Source of the DNA: an uncultured Bacteroidales bacterium
GTDB taxonomy: Bacteria; Bacteroidota; Bacteroidia; Bacteroidales; UBA7960
Assembly (NCBI GenBank): GCA_964589855.1
Contig: CAZPVB010000001.1
Coordinates: 25,622-89,621 of the forward strand
Direction of reading: 5' to 3'
DNA: 64,000 bases
Of this stretch, positions 1-64,000 are shown one piece after another. The position numbers and the translations under genes were made by a program. The notes beneath the pieces are model-generated. The model made no database searches. It was not told the DNA's origin and saw nothing but the letters and a program-made list of their open reading frames with translations. Each line of letters starts with the position of its first letter. Within the stretch, counting starts at the first letter, position 1.

Positions 1-262
1 AGTTTATCCTTGTATCTCCTTCCTTATGGTCTTTGAAGTTTTTGGGGTCGCGTCCCATCACAAAAAGGTTATCATCAAAGAGTCCGACTGCCCTGATATG
101 GTCAACGCCTATTTCCCTGTGTGCAGCATCCAATTGATCGAGACAGTCTTTTCTGCCCATCCACCTCATCTGGTCAATATTTCCCAGACCTTTCCATGTA
201 TGATTGAAATACTGCGATGCCTTATGATATTTAGGTTTGATGAGCAGTTGAGATCTATTCAT
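1..262 (-). CDS. Glycoside hydrolase, GH39-like TIM barrel, N-terminal fragment (gene continues beyond the left edge of the window)
   Basis: I translated the minus strand from the ATG at 262-260: MNRSQLLIKPKYHKASQYFNHTWKGLGNIDQMRWMGRKDCLDQLDAAHREIGVDHIRAVGLFDDNLFVMG... The frame stays open to position 1. The ...LDQLDAAHREIGVDHIRAVGLFDD... segment resembles the N-terminal strand pattern of GH39 xylosidase/iduronidase-type enzymes. The + strand ORF 26..295 is its antisense shadow. Confidence 0.5.
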   Translation of the reverse strand, partial: MNRSQLLIKPKYHKASQYFNHTWKGLGNIDQMRWMGRKDCLDQLDAAHREIGVDHIRAVGLFDDNLFVMGRDPKNFKDHKEGDTRIN

Positions 263-291
263 AAAAGTAAATTCTATTTAAAAGTTCTACA

Positions 292-1944
292 CTAATCGTT
301 TGACTTAATTTCATCAATATCAGTACTGGATTGACCGACGAAGGGATCTGTAAATTCCCAGGTTGAGTTTTGATCCTGACCGGTCTTTTTTTTCCACTTT
401 TTAAAGTTCAGTTGTCCTCCTTGCATCTGCTTTCCGTCAGGAAACTGCTGTTTATTTGAAGGATGATAATAAATGTTGTTATCGGCTTCAATTGTAGTGA
501 TAAAATCGGTGGAAGCCCATGTTGATGGTTTATCAGGATTATTGTACTCAAAGAAGTTGAATAGGGTTTGATGTTCTTCTGTGGCAATTATGTGGTTATT
601 GATTAGTGTCCAGTTTTCACTGTTTATTTCCCAGTTATCATCTTCTTTTACTATTCGGCCATCCTGCCCAAGACTAATTTGTCGATCATTGCCATATATA
701 ACTGAATTATTTATACTTACATTTGAATGACCATATCCTTTGATGCCAATATCATTGTTTTTGATGACGCAATTTTCTATCATGCCGGGTTTGCGGCTAC
801 CCTCTAACATAATACCAGATTCCTGGTTATTTTCAATCAGTGAATTTTTAATTACATAATCTTTATTATCCCAGTCAAACCATATTGCATGGCAATAATT
901 ATTGAATACTTTCAGATTTTCGAGAATAAAATTACTGTTCCCCCCAAAAACTTTAATACCAGCGGCATCATGGGCAATAATCCTGGGTGCATTGGCCCGC
1001 CAGTTGTTTCCGTATATTTCAATATCTTTAATATGTACATTCACCCCGTTCCATGAACCCATACCTCTTTCTCCGTTATGGCGAATTATGATATCATTCA
1101 CCCTCACATTTTTGCATTTCTCCAGTTCCAGGCCCACACCATTGTTCCATTGAAAAATGCAATCTTCAATAATAAGATTTTCGGTCTCAAAAATGGTGAG
1201 TGCGTCCTGGTGCATCGTATTGGCGGTATGTTGAAAAACCAATCCCTTTAGGACCAGTCCTTCTCCATTGTGCACTGTTGCCCTTACCAGACTGCCATTT
1301 CGCCCCAGATCATAAATATCATATCCTCTGCAGGCAACCTCTACCAAAGAGTTTTCAGGATCAATTCCTGCATCAGGTTTTAAAAATATCTTGTTGTTTT
1401 CCTCATCAACGAAAAAAGAATTCCCGGCAAGATCACTTTTATTCAGTACCTGTTTTACAGGTTCTCCGTTTATAAAAATCATCTCCCTTCGGCGTTGATA
1501 CTGACTAAGATTGCAAGGTCCGAAACAGAAATCTGAGTCATCAAATAAGCCCCAATCATAAAACCAGTCGTGGGAATACAGTCCGTCCTCCTTTACCCAG
1601 TTTTTAAACTCATCGCTACCGGTAATGAATACCTCACCAGGGGTTTCTGCTTCCAGTATCAATAGTTGATTTGTATTTATATCAAGGTAAGACCGGTAGT
1701 GACCCGCGGACAGGATGATTCTGGAAGGAATATTTTTAGACCGCTCTATTGCGTATTGAAGTGTTAAAAGTGGTTTATCCGGCATTGTTCCTGCATTCCA
1801 ATCGCATGCCTCAGGGTGTTGATTGTTTACATAAAGGGTAAGTTCTGCCTTATCGAAATCAATTTCAGCGAATCCATAAGCATAGGAACAAAGAATAAAC
1901 AAGGTAACAGAAACAGTAAAACTCTTTAAGGTTGTTACTTTCAT
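292..1944 (-). CDS. Secreted right-handed parallel beta-helix protein (uncharacterised family, paralogue of 31097..33229)
   Basis: 550 aa with a signal peptide (MKVTTLKSFTVSVTLFILCSYAYG). Repetitive NxxIxxN-type beta-helix turns are present (IIEDCIFQWNNGVGL, VNDIIIRHNGERGMG, IKNSLIENNQESGIML, IENCVIKNNDIGI). It aligns by eye over nearly its whole length with the 31097 protein. It is the last full gene of PUL A. Confidence 0.8.
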   Translation of the reverse strand: MKVTTLKSFTVSVTLFILCSYAYGFAEIDFDKAELTLYVNNQHPEACDWNAGTMPDKPLLTLQYAIERSKNIPSRIILSAGHYRSYLDINTNQLLILEAETPGEVFITGSDEFKNWVKEDGLYSHDWFYDWGLFDDSDFCFGPCNLSQYQRRREMIFINGEPVKQVLNKSDLAGNSFFVDEENNKIFLKPDAGIDPENSLVEVACRGYDIYDLGRNGSLVRATVHNGEGLVLKGLVFQHTANTMHQDALTIFETENLIIEDCIFQWNNGVGLELEKCKNVRVNDIIIRHNGERGMGSWNGVNVHIKDIEIYGNNWRANAPRIIAHDAAGIKVFGGNSNFILENLKVFNNYCHAIWFDWDNKDYVIKNSLIENNQESGIMLEGSRKPGMIENCVIKNNDIGIKGYGHSNVSINNSVIYGNDRQISLGQDGRIVKEDDNWEINSENWTLINNHIIATEEHQTLFNFFEYNNPDKPSTWASTDFITTIEADNNIYYHPSNKQQFPDGKQMQGGQLNFKKWKKKTGQDQNSTWEFTDPFVGQSSTDIDEIKSND

Positions 1945-2089
1945 TGTGATTGAATTTATTTGGGCAAAGTTTCTCTTGCGGACTTAAAAGCCCTTGCTGA
2001 TTATTTTCAGTAAAAGTTGAAGTGGATTTTAATTATTTGTCGTTATCCCCGGATAAACGAATTAAAAGTTTTGGTAGTGATGGTAGTAA

Positions 2090-2113
2090 GCAGAGGGAAA
2101 CGTTTCCCTCTGC
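2090..2113 (-). terminator. Perfect 24-nt palindrome downstream of the PUL A lipoprotein gene (hairpin / possible terminator)
   Basis: The sequence is GCAGAGGGAAAC|GTTTCCCTCTGC, about 75 nt 3' of the stop codon at 2187 on the minus strand. There is no clear U-run, which is common in Bacteroidota. Confidence 0.4.
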
Positions 2114-2186
2114 TCACATGGTAAAAGATTGAAAAAGACCAATTACAATTTATGCAGATAATAAATCTTTCACCTTCCAATAATTA

Positions 2187-3266
2187 CTACTCTACCAAAT
2201 TGGTTATTCTCAGGTTTTTGAGATATATTTTATGGGAATCCCAGTTAGGTTGTCCGTAAGCAGGAACAAGCCATGCAAAATCAACTTCATCTGATGTTGC
2301 ATCCATACCTTCGTTGCTATTGATAGTATCTACTTCTGCCTGATCGTCGGCAGCAAAATAAAGGGTTTCCCATGTGTCAGGAGTGCTAACAAATGCTTCC
2401 TTGGCCATGAACCAACCTTTTTTATCACCCGATTCTTTAAATTTTGTCAGATTTCCGAAGCGGAACTGGAACTTCACACCTTCGTCTTCACTCAGATCAC
2501 TGAAAGATTCCGGACTATCAGGATCAGTTTCATAGTATACATCAACGGCAACCACTCTTTGTCCTGCTTTTACAAGATCTAGTTCCTCAGAAGAAGGTTG
2601 AGTCATACCCTCGCCATACCATCCGAAAACGGGAATCATATATCCATCCCATGCTACGCTTCCGTCATCCTCGAGAATAGAGAGTCTGGTCATCATTAAA
2701 CCGGTACCTCCGTCAGGAAGATCGGCAGCAAAATTCCAGTTGTCATCTGCATAACCTCCACGGCATGTTACGTAAACAGATGGAGATGCATCACCACCGT
2801 TATAAGTAGCACCCGGCATAGGATTAATGGCATCGCCTTCCCACCAATCGCCCCACATGGCTTCGTCGGCAATTTTAGTGCTGAAATCTGCTAAAAAATA
2901 ATCAGGTCTGATGAAGCTTACCTGGGTAATAGCATCTAAAGTCATGTCTTGCTGATCTACAACAGTGAAGGTAAGTTGCGCATCCTGATCAGCATCAGCA
3001 GGAAAAGTATATTGATACGTGATCGTATCATTGAAAGTACCTTCTTCAAAGGTTGCAATTTCAGTGCTGTTTAACGTAACCGACTTAAGATCTCCAGCTA
3101 CAATAATAGTGTAATCAATCGTACTTCCTGGCTCGCTTTCGGTCAATAAAGGATCAACAGAGATAGAAAGATCTGGTGCTTCCGGACCATCGTCGTCGTT
3201 ACAGCTTACAAATAAAGCAGCAGGAACGAAAAGAATTGCTAAAAAATAAATCAAATGTTTTTTCAT
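2187..3266 (-). CDS. Surface lipoprotein, candidate glycan-binding protein (SusE/F-position gene)
   Basis: 359 aa with a lipoprotein signal peptide (LFVSC NDDD). It lies directly downstream of SusD. It is acidic, with an Ig-like N-terminal part and an aromatic-rich C-terminal part (WGDWWEGD, FGWYGEG). I recognise no catalytic motif. Confidence 0.6.
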   Translation of the reverse strand: MKKHLIYFLAILFVPAALFVSCNDDDGPEAPDLSISVDPLLTESEPGSTIDYTIIVAGDLKSVTLNSTEIATFEEGTFNDTITYQYTFPADADQDAQLTFTVVDQQDMTLDAITQVSFIRPDYFLADFSTKIADEAMWGDWWEGDAINPMPGATYNGGDASPSVYVTCRGGYADDNWNFAADLPDGGTGLMMTRLSILEDDGSVAWDGYMIPVFGWYGEGMTQPSSEELDLVKAGQRVVAVDVYYETDPDSPESFSDLSEDEGVKFQFRFGNLTKFKESGDKKGWFMAKEAFVSTPDTWETLYFAADDQAEVDTINSNEGMDATSDEVDFAWLVPAYGQPNWDSHKIYLKNLRITNLVE

Positions 3267-3312
3267 GATAAATGTGTTTTTAAGTTAATGTTTAATGAAT
3301 TGGAAAAGGTTA

Positions 3313-4932
3313 TTAATTATATCCAGGGTTTTGTATTATGACTCCATCTGTTTCTTCAATCACATATTGGGGTATGGGTAATAGAAGTCGGTCCTCAGTA
3401 ATATTTGATTTTCCCTGCGTCTGCATAACCTGAATAGCTCTTTGTGGTCTTCTTATCAGGTCAAACCATCTCTGCCCTTCAAAAGCAAGTTCAAGTCTTC
3501 TTTCATGATATACTTTATCCAGAAACTGCATGTAATCCAGATCAATATAATCAATGTCTGATGTTTCATGAATGGGCAGCCCCAAAGCACGTCTTTTAAT
3601 TTTGTTCAGGTATTCGTATGCATCGGGGGTAGGCCCGTTATTGATCTCATTTTCGGTTTCAGCAAACATCAGATATACATCTGCAAGTCTTAAGATGAAA
3701 AAGTTATCATCAGCTTCGCCGTTCTCCGTTTCTTCATAATCTTTATATTTGTTTACATTGAATGGTGCAATATCATAATCAACAGGCAGTCCCTCTTCTT
3801 CTGCAGTATTATAATAGTCAAGAATGGTTACTTCTTTGCGCAAATCACCTTCGCCAAATAATTCAACAATAGAAGTGCCAGCAGGTACATTGTAGTTTTC
3901 GCCTCTGGGATCATTTGATGTGGTTGGTATTCCGATGCCAAAACCGCCCCTGGCAAATGCACCTTCTTCATCACCCATGTAAGCAGATCCTCTGAACCTT
4001 GGCATGTACGAATTATTATAATAACTCCCTATTCCGTTTCTTTGTGGTTTATACACTCCTAATCCATATCCTTCTCTTTCATAGAAATGCTGACCTGACA
4101 TAAAGTTGATTTCAAAAATAGACTCCTTCCCAAATTCATTTTCTCTTGTAAACAAATCAGCAAAGTTCTCTTCCAGTGAAAACTGATTGGAGTTGATAAT
4201 TTCCCATAAAATATCTCTGGATTTCGCAAAATTTCCCGAATCAAATGATCCCATGGTCAGGTAAACCTTAGCCAACAATGCTTTTGCTGCCCAGTTGGTA
4301 ACTCTTGCAATATCTTCATTGCCCCATGATGAAGGTAGTTTTTCTACAGCAAACAGCAAATCAGGAATAATGCCCTCTTCATAAACTTCTTTATAGGGTG
4401 TTCTTGGGATGCTTGCTTCTTTAGGGTCGGTTATCTCTTCCAGAATTAGAGGAACATCTCCATACAATCTCACCAGGTTGAAATAAAACAATGCACGTAA
4501 GAACCGACTTTGCGCTTCAATCTGTATTTTAAAATTATCATTTAAAGAAGTTGCCTTTACCCTTTCAATGGTGGTATTTGCTCTTGCGATGCCAATATAA
4601 CTGCTGGAAAAAATATTCATGGTAGTATAACTCTCGGAGGACATAGTAAAGTTGTCAATGTCATTGCCCAGCAAAGAGTTATAAAGAGCATCATCTCCGG
4701 GATTAGCATCATCAGAAGCAATTTCGAGGTATCTTACTAAAATTCCATTGTAATAATCGGCGCGAACGAGAAGATTATAAACCCCTGCCAGGGCCATGTC
4801 AAAATCATTTTCGGTTTGAAAAAAGTTTTCGATGGTAGAAGCCGCCGGATTATCTCTTTCAAGGAAATCATCGCTACATTGGCAGAAAAGTACGGTAAAG
4901 AAAAGGATAATTATACGTTGTAACTTATTCAT
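3313..4932 (-). CDS. susD: SusD/RagB-family outer-membrane glycan-binding lipoprotein (PUL A)
   Basis: 539 aa with a lipoprotein signal (LFCQC SDD). It has typical SusD segments: FLRALFYFNLVRLYGDVPL, ADVYLMFAE, ERRLELAFEGQRWFDLIR. It starts 12 nt after the SusC stop. Confidence 0.95.
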   Translation of the reverse strand: MNKLQRIIILFFTVLFCQCSDDFLERDNPAASTIENFFQTENDFDMALAGVYNLLVRADYYNGILVRYLEIASDDANPGDDALYNSLLGNDIDNFTMSSESYTTMNIFSSSYIGIARANTTIERVKATSLNDNFKIQIEAQSRFLRALFYFNLVRLYGDVPLILEEITDPKEASIPRTPYKEVYEEGIIPDLLFAVEKLPSSWGNEDIARVTNWAAKALLAKVYLTMGSFDSGNFAKSRDILWEIINSNQFSLEENFADLFTRENEFGKESIFEINFMSGQHFYEREGYGLGVYKPQRNGIGSYYNNSYMPRFRGSAYMGDEEGAFARGGFGIGIPTTSNDPRGENYNVPAGTSIVELFGEGDLRKEVTILDYYNTAEEEGLPVDYDIAPFNVNKYKDYEETENGEADDNFFILRLADVYLMFAETENEINNGPTPDAYEYLNKIKRRALGLPIHETSDIDYIDLDYMQFLDKVYHERRLELAFEGQRWFDLIRRPQRAIQVMQTQGKSNITEDRLLLPIPQYVIEETDGVIIQNPGYN

Positions 4933-4943
4933 AACTATAACTT

Positions 4944-7900
4944 TTAAAAGATTGCACTGATATTAAAAATAATTGATCTTGCCAGGGGATATGCTCCAAG
5001 ATCGTAACCCGGGAAATAAGCAGATTGAGCATTGGAGCTAACTTCGGGATCAAAACCTGTGTAGTTGGTTAAAGTGAAAAGATTCTGCCCTGTTACACTC
5101 ATCTTAAATCTGCTGATATTAAGATGATTAACCCATGAATCGGGTAAAGTATATGAAACAGTTAGATTTCTTAATCTCAGGAAGGAACCATCTTCAATCC
5201 ATCTGTCGCTGTAAAACCGCCAGTTTTGATTGGGATCAAAGCGGGTGGCCCTTGGGGTTTTACCATCGCCTGGCTGGCTTTCAGAAACCCATCGGTTAAG
5301 CGTTGTTGCAGTTTGGTTGCGATCTCCCAACATACCCTCGAGATAATATCGTGTAGAATTGAAAACTTCATTGCCAGTCTGGACATAGACAAAGGCACTT
5401 AATTCAAATTGTTTCCAGCTAAACCGGTTGGTAAATCCCAGGGTTAGTTTGGGCATCGCATTTCCGATAACAGTTCGGTCATTGGTAGTTATACTTCCAT
5501 CACCATCCACATCTACATATCTGATGTCTCCGGCTTGCGCCTCGGGTTGAATGGGTTGACCCATGGAATTTACATATGCATCTACTTCCTGTTGGTTTAA
5601 AAATACGCCATCGGTTTTGTATCCATAAAAGTTTCCTAAAGGTTGCCCGTTTACCAGGTAAGTTTGCCCGGCTCTACCGTTGGCTGCAGATTCCATTATA
5701 AAACCTTCGTCACCCCGGGGGAAAGAAACCACTGTGTTTTCATTCAGGGCAAAGGTAAGATCTGACAACCATCTGAAATTGGGGGTAGATATCAATCGCC
5801 CGCTCAACAATAGTTCTAACCCCTGGTTTTCAATAACACCTGCATTTTCCCAATAGGAGTCAGAATACCCGGCCAAAATCGGTGGATTCATATCTACAAG
5901 TACCCCGGTGGTTTTTTTCCTGTAATAATCCAGTGTAATTTCGAAACGATCATCCAGAATACCTATATCAAGACCAAGATTACCTTGTGCAGTTTCTTCC
6001 CAGCTAAGGGCATTATTAGGGATGGAAAGGGGCCAGGTGCCCATATAAGGTGTGTTCCGTCCAAAACCATATGCCACCTGAGGAACGGCTGTTTGGGCAG
6101 TTGCTGCATAATTACTTATTTCCTGGTTTCCAGAGAGGCCATAGGAATACCTGATCATTATATTACTGAATGTAGTAACATTGGATAAAAACTCTTCATC
6201 GGATAATCTCCACCCTGCTGAAAATGCGGGAAAAATTCCATATCGGTTGTCTTTACCAAATCGTGAGGAACCATCCCTGCGAAGAGTAAAGGAAGTGAGG
6301 TATTTTTCGGCGTAATTATAGTTGATCCGGGCAAACATAGACAAAAGAGCATACTCAGAAAACATACCCCCCGAATCTCCATCCACTTCAAGAGCATTGT
6401 CCAGGGTATTATTGTCAATGTTTGAGAAATTCTTCTTTGACAGGTAAGTAAATTCTCTGTGAAACTCTTGTGCGCTGTACCCTGCCAATGCATCCAGGTT
6501 ATGGTTATTACCCATTTCAACTGAATAATTCAATGTGTTTTCCAGCAGCCACATATTCTCTACGATGTTCATTTGACTCCTGCTGGAGTTGGCCGGATCA
6601 AAACCTTCGCGGTTTAAAACCGGGGTAAAAAGATTCCCTTTGTTGTCGTTATAATCAAAACCTGCATTTAACTTATAGGTTAAGTTCTCCAGTAAAGAAA
6701 CTTCAGTAAACAAATTCCCAATAACTCTGTTGTTGGCGGTATTCATTTCGTTGAGTTCAATAGGGATCAGAGGGTTTCTTACATTTGCAAAATAACCCGG
6801 CACACCCACCGAGAGCGAACCATCGTCGCGACGTGGCGAAATTACAGGGAGATAAGACAGGGCGGGCGTGATAATGGCCCCCGAACCTTCAATGCCATCA
6901 GATGGGATAAGATTGCTTAAGCTGCGTGCCAAAGAAACTGATGATCCGAAACTGATCCTGTCACTAATACTATAATTGGTGTTCAACCGCATTGAATACC
7001 TGCTGAAATCTGATCCTTTGATAATTCCCTGTTGATCATAAACACCTGCCATGATCGCATAATTGCCCTTTTCGGTTCCGCTGGATATGGATAACTGATA
7101 ATTTTGCATGGGTGCTGTTTGTAAGATCTGATCCTGCCAGTCGGTTCCCTCTCCCAGTCTTTGTCCTACCAAATTGGGGTCGATAAAAGGTGGTATTTCC
7201 GTAAAATACTCATCTTCTCCCAGATAAACACGTAATCCAGAATTCAGGGCAGCATCTCTGGACAGTGAAGCAAATTGCTGCGCATTCAATAGGTCATATC
7301 TTTTTGATATTTGCTGCAATCCAAAAAAGGTTTCAAAGGATACCCTTGTTTGCCCTTCCTTGCCTCTTCGGGTGGTGATCAGAACAACTCCGTTTGCTCC
7401 CCTTGATCCGTATATAGAAGTTGCCGATGCATCTTTCAGTACGGTAATGCTTTCAATATCGGATGGGTTGAGCGAAGCCAGCACATTCTGGGGCTGCCCC
7501 CCACCACTGGGACTTAACACAGCACTCAAGCTGTTATCATTGTATATAGGAACCCCATCAATTACATAAAGTGGTTCGTTGCTGGTTCCACTGGTTGCTC
7601 CTCTCACCCTTACTGTTACGGATCCGCCGGGAGCAGATGAGTTCTGTGTGATCACAACCCCCGCTAGCCGCCCCTGCATGGTTTGATCAAAGCTGGTTAC
7701 GGCCATTTCCCTGATATCTTCAGATCGCATGTGAGAAACAGAACCAGTTACATTGCGTTCCTTCTGTGTACCATAACCCATTACAACTACCCCTTCAAGC
7801 ATTTCTATTGAGGGTGATAGTTCTACTGTAATATTTTCACCTTGTTCCACCATTACTTCCTCGGCAAGGTAACCGATATAAGATACCCTTAGTGTGGTTG

Positions 7901-8180
7901 GTCCGTTGGGTATTTCAAGACTAAACTTCCCGTCAATATCGGTTACGGTTCCTGTTGTTGTTCCTTTGATTACAACATTTACACCTACCAGTAATTCCCC
8001 GGTAAAAGAATCTTTAACGGTACCGGTTACAGATTTATCCTGTATTATTTCGGAATCGTTTGCATAAGTGGATACTGTTGAAAAGCAAAGTAAGGTGGTG
8101 GTAAACAATCCAATTACAAGTAATAGTATTGGATGTGATTCGGGCATAAAAATTTTCAGGATTTGATTGTTTGTTGTCAT
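4944..8180 (-). CDS. susC: SusC-type TonB-dependent outer-membrane transporter (PUL A)
   Basis: 1078 aa. It has a carboxypeptidase-regulatory-like domain (VTGTVKDSFTGELLVGVNVVIKGTTTGTVTDIDGKFSL) and a plug region (VVVMGYGTQKERNVTGSV). The SusC signature ITVLKDASATSIYGSRGANGVVLITTRRGK is present, and the C-terminal residue is F. Confidence 0.95.
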   Translation of the reverse strand: MTTNNQILKIFMPESHPILLLVIGLFTTTLLCFSTVSTYANDSEIIQDKSVTGTVKDSFTGELLVGVNVVIKGTTTGTVTDIDGKFSLEIPNGPTTLRVSYIGYLAEEVMVEQGENITVELSPSIEMLEGVVVMGYGTQKERNVTGSVSHMRSEDIREMAVTSFDQTMQGRLAGVVITQNSSAPGGSVTVRVRGATSGTSNEPLYVIDGVPIYNDNSLSAVLSPSGGGQPQNVLASLNPSDIESITVLKDASATSIYGSRGANGVVLITTRRGKEGQTRVSFETFFGLQQISKRYDLLNAQQFASLSRDAALNSGLRVYLGEDEYFTEIPPFIDPNLVGQRLGEGTDWQDQILQTAPMQNYQLSISSGTEKGNYAIMAGVYDQQGIIKGSDFSRYSMRLNTNYSISDRISFGSSVSLARSLSNLIPSDGIEGSGAIITPALSYLPVISPRRDDGSLSVGVPGYFANVRNPLIPIELNEMNTANNRVIGNLFTEVSLLENLTYKLNAGFDYNDNKGNLFTPVLNREGFDPANSSRSQMNIVENMWLLENTLNYSVEMGNNHNLDALAGYSAQEFHREFTYLSKKNFSNIDNNTLDNALEVDGDSGGMFSEYALLSMFARINYNYAEKYLTSFTLRRDGSSRFGKDNRYGIFPAFSAGWRLSDEEFLSNVTTFSNIMIRYSYGLSGNQEISNYAATAQTAVPQVAYGFGRNTPYMGTWPLSIPNNALSWEETAQGNLGLDIGILDDRFEITLDYYRKKTTGVLVDMNPPILAGYSDSYWENAGVIENQGLELLLSGRLISTPNFRWLSDLTFALNENTVVSFPRGDEGFIMESAANGRAGQTYLVNGQPLGNFYGYKTDGVFLNQQEVDAYVNSMGQPIQPEAQAGDIRYVDVDGDGSITTNDRTVIGNAMPKLTLGFTNRFSWKQFELSAFVYVQTGNEVFNSTRYYLEGMLGDRNQTATTLNRWVSESQPGDGKTPRATRFDPNQNWRFYSDRWIEDGSFLRLRNLTVSYTLPDSWVNHLNISRFKMSVTGQNLFTLTNYTGFDPEVSSNAQSAYFPGYDLGAYPLARSIIFNISAIF

Positions 8181-8287
8181 ACTTATAAGATGGATAGTGT
8201 TTTAATGAAAATAAGTAGTGTTGTTTTTAATTGTCGATAAAATTATTATAAAGTTAAAACTGTTGTTTTTCCATCAGTCCGAATTAT

Positions 8288-8301
8288 TGTTCTGAGCGTC
8301 C
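8288..8301. promoter_or_regulatory. Candidate operator motif TGTTCTGAGCGTCC upstream of susC of PUL A
   Basis: 13 of 14 positions are identical to 12420-12433 (TGTTCTAAGCGTCC). A GTCCGAA heptamer at 8277-8283 recurs at 12430-12436. The motif lies 108-121 nt upstream of the susC ATG (8180). Confidence 0.4.
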
Positions 8302-8336
8302 ATAATCAAATAAACTACTGATAATCAATTTTATAA

Positions 8337-10730
8337 TTATCTGATCTCAGCATCTACAATCAACTCTTTACTATACTCAATCATTTCCTTAGGTATAAGG
8401 GATTTTTTCAGATATTGACCATTGACCTTTAAGAGAGTGTTCCCTTTGCAGATACCCTTGGTTTTCTTCATACTGATTTTAATTTTACATCCTCTGAAGA
8501 TTCTTTCCACCATGGTTTCTTCCCAATCGGAGGGCAGGCAGGGGTCAATGCGCAAACCTTCCCATTCCGGACGAATCCCCAGAATATACTGTGTTGCGGC
8601 AATATACATCCAACTTGCCGTGCCTGTAAGCCATGAAACATTTGCCAGTCCAAACTTATCTGAGTCGGGTCCGAAAAGATTGGAAACATATACATAAGGT
8701 TCCGCTTTGTATCGCCATGGGCCTGCTTTGCGCATTGCAACCTCAGGAATTAGCTGCTGGAAATATTTCCAGGCAATATCGCCTCTTCCCAGCATACATT
8801 CTGCTATGATAGCCCATGTATTGGCATGGCAGAAAACAGCCGCATTTTCTCCTGTGCCTTTGTTATAATGTGTAAGCGGGTCTTTGGGATCAGGAAATGT
8901 GGTTACAGGTGGATCGATGAGTTTAATACCCAAATCAGAATCCAGTTTTTTCTTCACCGTATGCATGCACTGAACCGCTCTCTCAGGCGTTGCGAATCCC
9001 GAATAAACCGACCATGACTGTGCATTGAGCCAAACTTTTGCCTCAGGGTTTTCCATGGTGCCCAGAAAAAGTCCGTTGTCCATAATGGCTCTGCGATACC
9101 ATTCACCATCCCAGCCAATATTGTTCACAATACGTTTTTGCTCATCGTAAATGTCTTTATACCAGGCAGCATCATCATATTTATTGAGTAACCGGGCTAG
9201 TTCGGCCATTTTGGGGAGAATAACCCCCAACTGCATGGATGTCCAGAAACTTTCGCCTTTTCCTTCCCTGCACACTTTAAACATCTGATCATTCCAATCG
9301 GAGCGCAGCATTAATGGTAAACCATTTCTACCTATATTCTGCATGGTAAACTCCACAGCACTCTTCAAATGATCGTAAACAGTAGCCTGTCCGCCATCAT
9401 AAAAAGGAACCATTTCATTCAGAAAGTCTGTTTTCCCTTCTTCCATCACAATACTCCACACCGAGAGTGCCGGCCAAAGATGATCATCCGAATGGATAGT
9501 GGTTACCGGATCCCATCCTTCATAGGGGAAGAAGTAGTGGTTGGCATGACCATCCTGGTATTGCTCTTTGAGCAATATCCGCATCTTTTCTTTGGCACTT
9601 TCCAAATCAAGCGGTACCTGAGACAAAACATCCTGGGAAGTATCTCTGTAACCAACCCCTCTGAAAGTACCTGTGGCATAGTAACTGATGTTTCTTGAAA
9701 ATAGGAAATTACGCTGTGCCTGGTAGGGGTTCCAGAAATTGATCATGCGTTTTGCATTTTCGTGAGGCACTTCACAATGAAAACCTTTGAAATAATTACT
9801 CCAGCCGTTCTGAAGTTTGGAAAAAGATTTTCGCACGTAATCTTTTTCACGTAAGTGATTTAATATTCTGCTTATATCACTTTCTGACATCTCACACCCC
9901 AAATACACGTTCACCGTTTTTTCTTCACCGGGTTGCAGATTCACTTCCATTTGTAATGCACCGCAGGGATCACCACCAAACAATGTTGAGTTAGTACATT
10001 CAGATTGCTCTACCACAAATGGATCTGATTCAGACCGGTAAGTACCTATAAACTCATCCCTGTCGCCATCATACCCTTTAAGTGGCTGATCGCTTGCCAG
10101 GTAAACCAGTGGAGTTTCATCTGGTTTGGGTTGATTTTCCACCCCGTATTTAAAAATCAGGCTTTTCACGTTATCAAGATAGTAAACACTCATCTGGTGT
10201 TTCATATAGCAAACCCAGGACACTTCTCTTAAAAACTCCATCATCCCGAACTCCACGTAAGTAAATATGTCGTAGTTTTTAACATCGGGGGTAAGATTTT
10301 TAAGTTTCAGATTCCAAACCAGGACATTATCTGAAGGGGACACAAAATAATTTAACCGGGCACTTAAACCATCGTTTTGTGCCATAAACCGTGTATAACC
10401 CGCTCCGTGTGCAGCACTCCACGACTCTGGTCTGGTAGGTGCAGGAGCATTGGTTGGACACCAGTATTGTTTATTTTCCTTATTTCTCAAATACAGATAC
10501 ATACCCGATCTGTCGTGCGGAAGATGGTAAAACCGGTACCTGTTGATGCGCCATATCTGTGGTGATTTGTAAAATGCCACCGCTCCACCCGCCTGCGATA
10601 TCATGGTGTGAAATGTACCATTGGACAGATAGTTCATCCATGGTGTAGGTGTATCATATCTTTTAATCAGTACCTCTTTGTTTGTATCGTCAAATTCAAA
10701 ATAGGAATCGGTATTATCTCTTTCTTGCAT
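8337..10730 (-). CDS. GH94-family glycoside phosphorylase (cellobiose/chitobiose phosphorylase-like), cytoplasmic
   Basis: 797 aa with no signal peptide. Family-typical segments are YDTPTPWMNYLSNG, GYDGDRDEFIG, TTIHSDDHLWP, NTWAIIAE and GIRPEWEGLRIDPCLP. Length and domain order match the roughly 800-aa disaccharide phosphorylases. Confidence 0.8.
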   Translation of the reverse strand: MQERDNTDSYFEFDDTNKEVLIKRYDTPTPWMNYLSNGTFHTMISQAGGAVAFYKSPQIWRINRYRFYHLPHDRSGMYLYLRNKENKQYWCPTNAPAPTRPESWSAAHGAGYTRFMAQNDGLSARLNYFVSPSDNVLVWNLKLKNLTPDVKNYDIFTYVEFGMMEFLREVSWVCYMKHQMSVYYLDNVKSLIFKYGVENQPKPDETPLVYLASDQPLKGYDGDRDEFIGTYRSESDPFVVEQSECTNSTLFGGDPCGALQMEVNLQPGEEKTVNVYLGCEMSESDISRILNHLREKDYVRKSFSKLQNGWSNYFKGFHCEVPHENAKRMINFWNPYQAQRNFLFSRNISYYATGTFRGVGYRDTSQDVLSQVPLDLESAKEKMRILLKEQYQDGHANHYFFPYEGWDPVTTIHSDDHLWPALSVWSIVMEEGKTDFLNEMVPFYDGGQATVYDHLKSAVEFTMQNIGRNGLPLMLRSDWNDQMFKVCREGKGESFWTSMQLGVILPKMAELARLLNKYDDAAWYKDIYDEQKRIVNNIGWDGEWYRRAIMDNGLFLGTMENPEAKVWLNAQSWSVYSGFATPERAVQCMHTVKKKLDSDLGIKLIDPPVTTFPDPKDPLTHYNKGTGENAAVFCHANTWAIIAECMLGRGDIAWKYFQQLIPEVAMRKAGPWRYKAEPYVYVSNLFGPDSDKFGLANVSWLTGTASWMYIAATQYILGIRPEWEGLRIDPCLPSDWEETMVERIFRGCKIKISMKKTKGICKGNTLLKVNGQYLKKSLIPKEMIEYSKELIVDAEIR

Positions 10731-10868
10731 AAAATTTTATGAAATGATTATTAGATTGAAAATTAAATTCTTAAATCAGAAAATGCACATCTGTAATGTT
10801 TAAAAGCATCAGACATACTGATTGGATGTAGGTGGAGTGGAAATTTGCTTTTGCTCATTTATACCTTT

Positions 10869-12338
10869 TTAAAGAACTTCACCTGCGGCTGATGTTGATT
10901 CTTCTTTTTCATAATCAGGATTAGGAACCGGCATGGCAGCATTTACCTCATCTCTCCACTTGTGTAACTTGTTTTGCAAACTATCGCGAAGAGCAGGCAT
11001 GATTTTACTAAGGTCATCTGACTCGGCAGGATCCTTTTGGATATGGTACAATTCGGTTGAAAAGTCCTCAAAAAACTCGATGAGTTTGTAATCTCCTGAA
11101 CGGATAGCACCCGAAGGAGTACTTAACTGATAACTATAGTGCGGATAATGAAAATGCATTGCATTTCTCTCAGGTACAATGTTTTGGGTAAGATAATCAT
11201 AAAAACTGATGCCTTCGCCTGAATCCCAGTTGTTTCCGGTCATGGCGCCGAAGGTAGGCACGAAGTCCATGCTGATAAACGGTACATCAGAAGTTCGTGC
11301 TTCAATTTGATCTTTCCAGTAAATGATCAGGGGCACCCTGATACCTCCTTCATACAAATGTCCCTTTCCTTCCCTGAAAATACCGTTGTCTGTGATGGGA
11401 TCAAGACCAAGGTCTCTGTTTACACCTCCGTTGTCGGAATAAAAAACGACAATGGTATTTTCAAGCAGGTCTTCATATTGCAAAAATTCCATAATTTTTC
11501 CAATATTGTTATCAAGGGTTTCGATCATTCCGGCATAAACAGGATCTATTGACGCATTGAAATCTGCGGATTGTGCCTTTACCGTATATTTTTCCAATAG
11601 TTCTGGTTTGGTTTCCAGCCAAATGTGTGGTGTAAAATAGGAAAGAAACATAAAGAAGGGATCATCCTTTTTTTCCTGTATCCATTCAAGTGCCTCATCG
11701 GTGAGTCTGTCGGTAAGGAATTCACCCTCAACCCCTCCGGTACTTAGATCTGGCAATATAAAATCTTCTTTAATGTAGGGATAGAAGTAACTCGGGGGCA
11801 GGCCTGAATGACTGCCGGCAACGTTAATATCGAAACCATGATCGGTAGGTAATGAGGTTGTATCGCCTAAGTGCCATTTGCCAAAGCTAGCGGTATGATA
11901 ACCAATTTCCTTTAACATGGAAGCTATTGTCTTTTCATCTGAGGGCAATTCATGATTGAATTCAGGAGCCAGCAGTTTCTCAGACGACCATGATGGTTTA
12001 CCCGGTATCCAGTCGGTAAGATGTAATTCAGCAGGATTTTTTCCTGTAAGAATACTGGCGCGTGTGGGTGAGCATACCGGACTTGCGGCATAGGCCTGCG
12101 TGAACCTTACTCCATAATTTGCCAGTGAATCCAGGTGGGGAGTCTCATGAAAATCATTTCCGTAAACACCCAGATCATGAATCCCCAGGTCATCGGTTAG
12201 GATAAACAATATATTTGGCATTATCTGTTCCTCTGATTCATTCTGAGGAGAAATACCACAACTGGTTGCAAAAAGTATGGGAACCGAAATAAAAAGTTGC
12301 TTTTTATGTAAGAGATTGTAATTTTTGTAATGCTTCAT
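10869..12338 (-). CDS. Formylglycine-dependent sulfatase (S1 family), lipoprotein
   Basis: 489 aa with a lipoprotein signal (LFATSC). It carries the N-terminal PNILFILTDDLG segment and the sulfatase signature CSPTRASILTG (C-x-P-x-R). GKWHLG and SDNG motifs are also present. Confidence 0.9.
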   Translation of the reverse strand: MKHYKNYNLLHKKQLFISVPILFATSCGISPQNESEEQIMPNILFILTDDLGIHDLGVYGNDFHETPHLDSLANYGVRFTQAYAASPVCSPTRASILTGKNPAELHLTDWIPGKPSWSSEKLLAPEFNHELPSDEKTIASMLKEIGYHTASFGKWHLGDTTSLPTDHGFDINVAGSHSGLPPSYFYPYIKEDFILPDLSTGGVEGEFLTDRLTDEALEWIQEKKDDPFFMFLSYFTPHIWLETKPELLEKYTVKAQSADFNASIDPVYAGMIETLDNNIGKIMEFLQYEDLLENTIVVFYSDNGGVNRDLGLDPITDNGIFREGKGHLYEGGIRVPLIIYWKDQIEARTSDVPFISMDFVPTFGAMTGNNWDSGEGISFYDYLTQNIVPERNAMHFHYPHYSYQLSTPSGAIRSGDYKLIEFFEDFSTELYHIQKDPAESDDLSKIMPALRDSLQNKLHKWRDEVNAAMPVPNPDYEKEESTSAAGEVL

Positions 12339-12419
12339 TTCTTCATTTGTATGAATGGTTTTTCAGGAAAAGATTTGCTGATACGAAATGCGAAAATAGG
12401 ATGAGATTCATTTTTGGCA

Positions 12420-12461
12420 TGTTCTAAGCGTCCGAAAGAATGTTCTGCCAATCCGTAAATT
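12420..12461. promoter_or_regulatory. Tandem 21-nt units TGTTCT-N4-(G/A)TCCG(A/T)AA in the sulfatase/HTCS divergent promoter region
   Basis: The units are TGTTCTAAGCGTCCGAAAGAA followed by TGTTCTGCCAATCCGTAAATT. The first unit matches 8288-8301. They lie 82-123 nt upstream of the sulfatase ATG (12338) and upstream of the candidate HTCS promoter. Confidence 0.4.
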
Positions 12462-12487
12462 TTATTTAACACAGGTATCTTTCCGAA

Positions 12488-12520
12488 TTTGATCCTTACG
12501 TTAAATAATGATTAAATTTG
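12488..12520 (+). promoter_or_regulatory. Candidate Bacteroidetes-type promoter for the PUL A hybrid regulator
   Basis: A TTTG (12488-12491) is followed after 21 nt by TAAATTTG (12513-12520). The latter is a perfect match to the -7 consensus TAnnTTTG. It sits about 110 nt upstream of the ATG at 12630. Confidence 0.35.
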
Positions 12521-12629
12521 CGCGTTAAGTTATCAGATAATTATATCAAATTAGTTCAAATCTGATTGCAGCAATTGTTACTCCGGACGGTGAAAATCTT
12601 GTCCTTTTAGTTGTTTAAGAATCTGTTTT

Positions 12630-15600
12630 ATGTGTTATCAAAATTTCATATCGTCCTGTCTGATCATTTTCTATCAGATAAGATTTTCCGGTTTTCTTCT
12701 TTTCATTCTTCTTATTGCCACATCATCCCTTTATTCTCAGAATTCCGAAAGCCATTACTTTTATATTTCCGGAGTTTCAAGAGAACAGGGGTTGTCTCAC
12801 AATCAGGTAAAAACCATTTTTAAAGACTCAAGAGGTTTCCTGTGGTTTGGAACCTATGATGGGCTCAACAGATACGATGGTTACAAATGTGTAAGATACC
12901 TTTACAATAAAGAAGAAGACGGGTCTTTCCAGAACAAAATCATTCACAGAATTTATGAAGATACCGCTGGTTATCTTTGGATTGGAGCCAGCGGAAACGA
13001 TGTATTCAGATACGATAATAAAAATGAAACTTTTTCTTCTTTTCCTTTACCTGTTTCCGGTTTGTCATCTGAGTCATCCTCTCATCATGTTTATGATATA
13101 AGTGAAGACCCCGAAGGGACGCTATGGTTTGCCACAACAAAAGGTTTGTATCAGTTCTCACCTGCATCAGAAAAAATCATACCCTATTCTGCAGTGGGAT
13201 TGCCCCAACACGTTGATGTGGAAACGCTGTACTTCGAATCATCCGGACGGATGTGGGTTGGGACGAAAGGACACGGACTATTTGTAGTTGAAGACCATGA
13301 GGCTCAAAGCATCCTGGAGGGGGTTATAACACCTTATATCAACGGAATAATACAGAAAAGTGATAAACTTTGGATTGCAACAGCCGGTGGAGGACTATTT
13401 GAATATCATCATGATACAGGTAATTACAAACAATTTCGTGTAAACAACCTGCCCGAAAGGGCACTTCCTAATCTCATCAATGAAATAATACCCAAAAATG
13501 ATGGGTTTTACCTGGCCACATATGGTGGCATTTTTATTTTTGACATTTCTAATGAACGGTTTTATGAACTCAAATCTCATTTGAACTTTCCACGATATCC
13601 TCAAAACCTGGGATTCAATGCACTTTATTTAGACAATCAAAACGTGCTTTGGGCTGCCAGTCAATCCATGGGTGTTTACAAGTACTATCTTTATCATGAT
13701 GACTTTCGCCATATTGTACCCTTTCCAAATCAAAAAGAACATCCGGGAAACGTGATTCACAGTGTATATGAAACAAAGGAAAATAATCTTTTACTGGGAA
13801 GTGAAGAAGGCCTTATTTTATTTAACAAAAGAGAAAATTCATTTCAACAGTTTATTCCTCATTCAATAAACAACACCGAATTTATGATTACCAGCATTTC
13901 TCCTTTTGCTGAAGATTCTTTGCTAATAGGTACCTGGGGGCATGGACTATGGGTTTTTCATTTAAACAAAAAAAAGTTTTCAAAACCTGAGGCATTTGTT
14001 GGTCAGAATAATTATTCACAAATTTTTGATCTGTTTGCTGACGATGAAAAAAATGTGTGGATAGGGTTACATGAAGAAGGATTACTCCGGCTCGACCCTA
14101 AACTCAATATTTCTGCTCACTACACTCCTGATGGCGGGAAAAATGTGATATCAGGAATATCAGTAAGAAGGATTATGCAGGATAGATCAGGAAATATCTG
14201 GATAGGACATTTAACCAATGGAATTAATATCCTCGATAAAAAAACCAACAAGATCAGGAATATTGTAAATGACTACAGCGGAAAAAGTCAAATATCCAAT
14301 AACGACATTTTGAATTTTTTTGAAGACTCCGGGGGAAACATATGGATTGGCACAAATGGCGGAGGGGTTAATTTGTATTTGCGTGATAAAGATGAGTTTA
14401 TTCATCTTAACCAGAAAGATGGGCTGATCAACGATGTTGTTTTTTCAATAACAGAAGACGATCAGGGATATATATGGATGCAAACAAACAGAAGTATAAC
14501 ACGACTAGATTATTACAGTCAATCATCACTGCCCATTCCACAGACACGAAATTTTGATATTGAAGATGGTCTTCCTCATACCGAATTTATATTTTCAACC
14601 AGCATGAAGTCTGAAGATGGAAAGTTATTATTTCCATCCAGTAACGGAATTATCAGTTTCTACCCTGATAGTGTGATAAAAACCGATATTGCCCCAAAAA
14701 TAGTCATCACCGGAATTGAAATCAACAACAAGCCCTTTTCTGAGTATAATGATGATAAAATAAATTTTTCTCCAAACACAAAAAATCAGGCATTAATTGA
14801 ATCCATAACATTAAATCATTATTTAAACAGGCTAAGTTTCGAATTTTCTGCACTCGATTTTTTCAAACCGTTAAATAATCAATTCCTTGTGAAACTAGAG
14901 GGTTTTGATGATGATTGGGTATCTGTTGGATCAAACCCAACTGTATCCTATATAAATCTACCACCCGGTAATTACTCTTTGCGTATAAAAGCGGGCAATA
15001 GCCATAATATATGGAATGAATCCGGAATAACCCTGGATATCCGAATAAAAAATCCATGGTGGCAAACCTGGTGGGCGTATCTTTTTTATGCAATTTTGCT
15101 GATAGGGATACTGGTTCTGCTCAGATATTTAGCAATCAGAAAAGAGCGAATAAAATCAAAAAACAGGTTTGAACTTTTAAAACTGGAAAAAGAAATAGAA
15201 TTAGATAAGTTTAAGCTTGATTTTTTCACGAAAATCACACACGAGATTCGCACACCTATTACGCTAATCACTACCCCACTGGAAAAACTGATGCAAAAAC
15301 AAAGGCAAAATGATAAAGATGAAGAAAAATATTTTCAAATCCTGAAATCAAATTCAGAAAAACTATATCAACTAACCAATGAGATTTTGGATTTACATAA
15401 GATTGATGAGGGAAAGTTTACCATTCGTAAAGCAACTGAAGATTTGATCCCTTTTTTAAAAGGTATTACGAACCGGTTCTCTTCTTTTGCTGAATCTAAA
15501 AACATTACATTAAGTTTTTCATGCAACTATGAATCTGTTTACTGGGAATTTGATACCTCAGCAATCGAACGGATTGTAAGCAACCTGCTGTCTAATGCCA

Positions 15601-16784
15601 TTAAATTCACTCACCCCCATGGCAAGGTTCAACTTTCGTGTACCCTCCAAAAAGAAAAGGACAAACCCGATGTTATTGAGATTGAGGTTTCTGACACAGG
15701 AAAAGGCATTGCTCCGAAAGAATTACAAGATATATTCAAACCATTTTACCAATCTGATAACGCAACAAGTCATGATATTTCGGGTACTGGTCTGGGGTTG
15801 GCATTGGTAAAAGAACTCTCCGATCTTCACCAGGGGCAAATCAAGGCAACCAGCAAAGTGGGGGTAGGATCATCTTTTAAATTATATTTCACCAACCATC
15901 TTGCACAACTGGAAAATACGCATGCACCATCGCTGGCACCTGAGTTGGAAGCCACCGCTGATGTGGAAATCCCTATTGAAAATGATCGTACAAATGACGG
16001 AAATGGTGTATGTAAAAAAAGGGAAAGCATTCTTATCGTTGAGGACAACAAAGACCTCAATGAATTTATGCTGACCATGCTGGAGAATCACTATCAGGTA
16101 ACCTCCTGCTATACAGGAAAACAGGGATATGAAAAAGCATTGGAGATCATACCTGACCTTATCATCAGTGATGTAATGATGCCGGATATGAACGGAGTTG
16201 AGATGTGTAGAAATTTAAAAAAAGAACCTTTAACATGCCATGTGCCTGTTATCTTATTAACTGCATTATCAAAAGAAAAAAACCAACTATCAGGATTTGA
16301 AGCAGGAGCGGATGACTATATTTCAAAACCTTTCAATACCACCATCTTGCTGATGAAGGTGAAGAATATACTGACCCTGAAAGGTAATATCAGAATGCAG
16401 TTTGCAAAAACCTTTCTTTTAGATACAACGGAAGATAACCGGGAGAATATTGACCCCCTGGTTGAGAAAACGGTTGCATTTATAGAAAAAAACATAGATA
16501 ATCCCGAGTTAAATATCCAGCAATTGCAACGTGAGATAGGGATTGGAAGAAGCCAGCTTTTCCTGAAAATTAAAAACATTACGGGTCTTACTGTCTCTGA
16601 ACTAATACAAGGTGTAAGGTTAAAAAAAGCCTATACTTTTCTGAGTTCCGGTCTTTACAATGTAAGCGAAGTAGCTGACATGGTGGGGTTTAAAAACATT
16701 TCACATTTCTCGCGATGCTTCAAATCCAAATTTGGATATCTACCATCGAATGTGAAGAACATTAAAATGGCAAACGATCGGTAA
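12630..16784 (+). CDS. Hybrid two-component system regulator (HTCS): periplasmic beta-propeller/Y_Y_Y sensor, HisKA-HATPase, receiver, AraC-type HTH
   Basis: 1384 aa. Repeated propeller blades are present (FLWFGTYDGLNRYDG, LWIGASGNDVFRYD, IWIGTNGGGVNLY), followed by a TM segment (WWAYLFYAILLIGILVLLRYL). The H-box is FFTKITHEIRTPITLI and the G-box is GTGLGLALVKEL. The receiver carries ILIVEDNKD...DVMMPDMNG, and the C-terminal AraC HTH carries FSRCFKSKFGYLPS. Confidence 0.92.
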   Translation: MCYQNFISSCLIIFYQIRFSGFLLFILLIATSSLYSQNSESHYFYISGVSREQGLSHNQVKTIFKDSRGFLWFGTYDGLNRYDGYKCVRYLYNKEEDGSFQNKIIHRIYEDTAGYLWIGASGNDVFRYDNKNETFSSFPLPVSGLSSESSSHHVYDISEDPEGTLWFATTKGLYQFSPASEKIIPYSAVGLPQHVDVETLYFESSGRMWVGTKGHGLFVVEDHEAQSILEGVITPYINGIIQKSDKLWIATAGGGLFEYHHDTGNYKQFRVNNLPERALPNLINEIIPKNDGFYLATYGGIFIFDISNERFYELKSHLNFPRYPQNLGFNALYLDNQNVLWAASQSMGVYKYYLYHDDFRHIVPFPNQKEHPGNVIHSVYETKENNLLLGSEEGLILFNKRENSFQQFIPHSINNTEFMITSISPFAEDSLLIGTWGHGLWVFHLNKKKFSKPEAFVGQNNYSQIFDLFADDEKNVWIGLHEEGLLRLDPKLNISAHYTPDGGKNVISGISVRRIMQDRSGNIWIGHLTNGINILDKKTNKIRNIVNDYSGKSQISNNDILNFFEDSGGNIWIGTNGGGVNLYLRDKDEFIHLNQKDGLINDVVFSITEDDQGYIWMQTNRSITRLDYYSQSSLPIPQTRNFDIEDGLPHTEFIFSTSMKSEDGKLLFPSSNGIISFYPDSVIKTDIAPKIVITGIEINNKPFSEYNDDKINFSPNTKNQALIESITLNHYLNRLSFEFSALDFFKPLNNQFLVKLEGFDDDWVSVGSNPTVSYINLPPGNYSLRIKAGNSHNIWNESGITLDIRIKNPWWQTWWAYLFYAILLIGILVLLRYLAIRKERIKSKNRFELLKLEKEIELDKFKLDFFTKITHEIRTPITLITTPLEKLMQKQRQNDKDEEKYFQILKSNSEKLYQLTNEILDLHKIDEGKFTIRKATEDLIPFLKGITNRFSSFAESKNITLSFSCNYESVYWEFDTSAIERIVSNLLSNAIKFTHPHGKVQLSCTLQKEKDKPDVIEIEVSDTGKGIAPKELQDIFKPFYQSDNATSHDISGTGLGLALVKELSDLHQGQIKATSKVGVGSSFKLYFTNHLAQLENTHAPSLAPELEATADVEIPIENDRTNDGNGVCKKRESILIVEDNKDLNEFMLTMLENHYQVTSCYTGKQGYEKALEIIPDLIISDVMMPDMNGVEMCRNLKKEPLTCHVPVILLTALSKEKNQLSGFEAGADDYISKPFNTTILLMKVKNILTLKGNIRMQFAKTFLLDTTEDNRENIDPLVEKTVAFIEKNIDNPELNIQQLQREIGIGRSQLFLKIKNITGLTVSELIQGVRLKKAYTFLSSGLYNVSEVADMVGFKNISHFSRCFKSKFGYLPSNVKNIKMANDR

Positions 16785-17060
16785 TGAGGGTGTAAGATTA
16801 GAGATACCAACCAACAGCAGAATATACCTTTATAAAAGGTTCATACAAAAATAATCGTTGCTGACAGGGTGAAAAAGTGTTAGAAAAGGTTCACCTCCCA
16901 AAAAAACATACCCACTGTGCTCATAACTGCTTACTAGTTTTCAAGATGTAGTTTGTAACTGACCGGATGAATTTATACTGTATTTTTCGAGTGGCTCTTG
17001 AATTTGGTTTACTCCATGCGCATAAGACAAAAAGGAACAGAACACTGCTCCTTATAACCA

Positions 17061-20000
17061 TTACACCTTAGCATTTTTCCGTGGAGTATGTTTCTTTATA
17101 AAATCTTTGGGTAAAAAACCGAATGTATCTCTGAAACATCTGCTAAAATAAGAGGCATCTTTAAATCCTATTCGATAGGCAATCTCATTTATGTTATAAT
17201 CAGAATTTAGCAACAGATTGGCGGCGATCTTTAATTTTATATTTTTGATGAGTTCATTGACAGTCAATCCTGTCAGATTTTTGATTTTCTTGTAAAAGTT
17301 AGTTCTGCTCATACCCGACTCTTTCGCCAGTTCATCCACCCCAAATTCAGGTTCAGAAATATTCTCTTTTATCTTTTCAGTTACTTTTTCCAGAAAATAT
17401 TTATCTGTTTTATTGGTGCACTCAAACCCTTTGAGTGAGTAATTTGCCTGGTATTGTTCGTGAAGTTTTTTACGCGCACTGAGGGTGTTTTTCAGGTAAA
17501 GATTCAAAATATTGATGTTGAAAGGTTTGGTAATATATGAATCTGCCCCCGAGTTTAAACCTTCCATAATGCTTACCTCGGTGTTTCTGGCTGTAAGCAT
17601 TATGATTGGAATATGCGATGTTTCGGGTGCAGATTTGATATGCTCACACATTTCAATTCCATCCATTTCGGGCATAATTACATCACTTACAATGATATCG
17701 GGAAGCATTTCCTTTGCTTTTTGCAACCCATCTTTTCCGTGCAATGCAAAAATAAAATTATATTGTGAAGATAAATGAGATTTAATGAAAACCTTTATGT
17801 CCGGATTGTCTTCTACTACCAGCACGGTGGGTAATCCTGAGGTGATTTCAAACTGTTCTTTTTCATCATGATCTTCAGGGATTCCGGAAGTATCTTTTGG
17901 GGTGATGAGTTTGTTCTCTATTCTATCTTCCTGGTATTCTGTTTTATGTACCATAGGAAAACTAATGGTAAATATAGTGGTAAACCGCTGACCGGAATTA
18001 TTTTTCTCATTACTTCTCACTCTGATTTCACCATTCATGATTTCCACCAATGATTTGCATAGTGAGAGCCCGACACCAGTCCCCTTAAATTTTTTGTAGT
18101 ATTGATCATGTGCCTGATAAAAAGGGTCAAATATTCTGTCAATGTGCTTATTGTCAATCCCGATACCATCATCGCAAACCTCAATCCGGATCATCTGATC
18201 ATTTTCATCAAGATGAAGCAAAAGTGAGATGGTACCTTTTTCAGGGGTAAATTTAAATGCATTAGATAATAGGTTATTGAGAATTTTCTGAAGTTTGTCA
18301 GTATCAAAGCAAGTCAGGTAATTATTGTGTGATGATTCGAAATTATATTTTATATCTTTATTCACGGCCAGATACTTAAAATCATCATAGATGAGTTTAA
18401 TAAAGCAAACAACATCACCCGAGGAGGGATGAAAAGGCAAAGTATCATTTTCTAATTTCCGAAAATCCATCAACTGGTCTATCAGATGAAATAGTCTGTT
18501 GGTATTTCGGGAGATTAAATCCAACAGAAGTTGCTGCTTTTGATTATACGACCATTGATTTAAGAGTTCCTGCAAAGGGCCAAGAATAAGTGTTAAAGGG
18601 GTTCGTATTTCATGAGATATGTTTGTGAAGAAATGTAGTTTCATATCATTTAATTCCTTCACCTTTTCTGTTTCAATCCGTTTCAACTCCATCTCATTTC
18701 TTTTCCTTTCCTTTATTAGTAAATACCTTCTGAAAAGTAAAACAACACTTGTAATCAATAAAAAGTAAAGAGATACAGCCCAGTTTGACAGATACCAGGG
18801 AGGGAGAATCGTAATATTTATGCTGGCGCCTTCCATATTCCATACACCGTCATTATTGGCAGCCTGCACATGAAATGTATAATTTCCCGGAGACAGATTT
18901 GTATAGTTGGCTTTGCGTTCAACACCGGCGTAGTTCCAGGAATCTTCAAAACCTTCTAAAATATAGCGGTAAATATTCTTTTCGCTGTTTTTAAAATTTA
19001 CAGCAGTAAAATACAAGGAGACAGTGTTCTGTTTGTATTCCAGAGAAATATTATCTGTTGCAGATATCGACTTATTTTGGATAATATCTTTATGACTTTC
19101 TAAATCCTGATGGTTTACCTGAATATTTGTTATGTATACAGGTGGGATTTGTTCATTTCTGTTTATCTTCCAGGGGTAAAAAATGTTAAATCCATTATTT
19201 CCTCCAAAAAATAATCTGCCATCTGAGGTGGTTAGAGCTGCACCCACATTAAAAATGTTGCCCTGCAGCCCATCATGCTTGTCGAGGGTTTTGATGACAA
19301 AATCTTTATTCTCACTTGTATTTATTTGAATGATGCCATTGCTGGTACTCACCCATAAAGATCCATCATCGTAAATTGTCATCCCCGCAATATCGTTGGA
19401 TGGTAATCCGTCATTGATGGTGAACCGGATGCTCTCAGATGTATGCGGATCAAATTTTATTAAACCTCTTCTGTGGGTACCAACCCAGATATATCCATTT
19501 TCATCTTGTTCCAGAGCAGTGATTGTAGTTATGTATTCATCGTAGGCACCTTCAATGATATAAAATTTTTCAAAATAAAATTGATGGTTTATTATGGAGT
19601 CGAGTTTATATAAGTAACCATTTGATCCCATCCATATATTTCCGTTATTATCTTCCAGAAATTCCCGGATATCACGTAATGAATGATTGGAATTACCAGG
19701 ATTTTTGATCCTGAGAAATTTCCCTTTTCCCATATAAAGGCATGGAACATCATATTTAACCCCTGTCCATATCCTTCCGTAAGAGTCCTGAAATATGGTT
19801 GAGATATTATTCCCGGATAGCGTTAATGAATCTTTTAAACTCATTTTATGGCTGGTCAGCAATTGACCTTTTCCATTGATAATATTTATTCCTTCATTGT
19901 AAGTTCCTGCCCATATACGATCATTATCAATCTTCTGCAAGGTCATGATAATGTCAGTTTGTATGGTTTTATTATTGTACCTGTCTGATCTTAAATGATT

Positions 20001-21224
20001 AAAATTTCCTGTTTCAGGATTAAACCGGTTAATTCCACCTCCGTCAGTACCGATCCAGAAATCGTTTGCAGAAAATTCAAGAAAAGAGGTTACTTTGTTG
20101 TTCGATAAAGTATTCTCATTATTATACAAGTGTTGATAATGGTTCAGTTCAATTGTATTGAAATCAAGTTTACTGATTCCTCCCATATACGTCCCGATCC
20201 AGAGATCATTATGATTATCGTCAAATATGCATAAAATGGTATTGCCAGCAATGCTATTTATATAATAATCCTCTTCCTTGTGCACAGTTAGTATACCCGT
20301 TTTTCTTTCATATTTATTTAATCCGCCATTTTCAGTGCCTATCCATAAGTTTCCTTCATGATCGTACTTAAGAGCAAAGATGGTATTTCCCGAGAGTGGG
20401 GTACTGTTCTCTATTTGGTTGATACTGCTTTTTTTAACCTGTTTCGAAATGAGATCAAACTCATATAACCCCATACCCCAGGTTCCCAAAAAAACAACAC
20501 TTCCGGGACCCTCTTCAATACATGTTACCATCTTTTGTTCTGGCGAAGTTATTTCCTCCAATTGATAATGATAAAATCTTTCGAAATTATCGGTAGAGTG
20601 ATTGTATATAGCAAAACCATCACTTGTGGAGATTACCACGTTGCCCTTGTCATCGGCAAACAGATCGGTTATACTGTTTGAATTAATGCTGTTTTTATTG
20701 GTTTCATGGTATTTATACCGATGTACAATACTATCCTTTGTAACCTTGTTCAGTCCATTGAATGTGCCAATCCAAAGATTTCCATATTTGTCTTCAACAA
20801 TACTTCTTACAGCATGGTTGCTCAGATCTAAAATATTGTTGGTTTCATCTGCTCCGTGTAACAATTGAAATGAATCTGTTTTTCTTTGATACTTAAACAA
20901 CCCTCTATCTGTACCTATCAGCAGGTTATTGTCTTTATCCTCAAAAATTTCATACACATTTTCCTGTTTCTGAACAGATGTCTTTTGTTCGGCAAGGATG
21001 ACTTTTTCAATTTCATAGCTATCAAACCGATTCAAACCATTGGTTGTGCCAATCCACATAAATCCAAAGGAATCCTGATATATACAATTCACTGTTAAAT
21101 CAGAAAGACCGTCCTCTACTGAGAAATTATGAAATGACAGTAATTTCTGCGCATTATGCTCTGATACAGCCATCAGAAGAAAAATTGCAAAAATGAAAAA
21201 TTTTAAGTAGTTATGCTTACTCAT
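17061..21224 (-). CDS. Hybrid two-component system regulator (HTCS) of PUL B
   Basis: 1387 aa with the same architecture as the PUL A regulator. Propeller repeats are present (FMWIGTTNGLNRFD, LWIGTFNGLNKV), then a TM segment. The H-box is FFTNISHEIRTPLTLI and the G-box is GTGVGLSLCKSL. The receiver carries VLVVEDNPD...DVIMPEMDG, and the AraC HTH carries FSRCFRDTFGFLP. It is transcribed divergently from susC of PUL B. Confidence 0.92.
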   Translation of the reverse strand: MSKHNYLKFFIFAIFLLMAVSEHNAQKLLSFHNFSVEDGLSDLTVNCIYQDSFGFMWIGTTNGLNRFDSYEIEKVILAEQKTSVQKQENVYEIFEDKDNNLLIGTDRGLFKYQRKTDSFQLLHGADETNNILDLSNHAVRSIVEDKYGNLWIGTFNGLNKVTKDSIVHRYKYHETNKNSINSNSITDLFADDKGNVVISTSDGFAIYNHSTDNFERFYHYQLEEITSPEQKMVTCIEEGPGSVVFLGTWGMGLYEFDLISKQVKKSSINQIENSTPLSGNTIFALKYDHEGNLWIGTENGGLNKYERKTGILTVHKEEDYYINSIAGNTILCIFDDNHNDLWIGTYMGGISKLDFNTIELNHYQHLYNNENTLSNNKVTSFLEFSANDFWIGTDGGGINRFNPETGNFNHLRSDRYNNKTIQTDIIMTLQKIDNDRIWAGTYNEGINIINGKGQLLTSHKMSLKDSLTLSGNNISTIFQDSYGRIWTGVKYDVPCLYMGKGKFLRIKNPGNSNHSLRDIREFLEDNNGNIWMGSNGYLYKLDSIINHQFYFEKFYIIEGAYDEYITTITALEQDENGYIWVGTHRRGLIKFDPHTSESIRFTINDGLPSNDIAGMTIYDDGSLWVSTSNGIIQINTSENKDFVIKTLDKHDGLQGNIFNVGAALTTSDGRLFFGGNNGFNIFYPWKINRNEQIPPVYITNIQVNHQDLESHKDIIQNKSISATDNISLEYKQNTVSLYFTAVNFKNSEKNIYRYILEGFEDSWNYAGVERKANYTNLSPGNYTFHVQAANNDGVWNMEGASINITILPPWYLSNWAVSLYFLLITSVVLLFRRYLLIKERKRNEMELKRIETEKVKELNDMKLHFFTNISHEIRTPLTLILGPLQELLNQWSYNQKQQLLLDLISRNTNRLFHLIDQLMDFRKLENDTLPFHPSSGDVVCFIKLIYDDFKYLAVNKDIKYNFESSHNNYLTCFDTDKLQKILNNLLSNAFKFTPEKGTISLLLHLDENDQMIRIEVCDDGIGIDNKHIDRIFDPFYQAHDQYYKKFKGTGVGLSLCKSLVEIMNGEIRVRSNEKNNSGQRFTTIFTISFPMVHKTEYQEDRIENKLITPKDTSGIPEDHDEKEQFEITSGLPTVLVVEDNPDIKVFIKSHLSSQYNFIFALHGKDGLQKAKEMLPDIIVSDVIMPEMDGIEMCEHIKSAPETSHIPIIMLTARNTEVSIMEGLNSGADSYITKPFNINILNLYLKNTLSARKKLHEQYQANYSLKGFECTNKTDKYFLEKVTEKIKENISEPEFGVDELAKESGMSRTNFYKKIKNLTGLTVNELIKNIKLKIAANLLLNSDYNINEIAYRIGFKDASYFSRCFRDTFGFLPKDFIKKHTPRKNAKV

Positions 21225-21501
21225 ATTAAGTTTGGCTTAATTAACCTTAAATGTAATAAATAATACAATTACAGATTACATATTTTGTAGCCGCTAAACT
21301 GATTATTGTTCATAAATACATGAAAATAATACAAGAGCAAAAAAACCAGTCTGTTTTTACGTCACAAAAATAATTTTTTTCCTGATCAGAATAACCCCTT
21401 TAGCAAATACCCGACAAAACTTAATTCACCCTGATCTTTAAGCATCATAACGGGATTGAAGACCTTTATCCAGGTAATGAATTTCGTACATTTTATATGT
21501 A

Positions 21502-21539
21502 AATTGTACAACAGACGATTGTCACCTTTAATTGTACAA
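21502..21539 (+). promoter_or_regulatory. Direct repeats AATTGTACAA (x2) with an intervening ATTGTCAC, upstream of susC of PUL B
   Basis: AATTGTACAA occurs at 21502-21511 and 21530-21539. ATTGTCAC occurs at 21518-21525, and there is an extra GTACA at 21486-21490. The half-site starts are at 21503, 21518 and 21531. The repeats end 30 nt before a -7-like box. Confidence 0.4.
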
Positions 21540-21568
21540 AACTCCCATCTTTTCTGAGGTTGATCGGT

Positions 21569-21576
21569 TACATTTG
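21569..21576 (+). promoter_or_regulatory. Candidate -7 promoter box TACATTTG for the PUL B operon
   Basis: It is a perfect match to TAnnTTTG. The -33 region reads TTTC rather than TTTG. It lies 195 nt upstream of the susC ATG. Confidence 0.3.
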
Positions 21577-21606
21577 AAATCAATTCACAAACAAGAAACA
21601 TATACA

Positions 21607-21747
21607 ATGATAAAAAAGATCATCAGGTTTGCTTTTGATATGCGCAAATCACCGAGGGAGGTAGAACGAATGACTTACGTGGATTATATATTTCTCATAG
21701 TTATCGTTATTTTAATATTATTACCTGTTTTGATTTTTAAATTTTAA
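21607..21747 (+). CDS. Possible 46-aa small membrane protein encoded in the susC leader (hypothetical)
   Basis: An ATG at 21607 gives MIKKIIRFAFDMRKSPREVERMTYVDYIFLIVIVILILLPVLIFKF. The product has a basic N-terminus and one clear C-terminal TM helix. It ends 23 nt before the susC ATG. I have no homology evidence. Confidence 0.25.
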   Translation: MIKKIIRFAFDMRKSPREVERMTYVDYIFLIVIVILILLPVLIFKF

Positions 21748-21770
21748 AAATACACCAACTCTAAATTAAA

Positions 21771-24700
21771 ATGAAGATCATTTTACACAATTTTTGTCTG
21801 TTTGCACTTCTTTTAGCAGTGCAAACAATTAAAGCGCAGGAATCAGACACCAACAGTAAAGTACTAATTGGAATTGTAACGGATGATTATACCGGAGATC
21901 CTTTACCAGGAACAAATATATATGTGAAGGGAACTACCCATGGTACTGTAACAGACATGGATGGCAATTACTCGTTGGATTTAAGCAATTACACTGATCC
22001 GGTTATCATATTTTCATACACTGGGTATATAACCGAAGAAGTTCAGCCCGGCAATCAGCAAGTCCTGAACATCTCACTATCCATGAATATCACTTCCCTT
22101 GGTGAGGTACAGGTAGTTGGTTATGGTGTTCAGCGCAAGAGATCGGTTACCGGTTCAATATCTTCTGTTGATGCCGAAACATTGAGCAGAAGTTCTTCCA
22201 CAGGTTTGGATCAGGCCTTGCAGGGTAAATCAGCAGGAGTTTTTGTTTCTCAAAACTCTAATGCTCCCGGTGGCGGTGTTTCCATCAGAATTCGTGGCAT
22301 CCATTCAACTACCGGAGGCAATGAACCGCTTTATGTTGTAGATGGAGTGCCGGTAAATAGTTCCAGTGATTTTGTCAGCGTTGTTAGCGGCGGGCAGGGC
22401 GGTAGTCCTTTGAATGTGATAAACCCTGAAGACATAGAATCTATAGAAATCCTTAAAGACGCTTCCGCAGCTGCCATCTATGGCACCCGCGCTGCTGCCG
22501 GGGTAGTTTTGATCACAACAAAAAAAGGGAAAAAAGGCGAACCTCAGGTTCTTTTTAATTCTTATTACGGTGTGCAGAATGTTACTAAAAGAATTGACCT
22601 GACCAATGCAGAAAATTTTGCCATACTCGACAATGAAATGCGTGCCAATGCAAAAAAACCTCTCAATACTCAATTATTAAACCCAGTACAATTAGGAGAA
22701 GGCACAAATTGGCAAAACCAGATATATACCGAAGGGGTAGTACAAAATTATAACCTTTCGGTTAGTGGTGGAAATGAAAGATCAACTTACATGCTTTCAG
22801 GAAATTACCATCAGAATAACGGAGTGGTTAGTAATTCAGGATTTCAACGATATACCTTCAGAATCAATACAAGCAATGAGTTGAAAGACTGGTTGAAAAT
22901 AGGAAATAATTTTACGTATACAAATACCGGTGAAGATTTTGTTATTACCGACAGCGATACCTGGGGAGCGATAAGTAATGCCTTGCGGCAGATGCCAACA
23001 GTACCCGTTTTTCTGGACAATGGCAAATATGGAGGTATGGCCGATGTGTTTGATTATACGGTACGCAACCCCGTTGCCATTGTAGATGAATGGAAACAGG
23101 ATATTGTAAAAGACTATGTTCTGGGTGATTTAAACCTGGAGATTAATCCAGTTGAGAATCTCACCTATCGCTCGGTTCTGGGCCTGGAATACAGGGCGGG
23201 TTCACAGTCATTTTTTCAACCTGCAAATATTGGCGGTGGTCTGGTAGATGAAATAAATATAAAAAAGGAATACCGAAATACCAGTCAGAAACTTTTGTAC
23301 GACAACATTCTAACCTATGCAAATCAGTTCGGAGATATTCATAATTATTCTGTAATGATCGGTACCAGTTTTCAGCAATGGGAAGGAAACGCCGTTAATG
23401 CCCAGGGGCAGGAATTTCCCAATAATGATCCGGATTGGGACCTGAGTATGTCCACAAACGGTACTCGCAACGCCGGGGGTTCAACCTGGAGGGGAGCATA
23501 TGTATCACAATTCGGAAGGATCACTTATGATTATGACAATAAGTATTTGCTCACTGCCAACATTAGACGAGACGGTTCCACCAAATTTGGTTCGGAAAAC
23601 CGTTATGGCATATTTCCTTCCTTTTCTGTAGGATGGATCTTTACCGATGAGGCATTTATGGCCCGGGTACGTGAAATTCTCACGGTGGGGAAATTAAGAT
23701 TTGGATACGGAGTTGTGGGAAGCGATGCCATTGGTAATTTCCGGTATCTTTCATTGCTTAAAGGTTTCGAATATACATTAAACGGACAAACCGCAAGAGG
23801 ATTTGCCCCCCAGAGTTTAGAGAATCCTGCCATCAGATGGGAATCTTCTGAGCAATTCAGTTTAGGAGCCGATCTGAGCTTTTTGTTTGATAAGATAACC
23901 CTCATTCTGGATTATTACGAAAAAAACACAACCGGCATGCTTATCCCTATGCCAGTACCAGCCACATCAGGAATCTATCCTAAGGTGCCTTCCAATCAAA
24001 ATCAACTTGCACAGGCATTTCCTATTGTAAATGTAGGGGGAGTTAAAAACACTGGTTTTGAAATGGAACTCACATACAGAAAATCCGAAGGTGTTTTTCA
24101 TTACGAGGTGGGTGCCAACTTTGCCTATATGGAAAATCTTGTTACCGATCTGGGTTATGAAGGCAATTCCTTTAACTCTTATCCTTTTGGAGGATCAACC
24201 GTTATCCGCACAGAGTTAGGGCAACCAATCGGATCGTTTTACGGATATGTGGCAGATGGTATCTTTACGGACTACGATGATATTGCCCAACATGCCAACC
24301 AGGGAAATCAGGATCCCTACGTTCATGATCGCAATATGGAACCTTCCCCTCACCGCTACACAGCCCCGGGAGATATAAGATTTAAGGATATGAACCGGGA
24401 TGGTGTTATTGACGAGAAAGACAGAACTTTTATTGGAAGTCCTTTTCCCGATTTCACCTATGGTCTCAGCCTTGGAGCCAAATATAAAAACTTTGAAATT
24501 TCTGCATTTATACAAGGTGTTGCCGGTGCAGAGATCATGAACCTAAACCGCTACTTTACTGAAGGCATGGTGGGTGGCGGCAACTTTGCAGAGGATGCCA
24601 TGAACCGGTGGACGGATGAAAACCCTGATCAGGATTTCCCCAGGGCTATCCTGACCGATCCAAACAGCAACACCCGAATCTCTTCCCGATGGATTGAATC

Positions 24701-24947
24701 AGGCGACTATATCCGGTTAAGTAACTTACAACTTGGTTATCAACTTCCCACAAGAATAAGTCAGAGGATACAGGTACAGCAAATGAGAATATATGTTACA
24801 GGAAAAAATCTGTACACCCATACCAGTTACTCCGGTTACGATCCGGATGTGGGTTCCTTAGGGGGCAACGTCCTTCAATCAGGTATCGATTTAGGCAGGT
24901 ATCCTTTATCCAGAACATTTTTAATAGGTATTAATCTCGGACTTTAA
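21771..24947 (+). CDS. susC: SusC-type TonB-dependent outer-membrane transporter (PUL B)
   Basis: 1058 aa with a signal peptide. It has a carboxypeptidase-regulatory-like domain (LIGIVTDDYTGDPLPGTNIYVKGTTHGTVTDMDGNYSL) and a plug region (VQVVGYGVQRKRSVTGSI). The SusC signature is IEILKDASAAAIYGTRAAAGVVLITTKKGK. Confidence 0.95.
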   Translation: MKIILHNFCLFALLLAVQTIKAQESDTNSKVLIGIVTDDYTGDPLPGTNIYVKGTTHGTVTDMDGNYSLDLSNYTDPVIIFSYTGYITEEVQPGNQQVLNISLSMNITSLGEVQVVGYGVQRKRSVTGSISSVDAETLSRSSSTGLDQALQGKSAGVFVSQNSNAPGGGVSIRIRGIHSTTGGNEPLYVVDGVPVNSSSDFVSVVSGGQGGSPLNVINPEDIESIEILKDASAAAIYGTRAAAGVVLITTKKGKKGEPQVLFNSYYGVQNVTKRIDLTNAENFAILDNEMRANAKKPLNTQLLNPVQLGEGTNWQNQIYTEGVVQNYNLSVSGGNERSTYMLSGNYHQNNGVVSNSGFQRYTFRINTSNELKDWLKIGNNFTYTNTGEDFVITDSDTWGAISNALRQMPTVPVFLDNGKYGGMADVFDYTVRNPVAIVDEWKQDIVKDYVLGDLNLEINPVENLTYRSVLGLEYRAGSQSFFQPANIGGGLVDEINIKKEYRNTSQKLLYDNILTYANQFGDIHNYSVMIGTSFQQWEGNAVNAQGQEFPNNDPDWDLSMSTNGTRNAGGSTWRGAYVSQFGRITYDYDNKYLLTANIRRDGSTKFGSENRYGIFPSFSVGWIFTDEAFMARVREILTVGKLRFGYGVVGSDAIGNFRYLSLLKGFEYTLNGQTARGFAPQSLENPAIRWESSEQFSLGADLSFLFDKITLILDYYEKNTTGMLIPMPVPATSGIYPKVPSNQNQLAQAFPIVNVGGVKNTGFEMELTYRKSEGVFHYEVGANFAYMENLVTDLGYEGNSFNSYPFGGSTVIRTELGQPIGSFYGYVADGIFTDYDDIAQHANQGNQDPYVHDRNMEPSPHRYTAPGDIRFKDMNRDGVIDEKDRTFIGSPFPDFTYGLSLGAKYKNFEISAFIQGVAGAEIMNLNRYFTEGMVGGGNFAEDAMNRWTDENPDQDFPRAILTDPNSNTRISSRWIESGDYIRLSNLQLGYQLPTRISQRIQVQQMRIYVTGKNLYTHTSYSGYDPDVGSLGGNVLQSGIDLGRYPLSRTFLIGINLGL

Positions 24948-24958
24948 AAAATACACCA

Positions 24959-26449
24959 ATGAAATATAGAATCTTATTTTTATTCATCATGTTATTTAAC
25001 GTTGGATGCGAGAAATATCTTGAAATAAAACCAACGGACAGAATCAACACACAAAGTTTTTACCAGACAGAAGAGGATGCCATTTTGGCCATCAATGCCG
25101 CTTATGCTCCTTTGCAATACGAAGGATCTTTTAAAAGAGACCTGTGGATTATTGGTGATATTATGTCGGATGATGCCATTGTGGGTGGTGCGGGAGCAAG
25201 TGAAGGTATTTCATCTCTTCGTCTTGAGGATTTCAATATTCAACCCGACAATGAACATGTGATGGCTTTATGGGCGGCACACTATTCAGGTATTTATTAT
25301 TCAAATGTTGCGCTTCAGAAAATACCCGATATGGATATTGATGAAGACCTGAAGCAGAGAATACTGGGTGAGGCTTATTTTTTAAGGGCTACATACTATT
25401 TTTACCTTGCTTTCTATTTCGGAGATGTACCCCTTTATTCTACTGTTCCTGATCCCAATAATCTTGAAGTACCCCGCAGCCCGGTTGAGGATGTTTGGGA
25501 GCAGATTATCTCTGATTATGAAAAAGCAGGTGAATTGCTGCCTGTTCAACATAGTGGTGATGATGAAGGACGTGCCTTAAAGGGGGGCGCATACGGGATG
25601 TTGGCAAAAACGCATTTAGTTCTTGAAAACTGGCAGGATTGTATTGATGCCTGTCAGAAAGTACAGGAAATATCCAGTCATTTTCTTCTACCCAACTATG
25701 CCGATCTGTGGAACTATTTAATCTCTAATAACAATCCAGAAGTACTTTTTGATGTTCAACACCACTATTATGAAGGAGGTTGGAACGGAACAGGCAATTA
25801 TATTTCAGAATTTACTGCTCCCCGTTACAGGTTTATTGGCGATAGCCGGGGATGGGGATTTGGGGTTCCCACAAACAATCATGTAACCGAAACCTACGAA
25901 GCGGGAGATACCCGTAAGCAGGTAAATATCATTTCTCCGGGAGACTCCATCTGGAATCAAAATGCAGGAGAATGGTACGTACATAAAGCAGAATATTCGC
26001 CTTTTACAGGATATAATGTAAAGAAATATCTTTTCCTGGAGTATAACGGAACCAATGCAAGCATGATGTTCTTTCCCCTGAACTACCATGTGCTGCGACT
26101 TGCTGATGTGATTTTAATGCATGCCGAAGCCCTTAATGAAATACAAGGTGGAAGTGCCGTGGCGCATGAACTGGTTAATCAGGTTAGAAGAAGGGCATTT
26201 CAGGATGAATCACACGACCTTGACGGTTTGAATCAGGATCAGTTGCGCGAAGCCATTTATAAAGAGAGAAGAGCTGAATTATTTTTTGAAGGTTGGCGAT
26301 GGATTGATTTGTTAAGGACCGGAAGAGCCGCTCAGGCGTTGGAAAACATTGGCAATACCAACTTCAATCCCAATAAACACAATCTTTTGCCCATACCACA
26401 AAGTGAAATGGATATCAATCCTGCATTAAAACAAAATCCGGGCTATTAA
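24959..26449 (+). CDS. susD: SusD/RagB-family lipoprotein (PUL B)
   Basis: 496 aa with a lipoprotein signal (MLFNVGC). SusD-type segments are present: AYFLRATYYFYLAFYFGDVPL, ADVILMHAEALNE, ERRAELFFEGWRWIDLLR. Confidence 0.95.
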   Translation: MKYRILFLFIMLFNVGCEKYLEIKPTDRINTQSFYQTEEDAILAINAAYAPLQYEGSFKRDLWIIGDIMSDDAIVGGAGASEGISSLRLEDFNIQPDNEHVMALWAAHYSGIYYSNVALQKIPDMDIDEDLKQRILGEAYFLRATYYFYLAFYFGDVPLYSTVPDPNNLEVPRSPVEDVWEQIISDYEKAGELLPVQHSGDDEGRALKGGAYGMLAKTHLVLENWQDCIDACQKVQEISSHFLLPNYADLWNYLISNNNPEVLFDVQHHYYEGGWNGTGNYISEFTAPRYRFIGDSRGWGFGVPTNNHVTETYEAGDTRKQVNIISPGDSIWNQNAGEWYVHKAEYSPFTGYNVKKYLFLEYNGTNASMMFFPLNYHVLRLADVILMHAEALNEIQGGSAVAHELVNQVRRRAFQDESHDLDGLNQDQLREAIYKERRAELFFEGWRWIDLLRTGRAAQALENIGNTNFNPNKHNLLPIPQSEMDINPALKQNPGY

Positions 26450-26465
26450 TACTAACTGAAACAAT

Positions 26466-27689
26466 ATGAAAATCAAAAGTTTTAACATTCTCAATATTCT
26501 ACTTTTAAGCATCTTCCTTCTGCTTTTTTTTACCGGATGTGAAGAAGAACAACCTGAAACCCCGGAGGTTCCGTGTATGGAAGTACCACCTGAAACAGTA
26601 TCGGTAAATATGCCAGTAGTATTCAGAGCTTGCAGTCAGGCAGATGTATTTACACTTTGGCCCGGCGATGAAGGACATAAATACGAAAACTATGGTATCG
26701 ATCAGGGCATCCAGTTTACCGCCGACTCCCTTATTTACACTTACACAAAACCCGGAAATTACCAGATAACCGCTTTAGCAGTAAATCAATTGAACGGAGA
26801 GAGTGTATTCTCTGTCAATAATTACAACATTTCTGTGACCGAATCTACAGCAGAGTTTAACAGCCTTACCTACGACGAAGTTTCCCCCCCTGTGAGCGCC
26901 GATCTTGAGGAAGACACACTGCGCATGACACTCCCCTACACAACAGATATTACCAACCTTGCACTGAATTTTGATGCAGGATTTGCAACCGTTTACGTTG
27001 GCGACAGTATTCAGGTGAGTGGTGTAACAACAAATGATTTTTCCACCCCGGTTACTTATACCATTGTTTCATGGGACAATTCAGAAACAAACACATACGT
27101 AGTTGATATAGACAAACAAGCACCTGATACGGAAAAGGAATTGTTTAGTTTTGGTTTTAAGGATGTTGACGATACTACCATTATCGATCATGATTCCTTA
27201 CTGATAAAATCGGTTGTCCCTTTTAATACTTCCACCAACAGACTTGTTGCTCAATTTACAGTATCAGAAACTGCTATAGTGAAGGTAAACGGAGCAACAC
27301 AGCAAAGCGGAACCACCGTTAATAATTTTCTGGCACCTGTAATATACCGGATTATAGCCCAGGATGGATCATATGTGGAGTATACGGTTATAGTCGAAGA
27401 AGATTTAAACCCTAATAACAATTTTCTGTATTTCGCTTTCAGCGAACCTTCTGCTGTTGGAGAAATTGACAATCAGCAACGCACCATAAAAATTGAAGTG
27501 CCCGAAGGTACCGATGTTTCATCCCAAACACCAATTTTCAGTTCATCAAAAAACTCGACCGTTCTAATAGGTGGAACAGAACAGGTAAGCGGTGTTTCAG
27601 TAGTAGACTTCAGCAATCCTGTTTATTACATCGTAAAAGCGGAAAATGGAGACCTGGCATTATATGAAGTTACTGTACATTATAACTAA
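26466..27689 (+). CDS. Surface lipoprotein with a PKD-like domain and three tandem ~88-aa beta-sandwich repeats (candidate glycan-binding protein)
   Basis: 407 aa with a lipoprotein signal (LFFTGC EEE). The three repeats span aa 129-217, 225-311 and 319-406. Each ends in the pattern ...V(S/N)G..Q.SG.(T/S)..DF(S/L).PV.Y.(I/V)....G....Y.V.(I/V). Confidence 0.65.
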   Translation: MKIKSFNILNILLLSIFLLLFFTGCEEEQPETPEVPCMEVPPETVSVNMPVVFRACSQADVFTLWPGDEGHKYENYGIDQGIQFTADSLIYTYTKPGNYQITALAVNQLNGESVFSVNNYNISVTESTAEFNSLTYDEVSPPVSADLEEDTLRMTLPYTTDITNLALNFDAGFATVYVGDSIQVSGVTTNDFSTPVTYTIVSWDNSETNTYVVDIDKQAPDTEKELFSFGFKDVDDTTIIDHDSLLIKSVVPFNTSTNRLVAQFTVSETAIVKVNGATQQSGTTVNNFLAPVIYRIIAQDGSYVEYTVIVEEDLNPNNNFLYFAFSEPSAVGEIDNQQRTIKIEVPEGTDVSSQTPIFSSSKNSTVLIGGTEQVSGVSVVDFSNPVYYIVKAENGDLALYEVTVHYN

Positions 27690-27724
27690 TTATCCTTTTT
27701 TTTATTAACTAAACCCTAAAGAAT

Positions 27725-30700
27725 ATGAAAAACTTTTTCAAACTTAAAATTTTACTGGTATTAGCCGCTTTATGCTTTTCGCCGGTTGTTTACGGTCAGT
27801 TGATCACCATTGATGGCGACATTGAAGATACATGGAATACTGCAGAATGGAGACCTGTTGCCAAAGTATTACAAGGTGCAGAAAATATAACTGACGATGC
27901 CGATTTTAGTTCCAGACATAAAATCTTATGGGATGAAAACGGATTTTATGTGTTAATAGAGATTATGGATGATGTTCTTGAAAATGGACAAGGAGATGCC
28001 TGGCAAAATGACATGGTGGAAATCTATTTTGATATGGATAACTCCAAGAATATCCTTAAACCAGGTGCATCATGGAATGTAACATCCTATGACGATAACG
28101 ACTTCCAATTTCGTCATGTAATTGATGTTGACGGAGTAACCGGAGGTGCTGAAGGTGCTTCTGTAGATTTTGGTGATGATTTATCACAGGCAGGTATGTA
28201 TGTGCTTGAGTTCCATTTCGACTGGGCAGATCTTGGTCTCACAGAAGCCCTTGTAGAAGAAGATCAGATAGGTTTTGATATCACGATAGGAGATAACGAC
28301 GGCAATGACAGCAGAGAATCTTACCTTGGTTGGAACACGCCCTCCGGAGAAATATACCATGATGCCAGCCTTTTTGGCACCCTCACACTGATGCCAGGAA
28401 ATATTACAGAGGTGCCTGACGGTGTAGTGATTGATGGTAAACCCGATCCTGTATGGCATAACATGCCCTGGTACGGCATTAACAAAGTTATTGATGGACC
28501 AGAAACTATTGATCCCAATGACTTTAGCGGATCATTTAAAACATTCTGGAATGAAGAAGGTATCCACGTTTGGGCGCTTGTTGTAGATGATACACTTACT
28601 CCTGATGGAAACAACAGTTATTTTCATAACGATATGATGGAGATATACTTTGATATGGACAACTCCAAAAATCCTCTGCCGGAAGGTGCATGGTGGAATG
28701 TTTCCTCTTATGATGAAAATGATTTTCAGTTTCATTTACTCTACTCTAAAGACACCATATTTGGTGGAGATGAACCGATAACCGATATTGCTCAGGTAAT
28801 CCAGGAAGGTGATTTTTATTCTGTAGAGATGCTGTTCACTTGGGAGAACCTTGGTCTTACAGGTCCGTTAAGTCTTAATGATACGATTGGTTTTGATGTA
28901 GTTACGGCAGACAATGATGATTCTGAAAACCGCAAAACCATGCTTAGCTGGCACACAATTGACGGGGAAGCTTATCATGATGCCAGCAGATTTGGTACTC
29001 TTTATCTTGATGCTGATGGTTTATTGTCTGTGCCGGAAGGAGTTACCATTGACGGGAAGAAAGATCCTCTCTGGTCTGATATTGAAAGACATGCAATCGA
29101 AACATTTGTAGATGACACACATGCAGAAACCATCAATGACAACCTTGACTTCAGCGGATATCATCAGGTTTATTGGGACCAGGATGGTTTATACCTGTGG
29201 GTACAGGTAAACGACGATACCCTTACCACTACTGAAGATCTTCCTTACTGGCAGGTAGACAATATGGAAGTTTATCTTGACATGGATAACTCTAAAAACC
29301 CGTGCCCGGGATGTGCATGGAACGAAAATTCCTACGATGAAAATGATTTCCAGTTTCAACTGAGAATTGGGGGTGAACTCAACGAAAGAATAGAATCAGG
29401 TTATGCTGATTATTCTCAGATTGTTTTTGAAGGAGGATATACTGCTGAGTTTTTCTTCCCATTCGATTCATTAAATATCGATAAAGAGTTTGCGGTTGGC
29501 GATCTTATTGGTTTTGATGTTTACCTTACTGACAACGACGACAGCGACTCAAGAGATGCAATACTGACATGGTTTGATGATAGCGGTGAAGCTTACCACA
29601 ATCCCAGCAGATTCGGAACCATTGAACTGCTTGAAAATGGCATGACCTCTCCAAGCAATGAATGTGAAACCATACCCCCAACCCCACCTACAAATCTTTC
29701 TTCTGAGAATTTAACCTCTAGCTTTATGATTTACTGGGATGCTTCAGAAGATAATGTTGCGGTAATTGGATATGAAGTATACCGTGTTGATGACAATGAG
29801 GATGTACTTGTTGGATCTGTATTCGACACGCAAATAGAGATATTTGAATTTGAATCTGAAGGCACCTACACTTTCAAAGTAAGGGCTTATGATGGATGTG
29901 AAAACTACTCTGCTTTTAGCGAAGATCTTACCCTTACTGCCCCTGAAGTAATAAAATACCCAATCATTAAAGCCAATAGCGCAGTTACTCTTGATGGTAA
30001 AGCAGACGAGGATTTCTGGGAACTGGCTGCCTGGGATACTGCAACAATTTACAAAAAAGACCCAACAAATGAAGATGAAGATTTAGTTCCTGCCGAGCAG
30101 GATCTGCATGTAATATTCGCTATGGCATGGGATGAAGACTATTTGTATACATTTATAGACGTTTCTGATGCCAATGTAGAAAATTGGGATGGTGTATCCA
30201 ACGACTGGCCAACAAGGAACGTTCCTTTCCAATTCGATTGCATTGAATTATGCATCGGTGGATCCAATGTAAGATACGTTTCGGATGCAGGTCTCAGAGA
30301 TGGAGACTCTCAGTGGAGGTTCAATACAGGAGTATCTGACCAGATAACAGGAAACCCGGGTGGTGTAGATTTGAATGACTATAACGTGGAATTCTCAGAG
30401 GGTATCAGTCTGCGTAATGCAGGTGGATATACATTCGAGATCAAATTCCCCTGGAGTGCGGTTTACAGAGATATTGACACTCCTGCTGATCTTGGGGTAG
30501 GAACAGAGTTCCTGTTTGCTTTGATTAATATCGACAACGATGGCAGAATGGACGGAGATATGTTTTTACGTGATCATGAGCTCGCTTACTGGGATGGAAC
30601 AGGAAACCACTGGAAGCAAACCAATGGATACAAAACAGCAGTTTTGGGTACAAGTACATCCACAGAACGTGTTGCTATGCAACAGGTTCCCGTTAATATA

Positions 30701-30919
30701 TTCCCTAATCCTTCTTCAGGTATTGTAAACATTTCAATGAACAGTGAGATTAAATCTGTTTCATTCTACAACGTACTTGGAAAAGAGGTACTGAATCTGA
30801 ACGATCCGGGAACTGATCTGGTTGAAGTTCCTGTAAGTAATCTGGAAGAAGGAATCTATATTATAGAATCTACCGACGTTAACGGACAGGTAGGAATATC
30901 ACGCTTTATTAAAAGATAA
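27725..30919 (+). CDS. T9SS-secreted multi-CBM9-like (DOMON-type carbohydrate-binding) protein with an FN3 domain
   Basis: 1064 aa with a signal peptide. Three ~200-aa tandem repeats sit at aa 27-222, 235-428 and 440-635, sharing IDG..D..W, (M/V)E(I/V)Y(F/L)DMDNSKN, NDFQF, IGFD, DNDD and AYH(D/N).S.FGT. An FN3 domain spans aa ~650-739 and a divergent fourth CBM9-like module spans aa ~752-975. The C-terminal sorting domain carries NIFPNPSSG...GIYIIES. Confidence 0.8.
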   Translation: MKNFFKLKILLVLAALCFSPVVYGQLITIDGDIEDTWNTAEWRPVAKVLQGAENITDDADFSSRHKILWDENGFYVLIEIMDDVLENGQGDAWQNDMVEIYFDMDNSKNILKPGASWNVTSYDDNDFQFRHVIDVDGVTGGAEGASVDFGDDLSQAGMYVLEFHFDWADLGLTEALVEEDQIGFDITIGDNDGNDSRESYLGWNTPSGEIYHDASLFGTLTLMPGNITEVPDGVVIDGKPDPVWHNMPWYGINKVIDGPETIDPNDFSGSFKTFWNEEGIHVWALVVDDTLTPDGNNSYFHNDMMEIYFDMDNSKNPLPEGAWWNVSSYDENDFQFHLLYSKDTIFGGDEPITDIAQVIQEGDFYSVEMLFTWENLGLTGPLSLNDTIGFDVVTADNDDSENRKTMLSWHTIDGEAYHDASRFGTLYLDADGLLSVPEGVTIDGKKDPLWSDIERHAIETFVDDTHAETINDNLDFSGYHQVYWDQDGLYLWVQVNDDTLTTTEDLPYWQVDNMEVYLDMDNSKNPCPGCAWNENSYDENDFQFQLRIGGELNERIESGYADYSQIVFEGGYTAEFFFPFDSLNIDKEFAVGDLIGFDVYLTDNDDSDSRDAILTWFDDSGEAYHNPSRFGTIELLENGMTSPSNECETIPPTPPTNLSSENLTSSFMIYWDASEDNVAVIGYEVYRVDDNEDVLVGSVFDTQIEIFEFESEGTYTFKVRAYDGCENYSAFSEDLTLTAPEVIKYPIIKANSAVTLDGKADEDFWELAAWDTATIYKKDPTNEDEDLVPAEQDLHVIFAMAWDEDYLYTFIDVSDANVENWDGVSNDWPTRNVPFQFDCIELCIGGSNVRYVSDAGLRDGDSQWRFNTGVSDQITGNPGGVDLNDYNVEFSEGISLRNAGGYTFEIKFPWSAVYRDIDTPADLGVGTEFLFALINIDNDGRMDGDMFLRDHELAYWDGTGNHWKQTNGYKTAVLGTSTSTERVAMQQVPVNIFPNPSSGIVNISMNSEIKSVSFYNVLGKEVLNLNDPGTDLVEVPVSNLEEGIYIIESTDVNGQVGISRFIKR
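27803..29629 (+). repeat. Three tandem ~620-nt coding repeats (CBM9-like modules)
   Basis: The nucleotide-level landmark GA(A/G)AT(C/A)TA(T/C)TTTGATATGGA(T/C)AACTCCAA recurs near 28018 and 28640, with a related GAAGTTTATCTTGACATGGATAACTCTAA near 29267. Confidence 0.75.
30686..30916 (+). other. Type IX secretion system C-terminal sorting domain
   Basis: The domain reads VPVNIFPNPSSGIVNISMNSEIKSVSFYNVLGKEVLNLNDPGTDLVEVPVSNLEEGIYIIESTDVNGQVGISRFIKR. This is the typical Por-secretion CTD pattern. Confidence 0.8.
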
Positions 30920-30941
30920 TAGGTTTAGGTAGTGATTAGGA

Positions 30942-30970
30942 CCGTGGGGTTATATCCCCACGGTTTTTTT
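30942..30970 (+). terminator. Rho-independent terminator between the CBM9-like gene and the beta-helix gene
   Basis: The stem is CCGTGGGG / CCCCACGG (8 bp perfect) with loop TTATAT, followed by T7. It starts 23 nt after the stop codon. Confidence 0.8.
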
Positions 30971-31096
30971 CTTTCTGCAACATCCCTAAATGCTTTTATC
31001 CATTCATCATCCTTCAAAAATAACACGTACATCGCACCCATTCTAACACAAGGTTTTTCAATTAAAATCTTCTTTGTTTTTCAAAAACATACCATA

Positions 31097-33229
31097 ATGA
31101 AAAAAAATATTCTCTGTTTTCTTCTGTTTTCCTTCTCAATTCTCTGTGCCAATGCGCAGGCGGAAACAGACACTACCAATATAAATAATATAATTTACGT
31201 AAATATTAACCACACAAACGCCAGCGATAACAATACCGGACTAACCCCAGATGAACCCATAAAAACACTGCAAAAAGCCATTGACCTATGTGAAGATATC
31301 AGATCCAAAATAGTGATCTACCCCGGGCATTACCGCTCCTATATCGACATTCTGTCGAATGAACTACTGATACTGGAGGCAACCGAACCAGGAAAAGTTT
31401 ACATTACAGGAAGTGATGTTTTTTCAGACTGGACACTCCAGGATACCCTTTACAGCCATCAGTGGGATTATGACTGGGGATATTTTGATGATTCCGATTT
31501 TTGTTTTGGCCCCTGCAACCTGAGCAACTACCAAAAACGCAGAGAATTGGTTTTTATCGATTCTTTACCTGTAAGACAAGTGGTAAAGAAAACTGACCTG
31601 GAACCCAATACTTTTTTCGTTGACGAGGAGAATGATCAGATCCTGCTGAATCCACCATCATCAGTTGACATACAATCAGCCATGGTTGAAGTATCTACCA
31701 GAGGGTTTGACATTTATGGCGAAGGAAGAAACGGCACCCTTGTAAAAGCAACGGTTTTCAACGGATCTGGTTTGATCATCCGAGGTATTGTTTTCCAACA
31801 TGTGGCCAATACCATTCACCAGGATGCGCTCACTGTATCCTATTCAGATAATGTAATCATCGAAGACTGTGTTTTTCAGTGGAACAATGCAGTAGGACTG
31901 GAAATGAGTAACTGCCAGAATGTAACCGTGAAAAACACCATTATCAGACATAATGGCGAACGCGGAATGGGTATTGCTGATGGTGTCAACTTTCACCTTT
32001 CCGGACTGGAATTCTACGAAAACAATTGGAGAACCAATGCTCCAAAAGTAATTGCACACGATGCGGCAGGTTTAAAAATAATTGCCGGTTCTGAAAATAT
32101 TGTTATAGAAGACATTCATGCCTACAATAATTATTGTCATGTAATCTGGTTTGACTGGAACAACAGCAACTCCGTCATCAAAAATGCATTGATCGAGAAC
32201 AACCAGGAGGCCGGAATCATGCTGGAAGCCAGCAGAAAACCAGCATCAGTGCTGAACTGCACACTCAGATACAATAAGACAGGGATTTTAGGCTACGGGC
32301 ATGCCAACGTTCTGGTTGACAGCACCTTCTTTTTTGCCAACAATGCTCAGATAAGTCTGGGACAGGACGGAAGAACGGTTTCGCAGGATGGAAACTGGGA
32401 GATCAATTGTAACGACTGGACCATCAGGAATTCTAAAATCTTTGCAGCCAAACCATCCCAGGGAATGTTGTCATTCTTTGAATATTTTTCACCATCCACC
32501 CATGCTGCTTCCGATTTTTTTAATACAGCGGTGGCAGATTCAAACTACTTTTATCACCCTGAGGGAGATCAACAGTGGCCTGATGGTCAAAGCGCCAACG
32601 GTGGGCAACTTACACTGGATGAATGGCGTGTTGCAACAGGTCAGGACATCAATTCAATATGGCAAAAACCCACTCCCGACGATGTAGGCGGCAACCTTCC
32701 GCCTGTCGCCGTTCTTGAATACAATTTCTTCAATGATACAGTACTGCAGTTTTTTGCCGATAAGTCATATGACCCCGAAGGACTCATCAATTCATACAAA
32801 TGGTATTTTGGTGATGGTGAAACCAGCAACGACAAAAACATCAATCATTTTTACAGCATCACCGGATATGTGGATGTAAGTCTGGTAGTCACCGATTTCT
32901 TCGGTGAGAAAGACAGCGTTTCAGTAACACTTTATATCGGACCCACTTCGGTTGATGAACCCACAAATGTAAATTCTTTTGCACGCATATACCCTAATCC
33001 TGCACGGGATCAGTTTTTTATTGAGGTATCACCCGCACATGCCAGAGGAAAGGGAATAATAAGAATCACCAATAATCTGGGACAATGTATTTTTGAGCAA
33101 AGACTCATCAGCAAACCAGGATCGATAGGACCGTTTGATGTAAGCAAACTTGAACCCGGCGTTTATTTTGTTTCGATCATCATGGAAAACGGAGAAAAAG
33201 CAACTCAAAAAATCATCAGATATGAATAA
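31097..33229 (+). CDS. T9SS-secreted parallel beta-helix protein with PKD domain (paralogue of 292..1944)
   Basis: I chose the ATG at 31097 (MKKNILCFLLFSFSILCANAQA signal peptide). The GTG at 30932 in the ORF track would read through the terminator hairpin. It shares long identical stretches with the 292..1944 protein (GHYRSY.DI..N.LLILEA..PG.V(F/Y)ITGSD, FDDSDFCFGPCNLS.YQ.RRE, IIRHNGERGMG, IAHDAAG(I/L)K, NNYCH.IWFDW.N). A PKD domain (YKWYFGDGETS...VSLVVTD) and a T9SS CTD (IYPNPARDQFFIEV...GVYFVSI) follow. Confidence 0.85.
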   Translation: MKKNILCFLLFSFSILCANAQAETDTTNINNIIYVNINHTNASDNNTGLTPDEPIKTLQKAIDLCEDIRSKIVIYPGHYRSYIDILSNELLILEATEPGKVYITGSDVFSDWTLQDTLYSHQWDYDWGYFDDSDFCFGPCNLSNYQKRRELVFIDSLPVRQVVKKTDLEPNTFFVDEENDQILLNPPSSVDIQSAMVEVSTRGFDIYGEGRNGTLVKATVFNGSGLIIRGIVFQHVANTIHQDALTVSYSDNVIIEDCVFQWNNAVGLEMSNCQNVTVKNTIIRHNGERGMGIADGVNFHLSGLEFYENNWRTNAPKVIAHDAAGLKIIAGSENIVIEDIHAYNNYCHVIWFDWNNSNSVIKNALIENNQEAGIMLEASRKPASVLNCTLRYNKTGILGYGHANVLVDSTFFFANNAQISLGQDGRTVSQDGNWEINCNDWTIRNSKIFAAKPSQGMLSFFEYFSPSTHAASDFFNTAVADSNYFYHPEGDQQWPDGQSANGGQLTLDEWRVATGQDINSIWQKPTPDDVGGNLPPVAVLEYNFFNDTVLQFFADKSYDPEGLINSYKWYFGDGETSNDKNINHFYSITGYVDVSLVVTDFFGEKDSVSVTLYIGPTSVDEPTNVNSFARIYPNPARDQFFIEVSPAHARGKGIIRITNNLGQCIFEQRLISKPGSIGPFDVSKLEPGVYFVSIIMENGEKATQKIIRYE
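32978..33226 (+). other. Type IX secretion system C-terminal sorting domain
   Basis: The domain reads FARIYPNPARDQFFIEVSPAHARGKGIIRITNNLGQCIFEQRL...LEPGVYFVSIIMENGEKATQKIIRYE. Confidence 0.8.
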
Positions 33230-35243
33230 AGGGGTTTTTAAAGTGCCATCAGAACTTCAATTATATTTTTCACTTTTTATCATTCTGTTTTTTACCGCAT
33301 TCACATCCACTGCAGCTCGCTATTATGTGTCATCATCAACCGGTAGCGACAGCAACAACGGGCAATCAACCAATAATCCCTTTCAAACACTGAATGCGGT
33401 AAACGATCTGGATCTTTTACCCGGTGACACTGTTTTTCTAAAACGGGGAGATAAGTTTCACGGCACACTCAGGATTGATAAAAGTGGGAATGCTTCCGAT
33501 GAAATTGTGATTACATCATACAGCAATGGCAATCTTCCCGTTATAACAGGAGCAAAAACCATCAGTGAGTTTCAACCGAATGGAGAACTGATGAAGGTTA
33601 CAACAGAAAATCCTGTTTATGCTGTTTTTATTGATGACCAATTTGTACTTCCGGCGCGGTATCCCAACAGCGACTACCTGTATTTCGATGGTGGAGGCAG
33701 AGATTTTATGATTGACAGCGAAAATCCTAAAAATAAATTTGACCTTACCCGTGCAACCATCAGAATGCGCATTAAAAACTGGAGTTACGAAAACAAGAAG
33801 GTAGTAAGGGTGAACGAGGATACCGTGTTCTTTGACCGCCCGCTTTGGTCTAATAACTACGAAAAATACGTGTGCGAACCCGGTTGGGGATATTTCCTGG
33901 ACAATAATAAGGAGTTTATTGATGGCAACCATGACTGGGCTTTTGACGATCAATCCGGCTCTCTGCACATCCAAAACCCGGAAATGAAAGCAATTGAGAT
34001 TTCCAATGTGGAGCATGGACTGATTTTGAATGAAGGGGTGAGCCATTTCAAAATTGAACATGTTGTTTTTGAGAAATTCTACCAAACCGGGATTCTTATG
34101 CATCAGCATGTGCAAAACATCACCATCAGTGAATGTGAGTTTCGTAATATTTTTCACAAAGGCATCAAGGCACTTGAAAACACAAAAATGGTAACCATCT
34201 CCAGTTGTAAACTGGAAGATATACTGGGTCAGGGTATATCGGTGCTGGAAGGTAATAACTTTCTGATAGAAAATAATTTACTTAAAAGAATAGGATTACA
34301 ACCCGGTTATGGAATTGATGGGAATAATGGCGGAATGGGTATCATCATCACCAACAACGAAACCCGTCCGGAAGGATATACAACCATCTCACACAATAAT
34401 ATCATCCGTAAAAACCGTGTTGACAGTGTGGGAAATTATGCCATCAGAATGGATGGCAAGAACAGCCTGTGCGAGTATAACCATGTCTCCAATGGTCTGC
34501 TAAGCTTTAACGACGGCGCACTTATTTATAGCTGGGGTATGGATCCTACTTTCAGCAATCATAACATTATACAACACAATATTGTAACAAAAACACATGG
34601 CAACATGAAGGGTACTCCCCATGATCATTTGATAAGCATTGGTATTTACATCGATAACAATGTAAACAACGTGATCGTGCGAAACAATACGGTTACCCAT
34701 GCCAATATGGGAATACTTTTCAACAGCAAATCATTTGAAAACCAGGCACATAACAACATTCTTTTTGATAACACATCAGGCATTAGTTTTTCTGAATACC
34801 ATAAAGGGGAACCCATTTATGGCATGGAGGTGAAAAACAATACCATTGTAGGACTGGATTATGACGACCGTGCTTTATACTCCAAGAGCTTTGTGCATAG
34901 CTCGCTTGATCCGGGTGTTATTGACAGCAATTTCTATTACAACCCAAAGGTTGAGTTCTTTATCAATGCCATTACAACCTATGAAACTTTTCGTCGTGAT
35001 GAAGAGATGAGCCTGAAGGAGTGGCAGAAAAGAGGATTCGATCTGCACTCCGAAACCATTGATAATAATGGTTCAACCCAAAGGAACTACTCACCGCAAC
35101 ATTTCATCAATTATGAATATGAGGCAAAAGAGATACCCCTGGATGATGGTTATCAATACTTCAATCTGTCAGAAGAGCCCATCACAAGCGTAAGCATACC
35201 GCCCTTTTCATCGGTGGTGGTGTTGCGTAATCTTTCAAACTGA
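33222..35243 (+). CDS. Secreted right-handed parallel beta-helix protein (second, unrelated type)
   Basis: The ATG at 33222 overlaps the upstream stop by 8 nt (TATGAATAA). It has a signal/anchor segment (LYFSLFIILFFTAFTSTAA). The N-terminus YYVSSSTGSDSNNGQSTNNPFQTLNAVNDLDLLPGDTVFLKRGDKFHG is typical of beta-helix lyase/hydrolase-like proteins. Many N-rich helix turns are present (ISECEFRNIFHKGI, IENNLLKRIG, IIRKNRVDSVGNYAI, VIVRNNTVTHANMGI). Confidence 0.75.
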   Translation: MNKGVFKVPSELQLYFSLFIILFFTAFTSTAARYYVSSSTGSDSNNGQSTNNPFQTLNAVNDLDLLPGDTVFLKRGDKFHGTLRIDKSGNASDEIVITSYSNGNLPVITGAKTISEFQPNGELMKVTTENPVYAVFIDDQFVLPARYPNSDYLYFDGGGRDFMIDSENPKNKFDLTRATIRMRIKNWSYENKKVVRVNEDTVFFDRPLWSNNYEKYVCEPGWGYFLDNNKEFIDGNHDWAFDDQSGSLHIQNPEMKAIEISNVEHGLILNEGVSHFKIEHVVFEKFYQTGILMHQHVQNITISECEFRNIFHKGIKALENTKMVTISSCKLEDILGQGISVLEGNNFLIENNLLKRIGLQPGYGIDGNNGGMGIIITNNETRPEGYTTISHNNIIRKNRVDSVGNYAIRMDGKNSLCEYNHVSNGLLSFNDGALIYSWGMDPTFSNHNIIQHNIVTKTHGNMKGTPHDHLISIGIYIDNNVNNVIVRNNTVTHANMGILFNSKSFENQAHNNILFDNTSGISFSEYHKGEPIYGMEVKNNTIVGLDYDDRALYSKSFVHSSLDPGVIDSNFYYNPKVEFFINAITTYETFRRDEEMSLKEWQKRGFDLHSETIDNNGSTQRNYSPQHFINYEYEAKEIPLDDGYQYFNLSEEPITSVSIPPFSSVVVLRNLSN

Positions 35244-35411
35244 CCGGACAAAAATCCGCTTCAAGACCCTCAGAATAATTTTTCGGACAGAGAGTACAAA
35301 AAACAACAGGAGATCCGGTTATTTTTGATACTCAGATTATTTATGCCATATTCGCTGATATCAGAGACAAGCTAAAATGAGAAAATTACATTAAAAATCA
35401 CTTCATAAAAC

Positions 35412-37559
35412 ATGCACAAAAGAAAAGAGATACCTTTCGAAAAATACAATTTCCGGAGAAAACAATTCAAGGCCAAAGATCTCCCCTATTTAATGGGAAA
35501 TAATGAGATGGGAGGATTGGCGCATTTGTCAGGACTGGGATTTGAGAAACTATTCTTTACAGATGTTTGGGATACTGAAAAATCAAGAATGGGACTACCC
35601 GGACCGCTATTGATCCACGAAAATATTAATCCTGGTGATATGGAAACCGGAGACTTCGAAAATGAACTGACATTAAAGGAAGGAATACTAACCACCCAAG
35701 TGACCTTGAATGATCAAACCGGATACAAATCCGAGATTTTTTTCTCCAAATCCAACCGCCACCTTCTGTGCATGAAAATCACACCAAAGCCAGGGATGAA
35801 GGGTGAATGGAAGCTGGTTTTACCCGGCAGGGATTTCATATTGAAGCCCCATTCAAAAGGGTTGAAGGGAGAGCACACACAAACTGAATCATTCTCTGAA
35901 ATATCATGGGCAATCAGTTCCAATAGTGAACTAAGCGTTGATCCGGATAACACCGTTAAACTCCATGCAGGTCAGAATGAAGACATTGAGTTGTATTACA
36001 GCGTTACAACCCAATTTGATGGCGATAACTTTACCTTCCAGTCGGAAGATTATGTTAATAATTGCGGCGGGTTCGATGCATTGAAGCAGGAACTGATCCA
36101 TTTTTCTGAAAAAGAATTTAGGTCGATTGCATCCATCATCTTGCCCGAAGGAGAACATGCGAAATGGTTTTACCGGGCAATTTTTGCATTGTATAACACC
36201 AGCGGGGCAAAACACTTTTTGCCCGCCGAGTTACAATTCTCAAAACCAAGTCCACATTGGAACGGACACCCCTTTACATACGGACAGGGAGGATGGGGAG
36301 TTTTTGCCTTCACTTTTCTGGGTGCTTTTGATAAGGCGGAAAACATGGCGAAATGGCATTATAATCCTGAGGTACTCAAAGAAAATGTGCACCGGATGTT
36401 TCCTGACAAAGGTGAAATTGATGTATATTTTAAGGATGAATACAAAGGAAAACATCATTACATTGATGACAATGAAAAAAATGCCATTTCATTTGGACAT
36501 GAACTTACAGCGGAGGGTTACAACATTCCTATATCCCATACCCTTGGCAAATACACCATGCACTGGGATTGGCAAATGCATTTAAATTCATTTGCAGCCT
36601 CTTTCTTCCACACGCTAAGCAGATATGCAAATAAACCTGAATTAAAGAAAACTCTCTCCTACCCTGTACTGAAAGGAACTGCAGAATTGTGGTGTGCATT
36701 GCTGAATTGGGATGAAGAAAGAAAATTCTGGTACTTGCCACCCTTGCTGTCTGTATCAGAGAATATTCTTGAAAAATCTGTATTGGATGCCATCATCGGA
36801 GCCCGATGGAACCTGCTTGTTGCAGCAAGTTATGCCCGAAATCTGCATCAGGATCTGGTTTTGGCAGAAAAGTGGACCAATGTAGCGGATAATATCTACA
36901 TACCTGAAAATGATACTAATTATCTTGAATACCTGGATGATGATGAAAAAAGAGAAGGGGGAGGATATTTTGGTATAAGAGCTCCAATGGCACTGGCATT
37001 TCCATACCTTGAGGCACTTGAGAAAATCGACAGACAAAAAGCAAGAATTACGCTTGACAAGGCATGGAAAAGGAATAAAGAAGGTCATGGTATGATTGCC
37101 TATGTCGCCAACTGGTTTGCCCTTACTGAGTCATACCTGGGTTACAACGACAAGGCATACCAAATGGCCTCTTTAATATTCAAAAATGTGGATCCGTCTG
37201 ATGCCGCCATTTGCGAGGCATACGAGTACGAGGACAATGACAATAAAAAGGGCGACTGGATACCCAAATTCCCCTATTACCTTACCGGATACAGTGCATT
37301 TATCTGTTCCACCATTTCGTTTCTTATTCAATCATTTAACGGTCAGATCAGAGTTTTTCCCTGTTTGCCCAAACATTGGAAAGATATTGAGATATACGAT
37401 CTGCCCTGCGAGAGTGGATTTACGGTATCAGCCGAATTAAAGGATGGAAAGGTGAAGTGGATAGAGATTAAAAAAGATCATAAAATAATATTGGAAACAA
37501 ATTCACATAAAACTTTTAAAATCAATGAAAACAAAGAAATTGAAATTCATGAAGAATAA
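35412..37559 (+). CDS. Putative (alpha/alpha)6-barrel glycoside hydrolase, distantly GH95-like (tentative); no signal peptide
   Basis: 715 aa. The N-terminal MGNNEMGGLAHLSG recalls the GNG.(L/M)G motif of GH95. The C-terminal QIRVFPCLPKHWKDIEIYDLPCESGFTVSAELKDGKV resembles the (I/L)LPALP..W..G...GL.ARGGF.V....DGK ending of GH95/GH65-type enzymes. The family assignment is not secure. Confidence 0.45.
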   Translation: MHKRKEIPFEKYNFRRKQFKAKDLPYLMGNNEMGGLAHLSGLGFEKLFFTDVWDTEKSRMGLPGPLLIHENINPGDMETGDFENELTLKEGILTTQVTLNDQTGYKSEIFFSKSNRHLLCMKITPKPGMKGEWKLVLPGRDFILKPHSKGLKGEHTQTESFSEISWAISSNSELSVDPDNTVKLHAGQNEDIELYYSVTTQFDGDNFTFQSEDYVNNCGGFDALKQELIHFSEKEFRSIASIILPEGEHAKWFYRAIFALYNTSGAKHFLPAELQFSKPSPHWNGHPFTYGQGGWGVFAFTFLGAFDKAENMAKWHYNPEVLKENVHRMFPDKGEIDVYFKDEYKGKHHYIDDNEKNAISFGHELTAEGYNIPISHTLGKYTMHWDWQMHLNSFAASFFHTLSRYANKPELKKTLSYPVLKGTAELWCALLNWDEERKFWYLPPLLSVSENILEKSVLDAIIGARWNLLVAASYARNLHQDLVLAEKWTNVADNIYIPENDTNYLEYLDDDEKREGGGYFGIRAPMALAFPYLEALEKIDRQKARITLDKAWKRNKEGHGMIAYVANWFALTESYLGYNDKAYQMASLIFKNVDPSDAAICEAYEYEDNDNKKGDWIPKFPYYLTGYSAFICSTISFLIQSFNGQIRVFPCLPKHWKDIEIYDLPCESGFTVSAELKDGKVKWIEIKKDHKIILETNSHKTFKINENKEIEIHEE

Positions 37560-39021
37560 AAGTATTCAAATGACAACATTGGCAGTGTTTGTTACTGTGG
37601 GGTTCTTATTGCTGCAATCCTGCAACAACACGGGTTATCAGGTTACAGAATGGCGTCAGAGTACCGACAGTGAACGGTGGGTACAACAGGATTGGAATGC
37701 CGGATCGAATGAAGAAAGTACCAAAGTGTTTCACATCGATACCATGCGTAAACAACAGGTGGTGGATGGATTCGGTGCCTGTTTCAACGAACTGGGTTGG
37801 GATGCATTGAGTGTACTCGACAAAACAGAACGGGAAGCCATCATTGAAGAATTATTTTCCACAGAAAAAGAGGAGGGGGTAAAATTCACCATTTGTCGTA
37901 TGCCCATTGGTGCCAACGACTTCGCACGCGATTTTTATTCGTTGAATGACACTCCCGGAGATTTTGCAATGGAAAATTTCAATGTGGAGCGTGATAAAAC
38001 AAGTCTGATACCCTACATTAAAAGCGCCATGGTTTACAATCCTGATCTGAAGGTATGGGGTTCACCATGGAGTCCGCCGGCATGGATGAAATCCAATAAC
38101 CACTACGCCTGCAGAAGTGCCCCGGTGAATGACCTTCCTGAAGACAGACAGGGAGAAGAAAACGTTACACAATTTATTATGGAACCGGAATACCTGGATG
38201 CTTATGCGCTCTATTTTTCTAAATACATTGACACCTATGCAGCGGAAGGCATACCCATTTATGCTGTACATGTGCAGAACGAACCCAATTCATGCCAGAA
38301 CTTCCCCAGCTGCATCTGGGCTGCTCCTGACCTGGGCAGATTCATTGCCGGACATTTAGGACCTTACTTCAAAGAGAACCACCCCGACGTGGAAATTTGG
38401 CTGGGCACCATTGAACGACCCGACATTGACAGGGTGGCGACAGTACTGCAAAACAACAATGCAAGTCAGTATATCAACGGTGTGGGGTTTCAGTGGGCAG
38501 GCAAGGGTGCCATACCTTTTGTAAACCTTGCATACCCCCATCTTAAACTGATGCAAACAGAAACGGAATGTGGAAACGGATGGTTGCCATGGCATGAAAA
38601 TGCTCAAAATGACTGGGAAGCCCTTGAATATACCTTCCACCTGATGGAGCACTATTTTCATCATGGCGCCAACTCTTACCTTTATTGGAACATTGTGTTG
38701 GATGAAACCGGCAAAAGTACCTGGAGCTGGAAACAAAACTCCATGATCACCATCAACTCCGAAACTGCCGAAGTAACCTATAATCCGGAGTTTTACCTGA
38801 TGAAACATTTCAGTCATTATATTGAACCCGGCGCAGTAAAACTGGATGTACCCAACAACGGTCAGTTACTCGTTTTTCAAAATCCGGACAGCAGCGTAGT
38901 TTTGCAGTATTATAATGAGACGAAAAATGAAGAGCAGGTTACTTTCCAACTGGGCGATAAAGAGTACACTTTCAACCTTGAACCCAAATCGCTCAATACC
39001 ATAACATTGGCAAAAAAATAA
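37525..39021 (+). CDS. GH30-family glycoside hydrolase (glucosylceramidase-like), lipoprotein
   Basis: 498 aa. An alternative start at 37549 gives MKNKSIQMTTLAVFVTVGFLLLQSC. Family-typical segments are VDGFGACFNELGW, CRMPIGANDF and WGSPWSPPAWMK. The acid/base motif is AVHVQNEPN and the nucleophile region is LMQTETECG. Confidence 0.85.
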   Translation: MKTKKLKFMKNKSIQMTTLAVFVTVGFLLLQSCNNTGYQVTEWRQSTDSERWVQQDWNAGSNEESTKVFHIDTMRKQQVVDGFGACFNELGWDALSVLDKTEREAIIEELFSTEKEEGVKFTICRMPIGANDFARDFYSLNDTPGDFAMENFNVERDKTSLIPYIKSAMVYNPDLKVWGSPWSPPAWMKSNNHYACRSAPVNDLPEDRQGEENVTQFIMEPEYLDAYALYFSKYIDTYAAEGIPIYAVHVQNEPNSCQNFPSCIWAAPDLGRFIAGHLGPYFKENHPDVEIWLGTIERPDIDRVATVLQNNNASQYINGVGFQWAGKGAIPFVNLAYPHLKLMQTETECGNGWLPWHENAQNDWEALEYTFHLMEHYFHHGANSYLYWNIVLDETGKSTWSWKQNSMITINSETAEVTYNPEFYLMKHFSHYIEPGAVKLDVPNNGQLLVFQNPDSSVVLQYYNETKNEEQVTFQLGDKEYTFNLEPKSLNTITLAKK

Positions 39022-39047
39022 ATCCACTTGAGTAACCACAAATTCGA

Positions 39048-39078
39048 AACCTTCTGCTTAATCAATAAGCAGAAGGTT
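39048..39078 (+). terminator. Strong hairpin terminator after the GH30 gene
   Basis: The 13-bp perfect stem is AACCTTCTGCTTA / TAAGCAGAAGGTT with loop ATCAA, followed by ATTTATCTT. It starts 27 nt after the stop. Confidence 0.75.
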
Positions 39079-39174
39079 ATTTATCTTCAACGGGATTCAA
39101 AAGTTAAACTGATTGAAATATCATTTAACTTTAAAAAACATTCATAACAAATAAATAATTAAAAATCTTTTTTT

Positions 39175-39600
39175 ATGTTGAAAAACATTCCTGAAATTCT
39201 CACACCAGACTTACTGAAAATACTGGATGAAATGGGACATGGTGACGAGATCGTACTGGCGGATGCCAATTTTCCTGCTGCAAGCAATGCAAATAAACTC
39301 ATCGTTTACAGAGGAGTTGGAATTATTCCCATCCTGAAAGGAATTTTGGAGTTGCTTCCGCTGGATACCTATGTTCCCACTCCTGCCAAACTGATGCAAC
39401 CGGTGCGCGAAAAAGAACAACCACCAGCCATATGGCAGGAGTACAAAACAATTATTCAGGAGCAACATTCACCTTTTAATGATTTTGAACTGATTGAACG
39501 GTTTGATTTCTATCAACACGGCCGTAATGCCTATGCCATCGTTGCCACAGCAGAAAAAACAGGATATGCCAACATCATATTAAAAAAGGGGGGAGTATAA
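39175..39600 (+). CDS. fucU: L-fucose mutarotase (RbsD/FucU family)
   Basis: 141 aa. [35 protein letters not shown]...[21 protein letters not shown] is collinear with E. coli FucU ([35 protein letters not shown]...[21 protein letters not shown]). Confidence 0.9.
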   Translation: [141 protein letters not shown]

Positions 39601-39628
39601 AAAACAATTATAAACCCATAACTATAAG

Positions 39629-39769
39629 GTGAAACCGATCCCTGACAAAGTTTTTGACACACATGCACATGATTATAATACGCGACATGTAAAAAACATG
39701 CAGTCAGAGTGCTGGCGAGCTCCATCTGACCTATTTAATCAAATTACCAACAAATGAATATCTTTGTAT
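39629..39769 (+). repeat. Conserved ~135-nt intergenic element, copy C (sense on + strand)
   Basis: It aligns by eye with the reverse complements of 46542-46672 and 55775-55907. The shared blocks are GAA(A)CCGA.CC.TGACA-N7-T(G/T)ACAC, ATGATTATAAT, TGGC(C/G)AGC(T/A)CCAT(C/T)TG and TTAATCAAATTA..AACA(A/G)AT(G/C)AA. Confidence 0.8.
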
Positions 39770-39776
39770 AATACCA
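39769..39776 (+). promoter_or_regulatory. Candidate -7 promoter box TATCTTTG directly 3' of element copy C
   Basis: It is a perfect match to TAnnTTTG and ends 11 nt before the ATG at 39787. Confidence 0.35.
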
Positions 39777-39786
39777 GAATCAGTCT

Positions 39787-41616
39787 ATGAAACCTTTTAT
39801 TCTAACCGTCGCTTGTGTATTTTTATGTTGTTCCGTTCATTCCAGTGAATGGACTTCGCAGGTAAAGTTACCTGACGGGACTAATTTTTCTTTTTGGAAA
39901 GATTCAACACAGTATAGTAGAACATATTATGTAGACATTAACCACCCTGAGGCATCAGATAAAAATCCCGGCACCCGGGCTCTACCCTTTGAAACTATCC
40001 GGAAGGCATCTCAAACAGTTCGACCGGGAGAGGAAATTGTTATTCGAGGTGGGGAGTACAGAGAACCCATTCGCCCTGAACAAGAAGGCACTTCCCCACA
40101 TAAAATGATCCGGTACCGTTCTTATCCTGGTGAAGAGGTGGTTATTAAAGGTTCAATTGAAATTAACCCCAGGTGGGTTCTTTCCAAAGCACCCAATAAT
40201 AAACCTCTCTCATTTAAACTTTGGCAATGCGATCTGAGAGAGATATTTGCAGATATGGAAATAGAAAATTTCTTATTACCCAACGCTACAGATTATGAAA
40301 TGGAACTGATGCATTGGGCTACTGATTGGAAAAACCATCCTCCTTTCACCCTGCCAAGAGGTATGCTTTTCCAGGATGGGCAAAGAATGGTACAAATGGT
40401 ATCATACTTTGATCTATCAAAAGTGCCAGGTTCTTTTTGGGTGGATACACTCCATCAACGGCTGCATATTCATCCATTTAATCAGGATAAACCTTCCCTT
40501 GCTGACTTTGAAATAACGCGTTTTGAACAACTTGTTTATCCTGTTAACGAAAGGATGGGGTATATAGTTATTCAGGGTATCCATTTTAAGCATGCAGGTA
40601 ATGGTTTTGCCAGGACAAATACCGGAGCGGTTAATCTAAGATCAGGTCATCACTGGATTATTGAAAACTGCCTTGTTAGCCAGGTAAATTCTGTAGCTAT
40701 TGAGATTGGTGCAAGAATACGGGAACGGGCCGAAACAAGTGAAGAAGAAAAAGGGTGGATTGACAACCATCCGGGTGGGAACCAGGTTATAGGTTGCCAT
40801 ATAAATGATTGCGGTACCGGTGGAATACAAGGACATTCAAATAACCAGGCTTTACTGGCAAACAACCATATTCATAATATTGGATGGCAACATGTTGAAA
40901 TTTACTATGAATGTGCAGCTATAAAACTGCTCAGAACGAACCAAACACTCGTGATTCAAAACCGGATACATGATGTAACGGATGCCAATGCCATATGGCT
41001 GGATTGGGATAATGAAAATTCCCGTGTCACAAGAAATATTATCTACAATGTATCAAAGACCTTCAATGGTGGGATTTTTATCGAAGCTTCGCGTACTCCC
41101 AACATCATCGATCACAATATTCTCTATAAAGTAAAGGGATTCTCCATCAATTTGGGAGATACGGATCATGCTTTGGTTTTTCATAATCTTGTTATGAACG
41201 GAGAAGTGCCCTTAGCCAGTCATGTAATTACGGAAAGAACGTTGCACGGTAAGAAAATGACCAGCCGTAATAATCAAATCAAAAACAACATCTTTTACCA
41301 GAACCAGCAAATGCCCAGGATTGACAATAAGGATAATATTTGCAATTACAATCTCTACCAAACCATGGATTCAGTTTTTGATAAATGGCAACAGAAAGGT
41401 TGGGATACTGAGGGCCATATTCAGGATTTTACAATTCATTCATCTCCACAAATGAATATACTCTCAATTAAACAGATCACTCCCTGGAAAACAGTCCAGC
41501 CAATTACTTTACTTGGATCAGATTATTTCTATAACCCCAGACCTGATGAAAATGTGAGCCCGGGACCATTTGAAAAAAAATTTTTCCATTCAACAACGTT
41601 TCGTCTTATGGATTGA
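39787..41616 (+). CDS. Secreted parallel beta-helix protein, distant member of the 292/31097 family
   Basis: 609 aa with a signal peptide (MKPFILTVACVFLCCSVHS). The N-terminus YYVDINHPEASDKNPGTRALPFETIRKASQTVRPGEEIVIRGGEYRE is beta-helix-like. It shares a signature with the other family members: YECAAIKLL (versus AHDAAGIK), DANAIWLDWDNENSRVTRNII (versus HAIWFDWDNKDYVIKNSLI) and GGIFIEASRTPN (versus GIMLEGSRKPG). Confidence 0.75.
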   Translation: MKPFILTVACVFLCCSVHSSEWTSQVKLPDGTNFSFWKDSTQYSRTYYVDINHPEASDKNPGTRALPFETIRKASQTVRPGEEIVIRGGEYREPIRPEQEGTSPHKMIRYRSYPGEEVVIKGSIEINPRWVLSKAPNNKPLSFKLWQCDLREIFADMEIENFLLPNATDYEMELMHWATDWKNHPPFTLPRGMLFQDGQRMVQMVSYFDLSKVPGSFWVDTLHQRLHIHPFNQDKPSLADFEITRFEQLVYPVNERMGYIVIQGIHFKHAGNGFARTNTGAVNLRSGHHWIIENCLVSQVNSVAIEIGARIRERAETSEEEKGWIDNHPGGNQVIGCHINDCGTGGIQGHSNNQALLANNHIHNIGWQHVEIYYECAAIKLLRTNQTLVIQNRIHDVTDANAIWLDWDNENSRVTRNIIYNVSKTFNGGIFIEASRTPNIIDHNILYKVKGFSINLGDTDHALVFHNLVMNGEVPLASHVITERTLHGKKMTSRNNQIKNNIFYQNQQMPRIDNKDNICNYNLYQTMDSVFDKWQQKGWDTEGHIQDFTIHSSPQMNILSIKQITPWKTVQPITLLGSDYFYNPRPDENVSPGPFEKKFFHSTTFRLMD

Positions 41617-42063
41617 TAATTGCGACTGGCAATGATGATAATGGGGTGAAATTTGAGCACAACCCAAATGCCATGCCCTTTCCACCTCAGAAATCTCAAA
41701 ATGGTGCATCCTATACAGACGTATTAAACATAACATTTTAAAAATCAAATGTTTGAGTGTTTTTCATCAGAGCCTGCTTAACCATTGAGAGGAATCGATG
41801 AAGTCGGGCTCATAGAACATTGGGCTTTTTAAAATACCTAATGATGGAACCAATAACTGTGTTAATTACTTAAAACCCTATTGCCACACGCTATATTCAT
41901 CCCGTCAAACCCGACTCCCTTAAACCTGATGGTCTGCTAATTCTCAAAATTCACCTTGAAAAAAATTATTGTGCATTTTCAGTTCCCCTTTAAAGTTTTG
42001 CAGCTTTATCAAGTTTTCAGGGCTGGAATGCAACCAACTGTTCCAAAAAGAAAACCCCTGCCA

Positions 42064-43572
42064 TCACGCAAAAAAAATCATCTCCTCTTTATCACGAGGG
42101 GCCGAACCTTCAAAATTATCCTGGCGAATATCATGAAAATTCTCTGCCCATAAGGTGTGCTTGAAGAAACGGTGCATGCTCTCATCTTCCCAGGTAATAT
42201 TGGCATTCCGAATCTGAACTCCTTTGACATGCTTCAGGAAAACAGCAGGAATATCATGTGCAAAAATGGTCTTTTCGGGATCAAGAAATGGACGAAGATC
42301 AAAATTACCACCGTAGGTCTCCTGGATTTTTCCATTGCGAATGGTTAGGTTTAATCCATCGATAATGACATCAGATATTACACTTTCTGCAGATCCATAT
42401 ATAAGAATTCCATTCTCGCTGATGGCATTTATATTGTAAAAACGAATGTTTTTTATGGTACCCAGCTTCTTCTCCAATTTTGCACTCTGGCTAACGGAAA
42501 TATAAATAGGTTCAGCATTACCCCACCAATCGCCGGAATGAAGACGGGTTTCTATGGAAATATTCGAAAAAAAAATATTCTCAAGAGACCTATCCTGGTT
42601 TACAAACAAACCAACACCCCGGTTGGAATCACGGATTATTATATTATTAAAAGAATAATTCTTCAGTTCATTTTGGTCAACCCCACATCCTGATACCACT
42701 TGAGCGGGTTTGAAGCAAACAGTTACTTACTGCAACATTACGGGAGGTATGGCGTATATCGCGGAATCCTGGATGACCATGATGCACACTATAACCTGAG
42801 AAAGCAAGAGCATCATCGCCCCCCTGATGTTGCAGTTCGAGATCACAACATTGCTGGATGAAGTAATGTTTAATCCGTCCGCATTTGCCATTTCTATATT
42901 ATTACGAATCTTAATACCTGTAATAACAACTCCTTCTCCATCAGCAATGTGAAGGGCCCAAAATGGGGTGTCTTTAAGCGTAATGTTTTCTATATGCAAA
43001 TTTTCGGGTTGCGAAAACTATAACATTTGCTGGGGACGTTTATCCTCGAATGGTACAACCGGCCCATCCTGAATACCAAGGGAAGGATCATGATAATCCA
43101 TCCCCTGCCGGGTGTATTTTTTAATCTCACCGGGTAATTCCTTCACTACATCATGAAACACATATGCTCTTCCATTTCCATCTATAGTGCCACGCCCGGT
43201 AATAGAAACGTTTCAATATTAACTGAAAACAATATCCCGGCAACAGCTGAACCGGTTTGATCAGAACCAATAACATTATCGATGTCCCAGTAATAATCAT
43301 CCAGATTGGGTGAACCTTTAAGTACGGCCCCATTTTGCAGATGCAAGTTAATGTGAGAACGCAAATGAATGGTGCCTGTAAAAAAAACAGCAGGAGGTAT
43401 TATTACGGTTCCCCCGTCCTTTTTGTCCACTTCATCAATAGCTTTTTGAATGGATTCTGTGTTTAATGTTTGACCATCCGCGACGGCCTCATGTTCAGTA
43501 ATTAAAGTTTTTGATTCTGAAGCTTCTATGGAATAGCAAAATCCCCAAAAAAGAATAAGAAAAAATTTTCAT
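42064..43572 (-). pseudogene. GH28-like (polygalacturonase-superfamily) pseudogene, with at least 4 frameshifts and 1 in-frame stop
   Basis: I reconstructed the gene across frames. The pieces in order are the signal peptide (M)KFFLILFWGFCYSIEA, TEHEAVADGQTLNTESIQKAIDEVDKKDGGTVIIPPAVFFTGTIHLRSHINLHLQNGAVLKGS, NVSITGRGTIDGNG, RPQQML*FSQPENLHIENITLKDTPFWALHI, NADGLNITSSSNVVISNCNIRG(G)DDALAF, SGIRMW and VDQNELKNYSFNNIIIRDSNRGVGL. The ORF track shows only fragments: 43182-43430, 42727-42999 and 42064-42699. Confidence 0.8.
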
Positions 43573-43590
43573 GATAATTTTTGTTTAGAG

Positions 43591-53067: not shown

Positions 53068-53112
53068 ATATCAAAAAACTGAGACCATTTAATCTTCAAA
53101 AACAGTTATTTC

Positions 53113-53817
53113 ATGTTCACAATAAAAATATTGAAAAAACTCCTCTACCTGATCTTAATTGCAGGGATCATTTTGGCAGGCAGATATTTTTTGTATCAAA
53201 AAAAGTTGTGGGATTTTAGTTTCGGAAAAGAATTAAAAATTGATGACACTGCTATTGTGATCAAAGAAATAAAAAAAATTTCGCAACTGTTTGCCTCTGT
53301 TTATTATGATGAACTGGTACTCGATACCGTAAAAATGGCCTCCAAAGGGACTGCCTACAGACTTAAAGACTGGATACAAATACCTGATCCTTCTCGTATT
53401 ACCAGACCAGAAGATGTTATCAACAAACTGCATTTTGTTGTAATTGCCAGGGGAGAAATAATGGCTGGTTTTGACTTTTCCAAGATAGAAGACCATCATA
53501 TGACCCTTGAAAATGACGAAATTATTTTTGTTTTACCCCCCGCAGAGATTCTGGAAGTGATCATCAATCCATCTGATTATGAGATATTTATTGAAGAGGG
53601 CAATTGGTCGCTGGATGAAGCAGTTGCACTAAAGAAAAAGGCAGCAAAAAAAATGACAAAAAGGGCCGTTGAAAGAGGTATCCTTGAAGAGAGCGAAAAG
53701 AAAGCCATATTGGTTTTAGAAAACTATTTCTCTTTGCTGGGATTTGAAAATGTAACCATCAAAACAACACCAGCGGGCGATTCTGAGCAGCGTTGGGTTT
53801 CCCCTTCCTTAGAGTGA
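53113..53817 (+). CDS. DUF4230-family membrane-anchored protein (second tandem copy)
   Basis: 234 aa with an N-terminal TM helix. It matches the preceding gene in IKKISQLFASVYYDELVL...ARGEIMAGFDFSKIEDHHMTLENDEIIFVLPPAEILEVIINPSD...LENYFSLLGFENVTI. Confidence 0.7.
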   Translation: MFTIKILKKLLYLILIAGIILAGRYFLYQKKLWDFSFGKELKIDDTAIVIKEIKKISQLFASVYYDELVLDTVKMASKGTAYRLKDWIQIPDPSRITRPEDVINKLHFVVIARGEIMAGFDFSKIEDHHMTLENDEIIFVLPPAEILEVIINPSDYEIFIEEGNWSLDEAVALKKKAAKKMTKRAVERGILEESEKKAILVLENYFSLLGFENVTIKTTPAGDSEQRWVSPSLE

Positions 53818-54850
53818 AGGCAAATGTAGACCCCACTCCCGGCATACTCCTCACGTTAATGGTTTGTTGGTGTGCCTCTATTATATGCTTTACGATGGCC
53901 AATCCCAATCCCGATCCTCCTTCACCGGTTTTGCGTGTCCTGCTGCGATCGCCACGATAAAATCGCTCAAAAATTCTGGGTAGTTCCTCTCTGGGGATAC
54001 CCAACCCACTATCGGTAACCTCAACAAGAATGTTTTCATCCATATCAAAGAAACTGATCTTGGTGCGTCCGTTTTCTGTTCCATACTTAATGGAGTTGAG
54101 AATAAGATTGGTGAGTACCTGCTCTATTCGTTTCTTATCGGCATAAACCATCAGCGGACTTTCATGTCCTTTGGCAAAATAGATTCTGATATTTTTTTTC
54201 TCCGCTTTAATTTCAGAAAAGTCAATAACATTGCTGGCAAGAGCAACCAGGTCGAAATTTTCATATTCGAGTTTTAGTTCTCCCGCCTCAAAACGCGAAA
54301 TAACTTCCAGATCATTAATAATATTGATCATACGTTCTATGCTCTGTTCAGTGCGCTCCAGGTATTTACGGTTTATCTGCGGGTCATTGATACCACCGTC
54401 TAATAAAGTGAGCACGTATCCCTGTATGTTAAATATGGGGGTTTTTAATTCATGCGACACATTCCCCAGAAACTCTCGTCGGTATGCTTCCAGTTTTTTC
54501 AGATCGGCAACCTCTCTTGCCTTGTTTTCGGCCCATTCCTGAACTTCCAGGTTGGCTTGTTCTATAATATCATTGCGGTTAAACAATGATATTTTACCTG
54601 GTTTTTTTGACGATTTTAACTCATGAATTGTCTTATAGATAAGCCGTATCTTTTCGTAAATAAACTTATCCAGAATGTATTTATAGGTAAAAAAAGATAT
54701 GAAGAAAAGGACAAGGACGGTGACAATCAAAAGGAATATATTGAGTGGTGTTCGCCAGATCAGGTAACTCAATAAATGAATTACTGCATATATGCTGGTG
54801 GTTACGGAAGATGCAATTACGGAAAGTCTTTGGGAACTGGTTGTATTCAT
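53759..54850 (-). CDS. Sensor histidine kinase, PhoR/EnvZ-like (two N-terminal TM helices, HisKA, HATPase)
   Basis: The first ATG is at 54850; the ORF track uses a TTG at 54856. The H-box is [61 protein letters not shown] closely parallels E. coli PhoR ([39 protein letters not shown]). Confidence 0.88.
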   Translation of the reverse strand: [363 protein letters not shown]

Positions 54851-54926
54851 TAACAAACAAGATTGAAAAGGAAGGAAATATCAAAACTATCAAAAATCAC
54901 CAGAAAGGTCAGTTGGCAGGATGATA

Positions 54927-55619
54927 TCATATCTCGAATTTATATCCTACCCCTTTTACCGTTTTGATCGACTCGATACCAATCTTTTCCCTTAGTTTTC
55001 TCACATGCACATCAATGGTTCTGTCTCCTACAATTACATTGTTTCCCCAAACCTTAGAAAAAATCTCTTCCCTTGAAAAAACTTTATTTGGCTTGGTAGT
55101 AAGCAAAGAAAGGAGTTCAAATTCTTTTTTAGGCAAAATAACTTCTGAATCGCCCATGATTACAATGTATCTTTCTTTATCTATGATTAAATTCCCTACC
55201 TCTATGGTTTGCTTCTCCTCCTTTTTCTCTTCTTTAGTTGAATATCTTCTCAAAAGTGCTTTAATTCTACTGATCAGCAAACTGGGTTTGATAGGTTTGG
55301 AAACATAATCATCGGCACCCGCTTCAAAACCGGCAAGTTGCGAATAATCTTCACTACGCGCAGTTAAAAACATGATAATAGTATTCTCCAGACTGGGTAT
55401 TTTCTTCAATTCTGTGCAGGTTTCCATGCCATCCATCTCTGGCATCATTACATCAAGAATAATGAGATGGGGATTGATTTTTCTGGCAGTTTCAATAGCA
55501 TCCAATCCATTCTCATTTGTGTATACCTGGTAATTTTCTTTTCGTAGGTTATAACTAATGAACTCGAGAATATCAGGCTCATCATCTACGAGTAAAATTT
55601 TATAATCTTCGTTTTTCAT
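54927..55619 (-). CDS. OmpR/PhoB-family response regulator (receiver plus winged-helix DNA-binding domain)
   Basis: The first ATG is at 55619 (MKNEDYKILLVDDEPD); the ORF track uses a TTG at 55649. The receiver carries LDVMMPEMDG and FLTARSED. The C-terminal winged helix carries LPKKEFELLSLL...REEIFSKVWG...DRTIDVHVRKLREKI...VKGVGYKF. Confidence 0.9.
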   Translation of the reverse strand: MKNEDYKILLVDDEPDILEFISYNLRKENYQVYTNENGLDAIETARKINPHLIILDVMMPEMDGMETCTELKKIPSLENTIIMFLTARSEDYSQLAGFEAGADDYVSKPIKPSLLISRIKALLRRYSTKEEKKEEKQTIEVGNLIIDKERYIVIMGDSEVILPKKEFELLSLLTTKPNKVFSREEIFSKVWGNNVIVGDRTIDVHVRKLREKIGIESIKTVKGVGYKFEI

Positions 55620-55774
55620 TTCTATTACAAAATTTTTATGTATTTTCAAGGCGTAAAGATAGGCAATATTTTACTTGCCAACAATCAGACAATGCCGTTC
55701 CATACTCATAATCAACATTATTAATTGTTTGTTAATATTTACTTAACCTTAAATTAAATCTGAAAGAGTGTGTA

Positions 55775-55907
55775 GTTGATCTGTTTATAATTTGATTAAA
55801 ACAGGTCAAATGGTGCTCGCCAACAAAATTGGTTTTGTACTTTTGCCGTTTACTGATATTATAATCATCCGAGTGAGTGTAAATACGATTGTCATGGCTC
55901 GGTTCAT
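55775..55907 (-). repeat. Conserved ~135-nt intergenic element, copy B (sense on - strand), upstream of the response regulator/kinase operon
   Basis: See copy C for the shared blocks. Hand count: 41 of the first 50 nt are identical to copy A, and TTAATCAAATTATAAACA is 18/18 identical. Confidence 0.8.
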
Positions 55908-56216
55908 TGTATTTTTGTTTCAAAAACAATATTGAAACGAGTAATATGATATTTTTGAAAAATTACAGTGTTTATTTTTCCAGACATAGAGCATGTTTTT
56001 GGGTTTCCTTATTTGGTTTGGCGAAATAATAATCTTGTTGAAAATAATAAAAATGAGAATGGGTTTCATCATTTTATAAAAAGATAAACCAGATGCTAAC
56101 AACATTATTGATGCAAACGATCATGATCATTAGGAAACCAAAACGATTATGCAGTCAGAAAAAGGCACATAACGCTGCAATTATGGTAGATATAAAAACA
56201 GATAAAAACAAAACAC

Positions 56217-57401
56217 ATGAAAAAAAGGCATAAGTACCTGGCAATAATTCTTATCATTGTACTGGGAACACCCATTTTTTTGCATTTGTGGTGGAAGTTT
56301 TCACCCAGCCGACCCTTGTCGGTTTTTATTATGGATAAAAGTGCAGCAACAAAAAATATGGCAGAGCAAAGATCTATCAACTGGCTGCTAAACCACTATA
56401 AATTTGTAAAAAAAGATTTCACTTCCTATGATCCCCGGCAGGATTATTTTGGTTTTTTTGCCCTGTCCGACTCCCGTTACGAAATCCGCGACCTGACCAG
56501 CAAAACCAGAAGCGATATTGAAAATCTGGCAAATCAATATGATCTGGCATATTTTACAAATAGTTACGGGGTGTATGGGGCAGATTTTTACACTGACAAT
56601 AAGAACACACAAAATGAGATTGGAATGCTGTATGGCGGAATTTCTGACCATGACCTCGTTTTTATAGAGCAAATGATGAACCAGGGCAAACCAGTGATTG
56701 CCGAATATGTATTTTTCTCACCTCCAACTAAACCCGGACAAAGGAGCAAAGCAGAATCAATATTTGACATTGAATGGAAAAACTGGTCGGGTAAATTTTA
56801 TCAGAATTTCGATATATCCAAAAACCCTCCATTACCTTCCTGGGTTGTAAAAGCATATGAGAATCAAAACAACCAACAATGGAATTATAAAAATAATGGC
56901 ATCATACTTTTAGGTGAAAATGGAGAAATGGTGGTTTTGGAATATCCTCATCATTTAAATACTCCTGTTACATTGATCATTACAGAAAAAGACCACAGAA
57001 AAACTTACGGCATGAGCAACCGCATACCCTACCCCGGATGGTTTGACCTGATAGAACCTCTCCATTCACAAAAGGAAATTATTTCGTGGTTTGAACTGGA
57101 TGTAACTCCCTTAGGACAAGAAATTCTTGCTGAACATGATCTCCCCTCACGTTTTCCCGCCGCAATAGCAGATAAGGAGGCACCTAAAAATATGTATCTT
57201 GCCGGGGATTTCGGACACACAGAACTCAGTAAACGCTTTGTACAAATCAAAGGGGCGAGATTTCACGAGTTATTTCTTGCAGACCTGAATGATTTCACTG
57301 ACAACAGAGGCGTTTATTTTGCCTATTATCTGCCCTTGATGAAAACATTTCTCAATGATTATTATCAGGAAATTAAAAAAAATTCAGAAAGAGGAAACTA
57401 A
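56217..57401 (+). CDS. Hypothetical membrane-anchored protein (no recognisable domain)
   Basis: 394 aa with an N-terminal TM anchor (YLAIILIIVLGTPIFLHLWW). It is a long uninterrupted ORF with normal composition. I recognise no motifs. Confidence 0.6.
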   Translation: MKKRHKYLAIILIIVLGTPIFLHLWWKFSPSRPLSVFIMDKSAATKNMAEQRSINWLLNHYKFVKKDFTSYDPRQDYFGFFALSDSRYEIRDLTSKTRSDIENLANQYDLAYFTNSYGVYGADFYTDNKNTQNEIGMLYGGISDHDLVFIEQMMNQGKPVIAEYVFFSPPTKPGQRSKAESIFDIEWKNWSGKFYQNFDISKNPPLPSWVVKAYENQNNQQWNYKNNGIILLGENGEMVVLEYPHHLNTPVTLIITEKDHRKTYGMSNRIPYPGWFDLIEPLHSQKEIISWFELDVTPLGQEILAEHDLPSRFPAAIADKEAPKNMYLAGDFGHTELSKRFVQIKGARFHELFLADLNDFTDNRGVYFAYYLPLMKTFLNDYYQEIKKNSERGN

Positions 57402-57520
57402 AAGAGATTAAATAAAGCTGAGGAATAAAGTGCCAGGATCACAAAAAAGATGCTGGTGCTTATAATAAGATAAAATAAGCATGCAGCACTAACCTGCTGA
57501 TCATAAATTAAAAAACCTTT

Positions 57521-58810
57521 TTAATTTACAGATGACTGATGATCGCTCTTTTTCGTGCGCTCATTTGTAGCAAGCATATTCTCATTACTCTTCTTTTCTT
57601 CCAGAAGCGGGAAAGGTGAATTACCAACCAGGAAGGATATATTCTTATCAAGACTATTGATAGAGGAATTGGTATTGTTTAAAATAACCAGCAGACTGTT
57701 ATCAGGCAATTTCACGTATGCATTTCTAAACCCTCTCCACCATCCATGGTGATATGCCATAGGGAGATTGGCACTATTGCGGATTCTGTAACCCATACCA
57801 TAATTAATTTTTCTGCCGTTATCAAGTTTTCCGTAATCAAACACCATTTGAGTAGTTTCATCCGAAATTAAAACATTATTCTCTAATGCGTTATACCATT
57901 TCAACAAATCTTCGGCACTGGAGAAAACACCCTTATCACCAGTAATACCATCTATATAATCAACAGGGATAACCCTCATATAGCGCGACATTCTATCATG
58001 ACCTGCTACAACTTCACCGGTTTTAACCTTTTCATAAAGGGGTGTTTGATGCTCAAATACAAAGGAATGCTGCATGTCCAGCGGATCGAAAATCGATGAT
58101 TTTACAAACTGTGCAAAACGCTGTCCGGAAACTTTTTCGACCAACATCGCCAAAAATGCATATCCTGAATTGGAATAACTAAAACGGCGACCGGGTATAA
58201 AATTCAAAGGGACAGATCGGTTGATGAACATGTCAAGCATATCATCAAAATCAGGAAGATAATCATTTTTCCAGAAGTTATCTATCAGATACATATAATT
58301 CTGAAGTCCGGAGGTGTGATGCAGCAGATGTCTTACGGTGATTTCTTCATAAGGAAAACCATCGATATATTTATTTACGCATGAATCGAGATCAATTTTT
58401 CCCTTTTCATACAAAATCAATGTAGCAATCGCTGTAAATTGTTTGCTCAAGGAAGCCAACTGAAAAATATTATTTTCTTCGGCAAATTCTATTTTTTCCG
58501 CAAAATTCGAATAACCCATGCTTTTGTTGTATACAACTTCTCCTTTGTGCGCCAACAAAACAGTACCATTGAAACGACGTGAAGAAAGAATGCGGGTGAG
58601 ATTATCCTCAATATAACTTACATATTCCGGATTAAAATTTACTTTGGACTCAAGGGAAAAAAAGTAGTCATGATCGAATGTAGCATAATCTTTACTTTTT
58701 TGATTTGCCTGATGAAAATTCCCAATCATCAGAAACAAAGTAATAAATGCTACATTTCTGAAAGGACGGGCGATTTTGTATATAAATTGTAGAACTATAG
58801 ACATAGACAT
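57521..58810 (-). CDS. Serine hydrolase of the beta-lactamase / penicillin-binding-protein class C family
   Basis: 429 aa with an N-terminal anchor. The S-x-x-K motif is in LASLSKQFTA and the Y-x-N motif is in FSYSNSGYAFL. The overall pattern is typical of AmpC-like esterases. Confidence 0.8.
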   Translation of the reverse strand: MSMSIVLQFIYKIARPFRNVAFITLFLMIGNFHQANQKSKDYATFDHDYFFSLESKVNFNPEYVSYIEDNLTRILSSRRFNGTVLLAHKGEVVYNKSMGYSNFAEKIEFAEENNIFQLASLSKQFTAIATLILYEKGKIDLDSCVNKYIDGFPYEEITVRHLLHHTSGLQNYMYLIDNFWKNDYLPDFDDMLDMFINRSVPLNFIPGRRFSYSNSGYAFLAMLVEKVSGQRFAQFVKSSIFDPLDMQHSFVFEHQTPLYEKVKTGEVVAGHDRMSRYMRVIPVDYIDGITGDKGVFSSAEDLLKWYNALENNVLISDETTQMVFDYGKLDNGRKINYGMGYRIRNSANLPMAYHHGWWRGFRNAYVKLPDNSLLVILNNTNSSINSLDKNISFLVGNSPFPLLEEKKSNENMLATNERTKKSDHQSSVN

Positions 58811-59160
58811 TAAAAAATTCTTGTTTTAAAAATCAAAATTGTTTTGGATTCGCAGATATTATTTTCACAGATAACATCTTTCATTCGCTACTTTTCACTC
58901 AAATCATGTACAAATGTATAAAATCCATTTTTCAAATATCTCGTATATACACTGATTTAACTGGCAGGTATTTATACCTGTATCCATTTTTTCCTGCTCC
59001 GGAAATCATACGTCTTTAAAAAACGTATATGCACAGAAGTTACAACAACACAGGTCGGATAAAAGTACAGGAAAGGTAAACTGTGTAATTTACGATGTCA
59101 GGGCAAACATGTTCAATTTTTAATTTAATTTAACTTGGATTCACTCAAACAGATTGTCAG

Positions 59161-59817
59161 TTACCAAATTTCATAGGTTATTCCTAACGTCCAGAGCATA
59201 TTATACTGTCCTCTGTTATACCACCTGCTGGCTCCACTTGCGTGCGGACGCGCCGGAGTAAATCCATGAGAAAACCCAAAATGAAAATCGAAGATATTGC
59301 CTACCGGATACGTCAATCCCAGTAAAATATTACCTTCAAAAGGGTAAAATTCTCTGTTTTCCATTTCAGGAACTTCAGCTCCTCCCTCCTGCTCTCTCCA
59401 ACCTACAATGGCAGAAGCAGATAATCCGCCCTCCAGCACCAATTTGCTCAAATACCGGTTTCGGGTAAAGGATGTAATATCAATTCTATAGGTCACAGGA
59501 ACTTCAACATACTGCAAGGACAAACGGTATTCAAAAAAATTATTGTTTTCATCGGGCACTGACCTGCTTCCCTTTTCAATATACATAATTGCCAACTTGA
59601 GCTCTGACAACTCTGACAAAGAAGTTGATGTATAAACAGAAGCATACCATCCCAATTTATTGGGTCCCCCCAGGTTGTCACCCGAGATTTCTGATGCTAC
59701 CAAACCACCAGTCAGACCGCCCCGAAAACGCTGAGATGAAGCAAAACCGGCAATAAAAATCAATACCAAAAAAACATATAAAGAACGAAATAGAAGCAAA
59801 GATCTGTTATGGGACAT
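59161..59817 (-). CDS. Small outer-membrane beta-barrel protein (PorT/OmpA-like beta-barrel family)
   Basis: 218 aa with a signal peptide. It has alternating hydrophobic beta-strand patterns, a G/Y-rich composition and a C-terminal aromatic ending (LGITYEIW). Confidence 0.65.
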   Translation of the reverse strand: MSHNRSLLLFRSLYVFLVLIFIAGFASSQRFRGGLTGGLVASEISGDNLGGPNKLGWYASVYTSTSLSELSELKLAIMYIEKGSRSVPDENNNFFEYRLSLQYVEVPVTYRIDITSFTRNRYLSKLVLEGGLSASAIVGWREQEGGAEVPEMENREFYPFEGNILLGLTYPVGNIFDFHFGFSHGFTPARPHASGASRWYNRGQYNMLWTLGITYEIW

Positions 59818-59839
59818 AATGTTTGTAATTTATATTTTC

Positions 59840-59875
59840 AAAAATCTTTATCAAGGTATAAATATAAAGATTTTT
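59840..59875. promoter_or_regulatory. Perfect 12-bp inverted repeat in a divergent promoter region
   Basis: The arms are AAAAATCTTTAT and ATAAAGATTTTT, separated by 12 nt (CAAGGTATAAAT). The repeat starts 23 nt upstream of the minus-strand ATG at 59817. Confidence 0.4.
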
Positions 59876-60395
59876 ACACATTACTTAGCTTTTTATCCAT
59901 CTATTCAACAAGGGCAGGAAAACTATTATTTTGATGTGAACCTGATAAGAAAACAATGCAACCTTTTCGCTGAATCCAACGTAATCTTTAAAGGTTATAA
60001 ACAATCTAAATCAGGCAAATTATAATAATTTAAGCCAGGTTTTTTCCAGGAAAACAAAAATGTTCTATCAAAAAAGAGAGGTCTTTTATCCTTTTCGCTT
60101 TCATGAAGAGACGGTGGAAATCAATTTTCCTTCTTTACGAAATCGTTCAGAATGAACATTGTAATCATAGCAGTGACGTTTTTTTCTGGAACTGCCTGGC
60201 ATTTTTCTTTGAGATATGCATCCTGCAGTGATGCAATATTTCATTGAGATGGGTGGAATTATTCCAGCATACGGAAAAGAATAAATAAATATTATTTGTA
60301 AAATTTTTGATCTGTAAATAATTTCCCGATCTTTTGCTTACATTTGCTTTTTCAACAAAAAAAACAAAACAATAACAAAGCAAACACGGTATTTA

Positions 60396-62339
60396 ATGAT
60401 AGACAATCTGCATTATCTTATACCCGTTAATTCGAATGATGATATATCTTCTTATCAGAAGGTACTTGATCATTCGTCTATTGTTATCATTATAGACCAA
60501 CATAAAAAAATCAAATATGTAAATCAAAAATTTACCGGGATTTCAGGATTCAATCTTAAAAAACTGGCCGGTAAAGATTTTGAATGGTTAGATGCAAGAA
60601 GTAATACGGAGGATTTATACAAGAAATTCTGGAAAAAACTCAATTCCGGATCCACCTGGCAAGGTGAACTTCTTCAAAAAAAAACTGACGATGAAGCTTT
60701 CTGGCAGCAAGCCAGTGTTTTTCCTTTCAAAAACGAACGAGGTGAAGTATATCAATACATATGTGTAGGGCACGACATTACAACCTACAAAAAAGCCATG
60801 CAGATCAAAAATCAATTTTTGGCCAATATGAGCCACGAATTGCGCACACCACTGCACAGCATTTACAGTTTAAGTAATTTACTTGCCGAAACACAACTCA
60901 ACGACGACCAGAATGACTACATGGAGAACATACTCAATGCAACCAATGTGCTCATGCGCATGCTTGAGGATATGCTCGACATGAATAAAATTGAAACAGG
61001 ACAAATAAAATTTGATCATAAACTTTTTAACCCCAAAACCATTGTAGAATCACTCTACAAAATGTTTCAGGAAAAATCTAAACAGAAAAAGATTGAATTT
61101 TATCTTGATTATGACCCAAAACTACCAGACTTTGTGCTGGGCGACCCCTATCGCCTGAAACAAATACTAATACATCTGCTGGAAAATGCTTTTAAATATA
61201 CGCCCCATGGAAATATAAAACTCACTTGCCATTTCAAGGGTAGCAACGAACGTTATACATTTTTCAATTTTTCAATAGAAGATACAGGTATAGGAATATC
61301 TTCAGACAACCTGAACCTGATACAGGAAAAGTTTCAACAGGCAAACATGACCGATACCAGAACATATGGTGGAAGTGGACTGGGGCTTACCATTGTAAAA
61401 AAACTTATCGAACTGCAAAATGGTAAATTTGAGATCAGCAGCTCTGAAAATATAGGAACAAAGGTATCCTTTACTTTGCCCATGGGCGATACTTCTGATT
61501 CAAAAAACGATAAAGAGATCAACACGCAATCGGATACCGAAAAGATCCAGGGCATGAGAGTGCTGATTGCGGAAGATGTAGACATCAACCAGCTGGTAAT
61601 AAAAAAACATATGCAAAAATTTGGCTTTATTGCCGATTTTGCAGAAAACGGTAAAATTGCCATTGAAAAATTAAAAATAAATCAATACGAAATTGTTCTG
61701 ATGGATATGCAAATGCCCGTTATGGACGGATATAAAGCCATTTCAATTATTCGAAACGAACTACCCGATCACATTAAAAACATACCCATTATTTCTATTA
61801 CGGCAAGCGTAATGGGTGAAGCACCCAGGAAATGCCTTGAAGTAGGCGCAAACGACTACGTGCCAAAACCTTATGACGTAAAGGAGTTGAAAAGCAAAAT
61901 GGAAAAATGGGTGTTTCAAAACGAAGAAAACGCTTCAGCAACAAAACATCACATGGAAAATAACAGCAACAACAAAAAAGAATCACTTATTGATCTGGAT
62001 TACCTGGAACAATTAAGTGAAGGAGATGACGATTTTACCATTAGCATGCTTTCTTATTTTATTGACAATACACCCTCAGTATTGCAGGAGATGAAAGATT
62101 ATTACAAGGAAAAAAACTGGAAAGCACTAAGAAATGTTGCCCACAAATTTAAACCACAACTCACCTTTATGGGAATTAAATCAATTTTTAATGATGTTGA
62201 AAATATTGAACAAAATGCTGCGCATGTAAAAAATACAGATGAGATACCCCAAATGATTGAAAAGACTGAAACTGTTGCCATGAAAGCTTTGGAAGAAATT
62301 CAGGAGGAATTGGAAAAACTGCTTGATAAAAATCAGTGA
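60396..62339 (+). CDS. Hybrid sensor histidine kinase (PAS, HisKA, HATPase, receiver, HPt)
   Basis: 647 aa. The PAS-like N-terminus carries IIIDQHKKIKYVNQKFTGISGF. The H-box is FLANMSHELRTPLHSI and the G-box is GGSGLGLTIVKKL. The receiver carries VLIAEDVDINQ...LMDMQMPVMDG, and a C-terminal HPt carries AHKFKPQLTFMG. Confidence 0.88.
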   Translation: MIDNLHYLIPVNSNDDISSYQKVLDHSSIVIIIDQHKKIKYVNQKFTGISGFNLKKLAGKDFEWLDARSNTEDLYKKFWKKLNSGSTWQGELLQKKTDDEAFWQQASVFPFKNERGEVYQYICVGHDITTYKKAMQIKNQFLANMSHELRTPLHSIYSLSNLLAETQLNDDQNDYMENILNATNVLMRMLEDMLDMNKIETGQIKFDHKLFNPKTIVESLYKMFQEKSKQKKIEFYLDYDPKLPDFVLGDPYRLKQILIHLLENAFKYTPHGNIKLTCHFKGSNERYTFFNFSIEDTGIGISSDNLNLIQEKFQQANMTDTRTYGGSGLGLTIVKKLIELQNGKFEISSSENIGTKVSFTLPMGDTSDSKNDKEINTQSDTEKIQGMRVLIAEDVDINQLVIKKHMQKFGFIADFAENGKIAIEKLKINQYEIVLMDMQMPVMDGYKAISIIRNELPDHIKNIPIISITASVMGEAPRKCLEVGANDYVPKPYDVKELKSKMEKWVFQNEENASATKHHMENNSNNKKESLIDLDYLEQLSEGDDDFTISMLSYFIDNTPSVLQEMKDYYKEKNWKALRNVAHKFKPQLTFMGIKSIFNDVENIEQNAAHVKNTDEIPQMIEKTETVAMKALEEIQEELEKLLDKNQ

Positions 62340-62752
62340 GTTTTTCTATGATTATTGCACTGTTAACAACTTATTCGCACTTTTCACGTAAGACATAACG
62401 AAAAACCCTTAGTCGTTCATTTGTAATGCATTGCATAGCAACAATATATAAACAAAGGGTGGTTTTTAATGATAATTACAAATGTTTTTTTTAACACATA
62501 CACTTAAATAATTTACTTTTTATTATTGTTTGACATATTTTTTTCTATTTTTGAGTGCTTGTAAAATCCTTCTGAAAAGAGCGGACAGAAAGCGATCCTG
62601 ACAATATGATCTTTTTTATACATAGACAATAAACATTATGTAGTTTGTTATTTTTATCATCCTAACGACATTTATTTCACAAAAGGATTTTTAAAGCAAC
62701 AACATGTTATTTACTTCTTAGAACAAATTTTAGCAAATAAAACCATAAAAAG

Positions 62753-64000: not shown

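Follow-up and report, generated by a model that had tools for sequence, protein, structure and literature searches.

The window analysed here is a stretch of 64,000 nt from an uncultured Bacteroidales bacterium, in which a short non-coding element occurs three times, once on the plus strand in front of a gene for a beta-helix protein (copy C) and twice on the minus strand (copies A and B). The features are as follows.

39629 to 39633, plus strand: GTGAA, the half-site in the left flank of copy C (degenerate left arm of the ATGAA target)
39634 to 39758, plus strand: copy C (the focal copy), miniature element of 125 nt, starting with ACCGATCCCTGACAA and ending with ACCAACAAATGAA; nhmmer E 2.3e-34
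39657 to 39675, plus strand: left-end motif of copy C, ACACACATGCACATGATTA (family consensus ACACACACG-NNN-ATGATTAT)
39743 to 39758, plus strand: right terminus of copy C, ATTACCAACAAATGAA (family consensus ATTATAAACAGATGAA)
46543 to 46667, minus strand: copy A, miniature element of 125 nt, after ATGAA (46672-46668); nhmmer E 1.9e-28
55776 to 55902, minus strand: copy B, miniature element of 127 nt, after ATGAA (55907-55903); nhmmer E 1.7e-25
56217 to 56221, plus strand: unoccupied target ATGAA, start codon of a 394-aa gene, with AAACACATGAA before and AAAAAGG after the insertion point; occupied in the related locus L009

A sequence-only reading of the window had aligned the three copies by eye, and all of them were recovered where it had placed them. 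An nhmmer profile made from the three copies themselves matched 39626-39758 (+), 46675-46542 (-) and 55910-55775 (-), and detected no fourth copy in the window. An independent profile, built from 71 copies from other genomes with the window rows excluded, identified the same three copies with the E-values listed above, while a weak fourth match at 22595-22655 (E 0.04) lies within a 1058-aa ORF and was dismissed as a chance match. The four conserved blocks with spacers that vary between the copies were also confirmed. The window copies have a pairwise identity of 67-72% and are 74-87% identical to the family consensus.

Pfam searches bore out that the downstream genes are unrelated, with a beta-helix protein after copy C, a 63-aa ORF and then a gene with GH28 and LamG domains after copy A, and an OmpR-type response regulator with a histidine kinase after copy B, so that the copies are not a by-product of gene duplication. 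The insertion site of copy A is located 4 nt beyond the stop codon of a GH67 gene, and its terminal ATGAA (46547-46543) is the start of the 63-aa ORF (46356-46547). Copy B sits 126 nt upstream of the response-regulator ORF. The -7-like box TATCTTTG in front of the beta-helix gene had been placed at 39769-39776, 11 nt before the ATG, whereas its position is 39759-39766, where it abuts the last base of the element and lies 20 nt from the ATG at 39787.

A first explanation is that the element serves as a cis-regulatory leader acquired by exaptation, as a portable cassette with a 5' UTR or uORF, or as an sRNA gene, and that its copies are kept for the control of the downstream genes. The copies lie in sense orientation before genes and supply an A/T-rich leader with a start codon, the old ATG is turned into a uORF of 20-42 codons, the CATCTG of block 3 could pair with C(A/G)(G/C)ATG in block 2 or else with CAGATG at the terminus, where the start codon lies, and copy C abuts the -7-like box. 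We nevertheless consider this explanation unlikely. With RNAalifold, 74 copies yielded no common fold (-0.68 kcal/mol), no global structure was obtained in a consensus fold of the three window copies, and single-copy folding of both strands produced z-scores of only -1.7 to +0.8. The stems proposed by hand, one between blocks 2 and 3 and one between TCGC and GCGA, are paired in about 88% of the cells and hardly vary, and these long-range pairs are therefore uninformative and provide no co-variation signal. Two small hairpins in the left end have modest support, with some compensatory change that is confounded by sub-family structure. The sequence-only reading had not recognised the element as a named riboswitch or sRNA, and it is neither: Rfam 15 gave no match in the window at gathering, and nothing overlapped the copies at E<=10. 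It was also right that the short ORFs from the 5' ATG are not conserved in frame, with stops after 20, 33, 40 or 42 codons across copies, and that it is the nucleotide sequence and not the peptide that is conserved. Finally, the right terminus has decayed to ATCAA in copy B and to ATAAA in several other copies.

Two further candidates were set aside. A small protein was rejected, as the 5' ATGs of the three copies are in frame but the stops differ, and a search with the 42-aa version against 5.8 billion proteins yielded only three short matches and no longer protein. For RNA-guided transcription by dCas12f-sigmaE, nothing connects the published system with the element.

The element is a dispersed repeat in a clade of uncultured Bacteroidales MAGs. 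In total, 109 nhmmer matches were identified across 71 Bacteroidota loci, of which about 85 are full length, and a metagenome scan gave at least 120 loci with the element. At least 81 matches were found in a single MAG, CAYPFV01, and the element is present in dozens of copies per genome, often arranged as head-to-tail arrays. The miniature elements are 125-135 nt long and fall into several sub-families that also occur in mixed arrays. The 51 classifiable copies divide into 13 located on a start codon, 19 with a sense ORF no more than 400 nt away, 13 facing an antisense ORF and 6 without anything close by. The claim that the element always lies in sense orientation upstream of a gene thus holds for the three window copies but not for the family, and the quarter of the classifiable copies that face antisense ORFs also speaks against a leader function. 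A flank common to eight of the copies was examined as a possible transposase gene, which was rejected; it represents a separate, TIR-bearing MITE that hosts the inserted element. One of these eight copies adjoins a gene for tRNA-Ser.

Insertion occurs 3' of (G)ATGAA, often the start codon of a gene, with TTGAA, GTGAA and CTGAA as variants of the left flank, and the right end of the family is CAGATGAA. The terminal ATG opens a long ORF in 13-17 copies, including a response regulator that starts with MKVLIVEDN and proteins with lipoprotein signal peptides. The CCGAGCC start and the CAGATGAA end are not inverted repeats, in agreement with the sequence-only reading. The left and right pentamers vary independently of each other across copies, from which it follows that there is no target-site duplication. 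With neither TIR nor TSD, the element falls outside the strict definition of a MITE. Since it inserts 3' of ATGAA and itself terminates in CAGATGAA, the target is regenerated, which fits the head-to-tail arrays, where a single ATGAA per junction is shared between neighbouring units. These arrays also show that RE-LE junctions exist in DNA. Insertion at start codons, with ATGAA rebuilt at its own end, would explain why the element is found in front of unrelated genes.

The junctions bear on a second explanation, according to which the element is the promoter or operator of one regulator, a regulon signal that has been spread by recombination or gene conversion and not by transposition. TGACA-N7-TGACA direct repeats and a TTGACA-N14-TATAAT-like pair are present within the element, and several neighbours in the window are polysaccharide-utilisation genes. 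A spacer of 14 nt is, however, wrong for sigma-70 promoters, and sigma-A of the Bacteroidota recognises other motifs. The junctions are base-exact at ATGAA, the copies form head-to-tail arrays and are nested inside another MITE, more than 80 copies lie beside functionally unrelated genes, and the same ends are carried by full-length IS elements (see below). We regard this explanation as extremely improbable.

We compared the insertion sites in the window with orthologous sites in related genomes. Copy B is absent at the orthologous locus L009 (88.8% nucleotide identity), where the empty site, in the orientation of the element, reads GAGAAATGAA before and CACTGT after the junction. Conversely, L009 contains a copy (3514-3645) exactly after the start-codon ATGAA of the orthologue of gene 56217, followed by an element of a second family, whereas this target is unoccupied in the window; the two loci thus display reciprocal presence and absence of copies. 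Copy C is absent from the intergenic region between the RbsD/FucU and beta-helix genes in both L078 (97% amino acid identity) and L077. This region is 61 nt in L078 versus 186 nt in the window, a difference of 125 nt that equals the length of the element, and identity between the two sequences is only about 50% over some 30 nt next to the copy-C site, so that this is not a clean before-and-after comparison. No copy was found upstream of the GH28 orthologues in L079-L081, but the synteny differs and these orthologues are therefore uninformative on the copy-A site. Insertion polymorphism at orthologous sites demonstrates that the element family is mobile, and polymorphism between close relatives is a further argument against copies kept for the control of downstream genes. 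The cis-regulatory RNA or promoter function implied by the sequence-only reading thus gained no support: there is no shared fold, the copies are polymorphic at orthologous sites and there are dozens of them per genome. The window copies are diverged and yet missing in close relatives, a combination that would call for source copies that were themselves diverse, or for precise excision at a later time.

We identified full-length relatives, about 1.5 kb long, which share left end, right terminus and ATGAA target with the miniature element. In L126 and L137, LE and RE are 1526 nt apart, and the ORF between them contains the domains DEDD_Tnp_IS110 (1e-25) and Transposase_20. Intact versions of the recombinase, 410-415 aa in length, are present in L117, L176, L189, L191 and L201; three intact ORFs matched PF01548 (E 4e-27 to 7e-29) and PF02371 (E 1e-23 to 8e-22), and the recombinase is homologous to the IS621 transposase 8wt6 (phmmer E 1.3e-12). 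All full-length copies follow ATGAA and end with AAAC(A/T)(G/T/C)ATGAA, their ends are not inverted repeats, and no STIRs of 7-17 bp were identified. Their right terminus is ATATAAACAGATGAA, and the window copies share the RE terminus A(T/A)TATAAACAGATGAA with them. A short left end (about 85 nt) is combined with a long right end (about 185 nt) that holds a predicted structured RNA. In L126, the IS is followed by a mini-element of about 99 nt, and a TetR gene starts at the ATGAA that closes this array. The right end of a miniature element (GGCGAGCTCCATCTGACC...AAACAGATGAA) directly precedes the IS in L176 and L189, and in L176 this is a sequence of family 1, the family of the window copies.

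An alignment of the left ends showed that the window copies share CCATGAC, a palindrome, ACACACACG and ATGATTAT with five IS left ends, and the left end of the IS in L176 matches family 1 over CCATGACAAAGTTTTTGACACACA. The left-end motif is common to all miniature families and also lies in the full-length IS110-family elements, within their left end. Block 3 (TGGCGAGCTCCATCTGACC), which is strongly conserved in the miniature family, is without counterpart in the full IS. The window copies thus share both termini and the target of the full-length IS, and at 125-127 nt they are too short for a transposase. The sequence-only reading did not recognise an IS or MITE family, whereas the first ~50 nt and the last ~18 nt of the element correspond to the left end and the right terminus of an IS110-family IS; the element is thus essentially the end of a known IS/MITE, which counts against the sequence-only reading by its own terms. 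The full-length copies found start with ACACCC and family 1 with CCGAGCC, and the right-donor arms therefore differ. A cognate helper of family 1 was not found among the full-length elements recovered, nor was a recombinase gene or bridge-like RNA present in the window or in 75 genome loci (64 kb of the source genome, and MAG fragments), and no multi-copy transposase was seen among the 774 ORFs of the genome loci.

These relatives also bear on a third explanation, which was given up in view of the IS110-type recombinase of the full-length elements. It holds that the element is a non-autonomous IS200/IS605-type element (PATE), moved as single-stranded DNA by a Y1 HUH transposase to a position 3' of a TAM, here ATGAA, with a second ATGAA borne by the right end of the element, in line with the TAM/TEM concept for insertions of this type (PMC10055086). 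The published definition of PATEs fits an element that is short, abundant and without TIR or target duplication, and that is oriented next to a short motif (PMC3119063), in this case 3' of a 5-nt motif, and two small local hairpins show some compensatory change. The hairpins are, however, weak, and the two ends lack matching palindromes near their termini. Searches with tblastn using IS200 and IS608 TnpA were negative in the loci and the window. Among the matches listed, the only full-length elements with the same ends and target encode an IS110-family DEDD recombinase, not Y1 TnpA/TnpB. A PATE is thus very unlikely.

The non-coding region in the right end of the full-length IS folds at -28.2 kcal/mol with six compensatory pairs, and the G-U pairs favour the sense strand; it has no match in Rfam. 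Three of its loops are identical to the left flank plus core, the RE terminus and the LE motif, respectively. The loop AAA-AUGAA matches the flank aaa/taa-ATGAA in five loci, and in L176 a loop CAG matches the flank cag, while the copy in L150 does not fit at seg1. The RE sequence CATATGAA in L189 co-varies with the loop AUAUGAA, and CACATGAA in L176 with the loop ACAUGAA. The left-end motif of the full IS matches the RNA loop CACACACGA, and in L176 the LE sequence ACACACAGGAG co-varies with the loop ACACAGGAC. This DNA-RNA co-variation is based on about 10 related IS copies, with only two or three independent changes. The loops have the polarity of the top-strand sequence, the same as the LTG and LDG of IS621, which pair with the bottom strand (PMC11208160). 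Only LTG/LDG-like halves were seen in the right-end RNA, with no convincing RTG- or RDG-like complementary segments. In the IS1111 group, the bridge RNA is likewise carried in RE (PMC11208160).

Taken together, the window copies are probably old, diverged copies of a miniature IS110-family derivative that would be moved in trans by a bridge-RNA recombinase. We infer mobilisation in trans, guidance by RNA and tolerance through regeneration of start codons. The element would keep only the cis-acting ends of an IS110-family IS with an IS1111-like layout: a left end of about 50 nt with RD, a small palindromic hairpin and ACACACACG-NNN-ATGATTAT, and a right terminus of about 18 nt, AAATTATAAACAGATGAA. 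A recombinase-RNA pair supplied in trans would excise it and insert it between (A/G)ATGAA and a following A. One loop of the RNA would carry the top-strand left target arm plus core (..AAAAUGAA..) and another the top-strand right terminus of the element (..AGAUGAA..). As the right terminus resembles the left arm of the element's target, ATGAA would be regenerated at each insertion, a start codon struck by the element would be rebuilt with an A/T-rich leader ahead of it, and the new junction would offer a fresh target, leading to head-to-tail arrays. The position before genes may reflect that no gene start is commoner than ATGAA(A), which encodes Met-Lys or Met-Asn, and that insertions within genes are removed by selection. 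For the conserved blocks, a role as cis sites that mobility required in the source lineages is a better explanation than conservation of sequences in place. Beyond this, we tentatively suggest, while regarding it as rather doubtful, that an RNA-guided (bridge-RNA) IS110 lineage in soda-lake-type Bacteroidales has set both its guide and its donor arm to the start-codon context AAAATGAA followed by A, and that the rebuilt starts and the new targets have allowed about a hundred miniature, RNA-less copies per genome to act as expression-changing leader or uORF cassettes.

IS492, an IS110-family element of Pseudoalteromonas atlantica, is flanked by short direct target repeats, and its precise excision restores the gene, in which it resembles the element described here. 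Its insertion is site-specific, but it is a full-length IS with the target CTTGTTA, and we know of no miniature derivatives of it. The full-length relatives correspond to IS110/IS1111-type elements in their DEDD_Tnp_IS110 and Transposase_20 domains, the lack of TIRs, sequence-specific insertion and a predicted structured RNA in the right end, and, as for the LTG/LDG of IS621, the predicted loops of this RNA carry the top-strand left target and left donor arms (PMC11208160). They differ in that the target is a start-codon context of 5-9 nt, present hundreds of times per genome, and not a REP, attC or IS end, that the target is regenerated through a left donor arm resembling the left target arm, and that a third RNA loop matches the left-end motif about 30 nt inside the element; the window copies, moreover, have neither recombinase nor RNA.

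A miniature counterpart is MITEPpu9 of Pseudomonas putida, the ssr9 module of ISPpu9, which is also transposase-less with IS110-family-like ends, occurs also beside the IS and has been proposed to be mobile with the transposase in trans (PMC12288879). MITEPpu9 carries an sRNA gene and is present in 8 copies at REP targets (PMC12288879), whereas the element here has no RNA module, is present in at least 80 copies in a MAG, and occurs as several sub-families in mixed arrays and on start codons. Tandem non-coding units of IS110 elements are likewise arranged head-to-tail next to the IS110 with LD matches retained (bioRxiv 10.64898/2026.08.14.744561), but the units here are dispersed genome-wide away from the IS, and their LD-RT junction regenerates the target.

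For the annotation of the window, the element should be treated as selfish repeat DNA, a mobile-element remnant to be masked, and not as a new regulatory RNA. It provides a natural case of abundant, dispersed IS110-family derivatives with neither transposase nor RNA, for which the low-copy MITEPpu9 was the only precedent found in the literature. If mobilisation in trans is true, short donor ends suffice. The target is a start-codon context common to many genes, and the donor arm copies the target arm with the result that the target is regenerated, contrary to the general statement on IS110 in a recent large survey. The full-length relatives contribute natural triples of RNA loop, target and donor in the Bacteroidota that are usable for tests of guide rules. 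The element also breaks MAG assemblies, as seen in CAYPFV01, where 38 of 81 matches are located within 200 nt of a contig end.

The ~125-135-nt repeat present in three copies in the window is a miniature element that is mobile, targets the pentamer ATGAA, makes no duplication and has its ends in common with insertion sequences (ISs) of the IS110 family. As mobile DNA, we consider it moderately interesting. Alignment of the three stretches displayed the four shared blocks described in the sequence-only reading. An nhmmer profile built from these copies matched only 39626-39758 (+), 46675-46542 (-) and 55910-55775 (-) in the window. Since this test is circular, it was repeated with a profile from 71 copies of other genomes, which recovered the same three places (E 2.3e-34, 1.9e-28, 1.7e-25); its next-best match in the window (E 0.04), within an ORF of 1058 amino acids, is a chance match. 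The copies are 67-72% identical to each other and 74-87% identical to the family consensus. Pfam searches at all three copies bore out that the neighbouring genes are unrelated.

Copies in the window and their neighbours
39634-39758, forward strand: copy C; RbsD/FucU upstream, beta-helix protein downstream
46543-46667, reverse strand: copy A; GH67 upstream, 63-amino-acid ORF and GH28+LamG downstream
55776-55902, reverse strand: copy B; OmpR-type regulator and histidine kinase downstream
39713-39731 (forward), 46588-46570 (reverse) and 55823-55805 (reverse): block 3, TGGCGAGCTCCATCTGACC

The window is a pectin/xylan-type utilisation region, with polysaccharide-degradation genes densely arranged on both strands of 35412-49152 (GH30, RbsD/FucU, Pel9A-like beta-helix, GH28+LamG, GH67), and the ORFs at 42064-43430 resemble pieces of a disrupted GH28/beta-helix gene. 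The -7 box proposed behind copy C had been placed ten bases off: TATCTTTG is located at 39759-39766, directly abutting the last base of the copy and 20 nt from the ATG at 39787.

The candidacy of the element as a regulatory RNA fails. As the first reading had suspected, it is no known riboswitch or sRNA: Rfam had no matches in the window at the gathering score and none on the copies at E<=10. Folding of single copies on either strand was no better than that of shuffles, and RNAalifold found essentially no consensus structure for the 3 copies, nor for 74 copies (-0.68 kcal/mol). Nor is the conservation at the peptide level, since the ORF from the 5' ATG stops after 20, 33, 40 or 42 codons depending on the copy; a search of a protein collection with one version of this short ORF returned three matches only, all short.

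Further copies were recovered from relatives, as the sequence-only reading had proposed to search for. With the pattern ATGATTATAAT-N50-64-TTAATCAAATTA, a scan covering a single genome for each species returned 75 loci, 71 of which belong to uncultured Bacteroidales/Bacteroidota MAGs; the other 4, from non-Bacteroidota, were unconfirmed by the profile and represent chance pattern matches. Judging by isolate names only (CSSed165cm, GEM2, DLM2, SL_3KL), many of the 71 come from soda-lake-type samples. In these loci, nhmmer identified 109 matches, of which ~85 were full length. A single MAG, CAYPFV01, contains 81 matches (62 full length), and 38 of the 81 lie less than 200 nt from a contig end, at 33 different ends, which is the behaviour of assembly-breaking repeats.

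Mobility is seen most directly in a locus of CAYPFV01 (L009) that is orthologous to window 52553-56260 with 88.8% identity and differs from it by two reciprocal presence/absence differences. Copy B is missing from L009, where the empty site reads, in element orientation, GAGAAATGAA/CACTGT. Conversely, L009 has a copy inserted exactly after the start-codon ATGAA of the orthologue of window gene 56217-57401, and the window site at 56217 is empty (AAACACATGAA/AAAAAGG). The comparison for copy C is with L078, a metagenome contig whose beta-helix protein is 97% identical: its intergenic region is 61 nt long, against 186 nt in the window, and the difference of 125 nt equals the length of the element. 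Conservation is poor in ~30 nt beside the site, so that the copy is absent from L078 but a clean empty site is not seen. L078 also has TGTATTTA where the window has the -7-like box, and the junction region thus differs between the occupied and empty alleles. A 79% orthologue of the beta-helix protein has unrelated sequence at the site, and for copy A the synteny of the GH28-side orthologues differs, so that the site is not comparable.

The anatomy of the element was derived from ~85 copies. It starts directly after (G)ATGAA with CCGAGCCATGACA and ends in TTAATCAAATTATAAACAGATGAA, with A usually the next base, and its centre (~35 nt) is variable, with several types. The left pentamer takes several forms (TTGAA, GTGAA, CTGAA). 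At the right, ATGAA is kept or has decayed to ATAAA or ATCAA. Left and right pentamers show no co-variation, so there is no target-site duplication. The ends are not inverted repeats, as first noted from three copies. Head-to-tail copies are frequent, with one ATGAA common to both at the junction, and the arrays mix at least three families whose left ~50 nt and final ~18 nt agree but whose interiors differ. The blocks that recur in the three diverged window copies also recur in all families and in the full-length ISs described below, except block 3, which is nearly invariant across the miniature family, is present in some other miniature families (GAGTTCCATCTGAC) and is absent from the full-length ISs. 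The CATCTG of block 3 is complementary to the terminal CAGATG of the element.

One sub-family has a 25-nt hairpin insertion in the centre, and a sub-family with a GC-rich hairpin insertion of 25-55 nt (CCCCGTAAGAGAAGAACGGGG) between GAGCTCC and CATCTG was seen (L070:7251-7407(-), L019:3608-3761, L013:7449-7605, L022:4680-4830(-), L055:3131-3297(-)). At least two further miniature families occur (L044:5915-6110, L012:1-195(-), L023:300-480(-), L035:4900-5340(-)), also in mixed arrays; in one of these families a version of ~200 nt has repeated AAAGCGCGTAGCGCTGACATTAT hairpins. An unrelated, separate MITE of ~150 nt with terminal inverted repeats (TTAGTCTTTGCAAGAAAAC ... GTTTTCTTGCAGGCACTAA) holds eight nested copies, inserted at TTGAA; the left junction is TTGAA/CCGAG or a close variant in six of the eight (L068:2360-2640, L028:3510-3790, L026, L019, L042 and L002 hold such composites). 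With both MITE ends, the composite occurs at least six times, which implies either its spread once the element had inserted or repeated hits on the site.

In 13-17 copies a long ORF opens with the terminal ATG of the element, as in a response regulator (MKVLIVEDN..) and a lipoprotein (MKKLFLISLIFTLVSC..). That the element is always sense-oriented upstream of a gene holds for part of the family: among 51 classifiable copies, 13 are on a start codon and 19 have a sense ORF within 400 nt, 13 face an antisense ORF and 6 are without an ORF nearby. ATGAA was counted 2642 times across 563 kb of these genomes: 119 sites coincide with the first ATG of a long ORF, 1900 fall inside ORFs and 623 outside. 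Relative to all sites, gene starts are thus hit in about six-fold excess; relative to non-disruptive sites, the excess is only about two-fold. Selection against intragenic insertions, together with an extended target (G/A before ATGAA, A after), could account for it. The 63-amino-acid ORF (MNLSSERRREELTGEI...; 46356-46547, reverse strand) takes the terminal ATG of copy A as its exact start, stops 33 nt short of the GH28 gene and is without a Pfam match; it may represent a genuine small gene with a targeted start codon or an artefact of the element's ATG.

The features of the element first suggested a PATE, a miniature element derived from IS200/IS605 (for definitions, see PMC3119063 and PMC10055086); a Y1 transposase was not found in the loci or the window, nor was a multi-copy transposase-like ORF among 774 ORFs of the genome loci. 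JGI metagenomes were then scanned with a family-neutral left-end pattern, CCATGA-N10-13-ACACACACG-NNN-ATGATTAT, giving at least 120 loci. Among the matches listed, the gap from the left end (LE) to the right end (RE) was 33-44 nt for the majority of loci. Other families had 68-74 or 195-344 nt, and in L126 and L137 the gap was 1526 nt. The ORF between the distant ends, frameshifted in L126, has DEDD_Tnp_IS110 and Transposase_20 domains, and tblastn identified intact or near-intact recombinases of ~407-415 amino acids in L117, L176, L189, L191, L201 and L114. Three of the recombinase ORFs were confirmed by Pfam, and phmmer related the recombinases to the IS621 bridge recombinase (8wt6, E 1.3e-12). 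The layout is the same in every copy whose ends are on its contig.

Layout of the full-length IS
Left: flank ending in ATGAA, then ACACCCATGAC..ACACACACGAGCATGATTAT, ~40 nt, recombinase gene
Right: ~130 nt conserved non-coding, ~30 variable nt, ending in ATATAAACAGATGAA, followed by A

In L126, a mini-element of ~99 nt directly follows the IS, and the ATGAA closing this pair is the start codon of a TetR-family gene. In L176 and L189, a miniature-element right end immediately precedes the IS (GGCGAGCTCCATCTGACC...AAACAGATGAA), with family-1 sequence, the type of the window copies, in L176, whose left end and family 1 agree exactly over CCATGACAAAGTTTTTGACACACA. On these comparisons, the window copies consist of an IS110-family element's left end and right terminus around a short interior of a different kind. 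At L150:1-113 and L189:1-81, the full-length IS is preceded by the right end of a further IS copy, so whole elements also occur in head-to-tail tandem.

The full-length IS has an LE of ~85 nt and an RE of ~185 nt, and ISs of the IS1111 group likewise have a short LE and a long RE, which carries the bridge RNA (PMC11208160). In the bridge RNA of IS621, the guide halves LTG and LDG pair with the bottom strand, so that their sequence is that of the top strand across the left target arm and the left donor arm, core included (Durrant et al., PMC11208160). For the non-coding RE, the consensus fold (-28.2 kcal/mol) comprises 40 pairs; six compensatory pairs fall in one hairpin of this fold, and the G-U pairs, which are invariant, favour the sense strand. 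DNA matches were seen for three RNA segments that are unpaired or weakly paired.

Segment 1 (seg1), GAAAAUGAAAC: left flank + ATGAA + AC
Internal loop, CACACACGACUAUUGCC: left-end motif ACACACACGAG
Terminal loop, UGAAGAUGAAAUUU: right terminus CAGATGAA, followed by A

Loops and DNA vary together: L189 has terminus CATATGAA and loop AUAUGAA, and L176 has terminus CACATGAA with loop ACAUGAA and LE ACACACAGGAG with loop ACACAGGAC. Where seg1 is AAA-AUGAA, the copies lie at aaa/taa-ATGAA, and L176, with seg1 CAG, lies at cag-ATGAA; L189 agrees with its flank at two of three positions and L150 disagrees. Such co-variation, though based on few independent changes, would be the expected signature of RNA-guided recognition of target and donor. 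Complementary RTG and RDG halves were not identified in the IS RNA. The right-end RNA was found only with IS copies and is absent from the window and the genome loci.

We suggest that the ends kept by the miniature element would be acted on in trans by the recombinase-RNA complex of a full-length relative. With a right terminus (left donor arm and core) equal in sequence to the left target arm and core, the right junction would again read GATGAA/A. The struck start codon would thereby be rebuilt behind an A/T-rich leader with the reading frame intact, and the regenerated junction would be a new target, which fits the head-to-tail arrays. Family 1 begins with CCGAGCC, whereas the IS copies found begin with ACACCC; movement in trans would call for a helper of its own or for a tolerance of half-matches.

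In literature searches of incomplete coverage, which makes this weak evidence, neither dispersed, RNA-less derivatives of IS110 in high copy number nor an IS110-type element aimed at start codons came to light. The closest described is MITEPpu9, an sRNA-carrying, REP-targeting, 8-copy module of ISPpu9 for which movement with the transposase in trans has been proposed (PMC12288879), and tandem non-coding repeat units beside IS110 elements have been noted at scale (bioRxiv 10.64898/2026.08.14.744561). The small contig with the intact IS110-family element of L117 also has, at 84-166 (+), a sub-threshold Rfam match (E 2e-4, 37.9 bits against a gathering score of 40) to domain V/VI of group II introns.
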